Positions 1 through 64,000 of a DNA stretch of 64,000 nt are shown here, piece after piece. Both the position numbers and the translations under genes were made by a program. The notes beneath the pieces are model-generated. The model was not told where the DNA came from and made no database searches. It was given only the letters and a program-made list of their open reading frames with translations. Numbering within the stretch: the first letter of the stretch is position 1; the number at the start of each line of letters is the position of its first letter. The stretch is from Geminicoccaceae bacterium. Lineage in GTDB: Bacteria; Pseudomonadota; Alphaproteobacteria; Geminicoccales; Geminicoccaceae. The stretch covers positions 9,789 to 73,788 of the forward strand of contig JBFWWD010000001.1 of assembly GCA_050246385.1 (NCBI GenBank). The letters run 5' to 3'.

Positions 1-336
1 GCGATTCTGCGGGAGGGCCACGCCTGGACGGCGGCGCGCATCGCCGCGGGCTCGCCGGCACCAGGGGTCGCCGTCGCGGTCGCCACCGGGCCGGTCCTGT
101 TTGGCCCAATCGGCCATGCCTCGCGGCGGGAGTACACGATCATCGGCGAGCCCGTGAACCTTGCGGCTAAGCTCGAGAAGCACGCCCGGGCGGAGTCCAC
201 CTCGGGCCTGACGACCGCCGCGACGATCGGCATCGCCCGCGCGCAGGGATTCGTCCCCGCCGGCGTCCTGTCGGCGCGCGGGTGGCGCCGCGTGTCGGGC
301 CTCGCCACGCCCGTCGATCTCGTGGCGATATCTTGA
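1..336 (+). CDS. class III adenylate/guanylate cyclase, C-terminal part (5' end outside window)
   Basis: Frame 1 is open from base 1. The translation ...SRREYTIIGEPVNLAAKLEKHA... matches the conserved C-terminal catalytic motif of class III cyclases. Stop at 334-336. Confidence 0.7.
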   Translation, partial: AILREGHAWTAARIAAGSPAPGVAVAVATGPVLFGPIGHASRREYTIIGEPVNLAAKLEKHARAESTSGLTTAATIGIARAQGFVPAGVLSARGWRRVSGLATPVDLVAIS

Positions 337-365
337 CGGAGCGGCACTTGGCGGTAGCGGAGCGG

Positions 366-1109
366 ATGCCCGACGAACCCGACGAGGAGACCCGGCGGCT
401 GTGCCGGATCCGCCTGCTGCGCACCTTGCCCGCCGACGAGTGCGCCACCCTGGCGACGCGTTGCGCCTGGCGGCGCTATGCTGCCGATGCCACGATCATC
501 GCCCGCGACGGTAGCGAGCGCGAGTTCCTCTTTATCGTCGAGGGCCGGGCGCGGGCGGTCGACCTGACCGAGCGCGGCCGTGAGGTGGTCTATGCCGAGA
601 TCGGCCCCGGTGGCCATGTCGGCGAGCTCGCCGCCATCGACGGCGGCCCGCGCTCGGCCGACGTCGTCGCGGTGACCGATTGTCTGGTCGCAGCCCTGCC
701 CGTGACCGAGTTCCGCGCGCTGCTGCTGCGGCACGCCGCGATCTCGCTCGACCTGCTCGAGGACGTCGCGCGCATGGTCCGCATGGCCGATCTGCGCATC
801 ACCGAGCTGAGCACCATGGGTGCCGTCGAGCGGATCTGTCGTGAGCTCCTGCGCCGCGCGGTCCCGCATCGCGAGGAGGCCGAGCTGGCCGTGCACGACC
901 TGCCGACCCAGGAGACCCTGGCCGGCCTGACCGGCACGACGCGCGAGACCGTCGGCAAGGTCATGATGCAGCTGGCCCATGCGGGTCTGGTGCGGCGGCG
1001 GCGGCGCACGCTCCTCCTGGTCGACCTCGATCGGCTGCGGCAGCTCGCCGGCCTCATCGCGGCCGATCCGCTTCCGGTGGCGGCGAACGGGCGACCCTCG
1101 TCCGACTGA
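366..1109 (+). CDS. Crp/Fnr family transcriptional regulator (cNMP-binding domain + HTH)
   Basis: Part of ORF 282..1109; the ATG at 366 gives a sensible N-terminus. It has a cNMP-binding barrel (FIVEGRARAV...GPGGHVGELAAIDGGPRSADVVA) and a C-terminal Crp-type HTH (TQETLAGLTGTTRETVGKVMMQLAHAGLV). Confidence 0.85.
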   Translation: MPDEPDEETRRLCRIRLLRTLPADECATLATRCAWRRYAADATIIARDGSEREFLFIVEGRARAVDLTERGREVVYAEIGPGGHVGELAAIDGGPRSADVVAVTDCLVAALPVTEFRALLLRHAAISLDLLEDVARMVRMADLRITELSTMGAVERICRELLRRAVPHREEAELAVHDLPTQETLAGLTGTTRETVGKVMMQLAHAGLVRRRRRTLLLVDLDRLRQLAGLIAADPLPVAANGRPSSD

Positions 1110-1279
1110 TCGCCCAGGAACAACCTGCCCGACCAGCGGCAGATCACGGATCGGCGATCCGTATTCGGCGCTACCGCGCAAGCATCCGGCTCAGCTCATT
1201 CTCCATCTCACCGGAGGTCGCTCGATCCTCGGTCGTCTGAGCGAGGTGACGACTTCCGGACCAAATGGAGGTTCCCACC

Positions 1280-1642
1280 ATGTCGCGCATGCCCTACTTC
1301 AGGACGACTTCGCGACTTGTCACCGGATTGGTCGCCCTGCTCGCTCTCGCCGAGCCGACGCTTGCCGACACCGCGGCGCCCGCGCCGGACCCGCACCGGC
1401 CGACCTGCGCCGCGCGCGACGAGATCAAGGACGTGCTGGAACAGCGTTACGCCGAGCGCCAGGCCGCGCTCGGGCTATCCCAGGACGGCCGCCTGCTGGA
1501 GGTGTTCACCGCGGCCGACGGGCTCACCTGGACGATGCTCGTCACCTCCACGGACGGCGTCAGCTGCGTGATCGCCTCGGGCCGCTCCTGGCGGCAGCAC
1601 ACCCCGCCGATCCCCGGCCTCGACGCCGGATGGAACCCCTGA
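1280..1642 (+). CDS. secreted hypothetical protein
   Basis: Part of ORF 1265..1642. The ATG at 1280 gives a signal-peptide-like N-terminus (MSRMPYFRTTSRLVTGLVALLALAEPTLA). The mature part has two Cys. It lies 22 nt upstream of the MotA-like gene. No family recognised. Confidence 0.5.
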   Translation: MSRMPYFRTTSRLVTGLVALLALAEPTLADTAAPAPDPHRPTCAARDEIKDVLEQRYAERQAALGLSQDGRLLEVFTAADGLTWTMLVTSTDGVSCVIASGRSWRQHTPPIPGLDAGWNP

Positions 1643-1664
1643 GCGGCGCCTGGAGGGAACAGCG

Positions 1665-2339
1665 ATGTCTGCGGCTCTGTTTGCGGCGCGGCCCGTCGCC
1701 CTTGCGGCGCAGGATCCCCGGCCACACGCGTTCCTCGCGCAGTTCGCCCTCGCCAACATGGCGGCCGTGGCCCTCGCGACTGCGGCTTGGCGGCAGGGCT
1801 GGGTCGACCGGCTGCTCGACGGCGACAGCAGCCGTCTCGGCCTCGCCATCCTCGCCACCTTCACGGTGGGCCTCGGGCTCGCCACGCGGGCGGCGGGCTC
1901 ACTCTCGCGCGAGCTCGACGCGGCTCGTGCCGCCCGTCCCCAGCCGGACACCGTCGCGGGTCGATACCTCCGGGCGGTGACAATGACCGCTCCGGACCGC
2001 CGTGCCGGCCTCGACGCGTCCTTGAAGCTGGCGGTTGCCAGCCGGATCGCGCCGGTCCGCGCCATCGCGGGCTACCTTGTCCTGCTTGGGCTGATCGGCA
2101 CCGTGCTGGGCTTCATCATCGCCCTGGACGGGGTCGATCCGGCGCGGGCGGGCGATGTCGCCGAGGTCGGTCGCATGGTGGCGACCCTGGTCGACGGCAT
2201 GGGCGTGGCGCTCAACACGACGCTGATCGGGGCGATCCTGAACATCTGGCTCATGGTCGACTACCGCCTGCTCGAGGGCGGCGCCGTCCGCCTGCTGACC
2301 CTGGTGCTCGAGCATGGAGCCGGCCATGCAGATGCTTGA
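1665..2339 (+). CDS. MotA/TolQ/ExbB proton-channel family protein
   Basis: 224 aa with about four hydrophobic segments. The C-terminal LLGLIGTVLGFI...GMGVALNTTLIGAILN matches the MotA_ExbB channel signature. Confidence 0.8.
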   Translation: MSAALFAARPVALAAQDPRPHAFLAQFALANMAAVALATAAWRQGWVDRLLDGDSSRLGLAILATFTVGLGLATRAAGSLSRELDAARAARPQPDTVAGRYLRAVTMTAPDRRAGLDASLKLAVASRIAPVRAIAGYLVLLGLIGTVLGFIIALDGVDPARAGDVAEVGRMVATLVDGMGVALNTTLIGAILNIWLMVDYRLLEGGAVRLLTLVLEHGAGHADA

Positions 2340-2940
2340 GCCGCTCCAGGACGACGCCGAGGGCACCGTGTTCCGCGACGTCGTCATGCTGGCGCTCGCC
2401 GGCTTCGTCGCCATCGTCGTCCTCCTCCTGCCGCACCTTGCTCGTCCCGGTCGCGAGGCGAACGAGCGGGTCATCCCGCCCGGCAACGTGCTGGTCGAGA
2501 TCCGCTGGCCCGACGGCGACGACGCCGACGTCGACCTCTGGGTCCAGGCCCCCGGGGACGCGGCGGTCGGCTACTCCAACCGCGGCGGCCGGGTGTTCGA
2601 CCTGCTGCGCGACGATCTCGGCCGCCAGGGCGACGCGACCGCGCTCAACTACGAGAGCGCCTATGCCCGCGGCGCGCCCGCCGGCGAGTACACGGTCAAC
2701 CTGCACCTCTACCACCCCTCCTCCGCCCTCGGCGCGGTCCCCGTCTCTGTCGCGATCACCTTGCGGCCGGGTGTCGGTGCGGGCAGCGTCCACGCCGTCA
2801 CCCGCGAGGTGCTGCTCGAGCGGTCCGGCCAGGAGTTCACCGTGGCCCGGTTCACGCTCGATGCGCGTGGCCGGCTCGTGCCCGGCAGCATCCATGCGCT
2901 GACCAGGCCGCTGCGCGGACAAGGCCGCATCCCGTCATGA
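2314..2940 (+). CDS. membrane-anchored protein, possible ExbD/TolR/MotB-like partner with an unrecognised extracytoplasmic domain
   Basis: Overlaps the MotA-like gene (alternative ATGs at 2326 and 2332). It has a single N-terminal TM with an Asp at its cytoplasmic edge (FRDVVMLALAGFVAIVVLLL), as in the ExbD/TolR helix. The remaining ~150 aa are not recognised. Confidence 0.55.
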   Translation: MEPAMQMLEPLQDDAEGTVFRDVVMLALAGFVAIVVLLLPHLARPGREANERVIPPGNVLVEIRWPDGDDADVDLWVQAPGDAAVGYSNRGGRVFDLLRDDLGRQGDATALNYESAYARGAPAGEYTVNLHLYHPSSALGAVPVSVAITLRPGVGAGSVHAVTREVLLERSGQEFTVARFTLDARGRLVPGSIHALTRPLRGQGRIPS

Positions 2941-3464
2941 TCGACCTATTCACGCTCTATGCCGCCGAGGTGCTGCTCACGGCCGCCTTGGCCGGGCTGG
3001 CCCTGCGCTGTGCCGCCTCGGCGCTGGTGAGATTACTGGCGTTGGCGCTTGGCGCCGCCGTCATGGTCGTGAGTTGGCTCGCGCTGACCGATCTCCTGAG
3101 CCGCCCGAAGCCGATCGCTCTCGAGAACCGTCCGGTAGTGCTTCGGGAGGCGGTCGTGATCTCCGGCGACATCGTCGAGAACCAGGCGATCCATCTCTGG
3201 CTCCGTCTTCCGGAGCTCGAGGAGCCGCGCGCCTTCACCCTCCCCTGGGACCGCCGGCGGGCCGAGGAGCTGGAGACCGCGCTTGGCCGCGCAGGGCGCG
3301 AGGGTGGCCGGGTTCGCCTGATCTGGCCTGGCAGAGATCCCACCGAGCTCGAGCCGATGTTCCATCCTGAACCGCCACCGCCCCTGCCACCGAAGACGGC
3401 GGTAGTGCCGGCCTCTGTGCCCGGCACGGCGGTACTCCCCGTGGCGCGATACACGTCGGGGTGA
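2937..3464 (+). CDS. membrane protein, unknown function, Pro-rich C-terminal tail
   Basis: ATGA start/stop overlap with the upstream gene suggests translational coupling. It has two N-terminal hydrophobic segments, a soluble domain and the tail HPEPPPPLPPK. Confidence 0.5.
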   Translation: MIDLFTLYAAEVLLTAALAGLALRCAASALVRLLALALGAAVMVVSWLALTDLLSRPKPIALENRPVVLREAVVISGDIVENQAIHLWLRLPELEEPRAFTLPWDRRRAEELETALGRAGREGGRVRLIWPGRDPTELEPMFHPEPPPPLPPKTAVVPASVPGTAVLPVARYTSG

Positions 3465-3566
3465 TCTGTAGCCGGGGCTACGGCGCGCAGGATCAGGTCA
3501 GGGGACCATCCGCAGAGCGGCAGCAGCCGGCACCTAACCATCGGAGAGCCATCATGCATCTGTCGC

Positions 3567-4223
3567 GTGCCACCCGCGGCCCTGTGCGCAGCGCTCGTGA
3601 TCGGCATGGTCTCGGCCGAGCTCACCTGGGCCGAGAGGGCGCCAGTGCCGGTTCCAGCGGCCCAGTCCTGCGAGGCGATGCGTGACTACTACTTCGCCTG
3701 CCTGGATCGCTGGCCGATGCCGAGCTTCATGAAGGATCGGTACAGCGGCACGATCCACGCCGCCTACGACAGCTGCCGCGAGAACCAGGCCAACGCTTGG
3801 CTGCGCGTCGAACGCACCCTGGGCCGAGAGCTACGCGCTGATCAGACCTGCACCGTGGCGGCGAGGGCATGGCCCGCCCCTCGTCGCCGCCTTCCCTCGC
3901 TCCGTCGCGGTGCGGCCGGAGAGACTGGTCGAGCCATGGCGGCCGCATCGGCCGTGCTCGCGGCAAGGGGCGATTGGAGCGTGGCATGCCGGCGCCGCGA
4001 TCACCTCACCTGTGGAGCATGTCGATGGATACGCAGACCGTCGAGCGCCCGCTCGGGCGCGGCAAGCCGGCCGCGGAGCAGCCGGCCGAGGTCAAGACGA
4101 TCAACCTGGCGCTGCAGGGCGGCGGCGCGCACGGCGCCTTCGCCTGGGGCGTGCTCGACCGGCTGCTCGAGGACGAGCGGATCGCGTTCGAGGGCGTGTC
4201 GGCGACCAGCGCCGGCGCCATGA
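3567..4223 (+). CDS. possible small secreted Cys-containing protein (3' end uncertain)
   Basis: GTG start. The first ~95 aa look protein-like, with a signal-like segment (ALCAALVIGMVSAELTWA) and 4 Cys. The tail is Arg/Ser/Ala-rich, overlaps the patatin gene out of frame, and is probably not real. Confidence 0.25.
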   Translation: MPPAALCAALVIGMVSAELTWAERAPVPVPAAQSCEAMRDYYFACLDRWPMPSFMKDRYSGTIHAAYDSCRENQANAWLRVERTLGRELRADQTCTVAARAWPAPRRRLPSLRRGAAGETGRAMAAASAVLAARGDWSVACRRRDHLTCGACRWIRRPSSARSGAASRPRSSRPRSRRSTWRCRAAARTAPSPGACSTGCSRTSGSRSRACRRPAPAP

Positions 4224-5098
4224 ACGCGGTCGTGCTGGCCTATGGTCTCGGCGAAGGTGGCCGGGAAGGCGCCCGCACGGCGCTCACCGGCTTCTGGCGA
4301 CGGGTCAGCCATGCCGCGGCGATGGGCCCGCTGCAGCCCTCGCTCCTCGACCGGATGCTGCACAACCACTCGCTCGATTATTCGCCAGCGTTCATCATGC
4401 TCGACCTGATGAGCCGGCTGATGTCGCCCTATCAGCTCAATCCCGGCAATTACAACCCGCTGCAGCACCTGCTCGAGCAGTCGGTGGACTTCGACCGGCT
4501 GCGGCAGCGCGCGCCGGTCAAGCTGTTCCTCTCCGCCACCAACGTGCGCAGCGGCAAGGTGAAGCTGTTCACCAACCAGGAGATCACCTCCGACGCGGTC
4601 ATGGCCTCGGCCTGCCTGCCCTTCATGTTCCAGGCGGTGGAGATCGACGGCGAGGCCTACTGGGACGGCGGCTACATGGGCAATCCCGCCATCTTCCCGC
4701 TGATCTACCACTGCGACAGCCCGGACGTGCTGGTCGTCCACATCAATCCCCTGGAGCGGCCCGAGATCCCGCGTAGCGCCACCGAGATCATGAACCGAAT
4801 CAACGAGATCTCGTTCAACAGCTCGCTCATGCGCGAGATGCGGGCGATCGCCTTCGTCAGCCGCCTGATCGACGAGGGCGCGATCTGCGACCGCACGATG
4901 AAGCGCATGCACATCCACGCGATCTCGGCCGACGCGGTGATGCGCAAGCTGTCGGTGATGAGCAAGCTCAACGCCGACTGGGAGTTCCTCACCCACCTGC
5001 GCGACGACGGCCGCGAGTTCGCCGCCCGCTGGCTCGACGAGAGCTTCGACCGGATCGGCGTCGCCTCGACCGTCGATGTCGCTGCCCGATACCTGTGA
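4019..5098 (+). CDS. patatin-like phospholipase family protein
   Basis: ATG at 4019 within ORF 3869..5098. It has the oxyanion motif LQGGGAHGAFAWGVL, the nucleophile motif VSATSAGAM and the catalytic Asp in YWDGGY. Confidence 0.85.
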   Translation: MSMDTQTVERPLGRGKPAAEQPAEVKTINLALQGGGAHGAFAWGVLDRLLEDERIAFEGVSATSAGAMNAVVLAYGLGEGGREGARTALTGFWRRVSHAAAMGPLQPSLLDRMLHNHSLDYSPAFIMLDLMSRLMSPYQLNPGNYNPLQHLLEQSVDFDRLRQRAPVKLFLSATNVRSGKVKLFTNQEITSDAVMASACLPFMFQAVEIDGEAYWDGGYMGNPAIFPLIYHCDSPDVLVVHINPLERPEIPRSATEIMNRINEISFNSSLMREMRAIAFVSRLIDEGAICDRTMKRMHIHAISADAVMRKLSVMSKLNADWEFLTHLRDDGREFAARWLDESFDRIGVASTVDVAARYL

Positions 5099-5128
5099 GC
5101 CGCGGCGCCGCCGCACCAGGACCATGCC

Positions 5129-6298
5129 TCAATCGAGCCGAAACCAGGGCCGAAGACGGACGCCGACGACACTGCCGGCGAACGCCGCGGCAAGCCAGAC
5201 CCAGCCGTGCAGGCTCCCGGAGGCGACACCGCTGAAGAAGGCTCCGACGTTGCAACCGAAGGCGAGCCGGGCGCCGTAGCCCATGAGCAGGCCGCCGACG
5301 GTTGCGGCCAAGAAGGAGCGCGGCGGAACGCGGAGGTTCGGGCGGAACCGTCCAGCCGCGGCTGCCGCCGCGAGCGCGCCGAGGACGAGACCGAAATTCA
5401 TCACGCTGGTGAGGTCCGCAAGCACGCTGGCCTCGAGTGCCGCAGCCATTCCCGGCTCGGACCAGTAGGGCCAGCCGGTCACGGGCAATCCCACGGCGAT
5501 CGCCAGCTTCGCTCCCCAAAGGGCGAACGCCGAAGTTATTCCCCAAGGGCGTCCCGCCACGACGAGCGTTGCGAAGTTCAAGACAGCGAGGCCGACAGCG
5601 CCGCCGACGAGCCGGCGAGGGGGCAGGAACGAACTGCCCGCAGCGTATCGGTGCAACAACAAAGCGAGCCCGGCAAAGACCGCGAGATGCGCGGCCAATG
5701 CCCACCACGGCCCCCAAAGCGCCACAAATGAGACCGGAGCGATCGCAGGCAGCGAGAGCCAGAACGGCAGATGGGCCGTGGCCAGGAGCGAGCCGAGGAC
5801 GAAGGCGGTCAGCGTCACGACCATGCGGGCATTGCCGCCGCCCATGGTGTACAGCGTCCCGCTACCGCACCCGCCCCCCAGCTGCATCCCGATCCCGAAC
5901 AGAAAGGCGCCGATCACCACGCCGGGCCCGACCGGGAAGACGAAGCCGATCAACGGGCGGCCGGCAAAAGCGCCGGCGGCGAGCGCCGGGAAGAACAGGA
6001 CGCAGGCAATTGCGAGCATCAGGACCTGCGCCTGCAGGCCCGCGGCGTCGCGATCGCGAATAAAGGTGCGCCAAGCGGCGGTGAAGCCGAAGGCATGCTG
6101 GTAGAGGACGGCCCCCAGCGACGAGCCCAGCAGAACCAGGAGAGCCTGGCGCCTGCCGGACGCCATGCCTGCGGCGAATACCAGGACGACGATGCCCAGG
6201 CCCGCGATCAGCAATGGCCCGACATTGACCCGTGATGATTGCGGCGAAGCCGCGCGCTCCGTTCGGTCGACGGCCTCGAGCGGAAGGAATGGGATCAC
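5129..6298 (-). CDS. YeeE/YedE family sulfur-compound transporter-like membrane protein
   Basis: 389-aa polytopic protein with two repeated halves, each carrying the conserved Cys motif (GGGCGSGTL and AFGCNVGAF). Confidence 0.8.
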   Translation of the reverse strand: MIPFLPLEAVDRTERAASPQSSRVNVGPLLIAGLGIVVLVFAAGMASGRRQALLVLLGSSLGAVLYQHAFGFTAAWRTFIRDRDAAGLQAQVLMLAIACVLFFPALAAGAFAGRPLIGFVFPVGPGVVIGAFLFGIGMQLGGGCGSGTLYTMGGGNARMVVTLTAFVLGSLLATAHLPFWLSLPAIAPVSFVALWGPWWALAAHLAVFAGLALLLHRYAAGSSFLPPRRLVGGAVGLAVLNFATLVVAGRPWGITSAFALWGAKLAIAVGLPVTGWPYWSEPGMAAALEASVLADLTSVMNFGLVLGALAAAAAAGRFRPNLRVPPRSFLAATVGGLLMGYGARLAFGCNVGAFFSGVASGSLHGWVWLAAAFAGSVVGVRLRPWFRLD

Positions 6299-6784
6299 TC
6301 AGGATGACACCGCGGCGTCGGCCACGATTCCAGCGAGGATGGGGTCGAGCTCGGCGCCGAGTGCAGCGATCGCTTCGCTCGGGTAGCGGCCGAACACGGC
6401 GCTGGGGAGCCAGTAGCGGATGCTGGCCGTGCCGTCCGGTTCCTCGGTCAGGTGCAGCCTGATCGGCGCCTCGATACCGGCGTCGATGTTCCCCTCGAGC
6501 ATCCGGACTGCGAAGTCGTTGCGGAACACGCCGATGACGATGTCACCGCGGATCGTGACGCCGCGCCGCTGCGCCCCCTCGCTCGCTGAGGCACGGGTGA
6601 CGAGGCCCATCTTCGCCCGCTCGATCGCGGCCTTGAGGCGCTCCTCCAGCGCCGGCAGGGCGTGGGGCGTCGACACCACCAGATATCCGGCCGCCTCTCC
6701 CTCGGCCGATGCCCGGCCGGGGTGGATAAGACCGGCGACGGCCGTCAGGCTGATGGCGGCGCGTCGGCCTAGGGGAAGCAGCAT
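6299..6784 (-). CDS. DUF302 domain-containing protein
   Basis: 161 aa with a signal-like N-terminus. DUF302-like core (GLVTRASASEGAQRRGVTIRGDIVIGVFRNDFAVRML). Its stop abuts the YeeE start codon. Confidence 0.7.
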   Translation of the reverse strand: MLLPLGRRAAISLTAVAGLIHPGRASAEGEAAGYLVVSTPHALPALEERLKAAIERAKMGLVTRASASEGAQRRGVTIRGDIVIGVFRNDFAVRMLEGNIDAGIEAPIRLHLTEEPDGTASIRYWLPSAVFGRYPSEAIAALGAELDPILAGIVADAAVSS

Positions 6785-7009
6785 CGGGCTCTCCTCAGTG
6801 GTCAGTCCTCGAAGTGGGTTCGCTTCGCGGCGTCCTTTGGTTTCGCGCCCGTCACCGCAAACTGCTGATGGGCGCTGCTTGCGGCGACGGAGCTGACGTG
6901 AAGCGAGGTCTTGAGCCTCGGGATCGTCACCCAGTCCCGGTCCCGGAGACGTGATTCCGGGTACCCGCCGTTGCTCAGGAACGTGCCCGCAAGGCCGGTC
7001 TTTCCGCCC

Positions 7010-7332
7010 GCACGTAGGTTAGTACTACAGCCCGTTTTCATGATCGACCCGGCGCCGCCAGTGACATCTTCGCGCGCCTTGCTGGTGGCGGTGCGCCCCA
7101 GCCGGACCAGGCGAGGGCCAGCTCGACGTTGAGCATGCTCGGCCAAACGAGACGCCAGAGCAGGCGGCAGATTTCCGGGACGGTGAGCGGCAGGAGCTCG
7201 GCCAGCAGATCCGGCGTGGCCTCCTCCCCCGACCACGGTCTTGCGCAGGACAGCGAGATAGGCGTGGGCCAGCATGGCGCGGGTGACATGGCGGTGCGAA
7301 TCAGTTTCGTGGCAAAGGAGTCGGACTGGCAC
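7010..7332 (-). mobile_element. IS701-like DDE transposase, C-terminal remnant (frameshifted, N-terminus missing)
   Basis: Two minus-strand frames join to read HRHVTRAMLAHAYLAVLRKTVVGG / DLLAELLPLTVPEICRLLWRLVW...ALAWSGW. This is the characteristic C-terminal block of IS701-type transposases. No catalytic N-terminal part is present. Confidence 0.55.
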
Positions 7333-7339
7333 GAGGACG

Positions 7340-8026
7340 TCAAGGACCTAGAATTTCCGGCAATTGTGCTAGAGACCCTATCTGCCGATCGGGCGCTCCG
7401 GGCAGCCGTTCCGGCCGCTGTCCGTAGCGGTTGCACCAGACGACACGCATGCCGAAGGCTGAGGCGGCGTAGGCGTCCCAGGCATTCGAGGACAGAAAGG
7501 AGATTGCCGTTGGCTGCAGCCCGAGCCGGTCGACGGCAAGTTGATAGACCAGCGGATGTGGCTTGTAGACGCCGACCTCCTCGACGGAGAGAACAGCATC
7601 GAACAGGCCGCGCAGACCGGCGCGTTCGACGGCGGCGTCGAGCATGTCCGGCGTGCCGTTTGAGAGGATCGCGGTCTTGAGCCCCGAGCCCCTCAGGCGC
7701 CGCAGCGTCTCCGGTACCTCGGGAAAGCAGTCCAGCCTCAGATAGAGTTGCATCAGCCTCGCGCGTAGCCCAGGCGCGCGAATGGCGAGCGTCTCCATCG
7801 CGAAATCGAGGGCGTCGCCGGTCACCTGCCAGAAATCGGCGTGCTGGCCCTGAGTAGTCCTCAGCCATGTGTATTGCAGTTGCTTGTCGCGCCAGAGAGC
7901 GGTCAGAGCGTCTGCGTGATCGCCGAGGACGTCATGGCATCCTTTGGCAGCGGACGCGAAGTCGAACAGCGTGCCATAGGCGTCGAAGACACAGGCCCTT
8001 ACCCCGGACAGAGGCTTGTCCGTCAT
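7340..8026 (-). CDS. haloacid dehalogenase type II (HAD superfamily)
   Basis: ATG at 8026 within ORF 7340..8386. Nucleophile motif VFDAYGTLFD, SNG motif, and the YKPHP...AWDAYAASAFG tail typical of L-2-haloacid dehalogenases. Confidence 0.85.
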   Translation of the reverse strand: MTDKPLSGVRACVFDAYGTLFDFASAAKGCHDVLGDHADALTALWRDKQLQYTWLRTTQGQHADFWQVTGDALDFAMETLAIRAPGLRARLMQLYLRLDCFPEVPETLRRLRGSGLKTAILSNGTPDMLDAAVERAGLRGLFDAVLSVEEVGVYKPHPLVYQLAVDRLGLQPTAISFLSSNAWDAYAASAFGMRVVWCNRYGQRPERLPGAPDRQIGSLAQLPEILGP

Positions 8027-8030
8027 GTCG

Positions 8031-8840
8031 TCAGCTCCCGCTTTGCCGAGCGCGATCGTTGACCGTCCAGTCATAGTCAAGGAATCGAACCGTAAAGTCC
8101 GCGGGTATCTTTTCCACCCGATATTGGTTGACATACGCGACCAGATCTGGCGCCTGGACGAGGAAGTCCTCGGTGTAGAACTTGAAAATGGCGGAGAGCC
8201 AAACCTGTCTCCCGGAGAAATCGACCCGGACATTCCGATCTTCGCTGACGAACGCCCGGGCCGCTGCGTCGAGATCCCGATCCAGTGCATCGGCGCTGAA
8301 CGCTTTGCGGGGCAGCCTCGGACATCCGACGACCATGCAGTTGAGCACGAAATGCACCCGCTCCTCGCCCATCGGCCGGATGACATCGTTCTCCAGATCG
8401 TAGAGGGATATCGAATGGCCGCCGATCGCGAAGCTTTGCAGATAGAACAAGCCTACCCTTCGCAGCCAGCCAAGGCTCTGCGGCACGCCCGCCGCGACGA
8501 TGCCGCTCATTGCCAGGGCATTGTAGGCGTTGATGTAGAAGGCAAGGCGGGATGATCGATTGGGGAGCCGTCGAGGGTCGGAAACGGGATCGACGGCGGC
8601 AATGAAGGCGACGACACGATTAAGATCCTGATGATCCCGCTCCAGCGCGCCAAAGTCGATGCGACCGGCTTCATCAACGACACGGGTCAGCACCTGCGTC
8701 CAGAGCACTTCCCAGCTGGCGATGCTCAGCTCGTCCGCCGCCAGCCCGGCGGCAGGGCGCGAGGCGGCGGAGACGGCCAGCAGCGACCCTAAGGCCGCAC
8801 CGACCATTCCGCGCCGTGTCATCATCGACACTCGATTCAC
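8031..8840 (-). CDS. DUF547 domain-containing protein, exported
   Basis: Signal-like N-terminus with paired Arg (MMTRRGMVGAALGSLLAVSAASRPAAG). DUF547-like core (LAFYINAYNALAM...VHFVLNCMVVGCPRL). Confidence 0.75.
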   Translation of the reverse strand: MNRVSMMTRRGMVGAALGSLLAVSAASRPAAGLAADELSIASWEVLWTQVLTRVVDEAGRIDFGALERDHQDLNRVVAFIAAVDPVSDPRRLPNRSSRLAFYINAYNALAMSGIVAAGVPQSLGWLRRVGLFYLQSFAIGGHSISLYDLENDVIRPMGEERVHFVLNCMVVGCPRLPRKAFSADALDRDLDAAARAFVSEDRNVRVDFSGRQVWLSAIFKFYTEDFLVQAPDLVAYVNQYRVEKIPADFTVRFLDYDWTVNDRARQSGS

Positions 8841-10291
8841 GGTCTCATCCTGTTGGCAGCCGTCGCGCGTCTGAGCCGGCCCTTCGCCACCCTGCGGCTG
8901 GATGCTGTCGATCCGGGCGCGGCAATAGACCGCCCAACGGCCGTCTGGCCGGTCAGCGGATGCCAGAACTGCTCGTCGGGTGGGCCCGGGATTCGGAGCG
9001 GCTCAAGGATAAAAGCGTCGCGCTTGGCGTTGTGCAGGCACATCGATATCGGACCGGCCTGCGTCGCCACCGGAAAGATGCAGGCGTCGATGCGCTCCCG
9101 CTCGAGCCGACACGAATCCATGAAGTCGTGGATCACGAAGGAGAGCTTGTCGACTCGTCCTCGCGCCGCAATCAGGTCAGCCTTGGCCCGCCAGATCTTC
9201 CGAACCAGCCAGCCGGCGCCTCGCGCCAGGGAATGCGGGCTCGACAGGACCCCCGCCACGAAGGCCCGGACGGCCGCCGCCCGATCCTGCCGGTCGAACT
9301 GCAGATGGGCCGTCGCCTGGAGAACGATCTCGAACAGCCGCCGATCGTCGAGCAGATCGTACACCCGCCCGTTGGTCACCGCCGTGATCGCGCATCGGCT
9401 GCAGCGGGCATGGCCGATCCCCGCCGTATCGAACGACAGGTGCGTGCCGGTGCCCTTCTCGATCTGCCGAGCGGCGGCGGCCATGGTCAGGCTCGGGTCG
9501 CGACGGCCCAGCACCCCGCGTCCCGTCGCGGCCTGGAGCTGGAACGACGCCAGGCGGACTATGTCGCTGTTTCGGACGAAGAAGCGGACGACGTCGGGGA
9601 TCTGATCGACATTCCCCTCGAACACGGTCGTGTTGAAGAAGACAGACAGCGGGAGCCCGCGCGCCCTCTCGATGTAGTCCTGCCGGACCGCGTTCAGGGC
9701 GACCTCGCTGTCGTAGCCTTTCCGGTCCTGCGTCAGATCCACGTGGAAGGCCACGTCGATCAACCCTACCCCGACCAGCTCCTCCAGCAGATCACGCTTG
9801 GCTCGGATGCCATTGGTGAACAGCGTTGGCCGCATCCCCCTGGAGCGGATCCGCCGGACGATCGCGACGAGCTCGTCACGCCGCCGCAAGGTTGGATCAC
9901 CGCCGGTGACCTGGATATCGGTGTTCGGGCCGTAATGCGCGAAGATCCTGTCGATGCGACGGAACAGCTCCTCGAGCGGGATGTCCTTCACCGCTTCGGA
10001 ACGCTCCGACAGATAGCAGGCCATGCAATCGAGGTTGCAGCGCTGCGTGACCTCGAGGGCGACGCATCCGATCGGCCAGCGACGCCCCATGAGCTGGCCT
10101 GCGCTCCACTGGCCGGTCGCAGCCATCCGCTCGCGCGCCTTCCCGAGAGCCGCACGGTGCTCGTCGCCCCAGGCCACAGGGTCCGCCGAGCGGAGCTCGT
10201 CGGGCGTTAGGCAGTCCCCTTCCCTCCCAGTTGCGGGATCGCAGCAGGAAGACCGCAGGGCGGGTCGATCGATCTTTTTCATTCTGAGCAT
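8837..10291 (-). CDS. radical SAM protein (about 484 aa, function unknown)
   Basis: ATG at 10291 within ORF 8837..10537. CX3CX2C cluster motif (QRCNLDCMACY) and GGDPTL SAM motif. The C-terminal region has conserved Cys (FVIHDFMDSCRLERERIDACIF...ISMCLHN). Confidence 0.85.
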   Translation of the reverse strand: MLRMKKIDRPALRSSCCDPATGREGDCLTPDELRSADPVAWGDEHRAALGKARERMAATGQWSAGQLMGRRWPIGCVALEVTQRCNLDCMACYLSERSEAVKDIPLEELFRRIDRIFAHYGPNTDIQVTGGDPTLRRRDELVAIVRRIRSRGMRPTLFTNGIRAKRDLLEELVGVGLIDVAFHVDLTQDRKGYDSEVALNAVRQDYIERARGLPLSVFFNTTVFEGNVDQIPDVVRFFVRNSDIVRLASFQLQAATGRGVLGRRDPSLTMAAAARQIEKGTGTHLSFDTAGIGHARCSRCAITAVTNGRVYDLLDDRRLFEIVLQATAHLQFDRQDRAAAVRAFVAGVLSSPHSLARGAGWLVRKIWRAKADLIAARGRVDKLSFVIHDFMDSCRLERERIDACIFPVATQAGPISMCLHNAKRDAFILEPLRIPGPPDEQFWHPLTGQTAVGRSIAAPGSTASSRRVAKGRLRRATAANRMRP

Positions 10292-10368
10292 GCTCGACCG
10301 CTCCCGCGGTTCGGACAAGGAGGAGATAAAGTGCGGCGCATGCCGTACCGGAGATGAGCCCAGCTCTG

Positions 10369-10806
10369 TTACGCCGGCGCCGGCCTGCGCTGGAGCTGGA
10401 GGTCGTAGACCCAGCCGAGGACCGCGCCGAAGACGAGGTGGAGCATCAGCGCCATCACCGGAGCCGCCATGCCGATCCCGAGCCCAAACAGCCCGGCCCC
10501 GGCCATCGGCATCACGGCGATCATCATGAGAACCCAAGCGCCCGTGGCGAAAATCATGCCGCCGCCGATGTGGCCTCCCGGCAGGTTCGGGGCGACCAGG
10601 GCGAAGAGGCCGCCCCAGAGAACGCTGCCGATGATGAAATGCATGATCCTGCCGACGATGGGGCTCGAGGCCCCTGCCATGCTGGTGAGCATGCCGATCG
10701 GATTGAGTTCGGGCATCAGGCCCGTCATCTGCTTCAGAACCATCAGCACCGACAGCACGACGGTTGCGGCGAAGCCAGCAATCATGCCCTTCCCAAGGTT
10801 GGACAT
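10369..10806 (-). CDS. small polytopic membrane protein, unknown function
   Basis: 145 aa with four hydrophobic Gly/Met-rich segments and a clean ORF. No motif recognised. Confidence 0.6.
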   Translation of the reverse strand: MSNLGKGMIAGFAATVVLSVLMVLKQMTGLMPELNPIGMLTSMAGASSPIVGRIMHFIIGSVLWGGLFALVAPNLPGGHIGGGMIFATGAWVLMMIAVMPMAGAGLFGLGIGMAAPVMALMLHLVFGAVLGWVYDLQLQRRPAPA

Positions 10807-11540
10807 TGCATCTTCCTCATCTGTGGGTCCCTGGCGGGAAGCTGAGCTTCGTGAACGAAGACCGCAGTCACCAAAACAGGGCGGTCCCGGCGGAGCGGGC
10901 CGTCACCCCGACTGATGAGGAGTCTCGCGAACGGCCGAGGTGTTACATGGACGACGGTGCTTCGGCCGCGCGGGACGCCGAGGCTCATGCTGCCAACCGC
11001 CATGCTGGCGCCGAGCCGCAGGAACAGCAGGCCAAGGCCAAACAGGCCGAACTGCCCGGCGGTGCTCGGCCGGCGCGAGTGAGCCAGCCGCCGCGCCAAG
11101 GCGGCTGCTTGAACCACTGTGCCCTCAGCGCGATGAGAACGAGCGATAGGACGCCCAGGAGATTGTCGAGCGCCACAATCGCCACGTCGCGGGCGAGGTT
11201 ATCGAGCATGATGCCGAGCAGCCGCGCTACCACGAGCCCGCCGACGAAGACGGCAAGGGGATTGCTGGCCGATCCGCTGGACGAGATCGACGGCACTGCC
11301 TCTGAGCAGGCGACCGCTGGCACCAGGCGCGGCGTAGGCGAGATAGCCCAGAGCGAGCAAACCGCCGCAACGGAGGATGCCGAAGCGAGTCTTGTCGATC
11401 GAAGGTGTCAAGGCCGCATTGGCGTTGCCCAGAGCTGGGAGCGCCTAGAATCCGCGATCCCAGGCGAAGGTGACGCTCGCGGCCACGACCGCTAGGGAGA
11501 GCCAGACGAGGTGCCAGTCGATCGGTGGCATCGGCAACTA

Positions 11541-12185
11541 GCTACGCCCTAAAGGCGAAGCGGGCAAAGAACAGGCGCTGCTAGGCGAAGGGGTTAAAAA
11601 AACCTGGGCAGGTCCGGCCAAGGTTCCGCCGGCAGATCGAGCATCCCGAAGGTCGCAGCGAGCCAGAGCACGGTCACGAGAGCGATCGCCGCGAACGGCG
11701 TTATTCAGGAGAGCGCCCATCACCGGCGAAACCATCGTTAGGATGACGAGGTACATCGGCAGGATGTCGAAATAGTTCGGCACATAGGTCAGGGTGACCA
11801 GGCCGAGAACTCCGGCCATCGGATTGGCAGAAAACGGACCACGATGGAGCGCGTCGACATACGTCATGTCGTCCGGCAGCACCCCGGCCGCCACCATGAG
11901 GCCGGCGATCACGACGAAGACAGCGAGATGTGCCCAATAGATCTGCCACACGCGCAGGAGGATGCGCCCAGTGCCGACGAGAAGCCCGTGCGCGTCGAAG
12001 ATCCACCCAAAAGCGATGGCGGACGCCATGCCCGAGCAGAAGACGAATATCTCGGTCGCATCGGAGAAGCCGAACCGCGCCGGGATGTAGTTGGCCCTGG
12101 AGTTCCACGGCACATGCGCTATCGGAATGATGAACATGCCGACGCCTCGGAAAAATTGAGGCGGGGATCGCGAGGCCTGTGCTCA
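11541..12185 (-). pseudogene. opgC-like acyltransferase pseudogene (frameshifted and 3'-truncated)
   Basis: Three minus frames join to read RDPRLNF / FIIPIAHVPWNSRANYIPARFGFSDATEIFVFCSGMASAIAFG...VPNYFDILPMYLVIL / AIALVTVLWLAATFGMLDLPAEPWPDLP. This matches the OpgC N-terminal half. The C-terminal half is absent. Confidence 0.55.
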
Positions 12186-13796
12186 GATGGCATCGACATA
12201 GGCGTTTGCGTCAATGTGGGCGGATATGACAGTGAAGCTGTCCGAGCGAAAAGCGCCGCCCAGTGCGTTGGCGAGGTCATCGGTGTTCGACACCGCGACG
12301 CCATGGCCACCGAATGCCTTGGCAATCGCGACGTAATCGGTCGGGCCGAGGCGGACTCCGATCTCCGGCAGACCAACCCGGCGCTGCTTCAAGGAAATGA
12401 GGGCGAGGCTGTGATCCTGAAAGATGAGGAGGACGACTGGCAGCTTCAGGTCGCGCAACGTGCCGAGCTCGCCCAGCGTCATCTCAAACCCGCCGTCGCC
12501 CATGACGGCGACGATCGGCCGAACGGGATCCGCAAGCTTCGCGCCGATTGCAAGCGGCAGCGCCGCCCCCATCGTGCAGAAGCCAGCGGATTGCAGAAGG
12601 GCCCCCGGCTCTCGCACCCGCATCTTCTGGCTCAGGAGAATGCGATGAGCGCCACTGTCGACCGTGACACGTGCGCCGTCGGGGAGAACGGCCTCGAGCG
12701 TCTCGATCACGGCATGGGGTCCCCAGGCCGCCGACGTGGCGAAGGCACCCGCGAGCGCGGTCTTTGCCCGTGTGATCTCACCGCCCGGCCACACCGGGCG
12801 CATCGCCAGTCCCTTGCCGATCGCGCTCAGGAGCGAGCCGACCGGACCGATCAGCCGGGTGCCTGCGGCGTGCATGCCGTGGTCTGCCGGCAGCGCCGTC
12901 AGTTCGACAACACGACCCGGATCCTTGAACGCATCGATCCAGCCACTGCGCATTTCGATCGGATCATAGCCCGCGGTGATCACGAGACCGGCCCGGTCGA
13001 GCAGCGGCAGGAGGATCGCATCCGCTTTCGGTGACAGCCCGGCGCCTCCGAGAGCACAGGGATGCCTCTCGTCGAGCACCCCCTTGGCCTTGTAGGTCGT
13101 GATGATCGGGATGCCGTGGCGATGGGCGAGCAGGGTCAAGCCCTGACCTGCTGCACCGTTCGCTGCGTCGGCGCCGGCGAGAAGGAGGGGCCGTTCCGCC
13201 GCGGCAAGGCGGGCCCGCACCGCCCGGACGGCCGCCGAGGCCGGATCGATCGGCGCCGAGATGATCTCCGACTGGCCGACCGGATGGCCCGTCAATGCGT
13301 CGGCCGCCACCGCGACCGTCGGCGACAGATCGAGATGCACCGGCCCGCGAGGTACCGCCTTCGCCAGTGCGACGGCCCGGTCAACGATGGCCGCAGCTCC
13401 CTCGGGCTCGATCTCGAAGCTCGCCTTGACCAGAGGGCGCAGCAGTGCGGCATGATCCAGGACCTGATGGGTGTAGCGACCGCGCAGGGCGCGCTCGACC
13501 ACACCGGAGACGACGATCAGCGGCGTGCGTTCCTGCGACGCGTTGGCGATGCCGTTGACGGCGTTGGCAAGGCCAGGGCCCAGGGTCGTGACGAGAAGTC
13601 CGGGAGCCCCCGTCACTGCGCTGCCGCCGGCCGCCATGACGGCGGCGGCGGTCTCATTGCGGGCCAGGACGAATCGGATTCCAGCCGCCTCGAGCGCATC
13701 GACGAAATCGACCACTTCACCACCCGGCATACCGAAGGCATGGCGTATGCCAGCGGTGGCGAGGCGATGCGCGACGAGGTCGGCGACGCGGTTCAT
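12183..13796 (-). CDS. thiamine pyrophosphate-dependent enzyme (acetolactate synthase large-subunit-like)
   Basis: ATG at 13796 within ORF 12183..13841. N-terminal TPP pyrimidine-binding region (GIRHAFGMPGGEVVDF...LVTTLGPGLANAVNGIA) and C-terminal GDGGFEMT TPP motif. Confidence 0.85.
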   Translation of the reverse strand: MNRVADLVAHRLATAGIRHAFGMPGGEVVDFVDALEAAGIRFVLARNETAAAVMAAGGSAVTGAPGLLVTTLGPGLANAVNGIANASQERTPLIVVSGVVERALRGRYTHQVLDHAALLRPLVKASFEIEPEGAAAIVDRAVALAKAVPRGPVHLDLSPTVAVAADALTGHPVGQSEIISAPIDPASAAVRAVRARLAAAERPLLLAGADAANGAAGQGLTLLAHRHGIPIITTYKAKGVLDERHPCALGGAGLSPKADAILLPLLDRAGLVITAGYDPIEMRSGWIDAFKDPGRVVELTALPADHGMHAAGTRLIGPVGSLLSAIGKGLAMRPVWPGGEITRAKTALAGAFATSAAWGPHAVIETLEAVLPDGARVTVDSGAHRILLSQKMRVREPGALLQSAGFCTMGAALPLAIGAKLADPVRPIVAVMGDGGFEMTLGELGTLRDLKLPVVLLIFQDHSLALISLKQRRVGLPEIGVRLGPTDYVAIAKAFGGHGVAVSNTDDLANALGGAFRSDSFTVISAHIDANAYVDAI

Positions 13797-15172
13797 GCGA
13801 TGCTTTCGATCCGAGGAGCGGTGCGGTGCCAGCCGTGGCACTCGTTCTCCGCGGCTCGAAGGCGCCTCTCGACCAAGGACACGAAACGGTCATCCCGTTT
13901 GAGCTGCCGCCTCAAGGCCAACACCCGATCGGCAGCGGCCCGATCGCCGCGGTCGGTGGCGATCAAGGCGAGCGTGCGGACGAATACGTCGCGTTGAGCG
14001 TGGCTGCCGCCGACTCGAGGAAGCAGCGCGACCAGCCGGGACAAATCGCCGCGGCCACTTCGGCGCTCTCCGAGAGCCAGGATTTCGATGGCAAGGGCGT
14101 GTCCAACGGTCGCGGCGACGCCGGCCTGATCCCCAGTCCCCGCCCGCCCGTGCTGCTCAATCGCAGCCGCGAGCTCGCGCGCCGAAGACATCGTTCCAGT
14201 CGCAACCAGGGCCATGAGATAGTGCAGCGACGCGAAGACCAGCGTCGTGTCGTGGCGCCGCCGATGTGCGATCCGCTGCAGCTCCGTCCATCGATCGCCG
14301 ACATCGATTCCCTCCTGCCCGAAGCGCCACAGGAAGGAGACGGCATTCGCCACGTCGCGGAAATCGTCGGTCGGGGCCGGCCGCACCTCGGTGTCGTAGA
14401 TCTCGAGCGCCCGATCCGTACAGCCCTGGGCATGCAGGAAAAGCGCGAGATGCCAGGCGACATGAAAGGCGAAATTGTTGCACTGCGACCAGGCGGGCCT
14501 GGAGCGGTCCAGCCAATTCATCCCGTCTGCTGAGCGGCCACTCATCTCGTAGACATGCGCGACCGCATGCAGCCCCCAGGCGTCGCGCGGTTCAAGGCCT
14601 AGGGCCGCCTGCCCGACGGCTTCGGCCCCAACGCGGTCACCAGATTCCTCCAGGCCGAAGGCATGACATCCGAGGACGAAGCCGTATCCCGGCAGCGACG
14701 ATGTCCAGCCGTCGAGCGCACGACTCGTCGCGGTGAGCATTGCGATGGACTCTCCCCGCATGAAATGCAGCGCATGGGACAGCTTGAGTGCCAAAAGATC
14801 GCGCGGTCGTTCGACGAGATGGGCGTCGAGCACGGCCGCCGCTGCCGACAGGCGCCCGGCGACAGCTTCCTTAAGCGCCCGCACCAAGATCCGCTCCGTC
14901 AGGGTGCCGCGGCCGTGTCGGGCGAGCGCCGCTTCCGCCTGCCCCAGCGCGTCGAGCGCCGGCGCCTCGAGCTCCTCCCGTGCGAGGATGACGGTCGCAA
15001 AGCCCTTGAGGGCGTGTGCGGCAACGAAGGCCGGATCGGCGGCAAGCGTGCGGTCGAGGGCCGATGCGACGCTGGGGCGATGCGCGGCAACCCCGACAAC
15101 CGCCTCTTCGAAGGCCGCGACAGCCGGGCGGCTGCCAGAGGAGTGGCGTCCTGAGAAGCAGTCGGTGATCAT
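13793..15172 (-). CDS. TPR-type helical repeat protein (TTC38-like)
   Basis: ATG at 15172 within ORF 13793..15403. All-helical repeat sequence whose stop overlaps the TPP enzyme start. The TTC38-like assignment is from memory of the family. Confidence 0.55.
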   Translation of the reverse strand: MITDCFSGRHSSGSRPAVAAFEEAVVGVAAHRPSVASALDRTLAADPAFVAAHALKGFATVILAREELEAPALDALGQAEAALARHGRGTLTERILVRALKEAVAGRLSAAAAVLDAHLVERPRDLLALKLSHALHFMRGESIAMLTATSRALDGWTSSLPGYGFVLGCHAFGLEESGDRVGAEAVGQAALGLEPRDAWGLHAVAHVYEMSGRSADGMNWLDRSRPAWSQCNNFAFHVAWHLALFLHAQGCTDRALEIYDTEVRPAPTDDFRDVANAVSFLWRFGQEGIDVGDRWTELQRIAHRRRHDTTLVFASLHYLMALVATGTMSSARELAAAIEQHGRAGTGDQAGVAATVGHALAIEILALGERRSGRGDLSRLVALLPRVGGSHAQRDVFVRTLALIATDRGDRAAADRVLALRRQLKRDDRFVSLVERRLRAAENECHGWHRTAPRIESIA

Positions 15173-15432
15173 GATGCGCGGCTCTCCAACTCGTGCAGCC
15201 GGCTTGCGAGACGCACCGGAGCTCGCTGTTAGTCGCACTTGCGATGCCGCCGTTACGCTCGAGCCGTGCCACCACGCGACCGTCCGCATTCGAGGGTCGG
15301 TTGTTCGCCTGGATCGACGCGTGCCACATGCCGGCCAGTCGTGGAGACAGGCCGGGATCTCCAAGCGCCGGTTCTGGATTGCGAGCCCGCCCAGACTTGG
15401 CATCCCTTGCCATCAGCCGAGCGCGTCGATGT

Positions 15433-15702
15433 TCATTCCCGGGATCGCGGTAGAGCTTGACCGCTCTCGAGCGTTCTGTCGCGAAAACGTTGAACCAGAC
15501 GCTCCTCGAGATCCGCAGGTAGATCACCTGTGGTCGGCCACCTTCGCAGGAGGGCGACTGTCTTGGCCAGTTGCGCAACATAGCGGCGGCAGTGGCGGCA
15601 CATCGCCAGATGCATCATGACTTTCAGGCGCTCGACCAATCCGAGGTCATGGCCTAGGTGTTCGCTCGCTCGCTCCGTGATCTCGCGACAGGTCAGCATC
15701 AT
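15433..15702 (-). CDS. zf-HC2 type anti-sigma factor
   Basis: MMLTCREITERASEHL...HLAMCRHCRRYV carries the H-x3-C-x2-C anti-sigma zinc motif. It lies downstream of an ECF sigma gene on the same strand. Confidence 0.65.
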   Translation of the reverse strand: MMLTCREITERASEHLGHDLGLVERLKVMMHLAMCRHCRRYVAQLAKTVALLRRWPTTGDLPADLEERLVQRFRDRTLESGQALPRSRE

Positions 15703-15873
15703 CGGGATCCGATCGTCCTCAAGGCGGCTTGCCAGCCTAGTCAAGCGTTCGCGCCTTGTAGTCCGTGCGGGGAAACGAGCGTTACACTGTACGCCCATGC
15801 GTCCAAGTCCAGGCAACGCGGCTTTTCAGCGGATCTGCGCGGTTGGGGGCGACAAGCTCAGTCACGGCACCTG

Positions 15874-16488
15874 TCAGGTGGCAGGAGAGCCGAGCAGCAG
15901 TTCGAGGCTCTGCCGGACCTTGGCGCGCGCCCGATGCAGCAGGACCCGCCGGTTGCCATCGGTCAGGCCGAGGACATCGCAGATCCCCGCCGGATCCAGC
16001 CCTTCGACGTCATGCAGCGTGATCACCGCCTTCTGTAGCGGCGGGAGATCGTCGAGAATCTCGACGACCTGGCTCCAGAGCTGCCGGCCCGCGACGATCC
16101 GCTCGGGATCGAGCGCGTCCCAGGAGCGGGGAGGATCGCACCACATCCCGGCCGCGTCGAAGCGATGCGCGTCGACCGCGGCCGGATCTCCGCCGTCCCC
16201 CACGGCTTCGGAGAAGGTCACGGTTCGGGCATCCCGGACGCCGCGTGTCCGCGCCTTGTTGACGAGAATGCGGTAGATCCAGGTCATCAGGGATGACCGC
16301 GCCTCGAACCGGTGCAGCCCGTCCAGCACCGCCAGCCAGGTCTCCTGGACTACCTCCTCAGCGGAAGCCCGGCTCCTCACGAAGCTCCGGGCGAACCGGA
16401 TCATCGCGGCATGGTGTCCATGCACGAGGTCGCGAAACGCCTGCTCGTCCCCCGCCTGAAGGCGTGCGCACAGATCACTCCTGTCCAT
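15874..16488 (-). CDS. ECF-type RNA polymerase sigma-70 family factor
   Basis: Region 2 (AEEVVQETWLAVL...TWIYRILVNKA) and region 4 (LPPLQKAVITLHDVEGLDPAGICDVLGLTDGNRRVLLHRARAKVR). Confidence 0.85.
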   Translation of the reverse strand: MDRSDLCARLQAGDEQAFRDLVHGHHAAMIRFARSFVRSRASAEEVVQETWLAVLDGLHRFEARSSLMTWIYRILVNKARTRGVRDARTVTFSEAVGDGGDPAAVDAHRFDAAGMWCDPPRSWDALDPERIVAGRQLWSQVVEILDDLPPLQKAVITLHDVEGLDPAGICDVLGLTDGNRRVLLHRARAKVRQSLELLLGSPAT

Positions 16489-16566
16489 ATCAAGCTATTC
16501 GTCGGCGCTGCCGAATTGTTTCATGCGATCGGCGCAACGCGGCGGCATCGATGCCGAGCCGATGGG

Positions 16567-17190
16567 TCAGGGACGCGGCAGCGCGGAGAGCGCTCGCCAG
16601 CCCCACCACCAGCGGGTCAGCGTCGTTACCACGCAGAGCCCCGAGAAGATCCAGGCCAAAACAGCGAAATGCTGAGGGAAAAGACACATGGCCGCGAAGG
16701 CGGCGATGGTCTCCGCGCCTTCGGTCAGCCCTCCGAGGTAGTAGATGCCCTTGTGCGGGAAGGCCGTCGACGTCAGGCCCCGCTTCTGGGCAAGGATCGC
16801 GAAGGCGAGAAAGCTGCTGCCCGTCCCCATAAAGCCGAGCAGCAGGGCCGATGCAGCCACGGCGTTTGCCTCAGGCTCCGCCAGGGCGAAGCCGAACGGG
16901 ACGGCGGAATAGAAGACAAAGTCGAGGGCAATGTCGAGAAAGGCGCCACGGTCGGTCGGACCGGCGATCCGGGCGATCGCGCCGTCCAGTCCGTCGAGGA
17001 ATCGGTTCGCCAGGATCAGCGCCAGAGCCAGGCCGAACTCCCGGGACGCCAGGCACGGCACGCTGGTCATGCCCAAAATGAAGCCGCAGACCGTGACGGC
17101 ATCGGCGGAGACGGAACGCCGGGCCAGCCACTGGGCCGACGGTTGCAGGCGGCTGCGCAACCATGGCTGGAGCCGGCGATCGAACATCAA
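16567..17190 (-). CDS. CDP-alcohol phosphatidyltransferase family protein
   Basis: Diagnostic D-G-x2-A-R-x8-G-x3-D-x3-D motif (DGLDGAIARIAGPTDRGAFLDIALDFVFY). Polytopic membrane protein. Confidence 0.85.
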   Translation of the reverse strand: MMFDRRLQPWLRSRLQPSAQWLARRSVSADAVTVCGFILGMTSVPCLASREFGLALALILANRFLDGLDGAIARIAGPTDRGAFLDIALDFVFYSAVPFGFALAEPEANAVAASALLLGFMGTGSSFLAFAILAQKRGLTSTAFPHKGIYYLGGLTEGAETIAAFAAMCLFPQHFAVLAWIFSGLCVVTTLTRWWWGWRALSALPRP

Positions 17191-17235
17191 TCAGAAATCG
17201 CGTTTATTCAGGTCGCTGAGGAGAAAAGGAGGGCA

Positions 17236-19389
17236 TCAGCGACGCCGCCATTTGAGCCACCATCCCGACAGAAGAATCGCCCATTTCGGCGCATGGGCGA
17301 GGCGCCATTTTCCGGCCACCGCCCGATTCGCCTCCATCCACCCGGGATAGGGATGGATGGTCCGCAGCACAGCCTTCAAGCCGAGGCGGTTCCTCATCGT
17401 CAGCACCCATTCGGTGAGCATGTCGCCCGCCCGCGCCCCCACCAGGGTGACGCCAAGGATTCGATCCTTGCCCGGCACGGTCAGGACCTGGACGAATCCT
17501 TCATTAGCTTCGTCGACGATCGCCCTGTCGAGTTCCGCGAGGTCGTAGCGCGTAAGCTCGTAACGTATTCCACGGTCCCGGGCCTCGGTCTCGGACAGGC
17601 CGACTCTCGCGATCTCCGGATCGGTGTAGATCACGACGGGAAAGAGCCTCGTGTTGACCGACCAGAGCTTCAGGGTTCCGAACAGCGCGTTCATGACAGC
17701 GTACCAGGCGTAATGCCCGGCGGCATGGGTGAATTGGAGCTGGCCGATCACGTCGCCCGCCGCAAAAATGGTGGGAATTCGGGTGCGCAGCGTCTCGTCG
17801 ACCACAAGGCGCCCATCGTCAAGCAAGCCGAGCTCCTCCAGGCCGAAGCCTTGCGTTCGCGGCCGGCGGCCGGTGGCCACCAGCACTCGGTCGAAATCAA
17901 ACGACCGCCCATCCTGAAGATGGACGCGGCTATTGTCGGGACGGCGCTCGAAACGCTCAATCGCGACGCCGGTCAACACCTCGATGCCTTCGGCCGAGAG
18001 AGCGTCCAGGAGAACCGCACCTACCTCGCCGTCCTCGCGAGCGACCAGGCGGGGGGCTCCTTCCAACACGACGACGCGGCAGCCAAGGCGCGCGAAGGCC
18101 TGCGCCAATTCGCATCCTATGGCGCCGCCGCCGACAACCAGCAGCCTGTCTGGGCGCTCGGTGAGCGACCACAGCGAGTCCGACGTCAGCAGATCGATCT
18201 GATCGAGGCCGGGGATCGGCGGAATCGCGGGTTCCGAACCCGTCGCGATCACAAGCCGGCGCGCTGCCAGCGTCCGCCCCGCGACGACGATGCTCCACGG
18301 GCTCGCGACCCGGGCATCTCCCTGAATCACCTCGACCCCGAGGCTACGATATCGTTCGGCGGAATCATGCGGCGCCACCCGCGCAATGACGCGATGGACT
18401 CGTGCCATTACAGCGGAGAAGTCCGGTGTGAGCCGGCCGGACAAACCGAACCGGTCGGCCTGCGCACCCTCTCGCGCGAGCCTGGCGGAGCGGATCAGCG
18501 CCTTGGACGGGACGCAGCCGGTGTTCAGGCATTCGCCGCCCATGGCATTGCGCTCGATCAGCGCGACCTTGGCTTTCGCCATCGCCGCAAGATACGCCGT
18601 CACGAGGCCGGCGGCACCACCGCCGATGACGATAAGGTCGTACTGGAGGGTCTGGGGCCGGGGCCACCGGCGCAGTACCGAGCGCCGTGACCACCAGGAT
18701 TGTCCTAGTTTCGTGCCGAAGGGCAACGCCGCCAGCGCGGCGAAGGCCGCGATCAGCCGACCGCTGAACAGATCCTCGACCTGCTCGATCGAGGCGAGCT
18801 GCGTTCCAGCGTTCACATAGACGACCGTCGCCGGCAGCATGCCGAGCTGGCTCACCCAGGCGAAGGTGACAGTACGCATCTGGGTAAGGCCCATCGCCAG
18901 ATTGATGGCGAAGAAGGGCACGAAAGGGACGAGCCGGAGGCCGAACAGATAGCGCGCGCCATCCCGCTCGATCCCGTCGTTGATCTTCGCCATCGCGCCG
19001 GCGTACCGCCGCTGCATGACTCCGCGCAGGAGATAGCGGGAGGTCACCATCGCCAGGGTGGCCCCGATCGTGCTGGCGAAGGAGGCGATCAGCACGCCAC
19101 CAACAAGACCGAAGAGGCTGCCGGCCAGGAGCGTCAAGGCCGCAGCGCCGGGCACGGACAGCGCAGTCGCCAGCACGTAGAGGCCAACATATGCCAGGAC
19201 GCCCTCAACGGCGTGGTCGGCGATCCAGCGCTGCCATGCGTGGCGTTGGCGGATTACCGCTTGCCAATCAAGATAGCGATGCCCGCCAGCGGCAAAGAAG
19301 ATGGCCACCGCCGCCACTACAGTCAGGATTAGTACACCCCTGAGAAGGGTGTTTGCCTCGCTTGGCGAAGACACTGTCGACCGGCTCAA
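17236..19389 (-). CDS. fusion protein: TVP38/TMEM64 (DedA-like) membrane domain + pyridine nucleotide-disulfide oxidoreductase
   Basis: The N-terminal ~230 aa form a polytopic DedA/TVP38-like domain. The C-terminal ~480 aa carry FAD-binding GGGAAG, the redox-active disulfide GGECLNTGCVPSK, and NAD-binding GGGAIGCELA. Confidence 0.85.
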   Translation of the reverse strand: MSRSTVSSPSEANTLLRGVLILTVVAAVAIFFAAGGHRYLDWQAVIRQRHAWQRWIADHAVEGVLAYVGLYVLATALSVPGAAALTLLAGSLFGLVGGVLIASFASTIGATLAMVTSRYLLRGVMQRRYAGAMAKINDGIERDGARYLFGLRLVPFVPFFAINLAMGLTQMRTVTFAWVSQLGMLPATVVYVNAGTQLASIEQVEDLFSGRLIAAFAALAALPFGTKLGQSWWSRRSVLRRWPRPQTLQYDLIVIGGGAAGLVTAYLAAMAKAKVALIERNAMGGECLNTGCVPSKALIRSARLAREGAQADRFGLSGRLTPDFSAVMARVHRVIARVAPHDSAERYRSLGVEVIQGDARVASPWSIVVAGRTLAARRLVIATGSEPAIPPIPGLDQIDLLTSDSLWSLTERPDRLLVVGGGAIGCELAQAFARLGCRVVVLEGAPRLVAREDGEVGAVLLDALSAEGIEVLTGVAIERFERRPDNSRVHLQDGRSFDFDRVLVATGRRPRTQGFGLEELGLLDDGRLVVDETLRTRIPTIFAAGDVIGQLQFTHAAGHYAWYAVMNALFGTLKLWSVNTRLFPVVIYTDPEIARVGLSETEARDRGIRYELTRYDLAELDRAIVDEANEGFVQVLTVPGKDRILGVTLVGARAGDMLTEWVLTMRNRLGLKAVLRTIHPYPGWMEANRAVAGKWRLAHAPKWAILLSGWWLKWRRR

Positions 19390-19443
19390 TCGGCGCCTCT
19401 GCCTACCGATGTGTGAACACGTCCGCCGAAAGTGACGTCCATC

Positions 19444-20007
19444 TTAGGCGGACGCGGTCAGATCGATGATCTCGCCACGCGCCGGGTAGTCGTTCTTGAG
19501 GATGTAGTCGAGCGCAGCAAGAATGTCGGCGAAATGCGGCCGGGCGAAGGGCATCGTCTGCACGCTGCCGAAATAGAGCATGCTGTCCGGCCTGATCAGG
19601 AACAGCCCCGGCTCCGAGAACCGAGCCGGCTCCTCCACGCCCGTCGAGGTCCTGCCGTGCCCGGACGAAATGTAGAGCCCCCAGCGCCGGGCTGTGGGAA
19701 GCGCGAGGCCGTAGCCGATGCGCAGCCTTTCGAGACCCCAGCCGGTCTTGGTCTCGGTCGCACGGGACTCATCGTCACAGGATACCGCAACCACCGAGAC
19801 GCCGCGGGCGGCGAAGTCGCCGAGCTTGGCGTCGAGGTCGCGGAGCTGCCCCCTGCAGATCGGGCAATGGAGGCCGCGATAGAACACGACGAGCGTGAAG
19901 TTCTCAGGTGCCTCCTGCGCCACACGGAATACTCCGCCGCCGATCAGCGGGACGTCGAGCGGCGGGACGGGCTGGCGGGGGAAGAGAGGGGTCAGATCGG
20001 CTGACAT
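19444..20007 (-). CDS. peroxiredoxin-like (AhpC/TSA family) protein
   Basis: ATG at 20007 within ORF 19444..20217. Thioredoxin-fold motif VVFYRGLHCPICRGQL. Confidence 0.75.
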   Translation of the reverse strand: MSADLTPLFPRQPVPPLDVPLIGGGVFRVAQEAPENFTLVVFYRGLHCPICRGQLRDLDAKLGDFAARGVSVVAVSCDDESRATETKTGWGLERLRIGYGLALPTARRWGLYISSGHGRTSTGVEEPARFSEPGLFLIRPDSMLYFGSVQTMPFARPHFADILAALDYILKNDYPARGEIIDLTASA

Positions 20008-20051
20008 GGGTTGCTTCCTTTCAAAAGGTGAGCCGAACGCCTCGTCACAGA

Positions 20052-20777
20052 TCAGTAACGAGTGGTGAGCACCGTGAGCCAGGCGGGTGACATCTCGACC
20101 AGGGCAGCTTCCAGCCGCTTGTCGAGACCGATCAGGATCAGGAAGCCAAGGAGAACGAGTAGGCCGCCGAGCAGCATCTTGCCGCCTTTGCCGGCGCGCA
20201 GAAGCCGATCGCGCCATCGCATCACGGCCTCACGCGAGAGCAGCCCGAGGGCCGCCATCGGAACGGCGGCACCGATGCCGAACGCGGCCATGGTGAGTGC
20301 AACCTGCCCCAGATTCTGCCCGCGGGCGGCCATCACCGAAGCCACTCCCAGCGTGGGCCCGACGCAGGGACTCCAGACCGCCCCGAGCAGCATCCCCAAG
20401 GCGAACTGGCCTTTGAGCCCGGTCACCTCCACACCGCCAAGTGTGCGCTCCGCCCAGTTGCCGACCGGACCAGCCGCAACGGCGAATTGGGTCTGCACGC
20501 GCGGCATGAGCAGGACGACGCCCATGGTCGTCAGAAGGACTGCGCCCATCGATCGAAAAAGTTCGGTGTCGAGCCCGATCGAGAATCCGATCGTCGCCAC
20601 GAACAGCCCGATCGCAACGAACGACAGCGCCAGGCCACAAGCCAGAGCCGCAGGTCCGAGCTTATGCTCGAACGTCGCGGTTCCCAGAATGATCGGCAGG
20701 AGCGGCAGGACGCATGGCGACAGAATCGAGAGGACGCCCGCCAGGAACGCGAGGATCAAGCTGCCGCCTGCCATCAT
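20052..20777 (-). CDS. ccdA: cytochrome c biogenesis CcdA/DsbD-type thiol-disulfide transporter
   Basis: About 6 TM segments, with conserved Cys in TM1 (LSPCVLPLLP) and TM4 (WSPCVGP). Confidence 0.8.
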   Translation of the reverse strand: MMAGGSLILAFLAGVLSILSPCVLPLLPIILGTATFEHKLGPAALACGLALSFVAIGLFVATIGFSIGLDTELFRSMGAVLLTTMGVVLLMPRVQTQFAVAAGPVGNWAERTLGGVEVTGLKGQFALGMLLGAVWSPCVGPTLGVASVMAARGQNLGQVALTMAAFGIGAAVPMAALGLLSREAVMRWRDRLLRAGKGGKMLLGGLLVLLGFLILIGLDKRLEAALVEMSPAWLTVLTTRY

Positions 20778-20783
20778 TCGACC

Positions 20784-21188
20784 TCATGGAGCCGTTGCGG
20801 ACCGGATCAGGGCTTCGATCGATTCAGGATCGGTGACGCCGACGGAGCGGCCAGTCTCCGCAATACCGCGGAAGGCGATGAGGGTGCTCTGCATGCGCGC
20901 GCCGAAGCCACGGACGACATCCTTCTGCGTGTCGAAATCGACCTCGAAAATCGTAAGTCCCCGGTAGGCGGAATTCGTTACGAGCGAGTCGATGATGGGC
21001 TTCTGCGCCTTGCAGGTCGGGCACCAGGGGGCCGCGATAGCCACGAGAATTGGCTCGTTCGCAGCCTGGGCTGCCTGGAAGCTCGTGGCATCGAAGGGCT
21101 TTCTTTCGGCGGCCGCGGCGCCGCCGATGAGCCCACAGAGCAGACCTCCGATCATCGCGGCCGTCATCATGAACGCACGTCGACGCAT
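20784..21188 (-). CDS. exported thioredoxin family protein
   Basis: Signal-like N-terminus and active site WCPTCKAQ. It lies immediately upstream of ccdA on the same strand. Confidence 0.8.
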   Translation of the reverse strand: MRRRAFMMTAAMIGGLLCGLIGGAAAAERKPFDATSFQAAQAANEPILVAIAAPWCPTCKAQKPIIDSLVTNSAYRGLTIFEVDFDTQKDVVRGFGARMQSTLIAFRGIAETGRSVGVTDPESIEALIRSATAP

Positions 21189-21329
21189 CGAATCCTCCGG
21201 CGGGGTGGGAGCTCGATTTTTTAGATCGATCGCTCTAGAATGCGCAAATCAAATTAAAATGATTCTCTCCTGCCATCGAGTGCTTGCTAGGGTTTTCACC
21301 GGTGAGACGGGATCGCTCGCTACCGCGCG

Positions 21330-22420
21330 AGCACAACGAGATCGATCGGGACTCCGATGACTTCGACCCCCTGCTTTGCGGATCTCGCGCGACGATGACG
21401 GGCATTTCCCTGGGCTACCCCGAGTTCGCAGGTGCCAGACTGGCCAGAGCGGCCGCCTGCTCCTACCCGCTCTGCCTCTCGAGCTTGGCCGCCATATTCA
21501 CCGCGTCGCCGATGATCGTTCATTCGAGACGGCTCTCTTCGCCCACGATGCCCGAACAACACAGCGCCGCACGCTAGCGCGACGCCGACCTCCGGGACTG
21601 CCACGCCCGCGACCCGCCGCTCGGCCTGCCAACATCTGAACTCGTCGACAATGGCATCGACCATGCGCTGCGTGTCCGCGGCATAGGCCTGGCTCGGAGT
21701 GACGGCGCCGAAGCTCGCCAGGCTTCCATCACCCAAGAACTTGTCGACGGATCCGCCATGCCGGCCGATCTGCGGGATGACCCGTCCCTGATGCTCTCCC
21801 AGGAGCTTCATTGTGGCCTCGGGCGGCAGTCCGCGCGCGAGGATGATGAGCCCGCGCAGATCGATGAAGCGCCGCGGCTGGCCGCGAGAAGGCGTGTCCG
21901 GGCTCGATCGGCGTCTCCCCTTCGATGATGACGTCCGCCACGTCGGCCGCGATGAACCGTGACAGCTCGGTGCCCGCGACGTGGTCAATCACGGCCCGTT
22001 CCATGAGACGCTATGCCCTACGCAATGCGACAGCGAGGACGGCGGCGACGATCAGGATCGAGATGACTTTGTCGAGTTCGGCGCCGATCAGAATGGACGG
22101 AGACGTCATAACTCGACATGGTCGCGCGTGATGAGACCGCCCGTCCCGGTCGCGTAGGACAGCAGGGCCAGCCAGCCTGCCGCGCCCACCGCCCCAGCGA
22201 GCAGCACTCAGCGTGCCTCGAACCGCCGGGTGCGCCGCGGAATAAAGATGAAGACGTATAGAAGCGTCGACGCCTTCAAGTAGAGGACGGCCAGTTGCCG
22301 ATATTGTAGATGAAAACTCCAGACCAGGAGCATCAGGACGCCGATGTCGACGATGATGGACAGAGCGACGAGCCGGTTGCCGAGCCCGATGTCTGTAGGC
22401 GAGTCAAAGCCGGCCGACAA
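21330..22420 (-). pseudogene. membrane-bound class III adenylate cyclase pseudogene
   Basis: The TM region (LLYVFIFIPRRTRRFEAR) is followed by an in-frame TGA at 22208-22210, after which the frame still reads VLLAGAVGAAGWLALL. The catalytic core (FIDLRG...KFLGDGSLASFGAV) is reached only through frameshifts. A second TGA sits where Y/F is expected in RLE*TIIGDAVNMAAKLE. Confidence 0.65.
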
Positions 22421-22694
22421 CGAACGTGGCGTAGAAACCGACTGCGCACAGCATGCCCCACACGAAAACGACGGCAGCCTGGACCCAGCCGATCAGAATT
22501 TCTCCCTACTGTTGCTCCTCAGCGGTAGCGCACTGGACCCGCGCGGGCACATGGTCCAGAGGAGACGGGTCGATCAGCAGCCTGACAACAGCGCATCCCA
22601 TTTCACGATCACCGAGCAGAGCCGTCTTCTCAGGTCGCGCATGCTTACGCTTCCGTCTCGGAGTTGTCGTTTTGAACCAATCGCTCTAAAATCC

Positions 22695-23372
22695 GTGCGA
22701 CGTCAGGATCGATGGACGAGGAGGTCGCCACTGGGACGTCCACGGCTTTTTGATGAGCACGCGGCGCTTGCCACCGCCGTCGATTGCTTCTGGCGGCGGG
22801 GTTACGAGGCGACCTCTATTCGCGATCTGAGCGCGCAAATGGGCATCACAGGGGCGAGCCTATACAATGTCTTTGGGGACAAGAAGACTCTCTTCTCGCG
22901 TGCTCTCCAATATTATCTGAATAGTTCCACGCGGCGGCGCATCGCCGAACTCGACGCCGTCAGTGACGCCGCCGACGGCCTCCATCGCTTTCTAGGAGAT
23001 GTCATCGAAGCCTCGCTGAGGGACCGGCGCGGATGCCTCCTGGTGAATTCGGCGATGGAGGTCGCACCGCACGACGCCGAGCTGGGCCCGACGATCCGCG
23101 CGAGCCTGCTAGAGATCGAGGACGGGTTTCATCGCGCGATTAAGGTCGGACAGCAGCAGGGGAGCGTGTCTCGCGCCTATGATCCCAGGGAGCTGGCGAA
23201 GCTCTTGCTTGGGGTCGTGATCGCTATTCGCATCCTGGCGCGGACCACTGCCGATCGCAGCCTGCTCGAAGGGATGGCCCGGCCGCTTCTGGGACTCCTG
23301 ACCGGGAATTCGGCCGGATATCCCGCAGGCCGAGGCCGTCCGCGCCGCCAGTCCTGGCGCCGGCATCGGTAG
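22695..23372 (+). CDS. TetR/AcrR family transcriptional regulator
   Basis: In-frame GTG at 22695 within ORF 22344..23372. HTH sequence TSIRDLSAQMGITGASLYNVFGDKKTLF. Confidence 0.75.
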   Translation: MRRQDRWTRRSPLGRPRLFDEHAALATAVDCFWRRGYEATSIRDLSAQMGITGASLYNVFGDKKTLFSRALQYYLNSSTRRRIAELDAVSDAADGLHRFLGDVIEASLRDRRGCLLVNSAMEVAPHDAELGPTIRASLLEIEDGFHRAIKVGQQQGSVSRAYDPRELAKLLLGVVIAIRILARTTADRSLLEGMARPLLGLLTGNSAGYPAGRGRPRRQSWRRHR

Positions 23373-23729
23373 AAGAGGCCACAATCCTTCTGGCTAGCAG
23401 CGGCTTGGTCCAGCCCCTTCGTGGCTGCCGGCAGTGCCGCTCGCACGCGGGCAAAGCCCGCTACCATCGCCAGCGTCTCGTGTGGTCATCCGACACTCGA
23501 TACAACGACGACGACGTGCATCGAAATCGAGATGCGCCGACTAGCGTCGTCAATCGGGCCCCGATGGAGCATTCTAGAAGCGGCCGAGCGGCGGGTGGAG
23601 GGAGCCGTCACGACAGGCCGGCGAGGCCGCTCGGGCTCAGCGGCGCGCCGACTGGTGTAACAAACCCTCCCGTCGCAAGACGAAGCAGTCGTGAGGCTGA
23701 TAGGGCTCACGAACCCAAGGAGTTGCACG

Positions 23730-24234
23730 ATGACACCGTGCTCGGCCCATCCCGTGACCGCAGCCTGCTTCCTCACGATATTGGCCCCCCTTGCCGTCCC
23801 AGTCGCGGCCGGGCGGTCTGTCCCCCCGTCGGCGGCCTACGCCGACGACGGGGCGTCGATGGCGGCAGTGAACGTCGACCGGCAACACGTCATCATCCGC
23901 GGCTATGACCCCGTGGCATACTTCACCGAGAACAAGGCGGTGATAGGCTCGCCCGAGTTCAAGGCGGACTATCAGGACGCGACCTAGTACTTCTCCTAGG
24001 CGAAAAACCGAGACGCCTTCCGTGCTGCCCCGGCCGAATATCCCTCAGTTCGGTGGTCTCTGCGCTATGAGCGCTGCGATGGGCAAGAAGCTCGACGGCG
24101 ATCCTCCGTTGTTTCGCATGGTGAACGACAAATTCTATCTGAACATCAACTCACAAGCGCGGAATCGTTGCACTGTTCCTGATGGCTGGGCCATTTTCCG
24201 TCTCCCGTGGCCGCTATGGTGTTGTCGATTCTGA
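23730..24234 (+). pseudogene. YHS-domain protein pseudogene
   Basis: Shine-Dalgarno (aaggag) plus ATG at 23730, then a signal peptide and GYDPVAYFTENKAVIGSPEFKADYQDAT. Two in-frame TAG codons follow (23985-23987 and 23997-23999). A frameshift near 24040 then continues the family sequence in another frame (IPQFGGLCAMSAAMGKKLDGDPPLFRMVNDKFYLNIN). Confidence 0.6.
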
Positions 24235-24322
24235 TCTATGGCCCGGCGGATTCCCGCGGATCGCGTGATTGCGCGTCGGTTCCAGCCCACGCCGCCGCCC
24301 TGATCCCGACAGCCCAGAGGAG

Positions 24323-25540
24323 ATGCCATTGCTTCGCTTCTTGCATCGGATACTACCGCTCATCGTTGGGACCATCTTCGCCACCTCCGCCGCGTCAGGG
24401 GCGGAAACGCGGGGATGGGATGAGATCACGGCGGCGGCCCGCGGTCAGACAGTCTATTTCAACGCCTGGGCCGGCGATCCGCAGACCAACGCCTTCATCG
24501 CCCAGGTCGGCGCCGAGGCGGCGAAGCGCCACGGCATCCGGATTGAGCATGTGAAGCTCACAGATACGGCCGAGGCAGTGACCCGCGTCGTCGCCGAGAA
24601 GGCGGCGGGACGCAATGTGGGCGGAATGGTCGACCTGATCTGGATCAACGGCCCGAATTTCCTGTCGATGAAGGAACAGGCGCTACTGTTCGGTCCCTTC
24701 GATCAGGCCATGCCGAACTACCGCTATGTCGACACGATCAAGAAGCTGTCGAACGTCATCGACTTCACCGTGCCGGTGGACGGATACGAGGCGCCCTGGC
24801 GAATGGCGCAGGTCGTGTTCCTCTACGACACCGCCCGAACGCTGGCCGGAACGCTGCCGCGGTCGGTCCCTGCCATGCTGGATTGGGCACGGTCCCATCC
24901 CGGCCGCCTTGCGCATCCGACCGTCCGGAACTTCCTCGGCGCCACCTTCCTCAAGCAGGCGCTCTTCGAGCTCGCACCGGATCCCGCGGTGCTGCAGCAG
25001 CGGGCGACCGACGAAACACTCGATACTGTCACCGCGCCACTCTGGCGTTGGTACGACGCGCTCCGCCCATTTCTCTGGCGGGAGGGTCGAGACTTCCCCG
25101 CATCCGGCTCCGCCCTGCGCCAGCTCTTCGCCGACGGCGAGATCGACATCGCGATCTCTTTCAACCCGGCCGAGGCGGCGGTGGGGATCGCCGATGGAAC
25201 GCTTCCCCCCACCACCCGCGTCTATGTGCTGGCCGAGGGGACCATCGGCAACACGAGCTTCGTCGCCATCCCCTACAATGCTGCGCACAAGGAGGGCGCG
25301 ATGGTCGTCGCCAATCTCCTCCTCGATCCGGAGATCCAGGCGCGCGCGCAACGGGAGATGGGGAGCTTCACCGTGCTCGATCTCGACAAGATGTCCGTCG
25401 ATCAGCGCAGGCTGTTCGACCGCCCGGCCGAGGCGGTAGGCCTTCCGACCAATGCCGAGCTCGGAACGCCCTTGCTCGAGCCCCATCCGAGCTGGATGAC
25501 ACGTCTGACGCAGGAATGGGAACGTCGGTATCTGAAGTGA
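24323..25540 (+). CDS. ABC transporter periplasmic substrate-binding protein (YnjB-like)
   Basis: Shine-Dalgarno plus ATG at 24323 and a signal peptide. It is the first gene of a binding-protein/permease/ATPase operon with overlapping junctions. The YnjB resemblance is from memory. Confidence 0.75.
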   Translation: MPLLRFLHRILPLIVGTIFATSAASGAETRGWDEITAAARGQTVYFNAWAGDPQTNAFIAQVGAEAAKRHGIRIEHVKLTDTAEAVTRVVAEKAAGRNVGGMVDLIWINGPNFLSMKEQALLFGPFDQAMPNYRYVDTIKKLSNVIDFTVPVDGYEAPWRMAQVVFLYDTARTLAGTLPRSVPAMLDWARSHPGRLAHPTVRNFLGATFLKQALFELAPDPAVLQQRATDETLDTVTAPLWRWYDALRPFLWREGRDFPASGSALRQLFADGEIDIAISFNPAEAAVGIADGTLPPTTRVYVLAEGTIGNTSFVAIPYNAAHKEGAMVVANLLLDPEIQARAQREMGSFTVLDLDKMSVDQRRLFDRPAEAVGLPTNAELGTPLLEPHPSWMTRLTQEWERRYLK

Positions 25541-27237
25541 TGCCGACGACGTCGGCGCTCTGGCGGATCGCCCCGGCCGCCGCACTTGCAATTCTGATCG
25601 GGCCGATCACGATGGGCTTGATCTGGACGATCCTGCCGGCGTTTCACGTCCTCCCGGCTCTTGGCGCTACTAGGCCCTCGCTCGACGGTTGGCGAATGCT
25701 GGCAGCAACGCCCGGCTTCGCCACCAGCTTGCGGCTGACAATCGCCACCGGAACCGCGACCACGCTCCTGGCCCTCGCCGTCGCCGTCGGCTTCTGTGCG
25801 TCGGCGGCGGCCTCCGCGCGCTTGCGGAGGCTCGAACGGGCGCTTCCGTCACTCCTCGCGAGCCCGCATAGCGCCATGGCCCTGGGGTTTGCGTTCCTCG
25901 TCATACCCAGCGGATGGATCGCCCGCCTGATCTCGCCCTGGGCTACGGGCTGGCACCGACCGCCGGCCAATTTCGTGACCGTCCAGGATCCGCTCGGCGT
26001 CGGCATGATCGTCGGGCTCCTGATCAAGGAGGTCCCGTATCTCATCCTGATGATCATCGCCGCCGCGGCGCAGGTTCCGGTTCATCGGACCCTGATCGCC
26101 GCCCGCGCGCTTGGCCAGCCCCCGGCCGTCGCCTGGCTGAAGACCGTGTTTCCGCAGATCTATCCGCAGATCCGGCTGCCGATTTTCGCGGTACTCGCCT
26201 TCTCCCTCTCGGTCGTCGATGTCGGGCTGATTCTGGCGCCAGGCGATCCGCCGCCTCTCGCGATCCTGGCGACACGCTGGTTCTCCGGCTACGACCTTGC
26301 ACTTTACTACCCGGCAGCAGCAGTTGCGACGCTCCAGCTCGCAATTGTGCTGGGTGCGATCATCTGCTGGCGCGTGCTCGAGAGCCCCGTCGCAACCTTC
26401 GGCCGCCTGTGGCTCGAGCGAGGGGAGACCGACAGGCCCGCCGAGCTGCTGCTCAAGGCTCTGTCGGCCGTGGCGGTCCTGCTTGGCACGCTCGGGGGGC
26501 TGTCGATGGCCGGCATGGCACTCTGGTCGGTCGCACGAAGCTGGTGGTTTCCCGCGCCCTGGCCGCAAGCGTGGCAGGCGACGAACTGGGTGGAGCAGTC
26601 CGACAGGATCGCCGTGACCACGGGCACGACGCTCGCGATCGGCTTCCTTTCGACGTTCGTCGCGCTTGGCTTAGTCCTCGCCTGCCTGGAGAACGAGCAG
26701 CGCCGCGCGGTGCGCCCGGGCGTCGCCAGCCTGTGGCTGCTCTATCTGCCGCTGCTCGTCCCCCAGATCGCCTTTCTGTTCGGTGTCCAAATCGCGCTGG
26801 TCTATCTCGGCGTTGACGGGACGCTGCCGGCCGTCGCCTGGACCCATCTGCTCTTTGTGCTGCCCTATACCTTCCTGTCGCTGGCCGATCCGTATCGGGC
26901 ACTCGATCCGCGTTACGCGGCGACAGCCGCGGCGCTCGGCGCATCCCCCCTGCGGATCTTCTTCGCCGTCAGGCTTCCACTCCTGGCGCGCCCCATCCTC
27001 GTCTCGATCGCGGTCGGCTTTGCCGTCAGCGCCGGCCTATATCTTCCGACGATCTTCGCCGGCGCCGGCCGCGTCGCTACCCTGACCACGGAGGCGGTGA
27101 CCTTGGCGGGCGGGGCGGATAGGCGAATCATCGGCGTCTTCGCCGTGCTGCAATCGGCCCTGCCACTCATGGTCTATATCGTGGCCCTCCTGCTGCCGCG
27201 CATCATTTTCTACCGCCGGCGCGAGCTCGCCCGATGA
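25540..27237 (+). CDS. ABC transporter permease, duplicated (two-domain) type (YnjC-like)
   Basis: The ATG at 25540 overlaps the upstream stop (TGATG). 565 aa with about 12 TM segments and two permease repeats. The upstream part of ORF 24883..27237 is an out-of-frame artefact. Confidence 0.8.
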   Translation: MPTTSALWRIAPAAALAILIGPITMGLIWTILPAFHVLPALGATRPSLDGWRMLAATPGFATSLRLTIATGTATTLLALAVAVGFCASAAASARLRRLERALPSLLASPHSAMALGFAFLVIPSGWIARLISPWATGWHRPPANFVTVQDPLGVGMIVGLLIKEVPYLILMIIAAAAQVPVHRTLIAARALGQPPAVAWLKTVFPQIYPQIRLPIFAVLAFSLSVVDVGLILAPGDPPPLAILATRWFSGYDLALYYPAAAVATLQLAIVLGAIICWRVLESPVATFGRLWLERGETDRPAELLLKALSAVAVLLGTLGGLSMAGMALWSVARSWWFPAPWPQAWQATNWVEQSDRIAVTTGTTLAIGFLSTFVALGLVLACLENEQRRAVRPGVASLWLLYLPLLVPQIAFLFGVQIALVYLGVDGTLPAVAWTHLLFVLPYTFLSLADPYRALDPRYAATAAALGASPLRIFFAVRLPLLARPILVSIAVGFAVSAGLYLPTIFAGAGRVATLTTEAVTLAGGADRRIIGVFAVLQSALPLMVYIVALLLPRIIFYRRRELAR

Positions 27238-27995
27238 GCCGGCTTCCAGCCTCGACCAATGCACTGCGCCTCGCGGGGATCACCATCACCGCCCGCGAGA
27301 GCGGCCTACCCCTGATCGGCGACCTCTCCCTCATCGTGCCGCCGGGCGAGATCGTGACCGTGATGGGGCCGAGTGGCTCCGGCAAGTCGACGCTCCTCGC
27401 CTATGTCGGCGGCTTCCTCGACCGAACCGCCTTCACCGCGCGGGGAGAGGTCGCGATCGGCGCCGAACCGCTGACGGATCTGCCGCCGGAAGCCCGGCGT
27501 CTCGGGGTTCTGTTCCAGGACGCCGTCCTGTTCCCGCATCTGTCGGTCGCGGGCAATCTGCTGTTTGGGCTGCCGCGCCGCCGGTCCATGACACACCGGC
27601 AGCGCCGCGCGGTGGCGACGGAGGCCCTGGCGAGCGCCGGGCTGGACGGCTTCGTGGATCGGGACCCGGCGACGCTGTCCGGCGGTCAGCGGGCCCGCGT
27701 CGCCCTGCTCAGGACGCTTCTCGCGAAACCGCTGGCCCTGCTGCTCGACGAGCCCTTCGGCAAGCTGGACGCGGCGCTCAAGGAGGAGTTCCGGCAGCTC
27801 GTGTTCCGGCACGCACGCGAACGCAACCTGCCGACACTGCTGGTGACGCACGACCCGAGCGATGCAGCGGCCGCCGGCGGCCCCGTCATCGATCTCGCGG
27901 ATCACGCGGCCGGGATGTCGAGGACTTCCTACGACTACGCCGCCCCACGGACCGTAGGCCGCTTGTGGCCGCTACTCGGAAGAGCGCGGAATTGA
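27234..27995 (+). CDS. ABC transporter ATP-binding protein
   Basis: Walker A GPSGSGKST, signature LSGGQRARV and Walker B LLLDEPF. ATGA overlap with the permease stop. Confidence 0.85.
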   Translation: MSRLPASTNALRLAGITITARESGLPLIGDLSLIVPPGEIVTVMGPSGSGKSTLLAYVGGFLDRTAFTARGEVAIGAEPLTDLPPEARRLGVLFQDAVLFPHLSVAGNLLFGLPRRRSMTHRQRRAVATEALASAGLDGFVDRDPATLSGGQRARVALLRTLLAKPLALLLDEPFGKLDAALKEEFRQLVFRHARERNLPTLLVTHDPSDAAAAGGPVIDLADHAAGMSRTSYDYAAPRTVGRLWPLLGRARN

Positions 27996-28831
27996 CCGAA
28001 GCGCTTCTCGCCCAGGAACCGTTGATCCGCCTCGGCGCCTTCGCCGGCGTCTTTGCCGCGATGGCAGGGTGGGAGCTGCTGGCGCCGCGCCGGCGCCAGA
28101 GCATCGGGCGTCTCCGCCGTTGGCCCGGCAATCTCGGCATCGTCGTGCTCGACACGATCTTGCTGCGGCTCGTCTTCCCGACCGCCGCCGTCGGCGTGGC
28201 GCTGCAGGCGGAGGCGCAGGGCTGGGGCCTGCGACACGCCCTGCCCGCGCCGCCCTGGCTCGTGGTGATCCCATCCGTCATCCTGCTCGATCTCGCCATC
28301 TACCTGCAGCATGTGTTGTTTCACGCCGTGCCCGCGCTGTGGCGCCTGCACCGCATGCACCATGCCGATCTGGAATTCGACGTCAGCACTGGGGTGCGCT
28401 TCCATCCGCTCGAGATCCTGCTCTCGATGGGCCTCAAGCTCGGCGTCGTCGCCGCCTTGGGCGCCCCGGCGACGGCAGTGCTGATCTTCGAAGTGTTGCT
28501 CAACGCCACCTCAATGTTCAACCATGGCAATGTCCGCCTGCCGGGGCGGATCGACCGTGTGCTGAGGTGGATTGTCGTCACCCCCGAGATGCATCGCGTC
28601 CACCATTCAGTGGTCCCGTGCGAGACCAACAGCAATTTCGGGTTCAACCTGCCGTGGTGGGACCGCCTGTTCGGCACCTATCGCCCCGCCCCGGCCGCTG
28701 GCCACGAGGCGATGACGATCGGCATCGAGCAGTTCCAGGACGTCCGCGAGCTGCGCCTCGACCGAATGCTCACACAGCCCTTCCGGACCGGCGATCGTAC
28801 CTATGCTCTGGGCCGGAGAGAGGCGGAGTAA
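27965..28831 (+). CDS. sterol desaturase / fatty acid hydroxylase family protein
   Basis: Membrane protein with His boxes HVLFH, HRMHH and HRVHH. Confidence 0.8.
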   Translation: MAATRKSAELTEALLAQEPLIRLGAFAGVFAAMAGWELLAPRRRQSIGRLRRWPGNLGIVVLDTILLRLVFPTAAVGVALQAEAQGWGLRHALPAPPWLVVIPSVILLDLAIYLQHVLFHAVPALWRLHRMHHADLEFDVSTGVRFHPLEILLSMGLKLGVVAALGAPATAVLIFEVLLNATSMFNHGNVRLPGRIDRVLRWIVVTPEMHRVHHSVVPCETNSNFGFNLPWWDRLFGTYRPAPAAGHEAMTIGIEQFQDVRELRLDRMLTQPFRTGDRTYALGRREAE

Positions 28832-29092
28832 TGGCTTCGAATTCCGTCACTTTGCTGAGTCTTATCCGTTTTGTGCTAACCTATTGAGCCGACGACTGAT
28901 TCTTGTTCTGGACCATTTTTCCGTACGCCCCTGGAACGAGCACGGCTACCGCACTCCTACTGAAGCCCTCCAAGACCAGCTCGCCACCCTCCCTGGGCCG
29001 CGTAAAGGTGTCAGCCAAGCCTGTCGCGCTTCGCCCCGAAACCGCCAACCAGGTTAAGGTGTCCCAGCTCGGAAAAAGCAGAAATGGAGGAG

Positions 29093-29278
29093 CACCACAA
29101 AGCGCGGCGTTTCGGCGGCGGCCGCGAGATCGGGTCTCGGACCGAGCGTCGCAAAGAAGACGACAGCAGCAAGGGCAATCGCAAGGCCGACTGCGCCCCA
29201 CCACAGGGACGAGAGCGACGCTGCGGGCCGTCGCATGTCCGATATCAACGCCTCGATGGGTTCGTTCGTATCCGTCTC
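29093..29278 (-). pseudogene. nrsF (DUF1109) anti-sigma factor N-terminal fragment
   Basis: TNEPIEALISDMRRPAASLSSLWWGAVGLAIALAAVVFFATLGPRPDLAAAAETPRF parallels the N-terminus of the intact NrsF at 32344 (TSDLVAALAADAKPVRRL...LLGLRPDLAEHLRQPVF). The remaining ~150 aa are missing. Confidence 0.45.
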
Positions 29279-29422
29279 GATTCTGCCCAATCCGCCTGGC
29301 CCCGATCGGCGCCTCGAGATCGGCCAGAGGCCGCGCGGGGCCGCCATCCCTCGTGAGCCAGCGGGCGGCGCCGCCTGAGACGTGCTCACAACGCGACCGC
29401 CCGCCTAAAGCGACCTCCGAAA

Positions 29423-30751
29423 TCAGCGTCGAGTCACTCGGTACTCCTCGGGCAGAAAGTACAGGCTGTCCTGGTCATCCGCCACGGCCGCGTGACACTC
29501 CGCGCAGAACTGCACCTTGTCGCTGCCGGGGCCATGGGTCGCGCCGAACAGGCTGCCATCCGGCATGATCATGCTGTAGCGCCAGTCTTGGCTCGTGGCG
29601 CTGAAGCCTTGTGGCATCTTCTCCATGATGAACAGCGGCCCGACGGTGACCTGGCCAGCAGGTGAGACGACGAAGCTGTCCTTGGCGATGCGGCCTCCGA
29701 CAGGCATGGCACCCATCGCTTCGAACTGGCCATAAGCCGCCAGCGCTTCGGGGCCGGGATAGTTGTTGACGTAGCGGCTGCCGTGCGTCGCCGACACGTA
29801 CGGTCGCGTGTTGACGCGGTCCCACCCCTGGTACTCCTGGGCGATCGTCGCCGCTTCGCCAGGTACCGCGGCCGCCTGGATGACCTGCGGATTGCCCGGG
29901 CTGGCGGCAGCGTGCGGCTCGCACGGGTTCTTGGCTGCGCAAGGGTTGCTGGGGTTAGTCGCCGCACCCGAATTCAAGGGCTTCTTCACCGCGCACGGAT
30001 TACACGGGTTGGCAGCGGCGCACGGGTTCGCGGCCTTAGCGGCCGCCTGCGGCCTCTCTCCGGTATAGGCGGCCTTCATGGCATCCTTGATGCACGTGTA
30101 GGCGGCATCGGCTTCCTCGGCCGTCAGCTCGACGGGCGCCGCAGCGGCGCATGGATTGCAGGGGCTGCACGGGTTGGCGGCGGCGCAGGGATTCTTGGCA
30201 GCGCAGGGGTTGCACCCGGTTTTGGCGGCGCAGGGGTTCGTCGCCGCGCAGGGATTTGCAGCCGCAGGCTCGAGCTTCGCCGCACAAGGATTCTGTTCCG
30301 CGGCCGTCTGCAGCCGCGGAACGACGCACTCGCTCGTGCCGGTCATGCCCTTCGCGGCGCAAGGATTGCAGGGGCTTGCGGCGGCCGCCAGGGTTTGCGC
30401 CGCCGGGATCTTGATGACCTGACCGACATGGATCCGGTCGGGATTGGCGATGCCGTTGTAGTCCGCCAACGTCCGGTAGCGGCTGGCGTCGTTGTAGAAC
30501 ATCTGGGCCACGCGGGCCAGACTGTCCCCCTCGCGGATCGTGTAGGTTTGCTCGGCCATTCCCTTCGCCGCGCAAGGATTCGCCGCAGCGCAAGGGTTGG
30601 CCTGGGCGAGTTGCATCGGCTCGGCGGCCGAGCCGGCCGCCAAGCCGTCGGCGGCCGTTATCAGCACGGCTCCACCCAGCAGCGCCGCAATGGGAACCAG
30701 GGTGCGCAAGGCGGTGGCGGACAACAGATGACGCCGAACGCTCATGGCCAT
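29423..30751 (-). CDS. exported LysM + [N/S]PC-repeat + cytochrome P460-like domain fusion protein
   Basis: Shine-Dalgarno GAAGGAGG plus ATG and a signal peptide. LysM domain (YTIREGDSLARVAQMFYNDASRYRTLADYNGIANPDRIHVGQVIKIP). 17 NPC/SPC units lie in three blocks. The C-terminal ~140 aa align with the neighbouring P460-like protein and end in the haem motif FCAECH. Confidence 0.8.
   Translation of the reverse strand: MAMSVRRHLLSATALRTLVPIAALLGGAVLITAADGLAAGSAAEPMQLAQANPCAAANPCAAKGMAEQTYTIREGDSLARVAQMFYNDASRYRTLADYNGIANPDRIHVGQVIKIPAAQTLAAAASPCNPCAAKGMTGTSECVVPRLQTAAEQNPCAAKLEPAAANPCAATNPCAAKTGCNPCAAKNPCAAANPCSPCNPCAAAAPVELTAEEADAAYTCIKDAMKAAYTGERPQAAAKAANPCAAANPCNPCAVKKPLNSGAATNPSNPCAAKNPCEPHAAASPGNPQVIQAAAVPGEAATIAQEYQGWDRVNTRPYVSATHGSRYVNNYPGPEALAAYGQFEAMGAMPVGGRIAKDSFVVSPAGQVTVGPLFIMEKMPQGFSATSQDWRYSMIMPDGSLFGATHGPGSDKVQFCAECHAAVADDQDSLYFLPEEYRVTRR
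29921..30604 (-). repeat. degenerate in-frame coding repeats encoding NPCAA(A/K) units, in three blocks
   Basis: The blocks are at 30566-30604, 30137-30379 and 29921-30034. On the plus strand they show as reiterated gcgcaggg(a/g)tt / gcgcacgggtt units. They translate to ANPCAAANPCAAK, NPCAATNPCAAKTGCNPCAAKNPCAAANPCSPCNPCAA, and similar. Confidence 0.75.
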
Positions 30752-30753
30752 GA

Positions 30754-31479
30754 TCAGCCTCCTTCTCGGTTGACGCTGGACGCCGGCTCGGGCCGCTGCC
30801 CGCTCGCGGGAACCGCAAGCTCGGGGCGCCGGAACGCCTCGGGTACGAAGAATAGGAAGTCGTGATCCGCGCCGGCGGTGGCGTGGCAGTTCCGGCAGAA
30901 GGCGACCTGTTCGTCGTTCGCGCCACGGGTCGTGCCGAGGACGGTCCCATCGGGCATCACCAGCGTGTAGCGCCAGTCATGCCCGTCGGGATCGAAGCCC
31001 GGCGGCATCTTCTCCATGAGCGCGAGCGGCCCGGGGTAGAATTGGCCGTCGTGCTTGACGGTGACGGCGTCCTTGGCCAGGACGGCACCCACCGGCATGG
31101 GTTGCCCGGAGCCGTAGTCGCGGGCGAGCCGGTTGGTGTAGTTGTTGACGAACCGCTCCCCGTGGGTTGCGGAGCGATAGGGCGCCCGGTTGAAGCGGGG
31201 CCAATCCTGGTACGCGGCCGCCGCGGGCAGGCCCGAGAGGGCGTAGTTGTCGCGCAGCACGGCGCGAACGCTCTCATAGACCCGCACAGCATCAGACTCG
31301 GTGAGCGTCGCCGGATCTTCGAGCAGAAAATGCTCGCCCACTCGTTCGGATCTGGGGGCGGGCGTGAGCCTCGTCACATCGAATGCCACCGATTCTTGAT
31401 CATGCGTCCGCGACACGATCATCGCGACGACCACCCCCGCGGCGAGCAAGCCCACGACGTAGAGCGCAGGCCGGGCCAT
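30754..31479 (-). CDS. membrane-anchored cytochrome P460-like protein
   Basis: Shine-Dalgarno GGAGACGGAGG plus ATG at 31479 (alternative ATG at 31545). N-terminal anchor MARPALYVVGLLAAGVVVAMIV. P460-family-like core (RSATHGERFVNNY...PLALMEKMPPGFDPDGHDWRYTLVMPDG) and C-terminal CXXCH (FCRNCH). Confidence 0.7.
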   Translation of the reverse strand: MARPALYVVGLLAAGVVVAMIVSRTHDQESVAFDVTRLTPAPRSERVGEHFLLEDPATLTESDAVRVYESVRAVLRDNYALSGLPAAAAYQDWPRFNRAPYRSATHGERFVNNYTNRLARDYGSGQPMPVGAVLAKDAVTVKHDGQFYPGPLALMEKMPPGFDPDGHDWRYTLVMPDGTVLGTTRGANDEQVAFCRNCHATAGADHDFLFFVPEAFRRPELAVPASGQRPEPASSVNREGG

Positions 31480-31625
31480 CCTCCGTCTCCTCGCGCCGGC
31501 CGGACGGTGGCGCACGCGCGGCGCGGCTCCTCGGCGTCGCGGCATTCGGGATGCGAGTGCGTCCTGCGTCGCGTGATCTGCCCTGGCATGGCCTCCTTGC
31601 CCGCCGGCGGCTCTCACAAAGCAAA

Positions 31626-31651
31626 TTCGTGGCGAGAGGGTGCGAGGTTAC
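31626..31651 (-). promoter_or_regulatory. putative sigma-F (ECF16-type) promoter GTAACC-N16-CGAA
   Basis: The minus strand reads GTAACC TCGCACCCTCTCGCCA CGAA, with -35 at 31651-31646 and -10 at 31629-31626. It points into the P460 operon. As I remember it, this matches the motif reported for Caulobacter SigF-dependent promoters. Confidence 0.5.
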
Positions 31652-31722
31652 GCTCGGCGCCTCATTCTTCCGGGAGCATCACCGCCCCGTGACCCACTGC
31701 GCGCTCGGGATCGTGCATCACT

Positions 31723-32340
31723 TTGCGCCGGCCGGAGAACCAAGCGCTGGCGACAATGCGGAGAAGCGGTCGAGACCGGAGCAGCACCCGCACGGGCGGC
31801 GAAGAGGACTGGTCGGTGCTCATGTCGCGCGCGCAAGCGGGCGACCGCGACTGCTACCGGCGACTGCTCGGAGATGTCGTTCCCTACCTTCGCGCCTTGA
31901 TCCGGCGGCACGCGGCCCTGTCGGGCGAAGGCGAAGACGTGCTGCAGGACATTCTTTTGGCCCTGCACAGCGTGCGGCAGACCTACGACCCGAAGCGTCC
32001 CTTCGGGCCTTGGCTTGCCGCGATCGCGCGGCGGCGGATCGTCGACCGTTTGAGGACCCGCGGCCGCATCGAGGTGGTCGAGATTGGACTCGGCCCGGAG
32101 CACGAAACCTTCCCCGCTGCCGAAGCGAACCTCTCTGTGTTGAATGTTGATCGACGTGAGTTGCGGGCGGCGATCGAGCGGGTGCCCGCCGGCCAGCGGA
32201 CGGCCGTGAAACTGCTCAAGCTGCGCGAGCTGTCGCTAAAGGAGGCCGCAGTGGAGAGCGGAATGGCCATCCCGGCGCTCAAGGTCGCAACGCACCGCGC
32301 CATGAAGGCGCTGCGCGTGATGCTGCGGCGGAAGGATTGA
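31723..32340 (+). CDS. sigF: ECF sigma factor, SigF-like (paired with NrsF)
   Basis: Region 2 (DVLQDILLALHSVRQTYDPKRPFGPWLAAIARRRIVD) and region 4 (LPAGQRTAVKLLKLRELSLKEAAVESGMAIPALKVATHRAMKAL). The start is uncertain (alternative ATG at 31756). The symbol is given by analogy to the Caulobacter sigF-nrsF pair. Confidence 0.75.
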   Translation: MRRPENQALATMRRSGRDRSSTRTGGEEDWSVLMSRAQAGDRDCYRRLLGDVVPYLRALIRRHAALSGEGEDVLQDILLALHSVRQTYDPKRPFGPWLAAIARRRIVDRLRTRGRIEVVEIGLGPEHETFPAAEANLSVLNVDRRELRAAIERVPAGQRTAVKLLKLRELSLKEAAVESGMAIPALKVATHRAMKALRVMLRRKD

Positions 32341-32343
32341 GGC

Positions 32344-33009
32344 ATGCTGACGACGTCCGACCTCGTGGCCGCGCTCGCCGCCGACGCCAAGCCGGTGCGG
32401 CGGCTGCGCCCGCCCACGCTGCGCGCGGCACTTTGGCTGCTTCTTGCGGGGCTCCTCGTGCTGGCCCTAGCGGTGCTCCTCGGCCTGCGTCCCGATCTGG
32501 CCGAGCATCTCCGGCAGCCTGTCTTCGCGGTGATGCTCCTGGCCTCGCTGTCGACGGGCGCGCTCGCCGCGGTCACCGCCTTCCACCTCAGTCTTCCCGA
32601 CCGATCGCGCCGCTGGTTGTGGTTGCCCGTCCCGGCGTTCCTGCTCTGGGTGTCGAGCATCGGCTATGGCTGTCTGACCGACTGGGTCCGCATCGCGCCG
32701 GACAGCATCGTGCTCGGCAGCACCCTCCAGTGCTTTGCGACCGCGCTGATCGTCTGTCTGCCGCTATCGTTGGCCCTCCTACTGATGCTTCGCCATGCTG
32801 TCTGGCTCGACCCGGTGCCGGTCGCGATGGCGGGCGGGCTTGCGCTCGCTGGTGTTTCCGCGACCGCTTTATCGTTACTTCACCCGCTCGACGCGACCGT
32901 CATGGTCCTGCTCTGGAATCTCGGCTTGGCTGCTCTGATGGTGGCACTCGCCGGCCGATTCGGCCGCTGGCTTTTCGCCTGGGCCGAGCCGCGCTCGATG
33001 GGTGGTTGA
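32344..33009 (+). CDS. nrsF: NrsF family (DUF1109) membrane anti-sigma factor
   Basis: Starts 3 nt after the sigma gene stop. N-terminal TSDLVAALAADAKPVRRL followed by six hydrophobic segments. Confidence 0.75.
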   Translation: MLTTSDLVAALAADAKPVRRLRPPTLRAALWLLLAGLLVLALAVLLGLRPDLAEHLRQPVFAVMLLASLSTGALAAVTAFHLSLPDRSRRWLWLPVPAFLLWVSSIGYGCLTDWVRIAPDSIVLGSTLQCFATALIVCLPLSLALLLMLRHAVWLDPVPVAMAGGLALAGVSATALSLLHPLDATVMVLLWNLGLAALMVALAGRFGRWLFAWAEPRSMGG

Positions 33010-33069
33010 GGGAGGGGCTCGGGAAGTGACACCGCCCCGGCCCGCCGCGCGCGAACCGGAGAATAAACC

Positions 33070-33759
33070 GTGACGGCTGCTGACGAGGACTCGTCGATGA
33101 TGGCGACCCGACTCGCTGCGGGACGCGATGCGCTGTTGTGGGAGCGGGTGCTGGCGAAGAGTGGAGCCAACATCGTCGGCGAGGTGCTGGCGCACCAGGG
33201 CACGTTCTACGAGTGGAACCACTACCCGGCTGGCGACGTCTTCGACCCCGACAGCGGCAGCCAATGGTACTACCACGCTCACCCCAAGGAACAGCGCCCC
33301 GGTGAGCACGGCCACTTTCACACCTTCCGGCGCGACGGTGAGCGGATCGTGCACTTGGTTGCGGTCTCGGCTGATCGGGGTGGTCACGCGATCCAGCTCT
33401 TCACCACCAACCGCTGGGTAACCGGCGAGAGCTGGGCGCCGGCCGGGGAGGCCGCTGCGCTGTTAGAGGGGTTTGATGTCGTTCTCGCCAGGCCATCCTG
33501 GCCGGTGAACCGCTGGCTCGTCTCGCTTCTTCGCTTCCATGCGCTGGTGGTGCGCGAGCTGCTCGTCGCGCGAGATGCGGCCATCGCGGACTGGCGCCGG
33601 CAGCATCCGGACACCGACGTCTTCGAGGATCGCGGGCTGGAAGTGACCTCCCGGCGAGAGATCGATCTCATCGCTGACGTGGCCGCGCTCGAGCAGGCGA
33701 CGGCAGTAGTTACCTGGCCCAGTAACCGCGAAGCTTTGCATTTTGGCCATGTGAGATGA
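33070..33759 (+). CDS. conserved hypothetical protein
   Basis: Clean 229-codon ORF with a GTG start (alternative ATG at 33097). Protein-like composition (GTFYEWNHYPAGDVFDPDSGSQWYYHAHPKEQRPGEHGHFHTF). No family recognised with confidence. Confidence 0.5.
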   Translation: MTAADEDSSMMATRLAAGRDALLWERVLAKSGANIVGEVLAHQGTFYEWNHYPAGDVFDPDSGSQWYYHAHPKEQRPGEHGHFHTFRRDGERIVHLVAVSADRGGHAIQLFTTNRWVTGESWAPAGEAAALLEGFDVVLARPSWPVNRWLVSLLRFHALVVRELLVARDAAIADWRRQHPDTDVFEDRGLEVTSRREIDLIADVAALEQATAVVTWPSNREALHFGHVR

Positions 33760-33814
33760 CGAAGTCAGCCTCCAGCCCGTAGCCTCCGGTCCCAAGGCTG
33801 GACGGGGTGGAGCG

Positions 33815-34080
33815 ATGCAGCGGCTATGGTCGGCGGACGAGCTGCCGAGCACTGGACACTGCTGTCCGAAGACCTGGCACTGCTGCTCGACCTGCCGACA
33901 TCGGCAAGCTCGGCTTGGCCGCACAGGTCGGCGTCCGCCCGGACTCCATCGACGGCTACGATTGGGAAGGCCGTACCGGCCGCCGGCATCGCCACGCAAT
34001 GTTCGGACACTTCGCGATCGTTGGCTTCGACGATGCGGCTGAGGCCGCGTTTTGCCGCTGGCGGCAGCGCGCGAGAATCA
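33815..34080 (+). mobile_element. Tn3-family transposase N-terminal (DUF4158-like) remnant
   Basis: Two frames join to read EHWTLLSEDLALLLDLPTS / GKLGLAAQVGVRPDSIDGYDWEGRTGRRHRHAMFGHFAIVGFDDAAEAAF. This matches the WTL...LGFA.QL...Y.W.GRT...HR...GFR pattern of Tn3 TnpA N-termini with an internal deletion. No catalytic part is present. Confidence 0.55.
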
Positions 34081-34236
34081 AGAGAGGTACGACATGCTGC
34101 ACGAATCGCACATGGGCGCCAAGGGTTCGGTGACCGAGGCTTGTGCGCTGAGGTTCTCTCTCAGGAGAGTTAATCATGCGTCACGTCGATGCGACCGTGG
34201 TTGCCGTCGAAGGCTGTTTCTGCAAGTGTCTTCAAC

Positions 34237-34587
34237 ATGGTGCGTGCATTCTGCCGACTTTGGCTTTGTGCCCTGCTGATCGTCGCCCTGGCCGCTGGCC
34301 AGGTGCCGATGTCGGCGCACGCGATGGCCAAGCCGACGCATGCCGCCGCGAGTGTCGGCCAAATGGATGGCCACGCGCCCGCGCCGTGCGACATGTGCGA
34401 TCGCACGCTGGGTCTCGACGGTGGCGGGATTTGTGACCAGCTCTGTTCGAGCGCCGGGCCGGCACTTCCGGTTGCCTTTCAGGTGAGGATCAAGATCGGG
34501 CATGCCTTTGCCCCGATCACCTGGCCGACCCTGCCCGACGGCCGCACAATCCCACCTGAACCGGACCCTCCAAGAGCTTTCGTCTGA
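34237..34587 (+). CDS. small exported Cys-containing protein with Pro-rich C-terminus (family copy 1 of 5)
   Basis: ATG at 34237 gives MVRAFCRLWLCALLIVALAAG. Cys cluster CDMCDRTLGLDGGGICDQLC and tail WPTLPDGRTIPPEPDPPRAFV. It is the first gene of the copper block. Confidence 0.5.
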   Translation: MVRAFCRLWLCALLIVALAAGQVPMSAHAMAKPTHAAASVGQMDGHAPAPCDMCDRTLGLDGGGICDQLCSSAGPALPVAFQVRIKIGHAFAPITWPTLPDGRTIPPEPDPPRAFV

Positions 34588-34885
34588 AGCGCTAGCCCCG
34601 TGACCGCGTGAACTCGGCCGAGATTGGTCGCGTTTGTCGTGGTTGGTGATCAAGCACCGCCCCGTCAGCGGCGATCGCCGTCGGATGGTGTGGTTGACAG
34701 TCTTCGACGAAAGCAATGCAGACATATGGAAATCGGCGTGTGTCGCGCCGCGGCCTTCTTGGCGCCGAAGCCGAACCGGCCCCAAGCGGCTACCCACGGG
34801 CGTCCTCATTGCATGAGCACCGAACAGTTTCGGGCGGCGCACGAGCACGCGGTCAAATCGCCCGTTCTCGGACCGGCATTCCGCG

Positions 34886-35503
34886 ATGACGATCCGGCAT
34901 GTGCTCGCCAGTCACGAGCCGGCTGCCGTGGCGCCTGAAACGTCGCTCCGTCCGACCTTACGGACGTCAGCTCGCCGGTGGATTCACGTCCTGCTGCCGC
35001 TGCTCACTTTTCTGGCGATCGGGATCTTCCTCGGCGTCGGTCTGACCCGTGACCCGAGTATCCTGCCGTCGACGCTGATCGGCCGGCCGGTGCCGACGTT
35101 CAGCCTGCCGCCGGTCCAGGGGCGGACGCTCGGGCTGTCGAGCGCCGACCTCAAGGGCGAGGTCTCGCTCGTCAACGTGTTCGCCTCCTGGTGCACCGCC
35201 TGCCGGCTCGAGCATCCGGTATTCCTGCGCCTGAAGGCAGAGGGCGTCGTGCCGATCCACGGCATCAACTACAAGGACCGGCCCGAGGATGCGGCCGCCT
35301 GGCTCGACGAGCTGGGCGATCCCTACACTCGCACCGGAGCGGACCGGAGCGGACGGGTGTCGATCGACTGGGGCGTGTACGGCGTGCCGGAAACCTTCGT
35401 CGTCGATCGGGACGGCAGGATCGCCTTCAAGCAGGTCGGCCCAGTTACGCCCGAAGTGTACGCAAAGACGATCGCTCCTCTGCTCGAAGGGCTGCGGCCA
35501 TGA
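34886..35503 (+). CDS. DsbE/CcmG family thiol:disulfide oxidoreductase
   Basis: Membrane anchor and active site WCTACRLEHP, with a GVPETFVVDRDGRI tail. Confidence 0.85.
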   Translation: MTIRHVLASHEPAAVAPETSLRPTLRTSARRWIHVLLPLLTFLAIGIFLGVGLTRDPSILPSTLIGRPVPTFSLPPVQGRTLGLSSADLKGEVSLVNVFASWCTACRLEHPVFLRLKAEGVVPIHGINYKDRPEDAAAWLDELGDPYTRTGADRSGRVSIDWGVYGVPETFVVDRDGRIAFKQVGPVTPEVYAKTIAPLLEGLRP

Positions 35504-36093
35504 GGGGGCGCGTCATGATCGCCGCAGCCGTTTGGGCTGGCGCTGCAATCCTTGCGGGAGCCGCGATGCTCTTCGTCCCGAGGGAGGAGCCGCAGCACCA
35601 GCCGGCGCCTGCGGCCACGGCGGTCGGTGGGGAGCTGTTCGCGGCCTCCAAGCCGAGGCCCGTTCCCGAGCTGCGGTTCGTCGACGGCGCGGGCCGGCCA
35701 CGGGCCCTTGCCGACTTCCGCGGCAAGGTGGTGCTCTTGAACCTTTGGGCGACCTGGTGCGTGCCCTGCCGCAAGGAGATGCCGGCTCTCGACCGTCTGC
35801 AGGCCCATCTCGGCGGGCCGGACTTCGAGGTCGTTGCGTTGTCGATCGACAGGAAGGGCCTGCCGGCGGTGCAGGCCTTCTACGCCGAGCTCGGGCTGAA
35901 GGCGCTCGCGATCTATGTCGACGCGAAGGGGGATTCGGCAAATCAGGTCGGCGCGCTCGGGATTCCCACAACCCTGCTCATCGACAGGAAAGGAGATGAG
36001 GTGGGGCGCGTGGCAGGCCCGAGGGAGTGGGACTCCCAGCAATCGATGCTGGAAATCGAACGGCGCATCGGTCCTGCGTCAACGGCACCATAG
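35500..36093 (+). CDS. TlpA family thiol:disulfide oxidoreductase
   Basis: ATGA overlap with the upstream stop, a membrane anchor, and active site WATWCVPCRKEMP. Confidence 0.85.
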   Translation: MRGRVMIAAAVWAGAAILAGAAMLFVPREEPQHQPAPAATAVGGELFAASKPRPVPELRFVDGAGRPRALADFRGKVVLLNLWATWCVPCRKEMPALDRLQAHLGGPDFEVVALSIDRKGLPAVQAFYAELGLKALAIYVDAKGDSANQVGALGIPTTLLIDRKGDEVGRVAGPREWDSQQSMLEIERRIGPASTAP

Positions 36094-36154
36094 GACCATG
36101 ACGCTCCTTCCCTTGGAGACACGACGTGAACCCTGCAGCGAAAGGACAATCCGC

Positions 36155-36553
36155 ATGAACGCCATCGACCCGGCCGGGACGGCCGCACCGTCGCTCGGCC
36201 GGGACCTCGTGGCCGCCGCCCGCTACTATCTCGGCGGGCGCGGCGGCCTGCTCGTTCTCGGGGCGGTAGCCGTCGCCGGCGGCCTCGTCTCGAGCTGGGG
36301 CTGGCTGGTGGCGGCCGGCGTCGCCCCGCTTCTGCTGTCGGTGCTTCCCTGCGTCGCCATGTGCGCGCTGGGCTTGTGCATGCACCGAATGTCCGGCGGC
36401 GCGAAGACCCCCGAGCAGGATGCATCCGTGCACCCTGACCCGAGGCAGCTCGTGCTCGACATGGGCGGCCTCGATCCTGCGGCGCGGCCCACCGACGGCG
36501 CCCGCCCCCAGACCACCGACCAAGGAATAGGATCATGTTGCAAGCCAAAGTGA
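36155..36553 (+). CDS. small membrane protein with Cys-rich TM (unknown function)
   Basis: ATG at 36155. Two hydrophobic segments, the second being LLLSVLPCVAMCALGLCMH, and a C-terminal CC. Confidence 0.45.
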   Translation: MNAIDPAGTAAPSLGRDLVAAARYYLGGRGGLLVLGAVAVAGGLVSSWGWLVAAGVAPLLLSVLPCVAMCALGLCMHRMSGGAKTPEQDASVHPDPRQLVLDMGGLDPAARPTDGARPQTTDQGIGSCCKPK

Positions 36554-36804
36554 CATCGACGGTTGCGGCGGCGGCACTCGTCGCCGCGCTTCTGGGCGGC
36601 ACGGCCCTCGGTGCCCAGGAGGCTGCGCCCGCCGCGCCGGGAGGCGCCGCGGCCCAGCAGGGCATGCCCGGCGGAATGATGGGCCAGGGCGGGATGATGG
36701 GCCAGATGATGCAGATGATGCAGGCCTGCAACGAGATGATGCAGGCGGCGTCGGCCGGCGCGCCTTCTGCAGGTGACGCCGCGCAACCGCGGCAAGGAGG
36801 CTGA
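36535..36804 (+). CDS. small secreted Met-rich protein
   Basis: Signal peptide followed by QQGMPGGMMGQGGMMGQMMQMMQACNEMMQ. Met-rich tracts of this type occur in periplasmic Cu(I)-binding proteins. Confidence 0.5.
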   Translation: MLQAKVTSTVAAAALVAALLGGTALGAQEAAPAAPGGAAAQQGMPGGMMGQGGMMGQMMQMMQACNEMMQAASAGAPSAGDAAQPRQGG

Positions 36805-36877
36805 GGCCCGCGTCCGCAACATTGGCGGGCCGCGGCCGCGAAGCCCCGGCCCGCTCTACCAGGAGCGGGAACTCAAG

Positions 36878-37840
36878 ATGGGTGGGCGATGGCTCATGAA
36901 GCGCGAAAAGCCGGCCACGTTGCGTTGTACCATCACTCGGCGGCGTGCCGGGGGGATGCTCGCTGGGCTTGTGGCGACCTCGCTCTCTGGCGCGCTGGAA
37001 ACGCGGCCTGCCCTGGCCGCTTCGGATCCTGCCGGGCCGCTCACACCGGAAGCGGGGCGCTCGCTCTACGCCGAGGCCGTGGCGAGCGTCTTGCCGGAAA
37101 AAGGCCACATGAGCCGCGTCGAGCTGCGCGACGCGGTCCTCAAGCTCATCCAGCACGGCGCCATCGATCCAGAGAAGTTCGAAGCGATGTATCGCGGCCG
37201 TGGCGGGCTGCCCGCCGAGCTGCGTTACCTGATGCGCTGGCCTTCCCACCTGCCGATCCGACTGACACGCGAGAACGCCGCCCTCTACGTCAACATCCTG
37301 TGGCCGCTGGGGCTCGCCAACCACTTGAATGCCAACGATGCGAGTCCGCTGAACGGGCCGTCGCTGGGCACATTCGCGTCGACCGGCGGATGGAGCTTGG
37401 GCAAGGCGGCGAGCGGCGGCGAGTACTTCAACAAGCTCCCGATCGTCGAGATCACGCCCGAGCAGGAAGCGCTCGCGGCCAAGGTCGCCAAGAGCACCTA
37501 CCGACCCTGCTGCGACAACTCGACCTTCTTTCAGGACTGCAACCACGGCTCGGCCCTGCTCGGGATGTTGGAGCTCGGTGCCGCGCAGGGTCTCTCCGAA
37601 GACGAGTTGTTCCGCGAGGCGCTCGCCTTCAACTCCTTCTGGTTCCCGGACAACTACCTACGGACGGCGTTGTACTTCAAGGTCGTGGAGAAGAAGGACT
37701 GGGCCGAGGTCGACCCCCGGATCGTGATGGGCGCCCGCTACTCCTCGCTCAGCATGTGGCAGGCACAAGTCCAGACCGCGCTCGCCCGCATCCCGAACCT
37801 CATCCCCGAGGAACAGGGAGGCGCCGGATGTGGCGCGTGA
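36878..37840 (+). CDS. exported CC-motif protein of unknown function (upstream of SCO1)
   Basis: ATG at 36878 (alternative at 36896) and a signal-like segment. Conserved-looking STYRPCCDNSTFFQDCNHGSALLGMLELGA and a C-terminal GGAGCGA. Confidence 0.6.
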   Translation: MGGRWLMKREKPATLRCTITRRRAGGMLAGLVATSLSGALETRPALAASDPAGPLTPEAGRSLYAEAVASVLPEKGHMSRVELRDAVLKLIQHGAIDPEKFEAMYRGRGGLPAELRYLMRWPSHLPIRLTRENAALYVNILWPLGLANHLNANDASPLNGPSLGTFASTGGWSLGKAASGGEYFNKLPIVEITPEQEALAAKVAKSTYRPCCDNSTFFQDCNHGSALLGMLELGAAQGLSEDELFREALAFNSFWFPDNYLRTALYFKVVEKKDWAEVDPRIVMGARYSSLSMWQAQVQTALARIPNLIPEEQGGAGCGA

Positions 37841-38580
37841 CGGGCGGGCGCCGCGGCCGCCGGTCGCCCGCTGCCGGCGATGGTGAAACCGTGCAGCTTC
37901 TGAGCGCAGTTGCCGTAGCAGCGGCGCTCGTGCTTGGCACCGCCGCGCCAGCCTCCGCGCATGCGCCGGGCGAGCTCGACCGGCAGCTCCTCGAGCGCGA
38001 GCGGTACTTTCAGCCGATGAACCATGAGGCACCGGGCTTCACGCTCCAGGACGCGGACGGTCGGACCGTCCGGCTCGCCGACCTTCGCGGCAAGGTCGTC
38101 GTATTGCACTTCATCTACGCCAGCTGCCCCGACGTTTGCCCGCTGCATGCCGAGCGGATCGCCGAGATCCAGGGGATGATCAACCGGACACCGATGAAGG
38201 ATCAGGTGCAGTTCGTCAGCATTACGACCGATCCGGCGCGGGACACGCCCGATATCCTCCGACAATTCGGCCCCGCGCACGGCCTCGATCCGAGCAACTG
38301 GCTGTTCCTGACGGCGGCGTCCGACCAAGCGGACGATTCGACACGCAAGCTCGCCAAAGCCTACGGCCTCGAGTTCACCACCACCGAGAACGGCGAGCAG
38401 ATGCACGCCGTCGTCACCCATGTCATCGACCAGGGCGGTCATCTGCGGGCGCGTTTCTTCTCCCTCAAGTTCGAGCCCACGAGCCTGGTCCTATTCGTCA
38501 ACGACCTCGTCGACGATGCGTGGTCGGAAAGGCCTAGGCCGGGATTCTGGGAGAGGCTGCGTGGTCTTCTCGGCAGCTGA
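37828..38580 (+). CDS. SCO1/SenC family copper chaperone
   Basis: CPDVCP active site with a downstream His (VVTHVIDQ) on a thioredoxin fold. The start is ATG 37828 or GTG 37891, the latter sitting directly before the signal peptide. Confidence 0.85.
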   Translation: MWRVTGGRRGRRSPAAGDGETVQLLSAVAVAAALVLGTAAPASAHAPGELDRQLLERERYFQPMNHEAPGFTLQDADGRTVRLADLRGKVVVLHFIYASCPDVCPLHAERIAEIQGMINRTPMKDQVQFVSITTDPARDTPDILRQFGPAHGLDPSNWLFLTAASDQADDSTRKLAKAYGLEFTTTENGEQMHAVVTHVIDQGGHLRARFFSLKFEPTSLVLFVNDLVDDAWSERPRPGFWERLRGLLGS

Positions 38581-38667
38581 GACGACGGTGCGGGCGGGAC
38601 CCGGATTGGCCCCTGATGGGCAAGGAAACAACGCGCAATCGGTCGTCCCTGACAGGAGGGTTGCAGA

Positions 38668-39243
38668 ATGAGGCTCAGGTCGTGCCGAGCAGTTGCCCTG
38701 TTCCTGCTCATCGCGAGCGCGGGTGGCGGTTCGCTCGTGGCGAGCACGAGCTTCGCAACGGAAACGGCGGCTGGTGTCTCGGAGGAGACCAGGGCGCGTT
38801 TCGAGTATCTGAGCCGGAACGGCAACTCGAACTGTTCGCAAGAGTTCATGGCTGTCATCCCGAAGATGTCGCTCATGGAACGGCTGCAAGGCTCGTGCTG
38901 TACCCCGATGGACCTGCACCGCTATGCCGAGCAGGTCGACGGCCTGAAGGCGTATCGTGAGATTGCCGTAATTCCGCCCGATCCGTACGACATCGAAGCC
39001 GGCCTGGCCGCCAAGCTCATGTCGTCCGATGCAATGGAGCTCTCCCCCGGCGAACAGGCAGAATACGACTACGCGATGGCCAATTCCGCCGAGCATGGAC
39101 CGTGCTGCTGCAGGTGCTGGCGGTGGAAAGTCTACGGCGGATTGGCCAAGTCCCTCATTCGCAACCAGCAATTCTCGGGAAAGCAGGTCACAGAGATCTG
39201 GGATCTTTCGAACGGATGTGGCGGCGGCAGCGATGTTCACTAA
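38668..39243 (+). CDS. exported CC-motif protein of unknown function (downstream of SCO1)
   Basis: Signal peptide and motifs LQGSCCTPMDLHRY and HGPCCCRCWRWKVYGGLAKSLI, ending in NGCGGGSDVH. Confidence 0.6.
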   Translation: MRLRSCRAVALFLLIASAGGGSLVASTSFATETAAGVSEETRARFEYLSRNGNSNCSQEFMAVIPKMSLMERLQGSCCTPMDLHRYAEQVDGLKAYREIAVIPPDPYDIEAGLAAKLMSSDAMELSPGEQAEYDYAMANSAEHGPCCCRCWRWKVYGGLAKSLIRNQQFSGKQVTEIWDLSNGCGGGSDVH

Positions 39244-39504
39244 CAGCGAGCGGGCGGGCGGGCGGCTCGACACCGCGGTGCGCAGCAGCTGGACTCGCAG
39301 CGGTCTGATGCCGGTGCCGATCCTCGGCACCGACCTCTCTCGACTCGTGCAATGGCTCGTGCTCCCCCTGGGCACCTTCCGTTGGGCCAGCCGGTCGGCC
39401 GCGCGGTATCTCACAAGGGCAATTCCATGATCGACCGGTCCCTGAAGACCCTTGTGCCTGCCAATCCCTCGCTGAGGACAATGCCGTCCGTTCGAGGGAT
39501 CGAG

Positions 39505-40920
39505 ATGTCGCGCCGCGATCTGCTGGCCGCAGGTGCGGCCGTGGCCGTGGCGATGCCTCTCGGCTCCGTGCGGGCGGCCGCCGTCCGTGACCACCGCCTG
39601 GTCGCCGGCACGGCGCGGGTGCCGCTGGCGGGAGCGAGCTACCCCGGGACCGAGGTCTGGGCCTACGACGGCTCCGTCCCGGGGCCGGAGATCAGGCTGC
39701 GCCAGGGCGAGCGCCTCCGGATCGTGGTCGAGAACCGGCTGACCGAGGACACGACGGTGCATTGGCACGGCGTGCGGGTTCCCAACGCCATGGACGGCGT
39801 GCCGGACGTGACCCAGGCGCCGATCGCCCCCGCCGCAACCTTCGTCTACGAGTTCGACGTGCCGGACGCGGGAACCTACTGGTATCACCCGCACCAGCGC
39901 AGCTACGAGCAGGTCGCCCGCGGCCTCTACGGCCCACTGATCGTCGAAGAACGGGAGCCGATCGAGGTCGATCGGGACGTGCTCTGGGTGCTCGGCGATT
40001 GGCGGCTCTTGCCCGATGCCAGCATCAGCGGCGAGTTCGGCAATGCCATGGAGACCGCCATGGCCGGCCGGATCGGCAACACCGTCACGGTCAACGGCCG
40101 AGTGATCGACACGTTCGCAGTCCGCGCCGGCGAGCGCATCCGGTTGCGCCTCGTCAACGCCGCGCCGGCGCGGATCTTCGCGCTCGACTTCCGACGTTAC
40201 CGCCCGCGCATGATCGCACTCGACGGCCAGCCGGTGACGCCGCACGAGCCCGCGGGCGGCCGCGTCGTGCTCGGCCCGGCGCAGCGGGCCGACCTCGTGC
40301 TCGACCTGACCGGCGCACTTGGCAGCCGCGCCACGGTCGCGGATACGTTCTATCAAGGGCTCGAGTACCGGCTGCTCGACCTTGCCTACGATGCCGAGCC
40401 GCTGCGCACCCTGCCCTCGGATGCGCCGATCGCCCTTACCGCCAACAGCCTGCCCGAGCCCGACCTCGGCGATGCCGAACGACATGAGATCGTCATGGGC
40501 GGTGGCATGATGGGCGGGATGATGAGCAGGAGCGGTGGCACAATGCAGGGCATGTCCCATGGCGGCGGCATGATGATGGGCGGCGGCATGGGCATGGCCT
40601 GGACCTTCAATGGCGTTGCTGCCACCGACCATGACATGCGACCGATGCTCGAGCTGAAGCAGGGCCGGCCCTACGTGCTGGCACTCGCGAACGAGACCGC
40701 GTGGTGGCACCCGATCCACCTGCACGGCCATGTCTTCCGGGTGATTGCCCGCGACGGCGCACCGACTCCGTTTCGCGAGTGGCGTGATACCGTGCTGCTC
40801 GCGCCGCGCGAGCGGGTGGAAATTGCCTTCGTCGCCGACAATCCCGGCGCCTGGATGATCCATTGTCACGTCCTGGACCACCAGAACGGCGGCATGATGG
40901 CGATGATCGAGGTTGCCTGA
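39505..40920 (+). CDS. multicopper oxidase with Met/Gly-rich insert, Tat-exported
   Basis: Tat-like MSRRDLLAAGAAVAV. Copper sites VHWHGVRVP, WYHPH, HPIHLHGH and HCHVLDHQNGGMM. Insert GGGMMGGMMSRSGGTMQGMSHGGGMMMGGGMGM. Confidence 0.85.
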   Translation: MSRRDLLAAGAAVAVAMPLGSVRAAAVRDHRLVAGTARVPLAGASYPGTEVWAYDGSVPGPEIRLRQGERLRIVVENRLTEDTTVHWHGVRVPNAMDGVPDVTQAPIAPAATFVYEFDVPDAGTYWYHPHQRSYEQVARGLYGPLIVEEREPIEVDRDVLWVLGDWRLLPDASISGEFGNAMETAMAGRIGNTVTVNGRVIDTFAVRAGERIRLRLVNAAPARIFALDFRRYRPRMIALDGQPVTPHEPAGGRVVLGPAQRADLVLDLTGALGSRATVADTFYQGLEYRLLDLAYDAEPLRTLPSDAPIALTANSLPEPDLGDAERHEIVMGGGMMGGMMSRSGGTMQGMSHGGGMMMGGGMGMAWTFNGVAATDHDMRPMLELKQGRPYVLALANETAWWHPIHLHGHVFRVIARDGAPTPFREWRDTVLLAPRERVEIAFVADNPGAWMIHCHVLDHQNGGMMAMIEVA

Positions 40921-40958
40921 TGGCCCTGTCGGCCGTGTTCAGAAAGGAGAAGTGAGCG

Positions 40959-41417
40959 ATGATGCGACGTGATTTCGGCCTCGCCTGTCTCACCCTCGCG
41001 GCAGGCCCGGTACCTGTGCTTGCAGCGGCACGGCCGATGGGCGTGCTCTACAAAAACCCCCAGTGCAGCTGCTGCGAGGCGCATGCGGACTATCTCCGGC
41101 AGTACGGCTATCAGATCGAGGTCAAGCCGAGCTTCGACCTGGTGGCAATCAAGCGGCAGAGCGGCGTGCCCGAGACGCTCGACGGCTGTCACACGATGCT
41201 CATTGGCGGCTACGTGGTCGAGGGCCATGTCCCGGCGGGGGCCATCGACCGCCTGCTCGCCGAGCGCCCGGTGATCAAGGGCATCTCGGTTCCCGGCATG
41301 CCGGCGGGCTCGCCCGGGATGCTGGCGCCGGGAGAGCAGCAGCAGCTCCTCACCGTCTACGAGATCTCTACCGATCCGGCATCCGGCGCGACGCCGAAGG
41401 TATTCGGTGTCATGTGA
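40959..41417 (+). CDS. copG: DUF411 (CopG-like) periplasmic metal-binding protein
   Basis: Shine-Dalgarno plus ATG and a signal peptide. Motifs NPQCSCC and DGCHTM...GHVP, and MPAGSPGM. Confidence 0.8.
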   Translation: MMRRDFGLACLTLAAGPVPVLAAARPMGVLYKNPQCSCCEAHADYLRQYGYQIEVKPSFDLVAIKRQSGVPETLDGCHTMLIGGYVVEGHVPAGAIDRLLAERPVIKGISVPGMPAGSPGMLAPGEQQQLLTVYEISTDPASGATPKVFGVM

Positions 41418-41600
41418 CTCGATGAGCGGCAACCCCGCCAGACCTCGTTGCCGCAGCAGGCCAGCCTGGCCGGCCATCATCCTGGGCGATTCACCGGCCC
41501 GCCCATGAGGAGCAGACGGGCCTGCCCCCTGCCCTGGGGGCAGCTCGAGACTCACGGCATGGCTGGAGAGAGGGCCGCGGGCCTTTCTTGATCCAGATCA

Positions 41601-42041
41601 ATGATGCGACGACGGGATGTGGTAGGAAGCAGCGGAACTTGCGCTGTTGGAACAGAGGTGGCGATCCAAGCTCCGCCGTTCGTCGCAGGCTCGAGCCGTC
41701 TCCAGGCCAGCGGCTGGCGCTGGGTGGCCGCGGCGTGCATGCTGGCCTTGGTGGTACTTGGTCTCGCCCTTCCGGATCAACCGCGCGCCCAGGAGCTCGC
41801 CAGCTTCCCTGTCGTGATTGTGGCGAGTGATGGAGGCGGTCACTGCCCAGGGTCGCACGATAGCGGCCCCTCCGGACATTGCCACGGCAGCATCCAGGTC
41901 CATGCCTGCTGCATCCTGCCAATAGTTGCAGGCACTGACGTGCCGGCGGCAACGCGCAATTGGAGCCGGTATCGCGCGCCATGGCCTGCCGAGCGCGTGA
42001 TCGCTCCCAATCCCCGCCCGCCTTCGCCCATCGTCGTCTGA
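41601..42041 (+). CDS. small membrane/exported Cys/His protein with Pro-rich C-terminus (family copy 2 of 5)
   Basis: Hydrophobic WRWVAAACMLALVVLGLAL, cluster HCPGSHDSGPSGHCHGSIQVHACC, and tail WPAERVIAPNPRPPSPIVV. Confidence 0.45.
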   Translation: MMRRRDVVGSSGTCAVGTEVAIQAPPFVAGSSRLQASGWRWVAAACMLALVVLGLALPDQPRAQELASFPVVIVASDGGGHCPGSHDSGPSGHCHGSIQVHACCILPIVAGTDVPAATRNWSRYRAPWPAERVIAPNPRPPSPIVV

Positions 42042-42118
42042 TCGATCACTCCGCCCGAGTGGCGGACCATTGGTGAGCTTCCGGCGCCCTGCGCACGGTC
42101 AGCGACGAGGATCGAAAC

Positions 42119-42385
42119 ATGCCTGATTACGCTGCCAGGAGCGGTCACTGGACGCAAAAGGACCAGCACCGCCCGCTACTCTTGTGGATCGGGCTGACCC
42201 TTGCGGTCGTGCTCGGCTTCTTTCTCCTCACCGAGCACCGGGCGCATCTCTTCGGAGCGCTCCCCTTCCTGCTCGTCCTGCTCTGCCCCTTGATGCACCT
42301 GTTCATGCACCACGGGCATGGCCGCCACATGCACGAGGCCGGCACGAGACCAGATACGAGCCCGAACCGAGAGGTGCGGCCGTGA
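42119..42385 (+). CDS. DUF2933 domain-containing membrane protein
   Basis: LLTEHRAHLFGALPFLLVLLCPLMHLFMHHGHGRH is the typical DUF2933 core. Confidence 0.7.
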   Translation: MPDYAARSGHWTQKDQHRPLLLWIGLTLAVVLGFFLLTEHRAHLFGALPFLLVLLCPLMHLFMHHGHGRHMHEAGTRPDTSPNREVRP

Positions 42386-42565
42386 GCCATGAGGCGGCCG
42401 CTACCTTCGGCGCAACCTGACATGCCTGAACGGCCGCAACTGCGGCGTGGGTACCGCACGGTCGGCAAGGAGCCGCGCACGCGTCGCAACCCGGCTGGCG
42501 TGGGGCTCGGAACGACGATCCTGGGGCGATCCAGCCGGCATCCGACATCTCAAAGGAACAGAGTC

Positions 42566-43123
42566 ATGCAGATCGACCGAATGCTGCGCGTAAGCGCGCT
42601 CGTCACGCTCCTCGCCATCAGCCCGCTCACGGCACAGGAGGCGGGTCAGCAAGGGCACCACCCCGCCGCCGCGGCTGCTGCGGCACCTCCGGCCGCGAAG
42701 CCGGCACCGTCAGCCATGCCGGGAGCGGGCCCGGCCACGGGACAAGGCGGCATGATGATGCCGGGGGCCGGCGACGAGCGACACATGGCCATGATGCGCG
42801 AGTGCATGGGCATGATGGGGAGCATGATGCAGGGCGGGGACGGCATGGTGGCTTCCCTGCCCGACGACCCCGTCGCCGGCGCTTTCGCCGCCATCAACAA
42901 CCGCATGCACCGCGACATGGCGGTTCCTGCGGGTGCGAAGCCGGACATCGCATTCGCGCAGGCGATGGTGGCGCACCATCAAGGTGCCATCGACATGGCC
43001 AAGGTCGTCCTCGGCTTCGGGGCCGACCCGGAGATCCGCAAGCTGGCGCAGGACGTCATCACCGCCCAGCAGGGCGAGATCGAGTTCCTGCAGCAATGGC
43101 TGGCCCGGCAGTCCCCGCAGTGA
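42566..43123 (+). CDS. DUF305 domain-containing protein with Met-rich N-terminal extension
   Basis: ATG at 42566 and a signal peptide. Met-rich GQGGMMMPGAGDERHMAMMRECMGMMGSMMQGG. DUF305 core FAQAMVAHHQGAIDMAK...VITAQQGEIEFLQQWL. Confidence 0.8.
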   Translation: MQIDRMLRVSALVTLLAISPLTAQEAGQQGHHPAAAAAAAPPAAKPAPSAMPGAGPATGQGGMMMPGAGDERHMAMMRECMGMMGSMMQGGDGMVASLPDDPVAGAFAAINNRMHRDMAVPAGAKPDIAFAQAMVAHHQGAIDMAKVVLGFGADPEIRKLAQDVITAQQGEIEFLQQWLARQSPQ

Positions 43124-43207
43124 GGCCGGCGTAATCGGCCTCCCGATCCGGGCGCTCGAGGCAACTCGGGCACCCGGGCGGGGCAGGCTCGGCCTGGGGG
43201 ACGGCCG

Positions 43208-43483
43208 TCAGCGATCGCGCTGCGTCAGCACGGTCAGGAGCTCTTGGACCTTGCGGCGCTGATCGTCTCCGTCGCCGCTGGCGATCGCGCCCTCGACGCA
43301 GTGCTCGACATGATCCTTGAGCACCTCGTCCTCGACGCCGCGCAGCGCCGCACGGATCGCCCGGATCTGGGTCAGGACGTCGATGCAGTACCGGTCCTCG
43401 TCGATCATCCGGGCGATGCCGCGGACCTGACCCTCGATCCGCTTCAGCCGATCGCCACACCTGCGCTTTGTGTCCGCTCTCAT
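43208..43483 (-). CDS. csoR: CsoR/RcnR family metal-sensing transcriptional repressor
   Basis: 91 aa with [16 protein letters not shown] and the Cu(I) ligand pattern C-H-C (RYCIDV...DHVEHCV). Divergent from the P-type ATPase. Confidence 0.85.
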
Positions 43484-43494
43484 GTCTTGTACAT

Positions 43495-43509
43495 TACCCC
43501 CCTAAGGTA
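43495..43509. promoter_or_regulatory. putative CsoR operator TACC-N7-GGTA in the csoR/copA divergent promoter
   Basis: TACCCCCCTAAGGTA lies 12 nt from the csoR start codon and 58 nt from the copA ATG. It is a C/G-tract pseudo-palindrome of the type described for CsoR operators. Confidence 0.45.
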
Positions 43510-43566
43510 TATCTCGTCAAGCATCGGGATGCCGACCGCCTGCGAGGCGAGGTAAGGAAATCGTCC

Positions 43567-45939
<2,373 letters not shown>

Positions 45940-46014
45940 CGGTGTGCCGCGCGGGAACGAGGCGCACGCCGATCTCCCGCGCGGCGATCGATCGGGGGCT
46001 TTGTTGGGCCCCGA

Positions 46015-46440
46015 TCAAACAGCCATGACGATGACCAGGTAGCGGGCGGCCTTGCCGATCGTCACCAGAGGTATGAACACCCATAGCCTCGTCCTGAAGA
46101 TTCCTGCCACGAAGGTGAGCGGGTCGCCGATGATCGGTGTCCACGCCAGCAAGAGTGTCCAGACGCCCCAGCGTTCGTAGATGCGGGTCGCCCGTTCGAG
46201 CGATCGCTCCCTGACCGGAAACCAGCGCCGATGGCGGAAATGGACAAGGTAGCGACCGAGCAGCCAGTTGAGCAGTGAGCCGAGGACATTGCCGGCTGTG
46301 GCGACCGCGACCAGGACGTATCGATCGTGCGCGCCCGCGAGGTGCAGTCCCGCGAGGGCGAACTCCGACTGCGCCGGCAACACCGTCGCCGCCAACAGCG
46401 CCGTGAGAAACAAGCCCGCCAGGGCGGGCAGCCCTTCCAA
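46015..46440 (-). CDS. YqaA/DedA-like small membrane protein
   Basis: 141 aa with about four hydrophobic segments and the motif WTPIIGDPLTFVAGI. Confidence 0.7.
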   Translation of the reverse strand: MEGLPALAGLFLTALLAATVLPAQSEFALAGLHLAGAHDRYVLVAVATAGNVLGSLLNWLLGRYLVHFRHRRWFPVRERSLERATRIYERWGVWTLLLAWTPIIGDPLTFVAGIFRTRLWVFIPLVTIGKAARYLVIVMAV

Positions 46441-46549
46441 TGAGCCTTCTTCCTTCCGTCAACCAGATGCCGGCCGTCTCAATGCGCTTCGTGTTGATGA
46501 TTGTCCGACAAATGCCCTCGCCGGCTTTCCTCCTGACCCGTAGCGAGCA

Positions 46550-47393
46550 TTACTCCGAGGGCGGCCAAGAGCGGGCTGAGCGGCAGATCCGGGGGCCGCC
46601 AAGAACCAGGGTCGGCATCATGCCCTGGCCGTGCATCCCAGCCATGTCCATGCCGAGCGGCATTGTTGGTTCCACTGCGTTCGCGTCACTCGGGTAGCGC
46701 GAGACGAGATCGCCCAACAGGCCGATCTCGTAGAGCTGCTCGCGGATGATGTCGAGGTTCAGCAGGGCGCAGCACGCGGTTGCGGGCCATCGGCTCCAGG
46801 TTGTATTTCCATGTCATGTCCACCGCTGCCTGATGGTGTATCATCATCCCCTTCGCGAACGCCACGTCGTACCCCGTGATCCGCTCGGGCGGCAGCAGGG
46901 CGAGCTCGCGCCCGGTCGGCGGCGGCCAGGGGATGAATTTCGGCGGGCGGTGCTCCAGGCCGTCGACACCCAGCTCGCGGAGACCGATGCGCGCGAAGCC
47001 CAGGTCCAGGACCCGCACCGGCCGCTCGACGTCCGCCCTTGCCCGGGCGAGCACGGCGATCTCGAAGCCCTGGTTGTAGATGATGCCGTCGGCTAGCTTG
47101 CGCAGCACCGCGTTGGTGCCCCGTCCATCGCCAAGATAGTCCCGTGACATCGCCCGCGCCCCGGCGTGCTGCCGGCTCATCATGTCGATGTAGTTGAGAT
47201 CCATCTCGGCCGCCACGTGGTCCGCCGCCCCGTCGGGGCCAAGCCAGATTACCTCGAGCATCGTCTTGGCCCGGTGGCCCTCCGAGTCATCGTCGAGGTC
47301 GTGCACTTCGGTCGCCCAAGGTGGGGCGATCCAGGCGGAGAGGGCTGCGACCAGCACGAGGCGGCCGCCGATCCATGGCTCCATCGGATGCAC
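46550..47393 (-). pseudogene. DUF305 domain protein interrupted by a frameshift near 46764-46770
   Basis: The annotated ORF 46686..47393 carries DUF305 cores (NYIDMMSRQHAGARAM and FAKGMMIHHQAAVDM). After ...MARNRVL it runs into a non-homologous tail. The adjacent frame continues with the expected LLNLDIIREQLYEIGLLGDLV...MPLGMDMAGMHGQGMMP up to the TAA at 46550. Confidence 0.6.
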
Positions 47394-47447
47394 CCTTCGC
47401 GCACCTGCACCGACGAGGCGGGACGGCCTACCGTCCCGCCTCGTCCG

Positions 47448-47780
47448 TCAGCCGGCCATCCGCCGGCAGCTCTCGGCGCAGCGGCGGCAGGTGGCGACGC
47501 ACTCCTCCATCTCGCCGACCTGCTCGCAGCTTCGCGCGCACTCCTCGCAGACCTCGGCGCAGGCTGAGCAGGTGCGCTTGTGGAGTTCGGTGCCGAGGGC
47601 CAGGAAGCAGGCGCTGGTGCGGCAGATCTCGGCGCAGGCCAGCATCAGCCGCATGTGGCGCGGCTCGACGTGTCTGCCGCCGACGTCCAGGCAGTGTTGT
47701 GAAGCCTCGGTCACGCATACGCGGTGACAGTTCAGGCACTCGTCGATGCAGCGCCGCGTCTCCTCGTTCATGTGATGCAT
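47448..47780 (-). CDS. four-helix-bundle Cys-rich copper-binding protein (DUF326 / Csp3-like)
   Basis: 110 aa with 17 Cys in repeated C-x2/3-C helix patterns (CIDECLNCHRVC...CSACAEVCEECARSCEQ...CVATCRRCAESC). No signal peptide. Confidence 0.85.
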   Translation of the reverse strand: MHHMNEETRRCIDECLNCHRVCVTEASQHCLDVGGRHVEPRHMRLMLACAEICRTSACFLALGTELHKRTCSACAEVCEECARSCEQVGEMEECVATCRRCAESCRRMAG

Positions 47781-47911
47781 GGCGACCTCCTTGGGCAGGT
47801 TTGGTCATCAGCAATCGATCGGGATGACTTTGGTTCCAAATATCATATAAATGCTCGCAACTATCGGCTACTGGACAATAATTGTTTGTTGGCCGAGCCA
47901 CACGATCTCGG

Positions 47912-48334
47912 TCAGGTCAGCATCTTGTTAGCTTCCGCGACGAGCCGAGCTACGGTCAATCTGGCCAATCGCGCCGGCGCGCGCGCTTCGACCAAACGGT
48001 CGGGGGCACGCGGCGGGCCGTGGGGCGGCGGTGGGTTGAGGCCTCTTCGTAAGCCGTCGCGTCCGCTTGCCACATGCTGACGTGGTGCCGACGGGGTGGC
48101 CGTGGGCAACACCACCAGCACGATGGCATCGCATGCGGCATCCGCCCCGCAGGGCATGGCCTGACACATCGCGTTCGGCAGGCATGGATGACCAGGTTCC
48201 GCCGCGAAGCGACCCTCGCTCCCCGCACCCGCCTCGACCCAGACGTGGTCGCTCGACGGTCCCGCGACCGGATCACGACCCTGTTGGCCGAGCAACGAAC
48301 TTGAGATCACGGCCAGCAGCCACAGAAGCGCCAT
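47912..48334 (-). CDS. small exported Cys protein with Pro-rich region (family copy 3 of 5)
   Basis: ATG at 48334 gives MALLWLLAVISSSLLG. Cluster HPCLPNAMCQAMPCGADAAC followed by LNPPPPHGPPR. It lies inside the longer artefactual ORF 47912..48649. Confidence 0.4.
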   Translation of the reverse strand: MALLWLLAVISSSLLGQQGRDPVAGPSSDHVWVEAGAGSEGRFAAEPGHPCLPNAMCQAMPCGADAACDAIVLVVLPTATPSAPRQHVASGRDGLRRGLNPPPPHGPPRAPDRLVEARAPARLARLTVARLVAEANKMLT

Positions 48335-48443
48335 GGCCGGAAGGCCGAGTGGCGGAGTGCGGCGTTGGCCTACAGTTTGCGCGGTGCATCTATCCCGCGG
48401 CCGTACGGTCCCATGGGCGCAGCGGAGCGCAAATCGCGGCCAT

Positions 48444-49352
48444 TCAGTAAGCGTGCCTGACACGGCTCGGCGACCAATGTGGCCCGCGGCGGCCGGGCTC
48501 GGACTGGGGCTGGCCGCCATCGTGCTGGCTGCGCGGCGGGCCGTCCATCGAGCCGAGAGGCTGCGCATCGGGGAGCGACCAGAAGTCGGCGATCGCGAAG
48601 TGGCGCTCCAGCTCCTGCCGCATCTCCTCGATGTCTGCGGTCTGGCCATGCCACATCTGGCTGCAGAGCCGGCGCAGGTCGTGGTGGGCGGGGTCGGAAC
48701 CGGTTAGGCAGCCGTCGAGCGGCCGGAGCAAGGTGCGGTGGTAGCGGTGGAAAGTCTCGAGGAAGACATGTTCGAACGCGTCACCGCGGCCGGACTGCGC
48801 CAGCCTGCGGATCAGTTCCGCGCCATCAGGCCACAGCTGGGGCTCGTAAGCGATGCCGTACCACTCGCGCAAACAGGTCTGCAGGGTCACTATCTCCTCC
48901 CGCTGCATTCGGTTGTCGCGCCGCATCAGCGGCCTCAGATCGTTCAAAGAAGCGTCGACCTGAGTGGCACCAAAGCCGTGGGTTGGTGCCGTGCCCTCCG
49001 TCGGTGGAATGGCGGCATCGCGCTTCGGATCGGTGCCGGCTAGAAGCTCGGTCATCCGCATTGCGGTGCAATGATGGTCGATGCTCAGCTTCAACAGCTC
49101 GACTCGAACGGACCGGTCAGGCCGCGGCGGCTGGTCTGCCAGGGCGGACAGCGGCGCCACCACCAGAAGGGCGATCGGGCAGATTCCACCGAAGGATCGA
49201 GGCAGAACTCTCCTCTCTGAAGGACAACCTGCCAACTCGTCGAAATTGGCCAATCGGTCCGGCAACGACGCTACCTGGCGGTGGTTCCCGAGACTACTCC
49301 GCCGTGGCCTCTGGCTTTGGATCCAAGGTGGCTGAGCCAGCCGCACCGCCAT
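48444..49352 (-). CDS. DUF305-like exported protein (start uncertain)
   Basis: Hydrophobic ICPIALLVVAPLSALA, then LKLSIDHHCTAMRMTEL and RDNRMQREEIVTLQTCLREWYG (a DUF305-type pattern). No good start codon sits next to the signal segment, so the ATG at 49352 is used. Confidence 0.5.
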   Translation of the reverse strand: MAVRLAQPPWIQSQRPRRSSLGNHRQVASLPDRLANFDELAGCPSERRVLPRSFGGICPIALLVVAPLSALADQPPRPDRSVRVELLKLSIDHHCTAMRMTELLAGTDPKRDAAIPPTEGTAPTHGFGATQVDASLNDLRPLMRRDNRMQREEIVTLQTCLREWYGIAYEPQLWPDGAELIRRLAQSGRGDAFEHVFLETFHRYHRTLLRPLDGCLTGSDPAHHDLRRLCSQMWHGQTADIEEMRQELERHFAIADFWSLPDAQPLGSMDGPPRSQHDGGQPQSEPGRRGPHWSPSRVRHAY

Positions 49353-49450
49353 AGTCGGCAGGACCGCCTGCTAGGAACGTCTTCTTATTTACAGAATGGC
49401 GCAATAAGAGCCTCTTATAGGAAGGCGTCTCGACGGAAAGGAGAGCAACA

Positions 49451-49978
49451 ATGCTCGCTGGCACCGCGGTCGAGCAGCCCTGGCACCGCCACTGGCGCGC
49501 GCTCTTGTGCCTATCGCAAAGCTTCATCTTCTTCGTTCAAGTATTTGCGGTCGAGGCACAGGCAGAAACCCACGAGGGATTTCTAGCCTACGTGGAAGGC
49601 CACTACGACGATGCATCTCGCGTGTTGCGGTCACAGGCTGACGCCGGTGATGTCGACGCGCAGTTCCTGATGGCACGGATCGCCGAGCTCGGCCTCGCCG
49701 GGCGTGCCGACGAGCACGCCGCGGCGGTTTGGTACCTGATGGCCGCGCGGGCCGGCGACCCGGCGGCGCAGCTGAGCATCGGCTTGATGTACGCCGAGGG
49801 GCGCGGCCTGGAGTGGAACTTCCTCGAGGCCTATGTCTGGCTTACGCGGGCGATGGTGGGCTTTCCTAAGGGCGCGGGGCGTGAGGAGGCCGCCGAAGCG
49901 CGGCGCTTGGTGCGTTCCGTGCTGCGTCCCGAGGAGTTGCTCCGGGCCGAAAGGCGCCTGCTCCGAGCCCTGGGCTGA
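49451..49978 (+). CDS. Sel1-repeat (TPR-like) protein
   Basis: Signal-like N-terminus and Sel1 repeats (DAQFLMARIAELGLAGRADEHAAAVWYLMAARAGDPAAQLSIGLMYAEGRGLEWNFLEAYVWLTRA). Confidence 0.75.
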   Translation: MLAGTAVEQPWHRHWRALLCLSQSFIFFVQVFAVEAQAETHEGFLAYVEGHYDDASRVLRSQADAGDVDAQFLMARIAELGLAGRADEHAAAVWYLMAARAGDPAAQLSIGLMYAEGRGLEWNFLEAYVWLTRAMVGFPKGAGREEAAEARRLVRSVLRPEELLRAERRLLRALG

Positions 49979-49996
49979 GCACAGCGGCACCGCCGC

Positions 49997-51346
49997 TTAG
50001 TTGGGCACGGCAAGCAACAGTGGGCCGGTCGGAGAGGCCGGTTGCGCACTGTTATCGGCTTCACCGCCGGCTGTCCGGCCCCAGCAAGCAACAACATCCT
50101 TGCGCCCTGGCAACCTGAGTTCCCCGAGGTTGATGAACGTATCGTCGGGAAAGCCTGGACCATAGGTGCGTCTCAGCGCATCGGAGACTACGAGGGCGAG
50201 GTCACGGTCCGCAGCAATCCGGTGCAGCCGCTCGGCGACATTGACCGTATCACCGAGCACCGTGAACTCGAGCATACCATCTTGGCCCACGACGCCGGCG
50301 AACACCTCACCGAAGTGACCTCCGGCGGCGATACGGACCGGCTGCTGGCCCATGGCAAGGCGCCTTCGGGACCAACCTGCGATGCCTGCTTGCATGATGC
50401 CGATGCAGCGGAGCGCGCAGGCCGCCGGGTTCGCGTGTTGCTCGGGCGCGCCGAACACCGCCAACGCGCCATCGCCAATGAATTTGTCGATCGAGCCCTT
50501 GCAGGCGAAAACGGCGCGGGTGACCAACCGCCGAAACTCGGCGAGAAAGGGACCCAGCTCTTCGGGTTGCATCCTCTCCGCCAAGGCCGTGAAGCCACGG
50601 ATGTCCACAAACAGAATCGCCACCTCGCGACGGTCGCCGGCCAGCTCGCGGACGCTCTCGGCACCGCCGAGGCGTTGCGCCACCGCCGGCGAGAAAAAGC
50701 GCTCAAGGCGCGCTGCACGCTGCGTGGCGGTCAGCGCCTTCTCCAGCAGCCCGTGCGTCCGCCGGGCGACGAACCAGAGAACGATCGTGGTGAGCGCCAG
50801 CGTCGCCAGCGGCAGAACCGGCCAGTAGTCGGCCATGGGGACATGGTAGCCGTGCAGCGGCTCGAACGGACGCCAATGCGGCGCGGCCATGACTAGGGCG
50901 AGCACCCCGACCACCGTCACCCCGGCGTAGAGCACGGTCGATGCATTGAACCGAAGTGCGGCGTGGGCAACGAGCAGGAACGCCAGCCCGGAGGCTGGCA
51001 ACGCAAACAGCCGGCTGGTCGGCATGTCGGCGGCGACTGCCAAGCCGGCGAGCAGCGTGGCGGCCAATAGGGCATCCGCCGTAACGCAGGTGAGGACGAA
51101 GGCTCGACTGTTCCAGCGGTAACAGACCGCGAACCAGCTGAGCGTGGCCAGGACGCTGTAGCCGACGAGCGCGCCCGCGGTCAGGGAATCGTGATGATGG
51201 CCATCGCTGGCGGCCAGGAACAGCAACCAGAACACGGCCAGGATCAGAGTGCGTACCCCGGCGTATAGGAGGTCGGCCTCGGCTTCCGCTCGCATCAGGA
51301 GCGCCCTGGCGCTCAGATCGGGCAGAGCACTCGACGATCGTGCCAT
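49997..51346 (-). CDS. membrane-bound class III adenylate/guanylate cyclase
   Basis: N-terminal region with about 6 TM segments, then the catalytic domain (VAILFVDIRGFTALAE...KFIGDGALAVFGAP...EFTVLGDTVNVAERL). Confidence 0.85.
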   Translation of the reverse strand: MARSSSALPDLSARALLMRAEAEADLLYAGVRTLILAVFWLLFLAASDGHHHDSLTAGALVGYSVLATLSWFAVCYRWNSRAFVLTCVTADALLAATLLAGLAVAADMPTSRLFALPASGLAFLLVAHAALRFNASTVLYAGVTVVGVLALVMAAPHWRPFEPLHGYHVPMADYWPVLPLATLALTTIVLWFVARRTHGLLEKALTATQRAARLERFFSPAVAQRLGGAESVRELAGDRREVAILFVDIRGFTALAERMQPEELGPFLAEFRRLVTRAVFACKGSIDKFIGDGALAVFGAPEQHANPAACALRCIGIMQAGIAGWSRRRLAMGQQPVRIAAGGHFGEVFAGVVGQDGMLEFTVLGDTVNVAERLHRIAADRDLALVVSDALRRTYGPGFPDDTFINLGELRLPGRKDVVACWGRTAGGEADNSAQPASPTGPLLLAVPN

Positions 51347-51401
51347 TCATGCCTCTCGCGATGAGGTTCCCGGGCGGGACCTCCCGCCCGGGAAGCAGCG
51401 G

Positions 51402-51899
51402 TCAGCTGGTCTTCTTGCCCTTCTCCAGCTTTGCCTGATGCACCATCCCTCCTTCGTAGTGACCAGGTATCTGGCAGGCGAAGACGATGTTGCCCTGGAC
51501 CGCCTTGTTGAACTTCCAGATCACCTCCTCGGTCTCCCCAGAAGCGACGCTGACCGCCGTTGGGTCATCCGCATGCTTCATGTCGGGGTTCTTCGCCATC
51601 AGCTTGGCGTGCGCCCGCTGGGAAGCCGTGTCGCCGATCGAGAATTCGTGCTCCCCGGCGCCCTGGTTGGTCACGACGAACCTGATGACCTCGCCCTGCT
51701 GGATCGTGCCGAGGTGCATCTCGAACCGCATGCCGTCGCGATCGTCCGCGATGACCTCGACCGTGCGGGTGACCTCATCGGCCGTGCCCGGCTCGCCGAA
51801 GCTGTAGTGGCCGCCCGCATGATTGCCGGCAGCCCACGCCGTGCTGGTCAGGGCCGCCCCCGTCAAGGCGGCCAGCATACCTCTACGCAAAGTGCGCAT
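51402..51899 (-). CDS. periplasmic cupredoxin (plastocyanin/azurin-like, CopI-like)
   Basis: ATG at 51899 (the last 165 codons of ORF 51402..53057) and a signal peptide. Type-1 copper ligand pattern HEF...CQIPGHYEGGM. Confidence 0.8.
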   Translation of the reverse strand: MRTLRRGMLAALTGAALTSTAWAAGNHAGGHYSFGEPGTADEVTRTVEVIADDRDGMRFEMHLGTIQQGEVIRFVVTNQGAGEHEFSIGDTASQRAHAKLMAKNPDMKHADDPTAVSVASGETEEVIWKFNKAVQGNIVFACQIPGHYEGGMVHQAKLEKGKKTS

Positions 51900-51934
51900 G
51901 TCTGTCTCCTTTGGGTGTTTGGGTGAAGGTGCGA

Positions 51935-53251
51935 TCAGGCCGGCCGGCCGGCGCCGTCGACCTTGTAAGCCACGGTGCCCGGCGGATGCTCGAACCAGCC
52001 GGGATCCGTGTAGTCGCCGGGGGCGACGTCCTTCCTGACTTTGACGACCGTGAACATGCCGCCCATCTCGATCGGCCCGAACGGGCCCTCGCCGGTCATC
52101 ATCGGCAGCGTGTTCTCGGGCGGCGTCATGCCGTGGGCGGCCATGTCCTGCATCTCGGCCATGCCCTGCTCGCCCATCGGCATGTACATGTAGTTGGGCA
52201 GCAGGCGGGCCACCCGCTTCGCCGCCGCCGTCTGCCGGACACCGATCATGTTGGCGATCTCGTGGCCCATCGGGCCCATGGTGTGGTGCGACTTGTGGCA
52301 GTGGAACGCCCAGTCGCCCTCCTCGTCCGCCGTGAACTCGATGCAGCGCATGGCACCCACCGGGATGTCGGCGGAGACCTCCGGCCACTGCGCGCTCTCC
52401 GGCACCCAGCCGCCATCGGTGCCGGTGACCCGGAAATCGTAGCCATGCAGGTGGATCGGGTGGTTGGTCATGGTCAGGTTGCCGATCCGGATGCGCACCC
52501 GATCGCCTTTCCTGACCACGATCGGATCGATGCCCGGGAACACCCGGCTGTTCCAGGCCCAGGTGTTGAACTCGAGCATGACCGAGGTGTCCGGCACCCA
52601 GGTGCCGGGCTTGACCTCGTAATTGGCCATCACGAAGCCGAAATCGCGGTCGACCGGGCGGAACGACGGGTCCTTCGGGTGCACGATGAACAGACCCATC
52701 ATGCCCATGCCCATCTGCACCATCTCGTCGGCGTGGGGGTGGTACATGAACGTGCCGCTCTTCTTCAGCGCGAACTCGTAGGCGTAGGTCTCGCCGGGCT
52801 GGATCTGCGTCTGCGTCAGCCCGCCGACCCCGTCCATCCCGCTCGGCAGGAGGATGCCGTGCCAATGGAAGGTGGTGGGCTCGGGGAGCCGGTTGGTGAC
52901 GAAGATCCGCACCCTGTCGCCCTCGACCGCTTCGATCGTCGGGCCGGTCGAGGTGCCGTTGTAACCCCACAGGTGGGCAATCGAGCCGGGCGCCAGCTCG
53001 CGCTCGACCGGCTCGGCGACCAGGTGGAACTCCTTGACGCCGCGGTTCATGCGCCACGGCAGCGAGCCGCCGTTGAGGGTGACGAACCCGGTGCGCCCAC
53101 CGAGCTGCCTCTTTGGCAGCGGGTCCCGAGTCGTCGGGTCGCTGAAGCGTACCGGCTCACCCAGCGCGCGCGTCTGTGCCTCAGACGCGCGGGAGAGAAC
53201 GGCGCCGGTGGCGAGCGTCACCCCGGCCGCGAAAGCGCGTCGGCTGATCAT
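51935..53251 (-). CDS. multicopper oxidase, Tat-exported
   Basis: Tat-like MISRRAFAAG. Copper sites FHWHGILLP, MYHPH, HPIHLHGYDF and HCHKSHHTMGPM. Met-rich C-terminal region (MYMPMGEQGMAEMQDMAAHGM). Confidence 0.85.
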   Translation of the reverse strand: MISRRAFAAGVTLATGAVLSRASEAQTRALGEPVRFSDPTTRDPLPKRQLGGRTGFVTLNGGSLPWRMNRGVKEFHLVAEPVERELAPGSIAHLWGYNGTSTGPTIEAVEGDRVRIFVTNRLPEPTTFHWHGILLPSGMDGVGGLTQTQIQPGETYAYEFALKKSGTFMYHPHADEMVQMGMGMMGLFIVHPKDPSFRPVDRDFGFVMANYEVKPGTWVPDTSVMLEFNTWAWNSRVFPGIDPIVVRKGDRVRIRIGNLTMTNHPIHLHGYDFRVTGTDGGWVPESAQWPEVSADIPVGAMRCIEFTADEEGDWAFHCHKSHHTMGPMGHEIANMIGVRQTAAAKRVARLLPNYMYMPMGEQGMAEMQDMAAHGMTPPENTLPMMTGEGPFGPIEMGGMFTVVKVRKDVAPGDYTDPGWFEHPPGTVAYKVDGAGRPA

Positions 53252-54468
53252 GGGGTCGATCCTTGGTCGGTCAGGGGCGTGGCCGCGGCGGTCGTGGCAG
53301 GTGCTGCGGGTGGCAGCGCTCCGCCCATCAGCTCAGTCAGCTCGGCGTGTGCGATCCAAAAGTCGGCAAGGCTGGTGACATATTCCTTGCCTGCCTCGAT
53401 CTGCTCGCGGGTGGCATCGAGCAGCTCGTACACATCCAGCAGCATGGCGTTGTAGTTGCGCTGCAGCTCCGCGAGCGCGACCTCGGTCAGCGGCACCACG
53501 GTGTCGCGCTGGAACTTGGCGATGTCGTAGGCGGTGAGCATCCGGTGGTATTGCTCGCGCACCTCCGAGCGCAGCGCGGTGCCTTGGGTGAGCTGGTCGG
53601 TGCTCGCCCGGCCGGTATAGGCCGCGATGCTGTGGGTCGTGGCGTAGGTCTCGAGATCGGGAAACTCCGGCCGGGTCGCCGGCAGATCCGGCAGACGATC
53701 CGGCAGCTGCCACCCGGTTTGTTGGCCATGGAGCTTCAGGAGTCGGTTCAGCGCCTCGCGCTTCTCGACGGCGTCACGATTCGCCGCCGCTACCGCCTTG
53801 ACGGTCTCGGCGTAAGCGAGGTGCTGGCGCGCCTGATCCAGCCGACTGGTGGTGCCGGCGCGATACTGCTCGTTGGCGAGCTCGGCTGCCGCCTTCTCGG
53901 CATCGAGCGTCTGATCGAACATCGCCGCGAGCTGGGCCGCGGCAACGGCCTCGTAGTAGGCCGTCCGCGCCTTCGTGGCGGCTCCCGTCATGACCTCGGT
54001 GGTCTCGAGGTACTCCTCGCCGAACTCCATGCGCCATCGCTTGGTCGTCGAACGGGACAGAAGCTCGCCTTGCACCTTCCATTCGACCGGCCGAGGATCC
54101 TCCGCACGCTCGATCCTGGAGGCGACGTCGGCCACGAACGACGGCCGCTGCGCCCAATGCTCGAGCATCAGATCCTGGACACCGCGGTCCTGCAGAAGTG
54201 CCACCTCGACCGCCGCGGCCTCCGTCATCGGCGCCTTGGCGAGCGTGTCGATGCGCGCGTTCACCGCGTCCTGGTAGGCGCTGTTGGCGCGGAGGTAGTT
54301 GTAGTCGCGGTACTGGGTGCGTGCCGCGACCTCGGCGGTGCCGGGCATCTGCACCGGATCGTAGGCATTGCTGCCATACTCGATGCCGGCGCATCCGCTG
54401 AGGAACGCAAGCGCGGCGGGAAGAACGGCCCACCGCACCGGGGGCATGATTGCCGTCCAGCTTGTCAT
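53248..54468 (-). CDS. TolC-like outer-membrane efflux lipoprotein
   Basis: Lipobox LSGCAG. Two long helical repeat halves typical of outer-membrane factors. ATGA overlaps with both neighbouring genes. Confidence 0.75.
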   Translation of the reverse strand: MTSWTAIMPPVRWAVLPAALAFLSGCAGIEYGSNAYDPVQMPGTAEVAARTQYRDYNYLRANSAYQDAVNARIDTLAKAPMTEAAAVEVALLQDRGVQDLMLEHWAQRPSFVADVASRIERAEDPRPVEWKVQGELLSRSTTKRWRMEFGEEYLETTEVMTGAATKARTAYYEAVAAAQLAAMFDQTLDAEKAAAELANEQYRAGTTSRLDQARQHLAYAETVKAVAAANRDAVEKREALNRLLKLHGQQTGWQLPDRLPDLPATRPEFPDLETYATTHSIAAYTGRASTDQLTQGTALRSEVREQYHRMLTAYDIAKFQRDTVVPLTEVALAELQRNYNAMLLDVYELLDATREQIEAGKEYVTSLADFWIAHAELTELMGGALPPAAPATTAAATPLTDQGSTP

Positions 54469-54776
54469 TGCGGGGCCTCCGCGGCCGGGGCGGCGTGGCC
54501 CATCGCATCATGATCCATGCCGGCGCGGTCGCTTGGCATGCTGGGAGGCTCCACCGCTGCGGTCGAAGCCCCTGCGGTGTCGTTAACAAACGATGGTTCC
54601 GGGCTCTCCCGGTCCAGAAGCGGCACCACCTGCTCAAAGGTACTGGGTGCGGGAACGACGCCGGCTGGGGCGGCGGGGTCCAAGGGATGTAGGTCGGCGG
54701 CGAGCGCGGCGGACCACGGCATGACTGCCGCAGCCACAAGCAGCGTTCCGGCGCCGAATCGCGACGGCAGACGCAT
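54465..54776 (-). CDS. small secreted protein with His/Met C-terminus
   Basis: ATG at 54776 gives the signal peptide MRLPSRFGAGTLLVAAAVMPWSAALA. C-terminal GMDHDAMGH. Its stop overlaps the TolC-like start. Confidence 0.45.
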   Translation of the reverse strand: MRLPSRFGAGTLLVAAAVMPWSAALAADLHPLDPAAPAGVVPAPSTFEQVVPLLDRESPEPSFVNDTAGASTAAVEPPSMPSDRAGMDHDAMGHAAPAAEAPQ

Positions 54777-54878
54777 GAGGAGATCCTGACGTGAGCCAAG
54801 GGATGACAGTCCACGGATGGACCGCTCGCGGGGGTGGCGCATCCCGCAGAGCTGCGGGACGCTGCCGCTAGGCCATCG

Positions 54879-55274
54879 TCAGGCGAATGCCGGCGGACGG
54901 TAGATGTCGGTGGTCGGTGCTGCCCAGGGTGGAATGCTGCCACGAAGTGAGAGCCGGTCGGCCAGACGGCAGTTCGGCGCGAACGCAGTCCCAAAGGACT
55001 GTACGGCAACCTGGGCGGCAGGGCAGCATGACGGCTCTGCCGTAGCGGCATGATCAAAGAGGGGATACAGGGGAGGATCTTCAGCTTGGTCAGTCGCGAC
55101 ACGCACGACGACTTCGGCGGCTAAAACGATTGGAGCTTCCTCGCTACGACTCTCATTCACTGCTGTTGCAGCAATCTGCGCATGGTGAGGACACGGCGAG
55201 GCGCTCGCCGGCGTCGGCAGAGCGCCAAAACCGAGCCCCGCCAGAAAGAGGATGAGCATTCCCACAACGCGCAT
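54879..55274 (-). CDS. small exported Cys protein with Pro-containing C-terminus (family copy 4 of 5)
   Basis: ATG at 55274 gives MRVVGMLILFLAGLGFGAL (alternative ATG at 55298). Motifs SPCPHH, PSCCPAAQ and tail IPPWAAPTTDIYRPPAFA. Confidence 0.45.
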   Translation of the reverse strand: MRVVGMLILFLAGLGFGALPTPASASPCPHHAQIAATAVNESRSEEAPIVLAAEVVVRVATDQAEDPPLYPLFDHAATAEPSCCPAAQVAVQSFGTAFAPNCRLADRLSLRGSIPPWAAPTTDIYRPPAFA

Positions 55275-55314
55275 GGCGTCCGGATAGAGCAGCGACATGC
55301 TGAAGGTCAAGCCG

Positions 55315-55329
55315 TACCTCCGTAGGGTA
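55315..55329. promoter_or_regulatory. putative CsoR-type operator TACC-N7-GGTA
   Basis: TACCTCCGTAGGGTA lies 17-41 nt upstream of the candidate starts of the small-ORF / TolC / MCO / cupredoxin operon. It has the same half-site spacing as the box at 43495. Confidence 0.35.
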
Positions 55330-55554
55330 CTAACTTGTAACCTGATCAGGGTGGTTCCGATGCCCCATAGCCTCAGAGGCGGTTTCCAGAACTAGCGGGG
55401 TCGTTGGTGCTTCGGCACCGGGCTAGGCGCAGCCATGGACCGCCCGCCCTGGTGCAAGAGCTGCTCGGCTGTCTCGGCGATCGGGATCATGTGCCGCCAT
55501 CCATGCGGCCTGGCGTTGCGGCTTGAAGGCGTATCGAATTGCCCCGGGGAAGGG

Positions 55555-56781
55555 TCAGCAGGATGGTGGCGAACAGTCTGGACCATTGCACGCCTTGACC
55601 TGCAAAATCTGGATATTGGGACAAGGCCCGCCCTCGATCAGATCGCCCGCCGGGACAATTTTCAACCCCCTCGCCCGCGCCGCCGGAAGCCACGACTCGA
55701 GAGCCGCCAGGGTAGTTGGGCGGGGGTGGCCGATCGCCAACGCTTGGCCACGGCGCCGCGCGAGCCGCTCCGCCTCGCTGAGCCGGTTGAGCACCGCGTC
55801 GATCGCCGGGTCATTGTCGAGGAAAACGTCTCGAGTGGCATGTCGGATGCCGAGCTGGGCGGCGATCCCGTCGGCCACGGACCAGGATGACGTCCGACTG
55901 TCCACGAAGCTGAGCCCATGAGACCGTACCGCCTGAAGCACCGGCAACATGATCTCCGGACTCGAGGTGGCGCGGCTGCCCATATGATTGTTGACACCCA
56001 TGGCGAGCGGCACCCGCTCGAATGCCCATTCAAGGCGACGTCGGAACTCGCTCGGATCAAGCCCTATCAGGATCGCGTTGGGCCCGGGATCTTCTGCGCC
56101 GACAGGCGCCATTGGCAGGTGCAGGAAGATCTCATGGCCCCGCTGGCGCGCAAGGTTTGTGAGGCTGTCGAGATCGTCGGCGTAGGGTAGGAACGACATC
56201 GTCACATGCACCGGCAGGCGAATTGCACGCTCCGTGAGAGCGCGTGGCGGACCCAAATCGTCCATGATGATGGCCAATCGCGGCTGCCTGGCAGGGCGCA
56301 TGGGTTCGGACCGGGGTATAGACGGAAGCGCGCTGACGGTGGCTGAGAGTGGCGGCGCAACGTCGATGGGTGGCTTTGTGAAGATGTACGGAATGGGTAC
56401 GGCCTGGATGGGCACAGTTTCCGCCTGCAAATGCCCAGAAACCGTCTTGGCAGTCGCAGCGACCACGGTGGCCAAGGGCGAGAAAGGAGCCTCCAGTATC
56501 CTCTTGTTCTTAATTCGCTGTAGCGGCAACACGAAGCGTAGACTGACGGAAAGACTAGGGATAGCCGTCCAGTCGGCGAGCTCGGCCTCGGGCCCTTGTC
56601 CTGAGGCACCCAGAGCCTGGATCACAGGGGCGGTACGGAACGAGTACGCCCGCGAAGACGGTCGCGACACGGCGACTACGGTCACGGTAAATGAAAAGAT
56701 GATCAGGCAGGCTGCCGCAAGACCCTGGGGACTCCAACCACGGCGGCGGCGTCGCGCATATGGTCCGCTATTAAGGGGCAT
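55555..56781 (-). CDS. divergent polysaccharide deacetylase (YibQ/DUF610) family protein
   Basis: N-terminal membrane anchor, then RLAIIMDDLG...MSFLPYA...FLHLPMAP...GVNNHMGSRAT...FVDSRTS...RDVFLDN, as in the YibQ family. Confidence 0.8.
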   Translation of the reverse strand: MPLNSGPYARRRRRGWSPQGLAAACLIIFSFTVTVVAVSRPSSRAYSFRTAPVIQALGASGQGPEAELADWTAIPSLSVSLRFVLPLQRIKNKRILEAPFSPLATVVAATAKTVSGHLQAETVPIQAVPIPYIFTKPPIDVAPPLSATVSALPSIPRSEPMRPARQPRLAIIMDDLGPPRALTERAIRLPVHVTMSFLPYADDLDSLTNLARQRGHEIFLHLPMAPVGAEDPGPNAILIGLDPSEFRRRLEWAFERVPLAMGVNNHMGSRATSSPEIMLPVLQAVRSHGLSFVDSRTSSWSVADGIAAQLGIRHATRDVFLDNDPAIDAVLNRLSEAERLARRRGQALAIGHPRPTTLAALESWLPAARARGLKIVPAGDLIEGGPCPNIQILQVKACNGPDCSPPSC

Positions 56782-57147
56782 CAGACGTCTGATCCGAGGC
56801 GGTCGACCAATAGTTCCGCCGGTCGATCAGCGCCCACCGGCGTTCGACCGTGGCCCTCGGGAACGACGAGCGCATCGCGAACTCCTTCGGGCAGACGGGT
56901 CCGGGCACGCGTGCCAGCGTAGTCGCGACGGAGAGTCTTGTAAGCCAATGGGAGGCGGGTAACCGGCCGAGTCCGTCCGGATAGTAGGCCATCGATCGAC
57001 AAGGGACCTGAGCTGAGGAGGGCGCAGGCCGGAAACACCAGAGGCCGTGGTGTCAGAACGGCCGGCGCCAAATGCGCGGGTGGGTGCCAATCTCTCATGC
57101 CGCGCTCTCATACTTCGTTGACAGCCGTGCATTCGGCGTTGCTACCA

Positions 57148-57176
57148 TACCCCCCTATCGTGTATCACGATAGGTG
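57148..57176. promoter_or_regulatory. TACCCCCCTA box fused to a perfect 9-bp inverted repeat (putative operator)
   Basis: TACCCCCCTA at 57148-57157 is identical to the first 10 nt of the copA box. CCTATCGTG-TAT-CACGATAGG at 57154-57174 is a perfect palindrome. It ends about 30 nt upstream of the DUF305 ATG at 57205. Confidence 0.4.
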
Positions 57177-57204
57177 ATCGTCGGCCTGCCGGAGAGGGTG
57201 AGCC

Positions 57205-57600
57205 ATGCGCCCGATCGCGTTGGTGCCTGTTGCGGCCGTGGCCCTGGCCGCGGGCGTGCTCGTCGGAACAACAATTGGTCAAGAGCAACCCGTAGGACAC
57301 GCCATGACGGGCATGCAGGGCATCTCGGCCGGGCGTGGTGACGCTGGCCCGGCCAGCAAGGCCTTTCAGGCGGCCATGGATGAGATGATGAAAGGGATGA
57401 TGACTCCCTACACCGGTGACGTCGACATCGATTTCGGCCGGGGGATGATCGCCCACCACGAGGGCGCCATCGCCATGGCCGAGGTGGAGCTGGAGTACGG
57501 CGAGGATGTCGAGCTACGCAAGCTGGCCGAGGAAATCATCACCGCGCAGGATCGGGAGATCACGTTCCTCAAGGCTTGGCTGGCGAAGAAGGCCAAGTAG
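57205..57600 (+). CDS. DUF305 domain-containing protein
   Basis: Signal peptide and core [51 protein letters not shown]. Confidence 0.8.
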
Positions 57601-57677
57601 CCGGGAGCCTGAGCCGATCGCCGGGAGGCCGTTGGGACAGCTTTGGTGACCGTCGACCGGGAAATGTGGTGAACGCC

Positions 57678-58112
57678 ATGCCGAGCCGGCTGCGTGTGAT
57701 CAAGGGCATGCTCGTTGGGCTGCTTGTTTTGGCCTTTGTGGGCACGGTCACGGCGCTGTGGCCGAACCCGCTGTTCGCCCGCATGACCCCGTCCGGCACG
57801 ACCGAGACTGTCTTGCTGACTCTCGGGGCGGCGTTGATCGGGGTGTTCACGGCTGTCCGACGTCCTGCTTGTCCTGCTCGGCGCGTGGGTCTCGGCGGCG
57901 TGTTGGGCTTCCTTGGCATTGCTTGCCCCGTTTGCAACAAGCTCCTGGTGCTCTTGCTGGGGGCTCCAATCCTCATGACCTACTACGAGCCGATTCGCCT
58001 GCATGTCGCTGCAGCCGGTGTTCTGCTGCTCGCCATCGCGGTTATGCGCGAATTCCGGCTGGCACGCCGCGACCGACCAGGGCTCCACCATGACGTAGGA
58101 GTGACGGGGTAA
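57678..58112 (+). CDS. membrane protein with intramembrane CPVC motif (unknown function)
   Basis: ATG at 57678. Four hydrophobic segments, the third carrying GFLGIACPVCNKLLVLLLG. It sits between a DUF305 gene and a multicopper oxidase. Confidence 0.5.
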   Translation: MPSRLRVIKGMLVGLLVLAFVGTVTALWPNPLFARMTPSGTTETVLLTLGAALIGVFTAVRRPACPARRVGLGGVLGFLGIACPVCNKLLVLLLGAPILMTYYEPIRLHVAAAGVLLLAIAVMREFRLARRDRPGLHHDVGVTG

Positions 58113-58203
58113 GTTTCATCAGGGTTGCGATGCTCGTGACCGGGCAAGCAAGGACCTCGCGAGCCCGTTGGAGGCGTCTGCTCGAGATTCGCTGGAGGCT
58201 GCA

Positions 58204-59673
58204 ATGCATCGGTCGACACGCCGAGACTTCCTGGCAGGCGCCACCACCCTCGCCACGGGCGTCCTGGCACGACCCTCGTTCGGCACCGGCACCGCCCCGA
58301 TATCGCCGCTCGCTGTCGAAACCCGAACCATCGACGTCTCTGGCCGCGCCGCCAAGGTATTCAAGCTCGCGCAGCCGGACGGGACGCCGGGTCTGACCCT
58401 ACCTGCTGGTGGGACGTTCCGCGTCGACCTGACCAACAGGCTCGCCAAACCAACGCTCGTCCACTGGCACGGCCTAACGCCACCCCAGGGCCAGGACGGC
58501 GTGCCTGTGCTGCAGCAGCAGGAGCTGGCGCCTGGCAGCACCTACTCCTACGACTTTGCCTTGACCAAACCCGGCACGAATTGGATGCACAGCCACGTCG
58601 GCTTTCAGGAGCAGCAGCTTCTGGCTGCGCCCCTCATCGTCACCGATCCAGCCGAAACGGGACTTGACGAACAACCCGTCGTGATTCTGTTTCACGACTT
58701 CACCTTCCGCGACCCGGCCGAGATCCTCTCAGACCTCGGCGGCGTTCCCGACATGCCGGGCATGCAGGCGGACTCCATGCCGGCAATGCACCATGGCGAT
58801 GCGGCGAGTTCGAGCATGACCGGCGGGATGGCCCACGGCGCCATGTCCAGCGGCGACATGAAGCCGGATTTGAACGACGTCGCCTACGACGCGTTCCTCG
58901 CCAACGACAGGACGCTCGACGACCCCGAGGTAGTGAGAGTAGCTCTCGGCGGCAGGATCCGCCTCCGGCTGATCAACGGCGCCTCGGCCAGCAATATGCA
59001 CGTCGACCTTGGCATGCTCGAGGGCACGCTGATCGCGGTCGACGGCGTGCCGATCGTGCCGGTTGCCGGAACGAGTTTCCCGCTCGGCATCGCCCAACGC
59101 CTGGACATCTCGCTGGTGCTGCCTCGCACGCACGGCGCTTGGCCGCTCCTGGCCCAAGTCGAAGGATTGGTCGACCAAACCGGCGTGATCCTAGCGACCG
59201 CCGAGGCCGCCGTGCGGAAGGTGTCACCGAAGGGCGGCAGCGTGGCGCCCCAGGTAGGATTCGACTTGGAGGCAGGCTTGCGCGCACGCGACCCCTTGCC
59301 TCCCCGCGCTGCCGACCGAAAGCATGCGGTGACTCTTGGCGGTGCCATGGCGCCTTACCTATGGACGATCGACGGACGAACCTGGGGCGACCACCGGCCC
59401 CTCGACATCATGCTGGGCGAGCGAGTTGAGATCGAGATTCGCAATCCAACCATGATGGCGCACCCCATGCACCTGCACGGCCACCATTTTCAGGTCGTGG
59501 CGCTCGACGGCCGAAGGTTCGCCGGGGCGGTGCGGGATACTGTCCTGGTGCCGCCCATGCAAGCCGTGACGATCGCCTTCGATGCTGACAATCCAGGCCG
59601 TTGGGCATTCCACTGCCACCAGCTCTATCACATGGCCACCGGGATGTTTACCGAAGTGCGCTACCAGGCATGA
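58204..59673 (+). CDS. multicopper oxidase with Met/His-rich insert, Tat-exported
   Basis: Tat-like MHRSTRRDFLAGA. Copper sites VHWHGLTPP, WMHSH, HPMHLHGHHF and HCHQLYHMATGM. Insert MPGMQADSMPAMHHGDAASSSMTGGMAHGAMSSGDM. Confidence 0.85.
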   Translation: MHRSTRRDFLAGATTLATGVLARPSFGTGTAPISPLAVETRTIDVSGRAAKVFKLAQPDGTPGLTLPAGGTFRVDLTNRLAKPTLVHWHGLTPPQGQDGVPVLQQQELAPGSTYSYDFALTKPGTNWMHSHVGFQEQQLLAAPLIVTDPAETGLDEQPVVILFHDFTFRDPAEILSDLGGVPDMPGMQADSMPAMHHGDAASSSMTGGMAHGAMSSGDMKPDLNDVAYDAFLANDRTLDDPEVVRVALGGRIRLRLINGASASNMHVDLGMLEGTLIAVDGVPIVPVAGTSFPLGIAQRLDISLVLPRTHGAWPLLAQVEGLVDQTGVILATAEAAVRKVSPKGGSVAPQVGFDLEAGLRARDPLPPRAADRKHAVTLGGAMAPYLWTIDGRTWGDHRPLDIMLGERVEIEIRNPTMMAHPMHLHGHHFQVVALDGRRFAGAVRDTVLVPPMQAVTIAFDADNPGRWAFHCHQLYHMATGMFTEVRYQA

Positions 59674-59924
59674 CTCGCTTGGAGCCCGTCCGAAAAGAAG
59701 GTGAGCGGAATCAGCGGGTCGTGATGTCTTTGTCGTGCCACGAAAGGATCATGATCGATGCGGACTGCTTCCACTCGCCATCGGCAGCGACGTTCGCAGC
59801 CTCGCTAGGCCATCGACGTGCCGACCGCGGAGGTCGCTCGGGCCGACGGTGGGTAATCCAGGTGGAAAGATGGGTGGCGTCTGTGGTGCGACGCCCCCAT
59901 ACTGGATCCATGGTTGGCTGTCGG

Positions 59925-60245
59925 ATGCTCTATCGCCTGCTGATGATCGGCGCCCTGATCCTGGGCGCCGCCCTTTACGCTTTCCCCTTGAATGCCGGCA
60001 CAGATCACGGAACCGATTGCTCGGCCACGCGGGGCTCGCTAAGCGACGGCTGCGACCGCGGTCAGCTTCCGACCGGCCTGCGATGCCAGGTCAGCTGCAT
60101 GGGCCTTGCCGCCGCGTTTCTGACCCTGCCCGTCCTGCAGCTCCCCACGCCAGCGATCGGCTGGATGCCGACAGGCGACGTGCGTGGATCCGGCCGCGAA
60201 CTCGCCCCTGACCTGCCCCCGCCGAAGCGCAGCGGCATAGCCTGA
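59925..60245 (+). CDS. small exported Cys protein with Pro-rich C-terminus (family copy 5 of 5)
   Basis: ATG at 59925 (alternative at 59910) gives MLYRLLMIGALILGAALYAF. Cluster CSATRGSLSDGCDRGQLPTGLRCQVSC and tail GWMPTGDVRGSGRELAPDLPPPKRSGIA. Confidence 0.45.
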   Translation: MLYRLLMIGALILGAALYAFPLNAGTDHGTDCSATRGSLSDGCDRGQLPTGLRCQVSCMGLAAAFLTLPVLQLPTPAIGWMPTGDVRGSGRELAPDLPPPKRSGIA

Positions 60246-60298
60246 GCCGCTGCGGCCGCGCCAGGCGGCCGCCTCCTGGATCGCTTCGGGGACGTACC

Positions 60299-61012
60299 AT
60301 GCCCATACCGTGGGTGTGTCCGGCGCTGCGCCGGCACACGCCTTACGCCATCGCCGGCCTTCTGATGCTCGAGGCGACGGGAGCCATCGCCGCAGGCGAT
60401 GCGGAGACCGGCGCCCGTGCCTTCCAGGCCTGCGCCGCCTGTCACTCGCTCGAGCCCGGCCGGCACAGGACCGGCCCGAGCCTTGCCGGCGTGCTCGGCC
60501 GCGAGGCCGGCTCCGCAGAGGGATTCCACCGCTACTCGCCGGCCCTGCAGGCCTCGGGCGTCGTGTGGAACGAGGCCACGCTCGACGCCTGGATCGCCGA
60601 TCCGCGGGCCCTCGTGCCCGGCAACCGCATGATCTTCCGCGGGCTGGCCGACGCCAAGACGCGGGCGGACCTCGTCGCCTACCTGGCGCAGGCCGACCAC
60701 ACGGCCGCCCAAGGCGCAGGGGATGAGATGACGGGTATGGGAGGCGGCGACCTTCCCGACCTCAAGACGCTCGGCCCCGAGCACCGGGTGACCGCCGTGC
60801 GGTATTGCCGGGACACCTACGAGGTCGCGACGGCGGACGGCACCAGCGAGCCCTACTGGGAGACCAATCTCCGCTTCAAGACCGACAGCAGCGGGCTCGG
60901 CCCCCCGCCGGGCAAGCCGGTGATCGTCGGCGCCGGCATGATGGGCGACCGTGCCTCGATCATCTTTGCCGCACCAACCGAAATCAGCGCCTTCATCCGG
61001 AGCGCCTGCTGA
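60299..61012 (+). CDS. class I c-type cytochrome with a ~110-aa C-terminal extension
   Basis: Signal-like N-terminus, haem motif CAACHS, and a distal Met region (PGNRMIFRGL) as in cytochrome c2. Residues ~130-237 form an extra domain that I do not recognise. Confidence 0.7.
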   Translation: MPIPWVCPALRRHTPYAIAGLLMLEATGAIAAGDAETGARAFQACAACHSLEPGRHRTGPSLAGVLGREAGSAEGFHRYSPALQASGVVWNEATLDAWIADPRALVPGNRMIFRGLADAKTRADLVAYLAQADHTAAQGAGDEMTGMGGGDLPDLKTLGPEHRVTAVRYCRDTYEVATADGTSEPYWETNLRFKTDSSGLGPPPGKPVIVGAGMMGDRASIIFAAPTEISAFIRSAC

Positions 61013-61034
61013 GCCGACTCGAGGAGACACGATC

Positions 61035-61820
61035 ATGCGACACCTTACCTTTGCCCTCGCCATCAATGCCGCAGTGGTCAACGTCGCCGTCATCGCGGAC
61101 GGTCACGCGGCGGAATCGACACAGAGCACGCCGATACCAGCCGGCCAGCCCGACGCGTTCGGCGAGCGGGTGCGGGCCTACCTTCTGGCCCATCCCGAGG
61201 TCATCTTCGAGGCGGCGCAGCTTTACCAGCAGAAGCAGCAGGCGGCGCAGGCCGAGGCTGCCAAGCGGACGATCGCTGACAAAGCCAACGAGATCCTGCA
61301 CGATCCCGCCTCTCCGGTCGGCGGCAACTTCGCCGGCGACGTCACGCTGGTCGAGTTCTTCGACTACAACTGCAAGTATTGCCGCGCGGTGGCGCCGACT
61401 GTCGCGGAGACGCTCCAGGGCGATCCCGGCCTGCGGCTGGTCTATAAGGAGTTCCCGATCCTCGGCGACGGCTCCGCAGCAGCCGCCCGCGTGGCATTGG
61501 CAGCAGCACGGCAAAATCAGGGGAAGTATGAGGCGCTACACGAAGCGCTCATGGCTACCAATGGTTCAGTGACCGAGGCAAGCGCTCTGAAGTCGGCCGC
61601 GGCAGTCGGCCTGGATGTAGAACGGCTGCAGCGTGACATGGCCGACCCGACGATCGCTACTGCCATCGCGCGCAACCAGGCGCTCGCCGCGGAGCTCGGT
61701 ATCAACGGCACGCCCGGCTTTGTCGTCGGCGCGGAGATCGTGCCGGGCGCAGTCGACCGTGGGACGCTCGAAGGACTGATCGCCAAGGCCCGGGGTCGTG
61801 CCGACGTGACATCGCCGTAG
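61035..61820 (+). CDS. DsbA family thiol:disulfide oxidoreductase
   Basis: Shine-Dalgarno gaggaga plus ATG at 61035 and a signal peptide. Active site FDYNCKYCR and GINGTPGFVVG. Confidence 0.85.
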   Translation: MRHLTFALAINAAVVNVAVIADGHAAESTQSTPIPAGQPDAFGERVRAYLLAHPEVIFEAAQLYQQKQQAAQAEAAKRTIADKANEILHDPASPVGGNFAGDVTLVEFFDYNCKYCRAVAPTVAETLQGDPGLRLVYKEFPILGDGSAAAARVALAAARQNQGKYEALHEALMATNGSVTEASALKSAAAVGLDVERLQRDMADPTIATAIARNQALAAELGINGTPGFVVGAEIVPGAVDRGTLEGLIAKARGRADVTSP

Positions 61821-61851
61821 GTCCGAATATCTTTCTAGATGTTGCCAAGTA

Positions 61852-62331
61852 ATGTCGCGGCGCAACCGAAAATTCGGACTGTTCGGTTGGCTGGGCGTGC
61901 TCGTCGTACTAGTGCCCTTGGCTACCATAGTCGGTCTTTGGCGTCCATGGAAGTCGGACGCTTCGTTCAGCAGCGACCTGGAAGTCATCAGTCTTGGAGA
62001 AAAGATCTATGCTGAGCGCTGCGCAGTCTGCCATGGCCAACGACTGCAGGGCCAGCCGAACTGGCAGTCACCGCTTCCCAACGGCAGAATGCCGGCACCA
62101 CCCCACAACTCCGACGGTCACACTTGGCATCATGACAGCACCTCCCTCTTCGCTATCACCAAGCATGGCCTTGTACCGCCTTGGGCGCCGCCGGATTATC
62201 GGAGCAATATGCCGGCTTTTCAGGGAAGGCTCAGCGATGGGGAGATCTGGGCCGTGCTCTCCTTCATCGCCTCGCAATGGAACGATGAGGCAAGAAAGTG
62301 GCAGCGTCAGATTGAGATGCAAGAAAAATAG
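61852..62331 (+). CDS. membrane-anchored c-type cytochrome
   Basis: N-terminal anchor, haem motif CAVCHG and distal Met (SNMPAF). This gene and its upstream spacer look visibly less GC-rich than their neighbours. Confidence 0.8.
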   Translation: MSRRNRKFGLFGWLGVLVVLVPLATIVGLWRPWKSDASFSSDLEVISLGEKIYAERCAVCHGQRLQGQPNWQSPLPNGRMPAPPHNSDGHTWHHDSTSLFAITKHGLVPPWAPPDYRSNMPAFQGRLSDGEIWAVLSFIASQWNDEARKWQRQIEMQEK

Positions 62332-62395
62332 TCTGAAAGAATCCCACGACAGCAGCCTTCGGCTGGAAGGCAATACCTTTCTGCTAAAGCTACTG

Positions 62396-64000
62396 ATGAC
62401 GCTGATAGTATGTTTTGGGGGACCTGCAACGCCAAGCCTTGCGCAGGCTGTGGATTCCAAAAATAACGGCCGCACGATCGTGCTCGGCTTTGATGGCATG
62501 GATCCGAAGCTCACCGAGGCCTGGATGGCCGACGGCACGATGCCGAGCTTCGCCAAGCTGCGTGAGCAGGGCCTCTACCAGGTGCTGCCGACCACCAACC
62601 CGGCGCAGTCGCCGGTCGCCTGGTCGTCGTTCGCGACCGGCCTCAACCCCGGCGCCCACGGCATCTTCGATTTCCTGAGCCGCAACCCCCAGACCTACGG
62701 GCCCGACTACTCGATCGCCTCGGTCAAGGCGCCCGAGATGGTGCTGAGGTTCTTCGGCTATCAGCTACCCTTGGACTCGGGCTCGATCACCAACAAGCGG
62801 GTCGGCACCCCGTTCTGGACCAGCGCCGAGCGCGAGGGTCAGCCCTCCTCGGTGATCAGCGTGCCGGTCACCTACCCGCCCGATCCGATCACGCGCATGC
62901 TGGCGGGCATGGGCGTGCCCGACCTGCTGGGGACGCAGGGCACCTTCACGCTGTACACGACCGACAAGGTCGATGCCGAGACCACCGGCGGGCGGCAGAT
63001 CTCGGTGACCCCGGCGAACGGTCGGGTGGAGACCGCGTTTGAAGGTCCGCCCGATCCGTTCGTGATCGAGCCGACACCGCTGAAAGTCCCGATTGTCGTC
63101 GAGCAGCGCGATGGCGGCCGCGTTCGTGTCACCCTGGACGGCACGGCGGTCGACCTCGGGCCGGCCGAGTGGAGCGACTTTGTGCCGCTCAAGTTCACCT
63201 TCGGCGGCTTCATGAACGTGCGCGGCATGGTCCGCCTGCAGCTGGTCGAGGGGTTCCCGAACCTCAAGCTCTACGTCTCGCCGATCCAGATCGATCCCAG
63301 AGCGCCGGTGGTCCCGATCACCTCCCCACCCGAGTATGCGGCTGATCTCGCCTCGCGCATCGGCCTGTTTCACACCATCGGCATGCCGGAGGAAACCTGG
63401 TCCCTGAACGAGGGCAAGATCAGCGACGACGCCTGGCTGGATATGACGGCCACGATCCTCAAGGAGCGCGAGGCGATGCTGTTCGACACGCTCGCGCGCC
63501 AGGACAGAGGACTCGTCGTCACCGTGTTCGTCCAGCCGGACCGGGTCAGCCACATGTTCTGGCGTGGCATCGATGCCGAGCACCCACTGCACGCGGAGAC
63601 CAGCGAGCGTGGCAAGACGGCGATCCGCTGGATCTACGCGGAGTCGGACCGCATCCTGGGCAGGACCATGGCCGCGATGCGCCCGAACGACCGTTTGGTC
63701 GTGCTGAGCGACCACGGCTTCGCGCCCTGGCGCCGCAGCGTCCACCTGAACCGCTGGCTGGTCGACAATGGGTTCATGACGACCAAGCCCGGACAGCCGG
63801 CCTCGGAGAAGCTGTTCACCAACGTCAACTGGACCAAAACCAGAGCCTACGCGATCGGTCTCAACGACATCTACCTCAATCGCAAGGGCCGTGAAGCCCT
63901 GGGTGTCGTCCGCGACGACGAGGTTGCGGCCCTGAAAAGCGAGATCGAGGCAAAGCTCCGGGGGTTCGTCGACCCCGACACAGGCGCGCCGGTCGTGCTC
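62396..64000 (+). CDS. alkaline phosphatase superfamily (nucleotide pyrophosphatase/phosphodiesterase-like) protein, 3' end outside window
   Basis: This ORF is absent from the supplied track because it has no stop in the window. Frame 2 is open from ATG 62396 to 64000. Signal-like MTLIVCFGGPATPSLAQA, then metal-site motifs GFDGMDP...NPAQSPVAWSSFATG and VLSDHGF. Confidence 0.7.
   Translation, partial: MTLIVCFGGPATPSLAQAVDSKNNGRTIVLGFDGMDPKLTEAWMADGTMPSFAKLREQGLYQVLPTTNPAQSPVAWSSFATGLNPGAHGIFDFLSRNPQTYGPDYSIASVKAPEMVLRFFGYQLPLDSGSITNKRVGTPFWTSAEREGQPSSVISVPVTYPPDPITRMLAGMGVPDLLGTQGTFTLYTTDKVDAETTGGRQISVTPANGRVETAFEGPPDPFVIEPTPLKVPIVVEQRDGGRVRVTLDGTAVDLGPAEWSDFVPLKFTFGGFMNVRGMVRLQLVEGFPNLKLYVSPIQIDPRAPVVPITSPPEYAADLASRIGLFHTIGMPEETWSLNEGKISDDAWLDMTATILKEREAMLFDTLARQDRGLVVTVFVQPDRVSHMFWRGIDAEHPLHAETSERGKTAIRWIYAESDRILGRTMAAMRPNDRLVVLSDHGFAPWRRSVHLNRWLVDNGFMTTKPGQPASEKLFTNVNWTKTRAYAIGLNDIYLNRKGREALGVVRDDEVAALKSEIEAKLRGFVDPDTGAPVVL

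Follow-up and report, generated by a model that had tools for sequence, protein, structure and literature searches.

Three overlapping genes at the locus

The window, the stretch of 64,000 nt of Geminicoccaceae DNA analyzed here, contains three overlapping open reading frames between positions 1665 and 3464, which we refer to as genes 1, 2 and 3 or, jointly, as the triad (Table 1). Their GC3 values are 0.87, 0.92 and 0.82, respectively, with a GC2 of around 0.5, the bias between codon positions that real genes show. Besides, the numbers of homologues found for gene 2 (1,947 at 90% clustering; 1,857 clusters at 50% identity) and for gene 3 (at least 1,208) exclude chance ORFs. Both genes are 'hypothetical' in all sources and carry no other annotation.

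A preliminary description of the locus had taken genes 1 and 2 to overlap and gene 3 to be coupled to gene 2 by an ATGA. The latter is indeed present, at positions 2937–2940. Regarding the former, the overlap holds, with a length of 14 nt that is found family-wide, but the ATG at 2314 from which gene 2 had been read does not. Its true start is most likely the ATG at 2326, because this one has a GGAG 5 nt upstream, the database-called protein is 204 aa long and, with this start, gene 1 is overlapped by 14 nt, as in most of the 83 related loci.

Table 1. Features of the triad locus, in positions of the window
Feature	Position	Strand	Remarks
Upstream gene, 125-aa secreted protein, phrog_25396	1265–1642	+	PHROG match, E 3e-17
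Shine-Dalgarno-like GGAGGG	1652–1657	+	7 nt 5' of the gene 1 ATG; read off the sequence
Gene 1, MotA/TolQ/ExbB-family channel subunit (A subunit), 224 aa	1665–2339	+	PF01618 match
Gene 1, Thr146 codon	2100–2102	+	LLGLIGTVLGF motif of TM3; invariant in 28 orthologues
Gene 1, Thr186 codon	2220–2222	+	ALNTTLIG motif of TM4; invariant in bacterial and phage versions
Gene 2, predicted B-type subunit, 204 aa	2326–2940	+	Alternative in-frame ATG at 2314
Gene 2, Asp18 codon (GAC)	2377–2379	+	Putative proton-carrying residue, cytoplasmic end of the TM helix
Gene 2, ectodomain, residues 52–198	2479–2919	+	Predicted seven-strand beta-sandwich; AF2 model, pLDDT 72
Gene 3, 175 aa	2937–3464	+	ATGA overlap with gene 2

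Gene 1 encodes a predicted MotA/ExbB-family channel subunit

In agreement with the family named in the preliminary description, gene 1 scored 33.5 bits against the Pfam MotA_ExbB profile (PF01618), whose gathering cut-off is 22.9. Its protein has four transmembrane (TM) helices, at residues 22–40, 58–76, 134–152 and 180–198. TM and charge analysis of 76 orthologues gave an N-in/C-in topology in which the only cytoplasmic loop is the basic, 55-aa one between TM2 and TM3 (net +5.7), the TM1–2 and TM3–4 loops being acidic. Thr146 aligned to T148 of ExbB and T145 of TolQ (GLFGTVWGI motif), and Thr186 to T181 and T178, respectively, so that gene 1 shares with ExbB and TolQ the GxxGT and TT(x)xG pore motifs. 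According to the profile score, the two pore threonines and the adjoining single-TM partner with its Asp, all of them marks of the MotA/TolQ/ExbB family, we identify gene 1 as a MotA/ExbB-family channel subunit with both predicted pore-lining threonines.

The closest relatives within the family are less evident. When the gene 1 profile was compared with the sequences in the PDB, the best match was MotA (8gqy, E 4e-4), followed by ZorA-type proteins and PomA, while no ExbB or TolQ chain was found at E up to 10. GldL and GldM chains were likewise absent, up to the same E value, from the matches of the gene 1 and gene 2 profiles. The four TM helices, the N-in/C-in topology and the single-TM Asp partner are also those of MotA-MotB and PomA-PomB. 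In contrast to MotA, gene 1 lacks the torque-generating cytoplasmic domain, and it differs from ExbB and TolQ in having four TM helices and a minimal cytoplasmic loop.

In NCBIfam and PADLOC the only matches of gene 1 were ZorA models. Together with the ZorA-type chains among the best PDB matches, which share with gene 1 a weak TM3–TM4 sequence similarity and a long periplasmic loop between these helices, this speaks for an alternative in which the triad is an anti-phage or superinfection-exclusion device. It would then be a minimal Zorya-like sensor whose motor, on sensing that an incoming phage perturbs the envelope, stops the entry or makes the membrane potential collapse, and phages would carry it to exclude competitors. 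The similarity is limited, though. The best NCBIfam score, 21.7 bits, is far below the cut-off of 100, and the PADLOC matches covered just 66 residues, with E values of at least 3e-5. Moreover, gene 1 does not have the long cytoplasmic C-terminal tail of ZorA, nor gene 2 the peptidoglycan-binding domain of ZorB.

Gene 2 combines an ExbD/TolR-type helix with a different head

The gene 2 protein is built from a short acidic N-terminal tail, a single TM helix, a 15-residue linker and a predicted beta-sandwich ectodomain of around 150 aa. The helix, the sole hydrophobic one, spans residues 19–37 of the 204-aa form and is directly preceded by TVFRD, which includes Asp18. This residue is invariant in 33 close homologues and in four phage homologues, and at least 90% of the 117 cluster representatives have it. 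When the gene 2 profile was aligned by hhalign to ExbD and TolR of E. coli, Asp18 fell on Asp25 and Asp23, respectively, with the alignment confined to the TM segment, which is also the most conserved segment of gene 2 (83% mean pairwise identity). The single helix with an Asp at its cytoplasmic edge, for which a likeness to ExbD and TolR had been claimed, is thus corroborated, and the short N-tail is a further likeness. By analogy with ExbD, the protein probably has the same membrane orientation; the acidic N-tail is alike in both, and the charge rule alone is ambiguous.

The ectodomain is a different matter. Its invariant motifs are W61, D68-V-D-L-W-V73, L93-x-R-D-D-L-G99, E110, R115 and N125, residues 52–130 have a mean identity of 79% (76 loci), and the most conserved loop of the head, residues 84–102, is of low confidence in the AF2 model. 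The window protein gave no match in Pfam, NCBIfam or PADLOC. ExbD/TolR (PF02472) was not found at E up to 10 in 33 gene 2 members, nor among the families listed at E up to 1 for 117 members; no OmpA-like (PF00691) match was obtained either, and MotB_plug (PF13677) appeared in one of the 117 members only, with E 0.009. Profiles of gene 2 had no meaningful match among the PDB sequences. Foldseek searches of the PDB with the AF2 model returned nothing below E 1e-3 and no ExbD, TolR or OmpA match; over the PDB and BFVD, only generic beta-sandwich matches with E above 1e-3 were found. Two unannotated viral proteins were the exceptions to these weak matches.

The top recurrent weak match was DUF2135 (PF09906), in 9/33 members and in 13/117, with a best E of 1.3e-4, although not for the window protein itself. 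An hhalign comparison with E. coli YfaP, a DUF2135 protein, gave E 3e-4 and a probability of 39% over 75 columns, and the head shares with it the motif W-x-D-x-x-x-D-(L/V)-D-L-(H/W)-V...G-x-Y-x-V. We therefore describe the ectodomain as a predicted beta-sandwich remotely like DUF2135, a weak assignment (Foldseek E above 0.01). According to these results, the domain is, as had been proposed, neither that of ExbD or TolR nor OmpA-like; 'unrecognised' still fits in that it is non-standard, but no longer entirely, given the remote DUF2135-like sandwich. Gene 2 differs from ExbD and TolR in having this sandwich instead of their alpha/beta fold, and from MotB in having neither a plug nor an OmpA-like peptidoglycan-binding domain. 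By its conserved residues and profile alignments, then, it carries an ExbD/TolR-type trans-pore helix with the putative proton-carrying Asp, and a different, highly conserved head.

Gene 3 encodes a TM hairpin with an OB-fold-like domain

The gene 3 protein consists of a TM hairpin (residues 2–24 and 29–54), an invariant SRPKP motif, an OB-fold-like domain (residues 71–144) and a Pro-rich tail (PEPPPPLPPK). The loop of the hairpin has a net charge of +3.0, which favours an N-out/C-out topology. The tail, of 20–30 residues, is conserved in the bacterial versions and largely missing in those of phages. Regarding the soluble domain, the AF2 model has OB topology, and Foldseek found only generic OB matches in the PDB, with E above 1e-3; the OB-fold assignment is consequently a weak, model-based one (E above 0.01). 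The TM-TM-OB layout resembles the N-terminal DUF4131 region of ComEC, and DUF4131 was matched in one of nine members, with E 0.018 and 15.2 bits against a cut-off of 31.6. Hence, the similarities of genes 2 and 3 to DUF2135 and DUF4131 are both below the family thresholds. We know of no function for either domain, and of no case in which one of them is paired with a MotA-like channel. PADLOC and PHROGs hold no family for gene 2 or gene 3.

All the elements described earlier for this protein (two TM helices, a soluble domain, the HPEPPPPLPPK stretch and no TonB C-terminal domain) were seen. Its tail had also been called TonB-like, which is right for the Pro-rich resemblance and the membrane anchoring, both shared with TonB and TolA, but not for kinship: gene 3 has two TM helices, no SHLS motif, no conserved His in either of them, and no Pfam match to TonB_C or TolA domain III.

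Such resemblances could also mean that the triad is a divergent but ordinary Ton/Tol system (ExbB/TolQ, ExbD/TolR and TonB/TolA) with its receptors or Pal encoded elsewhere. Like ExbB-ExbD-TonB and TolQ-TolR-TolA, it is composed of three genes in the order A subunit, B subunit and third partner, with conserved pore Thr and Asp residues, and gene 3 contributes the Pro-rich segment. We nonetheless consider this reading very improbable. Each of the three proteins departs from its supposed counterpart, gene 1 in its four MotA-like helices (instead of three) and its lack of ExbB or TolQ matches, gene 2 in its head and gene 3 in its hairpin and OB fold as well as in the missing TonB and TolA elements, and genes for TonB-dependent receptors (TBDR), TolB or Pal were absent near the triad in every locus inspected.

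The triad is a conserved and widespread unit

We then compared the neighbourhoods of gene 2 homologues. Gene 1 was present in 85/85 bacterial loci and gene 3 in 83/85, the two exceptions being contig ends, so the three genes do co-occur outside the window. The gene order was the same throughout, and the overlaps of 14 nt (genes 1 and 2) and 4 nt (genes 2 and 3) were conserved across the bacterial loci. Pairwise distances among the three genes correlate (r 0.70–0.85), and where one genome carries paralogous triads, all three genes have diverged. We found the triad in at least 581 species-representative genomes and in cultured Azospirillum (in A. baldaniorum Sp245, gene 2 is CCD01206 and gene 3 is CCD01207), and it extends over hundreds of alphaproteobacterial species.

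Clustering of the flanking ORFs revealed no other conserved neighbour in the bacterial loci, whose flanks vary. Of the remaining genes of the window, the 20 largest included no TonB-dependent receptor, flagellar, Tol-Pal or gliding gene. The claim that no Ton/Tol cargo adjoins the triad extends to related genomes, with no flanking family conserved. The term 'orphan', which the preliminary description had used, is appropriate as far as adjoining genes are concerned, but not in full, since the module is also carried by phages (see below). Its proposal of a stator-type unit is largely supported by the non-standard gene 2, the co-occurrence of the three genes and the absence of known cargo.

Three candidate explanations from the flanks were rejected. 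The upstream gene for a 125-aa secreted protein stops 22 nt short of gene 1 and, in the window, may share a transcript with the triad; as a fourth component it was discarded, because a homologue is found in 5/85 loci and its phage relatives belong to unrelated phages. Patatin and Crp/Fnr neighbours were dismissed as partners (each in 2/85 loci), and so was a prophage origin of the window locus, since neither its flanks nor those of the bacterial loci with Pfam annotation contain phage genes.

These neighbourhoods also bear on the Zorya-like alternative introduced above. Flanks that differ between genomes, and the patatin phospholipase gene downstream of the triad in the window, are what such a device could show. 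Against it, patatin is adjacent in the two loci only, no ZorC-, ZorD- or ZorE-like effector or other conserved partner accompanies the triad, and the neighbours with Pfam annotation are housekeeping genes rather than defence islands. Nor is the distribution patchy, the triad being present in 7/7 of the Azospirillum chromids found.

Many chromosomal copies are preceded by a CtrA box

We searched the region upstream of gene 1 for the CtrA box TTAA-N7-TTAAC (consensus from PMC3692519), allowing at most one mismatch. The box was found in 35/78 chromosomal loci, compared to 1.7 ± 1.25 in shuffled sequences, and perfect sites in 12/78, compared to 0.08. Judging from these sites, the operon appears to be under the control of CtrA, a cell-cycle and motility regulator, in many Geminicoccaceae and Rhodospirillales. 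A CtrA box before 45% of the copies would be unexpected for defence genes, which weighs further against the Zorya-like device. The box was not found in the window, in Azospirillum or in the phages, and hence what the family does as a whole cannot be defined by CtrA. When the window was scanned from 1 to 6 kb for promoters, terminators and Rfam families, nothing was returned, and the sequencing runs in which the sequence was matched were of DNA metagenomes only (landfill and sludge), none of RNA.

Rhizobiophages carry a miniature version

The same triad is present in rhizobiophages, as p038/p040/p042 of Sinorhizobium phage 16-3 and in 56 IMG/VR contigs, and was complete and in the same order in 46/60 viral loci. 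Gene 1 is here a mini version of 113–158 aa that lacks the cytoplasmic loop (around 10 aa, compared to 55 aa in bacteria), and its homologues still pass the PF01618 cut-off, with 23.2 and 27.3 bits. Because hardly anything of phage gene 1 is left in the cytoplasm and gene 3 has a predicted outward orientation, the output of the triad is probably in the membrane or the periplasm. In 16-3-like phages the triad lies in a rightward block, between the lysis genes and the DNA-metabolism genes, whereas in phage RHph_N3_19 it is found among DNA-replication genes. No fourth gene is conserved with it in phages, where only backbone genes recur.

That the carriers include temperate phages agrees with superinfection exclusion, and the triad shares with Zorya that it is non-flagellar, non-Ton and phage-linked. 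In the 16-3-like phages, though, it does not lie beside the repressor. Considering this together with the low ZorA scores, the missing effectors, the housekeeping neighbours and the CtrA boxes, we regard a Zorya-like defence or exclusion function as unlikely.

One could argue, alternatively, that the triad is a regulated proton leak, a gated channel that lowers the membrane potential, with the gene 2 head and gene 3 as its gate or plug. Phages would employ such a leak to set the moment at which holins are triggered and lysis occurs, and in cells it would serve as a valve under stress or during the cell cycle. Unplugged MotAB is known to leak protons, and holins to fire on depolarisation. The triad needs no cytoplasmic domain, the gene 2 head is placed right above the channel mouth by a very short linker, and in 16-3-like phages the triad lies around 3 kb from the lysis cassette and adjoins the gene for a periplasmic trypsin-like protease. 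However, that neighbourhood belongs to a shared backbone, which leaves the proximity to lysis genes with little weight, and the position in RHph_N3_19 does not fit it. Besides, a leak alone requires neither a 150-residue head conserved at 79% nor a co-diverging third subunit with an OB-like fold, and chromosomal copies are widespread and sometimes duplicated. We find both the leak itself and the lysis-timing and valve roles that it would have quite unlikely.

A candidate proton-driven machine acting on the envelope

The reading that we favour, and hold to be likely, is that the triad is a self-contained, proton-driven membrane machine of the MotAB/ExbBD/TolQR superfamily of 5:2 rotary motors, belonging to an undescribed family and acting on the envelope. 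In such a machine, a pentamer of gene 1 would surround a dimer of gene 2, and the passage of protons through the site formed by Asp18, Thr146 and Thr186 would drive their relative rotation. The gene 3 hairpin would probably dock outside the gene 1 ring, at a site like that of TonB and TolA, which bind the outer face of ExbB and TolQ. We infer this docking purely by analogy, and gene 3 does not have the SHLS/His motif that TonB and TolA use. Its periplasmic OB domain would then be moved relative to the gene 2 heads. The work would probably be exerted on a conserved component of the envelope, for example peptidoglycan, a different glycan or a cation-dependent ligand, and not on a cargo encoded in the operon; a conserved ligand is suggested by the gene 2 head, which is among the most conserved parts. 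Rhizobiophages would presumably keep their own miniature copy to manipulate the host envelope during infection.

Non-canonical B subunits with an Asp on the trans-pore helix have a precedent in TolQ-like motors, which are paired with vWA proteins whose Asp-bearing helix is predicted to lie inside the pentamer (PMC12204202, section 8). Like these systems, the triad pairs a MotA/TolQ-like gene with a non-ExbD partner that has a trans-pore helix and a conserved Asp. Unlike them, with their vWA heads and heterologous pairs, it has a small beta-sandwich head, a single B gene and a hairpin-OB third subunit, and PMC12204202 makes no mention of it. Nor did we find a description of the triad in searches of the literature on DUF2135, on p038–p042 of phage 16-3 and on censuses of 5:2 motors. 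The phage-borne triad with its mini gene 1 and the CtrA box upstream of many chromosomal copies are both new.

The recognised classes of 5:2 motors are flagellar, Ton, Tol, gliding/T9SS and Zorya. It is possible, and we propose it only tentatively, that the triad represents a functional class of 5:2 ion-driven motors of its own, the sixth, minimal and envelope-acting, controlled by CtrA in many alphaproteobacteria, and copied and miniaturised by phages to remodel or commandeer the envelope of the host while infecting it. If so, the phage version, with an A subunit of down to 113 aa, would be the smallest known motor of MotA type and the first encoded by a phage together with a B and a third subunit dedicated to it. 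To our knowledge, motors of the MotA/ExbB type are the only means by which proton-motive energy is delivered to the periplasm or outer membrane of Gram-negative bacteria, and with each further family that came to be understood (Ton, Tol, gliding, Zorya) a new process of the cell envelope was revealed. The triad, so widespread in species and sequence clusters, is yet wholly unannotated, and it is the first candidate motor of this type of which phage genomes have yielded the complete set. The phage versions, in which nearly all the cytoplasmic mass is dispensable and whose complex would total around 140 kDa, are thus attractive minimal models for structure and mechanism, and genetic systems with which to address function are already at hand in A. 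brasilense/baldaniorum and Sinorhizobium phage 16-3.

Three coupled genes encode a channel subunit, an Asp-helix partner and a third membrane protein

The three same-strand ORFs that the preliminary description had placed at 1665-3464 are present in the window sequence as described. Their GC3 values (0.87, 0.92 and 0.82 for genes 1, 2 and 3, against a GC2 of ~0.5, in a region of ~70% GC) show a bias typical of real genes. For gene 2, in-frame ATGs occur at both 2314 and 2326. The latter has a GGAG 5 nt upstream and gives a 14-nt overlap with the TGA of gene 1, while an ATGA at 2937-2940 is common to genes 2 and 3. Spacings of -14 and -4 nt are the commonest among 83 related loci, matching the window junctions, and the database-called gene 2 protein has 204 aa. 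On these grounds we take the second ATG as the true start. We found no RNA runs with window 1200-3600, and the exact sequence appeared only in DNA metagenomes (landfill, sludge and bioreactor). The first 4 kb of the window, trio included, has 71-72% GC in comparison with 63-69% for most of the window, which could reflect horizontal acquisition or local variation.

Coordinates of the trio, its neighbours and the related phage features
Feature	Sequence	Position	Strand	Remarks
125-aa protein	window	1265-1642	+	signal peptide, two Cys; ends 22 nt 5' of gene 1
Gene 1	window	1665-2339		224 aa; GGAGGG 5' of start
Gene 2	window	2326-2940		
Patatin-like phospholipase	window	3869-5098	+	downstream of trio; weak PADLOC phospholipase effector match, E 5.5e-7
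Copper-resistance neighbourhood	window	39352-45939, 51935-59673		three multicopper oxidases, YHS/HMBD P-type ATPase, outer-membrane efflux protein
Trio (p038, p040, p042)	phage 16-3 (L090, NC_011103)	8295-10156		annotated by number only
Periplasmic trypsin-like serine protease (Pfam Trypsin_2)	phage 16-3 (L090)	7268-8167		p036
Same protease	RHph_X2_25 (L091)	5589-6236		
Same protease	RHph_N3_19 (L093)	10279-10971		
HNH homing endonuclease gene	RHph_X2_25 (L091)	7547-8089		between trio genes
NUMOD3-motif homing endonuclease gene	NV1.1.1 (L092)	6249-6986		between trio genes

Gene 1 belongs to the MotA/TolQ/ExbB superfamily, scoring 33.5 bits against Pfam MotA_ExbB (cut-off 22.9). It has four hydrophobic helices, a strongly basic TM2-TM3 loop (net +5.7) and two other, acidic loops, so a MotA-like N-in/C-in topology with a cytoplasmic loop of just 55 residues is predicted. 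T146 (LLGLIGTVLGF) and T186 (ALNTTLIG) are invariant and align with the pore threonines of ExbB (T148/T181) and TolQ (T145/T178). When a 28-sequence gene 1 profile was compared with PDB sequences, the top match was a MotA (E 4e-4), with ZorA-type proteins and PomA next, and no ExbB, TolQ or GldL chain was found at E up to 10. At the sequence level, gene 1 is distant from every solved A subunit. Given the ZorA-type matches, one could argue that the trio is a Zorya-like defence or exclusion device. The ZorA models of NCBIfam and PADLOC match only ~66 residues of gene 1, far below threshold, and apart from this weak similarity every comparison of the trio with Zorya was negative; we consider such a device less likely than a motor.

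Gene 2 has no family in Pfam, NCBIfam, PADLOC or PHROG. Its sole TM helix (residues 19-37) directly follows the sequence TVFRD, and all 33 close homologues have Asp18, as do at least 90% of 117 sequences representing 50%-identity clusters and four phage homologues. Profile comparison with the E. coli proteins, in which the alignment is limited to the TM helix, puts Asp18 on Asp25 of ExbD and Asp23 of TolR, in accordance with the role first suggested for this residue. The extracytoplasmic domain had been described as unlike those of ExbD, TolR or OmpA, and the AF2 model (pLDDT 72) agrees: the helix is followed by a 15-residue linker and a seven-strand beta-sandwich, for which no Foldseek match in PDB fell below E 1e-3 and none had an ExbD, TolR or OmpA fold. 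DUF2135 is the only recurrent weak Pfam match of the family (9 of 33, then 13 of 117 members; best E 1.3e-4). Using hhalign, E. coli YfaP, the DUF2135 archetype, matched gene 2 with E 3e-4 over 75 columns, with W..D...D(L/V)DL(H/W)V...G.Y.V as the common pattern. Weak scores plus topology point to a probable remote relationship of the head to DUF2135, not to membership.

Gene 3 falls in a family without a name, with at least 1,208 members of ~171 aa. Its AF2 model (pLDDT 78; 85-90 in the domain) presents a TM hairpin and then a beta-beta-beta-alpha-beta-beta order, which is OB-fold topology. All its weak Foldseek neighbours are OB folds (RuvBL, eIF5A, pertussis toxin B subunits, the LysRS N-terminal domain and Teb1), and the one weak Pfam match is DUF4131, the TM + OB module of ComEC; this assignment, too, combines weak scores with topology. 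The basic hairpin loop (net +3.0) and acidic N-terminus favour an N-out/C-out orientation, in which the OB domain and the Pro-rich tail would be periplasmic. From the original account of this protein, the two TM helices, the soluble domain and the lack of a TonB C-terminal domain stand, while the TonB-like character of the Pro-rich tail is a resemblance only: gene 3 has no SHLS/His motif, TonB_C or TolA domain. An ordinary Ton/Tol system would explain the Asp helix shared with ExbD and TolR; yet gene 2 departs from ExbD/TolR, and from MotB, in its periplasmic domain, and gene 3 departs from TonB/TolA, so that we scored this explanation below the motor.

The trio is widespread and travels without a conserved neighbour

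Gene 2 homologues number 1,947 at 90% clustering and form 1,857 clusters at 50% identity, from at least 581 species-representative genomes. Named hosts are almost all Alphaproteobacteria (Geminicoccaceae, Rhodospirillales, Kiloniellales, Sneathiellales and Azospirillum), and all public records label genes 2 and 3 'hypothetical', even those of Azospirillum brasilense, A. argentinense and A. baldaniorum Sp245, which are in culture. The genetic coupling of the three genes is obligatory. As expected for the unit originally proposed, they co-occur elsewhere: among 85 fetched bacterial loci with gene 2, gene 1 is present in all 85 and gene 3 in 83, both exceptions being contigs that end just past gene 2. 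The three proteins diverge together, their pairwise distances correlating at 0.70-0.85. Several genomes (Geminicoccaceae-type MAGs) harbor two complete paralogous triads with all three genes diverged (locus pairs L033/L060, both on CAVSVZ010000002.1, L010/L032, L026/L041, L047/L065 and L062/L080), with 66-82% identity for gene 2 and 38-68% for gene 1; the two triads of CAVSVZ010000002.1 share a strand and are separated by 7.4 kb. Mean pairwise identity reaches 83% in the helix of gene 2, 79% in the N-terminal half of its head and 73% in TM3-TM4 of gene 1, the highest values in the whole system.

Clustering of all flanking ORFs gave no further conserved neighbour, the next family reaching 22 of 83 loci, and the Pfam-annotated neighbours are variable, unrelated housekeeping genes. 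The absence of Ton, Tol, flagellar and gliding genes noted at the outset holds for the 20 largest other genes of the window, which code for copper resistance, sulphur transport, redox enzymes and the like. We also considered the bacterial loci, window included, as prophages, and rejected this, the Pfam-annotated neighbours not being phage genes. The 125-aa protein upstream matches phrog_25396 (E 3e-17) and proteins of Rhodobacter, Roseobacter and cyanophage genomes; its homologues adjoin the trio in only 5 of the 85 loci, the closest relatives of the window, and the patatin-like phospholipase does so in only two. The copper-resistance neighbourhood is unrelated to the trio.

Phages carry miniaturised copies of the trio

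Screening phage genomes by tblastn, we identified full-length gene 2 homologues with 40-42% identity in five phages (Sinorhizobium/Rhizobium phage 16-3, AP-16-3, NV1.1.1, RHph_X2_25 and RHph_TM3_3_14B) and more distant ones in the RHph_N3_19 group. HMMs from 76 bacterial triads found all three components in the gene-2-bearing phages. The phage A subunit (p038 in 16-3) is a miniature of 113-158 aa, with TM1-2 and TM3-4 matched and the cytoplasmic loop missing, and two of these pass the Pfam MotA_ExbB threshold independently. The B subunit is p040 in 16-3, and the third subunit, p042, has the hairpin and OB domain without most of the Pro-rich tail. In alignments, the phage versions keep the Asp, the second pore Thr and the head motifs. 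In IMG/VR, 56 viral contigs contain gene 2 relatives, and of 60 viral loci examined, 46 contain all three genes in unchanged order. Homing endonuclease insertions break the tight bacterial overlaps in some phages.

In 16-3-like phages, the trio lies 3' of the trypsin-like protease, one or two genes away, 5' of exonuclease and nucleotide-metabolism genes, and ~3 kb from the lysis cassette. The RHph_N3_19 trio sits amid replication genes, with the protease 3 kb downstream, and no Trypsin_2-type protease was found beside bacterial trios. We found no functional mention of the phage genes in the literature searched. A regulated proton leak serving lysis timing was also considered and ranked lower than the motor; phage neighbours were given little functional weight because the 16-3-like arrangement is a shared phage backbone.

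A 5:2 motor as the most likely reading

Our results show a MotA/ExbB-type channel subunit with intact pore threonines and an ExbD/TolR-type Asp-helix partner. By analogy with the established mechanism of MotAB, ExbBD and TolQR, the trio is most likely a 5:2 motor: in an A5B2 assembly, protons passing via Asp18 would turn the gene 1 ring around a gene 2 dimer, whose orientation in the membrane is likewise taken from these systems. The output would be on the membrane or periplasmic side, given that the cytoplasmic loop is missing from the phage versions and that a periplasmic orientation is predicted for gene 3. Since the gene 2 head is extremely conserved and rich in invariant Asp, Glu, Arg, Asn and Trp, its linker is short and the operon encodes no cargo, the target may be a generic envelope ligand rather than a variable protein. 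The least secure step is the role of gene 3, which might ride on the outside of the ring in the manner of TonB or TolA, or else be gripped by the heads of gene 2.

Among published concepts, the nearest is a set of TolQ-like genes whose partners are vWA proteins with an Asp-bearing trans-pore helix (PMC12204202); that work states that more such motors remain to be discovered and does not describe the trio. A recent MotAB survey groups such systems as heterogeneous 'generic ion transporters' (PMC12505986). We rate the trio as a large family that is new and unannotated, in which both the B-subunit head and the third subunit are new, and count the complete miniaturised phage-borne copies and a link to CtrA as further surprises.

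A CtrA box precedes many bacterial trios

We scanned 78 bacterial loci over the 250 nt that precede gene 1, using 100 dinucleotide-preserving shuffles as a control. TTAA-N7-TTAAC with at most one mismatch was present in 35 of the 78 loci, compared to 1.7 +/- 1.25 (maximum 5) in the shuffles, and the perfect motif in 12 (0.08 expected); the half-site TTAACCAT occurred in nine (0.39 expected). The two motifs are the full site and the half-site published for CtrA (PMC3692519). The box lies ~130-230 nt 5' of gene 1 (in loci L008, L014, L017-L019, L035, L042, L047, L048, L074, L083, L085 and others) and, as the flanking genes differ between loci, it accompanies the trio. The window, Azospirillum and 53 of 54 viral loci lack it, so CtrA control would be a property of a large subset, not of the whole family. 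In the window, the region upstream of gene 1 holds the 125-aa gene and a Crp/Fnr-family regulator.

Follow-up and report, generated by a model that had tools for sequence, protein, structure and literature searches.

Work on cytochrome P460 (CytL) has centred on its part as a side enzyme in nitrifiers and methanotrophs, and structures are available for the proteins of N. europaea (2JE2/2JE3 and 8GAR) and M. capsulatus (6HIU). A mostly-β haem fold of the same kind is found in the cytochromes c′-β of M. capsulatus (6HIH), N. europaea (7S5O) and Thermus thermophilus (7EAD/8BRK). A number of other systems bear on the locus described here through their regulation. In Caulobacter, SigF controls the bufferins, periplasmic Cys-derived copper chelators, as part of a core copper-stress regulon (PMC3511200, PMC11626156). 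In Azospira suillum, SigF drives the Met-rich sacrificial peptide MrpX and its redox partner YedYZ (MsrPQ), a hypochlorite scavenging system, from a divergent promoter (PMC4436054). In Bradyrhizobium, the targets of EcfF include methionine sulfoxide reductases and a cytochrome c biogenesis protein (PMC3420878). The sigma-F consensus is GTAACC-N16-CGAA (Kohler 2012, PMC3511200), and that of ECF group 16 is tGTAACc-N16-CGAA (PMC3420878).

The operon considered here was found in a 64 kb stretch of DNA from a Geminicoccaceae MAG (hereafter, the window). It consists of two neighbouring minus-strand ORFs, gene A (30754..31479) lying upstream of gene B (29423..30751). The junction reads GGAGG-C-TGA-TC-ATG; the gap between stop and start is thus 2 nt, and the Shine–Dalgarno sequence of gene B is within the end of gene A, just as the sequence-only reading had described. 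The two genes are translationally coupled. Both, encoding proteins of 241 and 442 aa, are also called on NCBI contig GCA_050248835.1. GC3 in the proposed frame is 0.82.

Gene A encodes a plain P460-type haem protein, 241 aa from its ATG, that belongs to the Pfam family Cytochrome_P460 (PF16694; 30.8 bits, cut-off 27). Its product is 100% identical to a 241-aa protein from a Geminicoccaceae MAG (P0121, ‘cytochrome P460 family protein [Geminicoccaceae bacterium]’). The open frame extends to a GTG at 31617, but the resulting Arg-rich N-terminal extension is absent from the 241-aa product on record. The protein has an N-terminal signal or anchor (residues 1–24), the cross-link-position Lys136 (31072–31074), an MEKM motif (31006–31017) and a CXXCH motif, CRNCH, at residues 195–199 (30883–30897). 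The hydrophobic N-terminus, which the earlier description took for a membrane anchor, may also be a signal peptide: three gene-A-type relatives (L010, L011 and L083) have signal peptides that, judged by eye, appear cleavable.

Gene B encodes a protein combining a LysM domain, cysteine repeats and a P460-type haem domain. Its signal peptide region (residues 1–50; 30602..30751) carries the family's conserved LLS[ST]T..P motif, as seen in alignment A2 and in the N-termini of relatives. The first repeat block, ANPCAAANPCAAK, comprises residues 51–63 (30563..30601) and is followed by the LysM domain at residues 70–116 (30404..30544). The LysM model PF01476 is matched over its full profile length with 41.5 bits (cut-off 20.9); the AF2 model of the region has pLDDT >90, and a Foldseek search with it returns LysM structures. 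Gene B is a secreted LysM fusion, with predicted binding to peptidoglycan. The second repeat block, residues 125–202 (30146..30379), is split by a conserved CVVPRL element at residues 142–147 (30311–30328). Next comes the conserved N-terminal helix of the haem domain, VELT..EA.AAY.C, at residues 205–229 (30065..30139; AF2 helix 211–229), which bears Cys220. The third block, residues 241–278 (29918..30031), is inserted between this helix and the β core according to alignment A2, so the earlier observation that it interrupts the N-terminal part of the haem domain holds; within A2, block 3 is present in LysM-clade members only. The P460-fold haem core occupies residues 296–442 (29426..29866) and contains Lys357 at the cross-link position (29681–29683), MEKM (29615–29626) and the CXXCH motif CAECH at residues 416–420 (29492–29506).

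The count of 17 [N/S]PC tripeptides in three blocks, made initially from the sequence, proved exact; the protein has 22 Cys residues. When the residues of gene B were shuffled 5000 times, the mean was 0.21 such tripeptides and the highest count 3; three or more occur in no other ORF of the window. The repeats are modelled with pLDDT <50, and about 18 cysteines sit in low-confidence CNP or CAAxNP units that are probably disordered. Residues 139–158, despite their position within this disordered array, are modelled with high confidence, and conservation of C142, P145, R146 and L147 in alignment A2 is 90% or more. The segment preceding the haem domain contains 15% Cys and 0.6% Met, with CxxC and Cx5C spacing dominating; His, Met and aromatic residues are nearly absent. 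Odd and even numbers of Cys in the repeat region are equally frequent in the family, which speaks against a fixed all-disulfide fold. Metallothioneins, too, have a very high Cys content with CxxC-type spacing, contain no aromatic residues or His and are probably disordered without metal. The gene B array resembles them in Cys density, in spacing, in the scarcity of aromatic residues and His and in probable disorder; unlike them, it shares one polypeptide with a haem domain, would be held on the wall in the periplasm and is built of N-P-C units.

The haem domains of A and B are 46% identical to each other. Although gene B itself scores 24.5 bits with Cytochrome_P460, just below the cut-off of 27, its close relatives reach 35.8 bits. 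A search of the PDB with the family profile matched 7S5O (E 5e-4) and P460-domain proteins. The AF2 model of gene B, with pLDDT of about 85–95 across most of the core, matched 7S5O, 2JE2, 8GAR and 6HIH in Foldseek (E 1e-4 to 2e-3, target TM-scores 0.52–0.64); the fold matches of the core are restricted to P460 and cytochromes c′-β. The assignment of both C-terminal domains to this group, proposed in the sequence-only reading, was thereby upheld, and genes A and B encode P460/c′-β-fold c-type haem proteins with one C-terminal CXXCH each.

Lys357 of B and Lys136 of A are invariant in alignments A1 and A2. In separate alignments the family Lys corresponds to Lys70 of N. europaea P460 (the sequence used was verified against 2JE2) and Lys78 of M. 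capsulatus P460; three independent alignments show a Lys at the position of the cross-link. The c′-β proteins give the best profile and fold matches, but they have Met (7S5O) or Phe (7EAD) in place of the Lys, and they lack the repeats and LysM; the Lys thus groups the family with P460 rather than with c′-β. In the near-invariant MEKM, the Glu aligns with the Glu of GLEAS in N. europaea P460, in a gapped stretch with an hhalign probability of only 40%; the distal carboxylate base of that enzyme is Glu97 in the numbering of PMC10411619. CytL and the products of genes A and B share the P460 fold (Foldseek target TM-score 0.52–0.53), a single CXXCH near the C-terminus, the cross-link-position Lys and a periplasmic location, but identity between CytL and gene B is only about 19%. 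A and B come from a Geminicoccaceae MAG, and no genes for ammonia or methane oxidation were seen near them. Beyond what is found in CytL, gene B has a Cys-rich array of about 230 residues and LysM, and the operon stands behind a sigma-F promoter.

This promoter, upstream of gene A, is newly recognised in this analysis. It reads GTAACC-TCGCACCCTCTCGCCA-CGAA (31626..31651, minus strand), is of the ECF16 (sigma-F) type and is the sole exact GTAACC-N16-CGAA in the window. It is followed by a 5′ leader of about 146 nt (31480..31625, minus strand) that has no Rfam match, and no sigma-70-like promoter was found in 28900–31850. Divergent to the operon lies a gene for an ECF sigma factor with Sigma70_r2 and r4_2 domains (31822..32340, plus strand; 172 aa in the NCBI record, with an open frame beginning at TTG 31723); it is called SigF type from its pairing with NrsF and from the ECF16 promoter rather than from direct ECF-group assignment. 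The anti-sigma-F factor NrsF (DUF1109; 32344..33009, plus strand) matches PF06532 over the full profile length with 100.8 bits and NCBIfam AntiSigF_NrsF weakly. A DUF6969 protein (33070..33759, plus strand; PF22308, 229.6 bits) is encoded 60 nt past nrsF. The plus strand also encodes two periplasmic thiol:disulfide reductases with Redoxin domains, one of the DsbE family (34886–35503; TIGR00385 dsbE, 163.8 bits, cut-off 123) and one TlpA-like (35566–36093; 178 bits with the TlpA model, under its cut-off of 230). A copper island is located near the operon, and the setting beside a sigma/NrsF pair and copper genes was confirmed.

Five independent sigF-linked loci were found, namely the window and four related loci (L001, L178, L064 and L083), and in each the motif stands a short way upstream of the cysteine-repeat P460 gene. 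It is exact in L064 and L083; the motifs of L001 and L178 are graded exact or near-identical. Across about 0.93 Mb of related loci, just six independent sites carry the exact motif, and three of these, at the sigF-linked loci L001, L064 and L083, directly precede NPC-P460 genes; at L178, the fourth sigF-linked relative, an exact motif lies 58 nt upstream of the NPC-P460 gene. Some of these loci also contain metal-related genes: an apparent mer operon adjoins L064, as read from ORF translations (its response regulator and NPC-P460 gene were domain-checked), an ORF at L083 reads as a P-type ATPase fragment from its translation, and L001 and L178 have a cupredoxin gene each. The majority of family members, however, are not near sigF, and among 52 NPC-P460 genes whose upstream sequence was available, the exact promoter is confined to the two that adjoin sigF-nrsF. 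The family as a whole is therefore not under sigma-F control, which is a feature of certain lineages. The general claim of a stress-response setting gains from the promoter at this and four other sigF-linked loci, while the specific link to metal, redox or nitrosative stress is suggested by context.

Proteins with repeats and a P460 domain, having 8–50 Cys before the haem domain, are present in at least 502 species genomes, nearly all of Alphaproteobacteria; this number includes proteins without LysM. The combination of LysM, repeats and P460 recurs among the best metagenome matches at about 50–60% identity, and the closest relatives of gene B are 57–61% identical. Thus, the cysteine-repeat P460 family is uncharacterised, as had been supposed, but it is not unique to the window. 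A Lys-type P460 domain is hereby placed in a setting wholly different from that of CytL, with a fusion partner that is among the most cysteine-dense secreted sequences seen in bacteria. A peptidoglycan-binding insert was gained twice, as LysM in one clade and as PG_binding_1 in another, which suggests two rounds of selection for attachment to the cell wall. Conservation across the protein is highest in the haem domain.

The recurrent neighbours in relatives are a plain P460 paralogue, DUF6969, a secreted FGE-like protein, a small cytochrome c and a Sel1 protein; the order cytochrome c, plain P460, NPC-P460, Sel1 is repeated, and several relatives co-encode a CycA-like cytochrome c. In a set of 150 genes neighbouring NPC-P460 genes, the commonest families are DUF6969 (16 members) and FGE-sulfatase-like proteins (14 members). 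In genome loci selected by P460, DUF6969 is found no more than 6 kb away in about 27 of 80; 21 of 80 related genome loci have an FGE-like gene. Conversely, DUF6969 genes picked independently adjoin standalone secreted NPC peptides, some of which were overlooked by gene callers: of 28 DUF6969-selected loci with 1.5 kb on both sides, 11 contain an NPC ORF, and an FGE-like gene accompanies DUF6969 at 27 of 47, lying immediately upstream at 19 of them. Several His residues of DUF6969 are invariant, and its model is confident and has no fold match in the PDB; no signal peptide is visible in it by eye. The FGE-like partner is secreted and has a Cys pair in GGSWDD.GCG.CR. This link offers a first functional handle on a DUF family of thousands of members.

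On balance, we tentatively favour, with slightly less than even confidence, a reading in which the operon belongs to an envelope-stress response governed by SigF (ECF16)/NrsF and encodes a wall-tethered periplasmic thiol buffer against oxidants or soft metals that works together with a redox-active P460 haem. NrsF would sense periplasmic stress, such as thiophilic metals (for example, Cu) or reactive chlorine or oxygen species, and free SigF, which would then induce the operon. Fixed on the cell wall, gene B would present its cysteine array as a high-capacity thiol buffer, binding soft metal ions and/or undergoing sacrificial oxidation, while the P460 haem domains would pass electrons to or from the array. 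A and B may form a heterodimer, given that proteins of the P460 family are dimeric. The redox cycle could be completed by the small cytochrome c of relatives and by DsbE/TlpA-type reductases in the window, where the pair at 34886..36093 possibly supplies reductant. If this is true, the P460 haem gains a role outside nitrogen metabolism.

By analogy, such a buffer would match other sigma-F regulons, in which a sulfur-rich periplasmic polypeptide is accompanied by a redox partner, and would be the third sulfur-based periplasmic protection on this theme after bufferins and MrpX/MsrPQ. Like gene B, the Caulobacter bufferins (BufA1/BufA2, with the MNIO enzyme BufB and the DUF2063 protein BufC) are linked to SigF/NrsF, Sec-exported and periplasmic, and their function depends on cysteines and is linked to copper stress (PMC11626156, PMC3511200). 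However, bufferins are small modified peptides, whereas gene B encodes a 442-aa haem protein; the partner of the former is an MNIO enzyme and that of the latter DUF6969, joined in relatives by an FGE-like protein. Gene B was rejected as a bufferin-type precursor, since no bufferin-type, DUF2282, DUF692 or DUF2063 model of Pfam or NCBIfam matched it, nor did any match among the window ORFs scanned. The MrpX system shares with the window the divergent arrangement relative to sigF-nrsF and a sigma-F promoter in the common intergenic region, and MrpX, like gene B, is a low-complexity sulfur-rich periplasmic polypeptide associated with a redox enzyme (PMC4436054). MrpX is rich in Met and the gene B repeat region in Cys; the scanned window ORFs include no YedYZ, and the redox module of gene B is the P460 haem domain fused to the array.

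Several points count against the thiol buffer. The periplasm is oxidising, and DsbA may convert the CxxC pairs to disulfides, which are poor metal ligands and oxidant sinks. Sigma-F control is confined to some lineages, most members not being near sigF. The conservation of the haem domain, including the P460 Lys, implies a defined haem chemistry that a thiol buffer does not explain, and the recurrent FGE-like and DUF6969 partners mean that the cysteines could be enzymatically modified instead of being free thiols.

One rival reading is that A and B are a P460 enzyme pair for N-oxide detoxification, in which Lys-cross-linked haems oxidise hydroxylamine or bind NO and pass electrons to cytochrome c; the array would then be a tethered nucleophile, an S-nitrosation sink for an electrophilic ferric-nitrosyl intermediate or a mere spacer. 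Since both proteins keep the Lys at the cross-link position, the initial dismissal of P460-type N-oxide chemistry goes too far. The Lys that c′-β proteins replace, the fold matches to P460 and c′-β only, the CycA-like cytochrome c of several relatives and, with the low confidence of its gapped alignment, the putative distal Glu all argue in its favour. Yet no amo, hao, nir or nor gene was seen beside the operon in the window or at the other loci inspected. The documented responses of sigma-F/NrsF systems are to metals and to reactive oxygen and chlorine species (PMC4436054, PMC3511200, PMC3420878), and these papers report none to NO or hydroxylamine. The 8–50 cysteines, the wall tethering and the DUF6969/FGE-like partners would also be left unexplained, and we regard this explanation as unlikely, though of some weight. 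More doubtful is the proposal that the haem domains are periplasmic sensors that bind a small ligand or report the redox state, with feedback to NrsF/SigF or a different signalling partner. At L068, a predicted membrane-spanning segment links a plain P460 domain of the same clade to a class III nucleotide cyclase, and another protein (P0155) of similar length has a precomputed Guanylate_cyc domain; moreover, the operon adjoins its own regulator, and response regulators occur nearby (5 of the 150 neighbours, and one at L064). However, A and B have no output domain, and a dense cysteine array and wall tethering are atypical of sensors. The position behind a sigma-F promoter fits a target, though feedback regulators can also be targets. 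We consider a sensory role very improbable.

A further reading takes the NPC array as a substrate for modification. In relatives, the secreted FGE-like oxidase and the His-rich DUF6969 would convert Cys-x-Pro units into formylglycine, heterocycles or cross-links, yielding a modified metallophore or polymer much as MNIO enzymes make bufferins, with the haem domain as an accessory. The association of both partners with NPC genes, seen from P460-selected and DUF6969-selected loci alike, and the invariant His residues and confident, PDB-unmatched model of DUF6969 agree with this. FGE enzymes modify the Cys of C-x-P-x-R, and C-x-P is found in all NPC units. The repeats (C-N-P-C-A), however, have no Arg at +4, CVVPRL has Pro at +3, and no FGE-like ORF was found in the window; gene B was rejected as an FGE substrate on these grounds. 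The partner association is partial (about 40–57%), and DUF6969 shows no signal peptide by eye although the FGE-like partner is secreted. We consider modification of this kind rather improbable. Quite doubtful, too, is a broader version, in which the N-P-C array is the core of an undescribed protein/peptide-modification or metal-handling system with DUF6969 and the secreted FGE-like Cys-pair oxidase as partners; the array would be standalone and secreted or fused to a Lys-type P460 and, in some lineages, would have been recruited to the sigma-F regulon and anchored to peptidoglycan. No paper describing an NPC array/DUF6969/FGE-like modification system was found in the literature. The cultured bacterium Chelativorans alearense UJN715 carries an NPC-P460 gene together with DUF6969 and sigF-nrsF, which makes the question directly testable.

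Both products of the operon are exported haem proteins with a P460 fold of the Lys type, and a LysM domain would tether one of them to the cell wall. It is located on the minus strand and consists of gene A (30754-31479; 241 aa from an ATG), which codes for a plain P460-type protein, and gene B (29423-30751; 442 aa), in which LysM and an array of [N/S]PC cysteine repeats are joined to the haem domain. The junction of the genes reads GGAGG-C-TGA-TC-ATG; the stop codon of gene A therefore lies 2 nt from the start of gene B, and the Shine-Dalgarno sequence of gene B falls within the end of gene A, as the sequence-only reading had proposed. The product of gene A is identical to a 241-aa database protein, 'cytochrome P460 family protein', from a MAG of Geminicoccaceae, which belong to Alphaproteobacteria. 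Gene B contains 22 cysteines and 17 [N/S]PC tripeptides, exactly the number claimed previously; residue-shuffled versions of the protein have a mean of 0.21 such tripeptides and a maximum of 3 (5000 trials), and no other ORF in the window has as many as three. The proposed frame of gene B has a GC3 of 0.82, and on the NCBI contig of GCA_050248835.1 the 241-aa and 442-aa genes are both called. Directly downstream of gene B, a short minus-strand ORF (29054-29389) matches the N-terminal quarter of NrsF only (PF06532, 29.7 bits, profile positions 9-57 of 204). This ORF, where the NCBI record calls a 60-aa gene, appears to be what remains of a second anti-sigma-F gene after truncation.

Pfam analysis identified LysM in gene B (41.5 bits, cut-off 20.9) and Cytochrome_P460 in gene A (30.8 bits, cut-off 27); the score of gene B for Cytochrome_P460, 24.5 bits, is slightly under the cut-off. 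NCBIfam contributes LysM-containing families alone. The haem domains of the two proteins share 46% identity. Single-sequence searches of the PDB with both domains were uninformative, returning chance-level matches only, so a family profile was required; a profile of 22 haem-domain sequences matched the P460-domain proteins 7S5O (E 5e-4) and 7EAD. An alignment of 38 sequences served to build an AlphaFold2 model of gene B, in which four regions are confident: LysM, residues 139-158 (a short element), residues 211-229 (a helix) and residues 296-440 (the core). At target TM-scores of 0.52-0.64, Foldseek matched this model to N. europaea structures of c'-beta (7S5O) and P460 (2JE2, 8GAR) and to the c'-beta of M. 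capsulatus (6HIH), followed by LysM structures. Taken together, the Pfam, profile and Foldseek matches make the attribution of both domains to the P460/c'-beta family, suggested by the sequence-only reading, secure.

The two branches of this family can be told apart by the residue at the position that cross-links to haem in P460. In the N. europaea enzyme, Lys70 is named as the cross-linking lysine (PMC10411619). Alignments place an invariant lysine of the family motif AKDSF (Lys357 in gene B, Lys136 in gene A) opposite Lys78 of M. capsulatus P460, and a profile comparison, for which the N. europaea P460 sequence was checked beforehand against 2JE2, places it opposite Lys70. The same position is occupied by Met in 7S5O and by Phe in 7EAD. 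Judged by sequence, both proteins are Lys-type, i.e., P460-type. The glutamate of a near-invariant MEKM motif is placed only tentatively opposite that of GLEAS in N. europaea P460, as this part of the alignment is gapped and has a low probability.

Beside the operon are an ECF sigma gene and a gene for the anti-sigma factor NrsF (PF06532, 100.8 bits), which agrees with the sigma-F/NrsF pair recognised earlier. A feature absent from that reading is an exact sigma-F promoter preceding the operon, GTAACC-TCGCACCCTCTCGCCA-CGAA (31626-31651, minus strand), in the spacer that separates gene A from the divergent ECF sigma gene. It is the sole exact match to GTAACC-N16-CGAA in the whole window; this motif was determined by experiment as the sequence bound by sigma-F of Caulobacter (PMC3511200) and is the consensus of ECF group 16 (PMC3420878). 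Scans around the operon for sigma-70-like promoters, intrinsic terminators and Rfam elements found nothing. A search of about 0.93 Mb of related loci, with four loci that are copies of the window set aside, found the exact motif at six sites. It is situated upstream of the LysM-type gene, which is divergent from sigF-nrsF, in locus L001 and upstream of the gene for a protein with the cysteine array ahead of the haem domain (NPC-P460) in L083, where sigF-nrsF adjoins. In L064 it occurs twice, directed at a PG_binding_1-type gene in one case and at a divergent OmpR-type response regulator gene in the other; in L068 it falls inside an opposite-strand coding region and is therefore taken as a chance match. 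In addition to these sites, the LysM-clade locus L178, where sigF-nrsF is also divergent, has the exact motif 58 nt upstream of the gene. With the window, this means that an exact sigma-F promoter precedes the cysteine-repeat P460 gene in five of five independent sigF-linked loci. Sigma-F control is not a trait of the whole family: among 52 NPC-P460 genes with upstream sequence, the exact motif is found only in two, both with sigF-nrsF alongside, and a one-mismatch motif in one more. No sigF gene was found near the LysM-clade gene of L177; at that locus an exact motif (6287-6312, plus strand) overlaps the 3' end of the LysM-NPC-P460 gene and points to a stretch without a called plus-strand gene. 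The one-mismatch variant GAAACC-N16-CGAA also occurs within the sigF coding region of the window (32104-32129, plus strand) and on the sigF strand, within or near sigF, in L001 (7456-7481, minus strand) and L178 (4474-4499, minus strand); it could be an internal nrsF promoter or merely reflect conserved protein coding.

All three repeat blocks of gene B have a pLDDT below 50 in the AlphaFold2 model, and the array of about 18 cysteines is predicted to be probably disordered. In relatives, 8-50 cysteines (median 29) precede the haem domain, and this stretch is made up largely of Ala (25%), Cys (15%), Pro (15%) and Asn (12%), His, Met and aromatic residues being nearly absent. About 83% of the tabulated Cys-Cys spacings are multiples of three, a spacing of 3 (C-N-P-C) being much commoner than 6; odd and even numbers of cysteines are equally frequent. 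Nearly all aligned members have two conserved non-repeat elements inside the array, C-[VT]-V-P-R-L (residues 142-147 of gene B) and a helix, VELT..EA.AAY.C; the plain paralogue, gene A, lacks the cysteine of either. Evidence for a recent tandem duplication of the repeats at the DNA level is weak and limited to short arrays, indicating that the repeat is old and diverged. Haem-regulatory Cys-Pro motifs were ruled out by the order of residues in the array, which is Pro-Cys or Cys-Asn-Pro, and membership of gene B in the bufferin/MNIO group was rejected, as no Pfam or NCBIfam model of this kind matches it.

A search with gene B matched 676 proteins. The sequence-only reading knew of no characterised protein combining LysM, a cysteine repeat and P460; this architecture recurs in full in the best-scoring matches, at about 50-60% identity. 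Below these, the many matches of 300-430 aa give no LysM match and retain the conserved LLS[ST]T..P signal peptide, 8-42 NPC units and the C-terminal CXXCH. In another clade (protein P0035; Chelativorans locus L064), the array contains an insertion of a different peptidoglycan-binding domain, PG_binding_1, so the predicted wall tethering arose twice. An exhaustive search of representatives at 50% identity yielded 541 clusters with E <= 1e-3. When one genome per species was scanned, at least 502 carriers were found, nearly all Alphaproteobacteria, including Rhodospirillales, Kiloniellales, Geminicoccaceae and Thalassospiraceae; three records of the family come from named strains and not from MAGs (Chelativorans alearense UJN715, Aestuariispira insulae CECT 8488 and Oceanibacterium hippocampi).

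The pairing of a plain P460 gene with an NPC-P460 gene is present in at least 11 of 80 genome loci and is seen in L010 and L011 of Oceanibacterium; in L001 and L178 the plain gene lies on the opposite strand at a distance of two genes. Among 150 neighbours of NPC-P460 genes, a census by Pfam counted DUF6969 (16), FGE-sulfatase-like (14), plain P460 (8), Sel1 (6), small cytochrome c (6), response regulators (5), MFS transporters (5), Rrf2 (4) and DsbA (3). Two layouts recur, one with an FGE-like gene and DUF6969 adjoining NPC-P460, sometimes with a standalone NPC peptide, and the other running from cytochrome c through plain P460 and NPC-P460 to Sel1. The window combines plain P460 and LysM-NPC-P460 with sigF-nrsF-DUF6969; its DUF6969 gene (33070-33759, plus strand) follows nrsF, and further members are found in loci L093-L096 and L097-L176.

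The DUF6969 family has at least 4995 homologues. Its members, picked independently of P460, adjoin genes for small secreted NPC peptides (about 90-110 aa), some missed by gene callers. In a second sample, 80 metagenome loci selected by DUF6969, an NPC ORF occurs in 11 of the 28 loci with 1.5 kb of sequence on each side, and an FGE-like gene in 27 of 47, directly upstream in 19. Standalone peptides of this size without a haem domain are encoded in L093 (5802-6107, minus strand), L096 (4472-4798, minus strand) and L003 (5572-5916, plus strand); those of L096 and L003 have an LLS[ST]T-type signal peptide, and that of L093-L095 is missing as a gene from the source annotation. DUF6969 has several invariant histidines and a confident AF2 model (pLDDT 89), which gave no significant fold match in the PDB; a sequence search of the PDB likewise found nothing. 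A G-x5-H-x-H-like motif had raised the possibility of a cupin, which was dropped because the model matched no cupin structure. The FGE-like partner is secreted and keeps a cysteine pair in GGSWDD.GCG.CRPAARH; its best NCBIfam matches, EgtB, SenA and PvdO, are each far under the cut-off. The array fits the FGE substrate motif inexactly, and the window has no FGE-like ORF.

According to published data, sigma-F/NrsF systems react to Cu, Cd, Cr and reactive oxygen or chlorine species and turn on sulfur-based periplasmic protection, namely bufferins, MrpX with MsrPQ, and methionine sulfoxide reductases (PMC4436054, PMC3511200, PMC3420878, PMC11626156). We tentatively prefer, at a little under even chances, a reading in which gene B is anchored to the cell wall and its cysteines would act as a high-capacity thiol buffer against soft metals and/or oxidants, with the P460 haems of both proteins giving redox turnover. 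Cytochrome c and DsbE/TlpA-type proteins would be possible redox partners. P460-family proteins are dimers, so the two products might form a heterodimer. The main weakness of the thiol-buffer reading is that it leaves the strongly conserved P460-type haem pocket unexplained; it also needs cysteines that are reduced in the periplasm, which is in doubt.

A genuine enzyme acting on N-oxides (NH2OH or NO), with the thiols as a nitrosation sink, is unlikely. Enzymatic modification of the array by the DUF6969 and FGE-like partners is rather improbable as well. A sensor role, for which there is little likelihood, draws on a protein of L068 (5161-6429, plus strand) in which a predicted membrane-spanning segment connects a plain P460 domain of this clade with a class III nucleotide cyclase; the fusion indicates that the P460 domain can serve as a periplasmic sensor module. 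Protein P0155 is similar in length and has a precomputed cyclase domain.

The P460 fold, LysM and sigma-F/NrsF are already known components. What is new is their combination: a Lys-type P460 domain and an N-P-C cysteine array are joined in one protein, accompanied by partners of the DUF6969 and FGE-like types and, in part of the lineages, placed under sigma-F control. There is a modest chance that the array and its partners constitute a new system in its own right. The literature searched contained no mention of the NPC repeat, DUF6969 or a link between P460 and ECF sigma factors, and nothing relevant on P460 with cysteine-rich repeats or FGE with cysteine-rich modified peptides. No Pfam or NCBIfam model matches the repeat, and P0063, the one NPC-P460 member for which an NCBI name was seen, is listed simply as 'cytochrome P460 family protein'.

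Past DUF6969, tandem genes for a DsbE-family protein and a TlpA-like periplasmic thiol:disulfide reductase (34886-36093, plus strand) separate the sigF cluster from a copper-resistance island with genes on both strands (39352-59673), whose presence in the surroundings had been recognised correctly. The island holds three multicopper oxidase genes (39352-40920, plus; 51935-53251, minus; 58168-59673, plus), a P1B-type ATPase with YHS and HMBD domains (43468-45939), DUF411, DUF2933 and four DUF305 genes; a nucleotide cyclase gene (49997-51346) is interspersed among them. Upstream of the operon region, the minus strand encodes another ECF sigma factor (15874-16488), a 717-aa protein in which a VTT/DedA domain is joined to a MerA-like pyridine-nucleotide disulfide oxidoreductase (17236-19389) and a DsbD_2/CcdA-like membrane protein (20052-20777). 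The other sigF-linked loci likewise adjoin genes related to metals: the NPC-P460/DUF6969/sigF-nrsF cluster of Chelativorans alearense (L064, 2850-4862) lies beside a putative mer operon, with MerR, MerT, MerP and MerA assigned by reading the ORFs. A putative P-type ATPase fragment, read from the translation, adjoins the locus L083, and a cupredoxin gene is present at L001 and L178.
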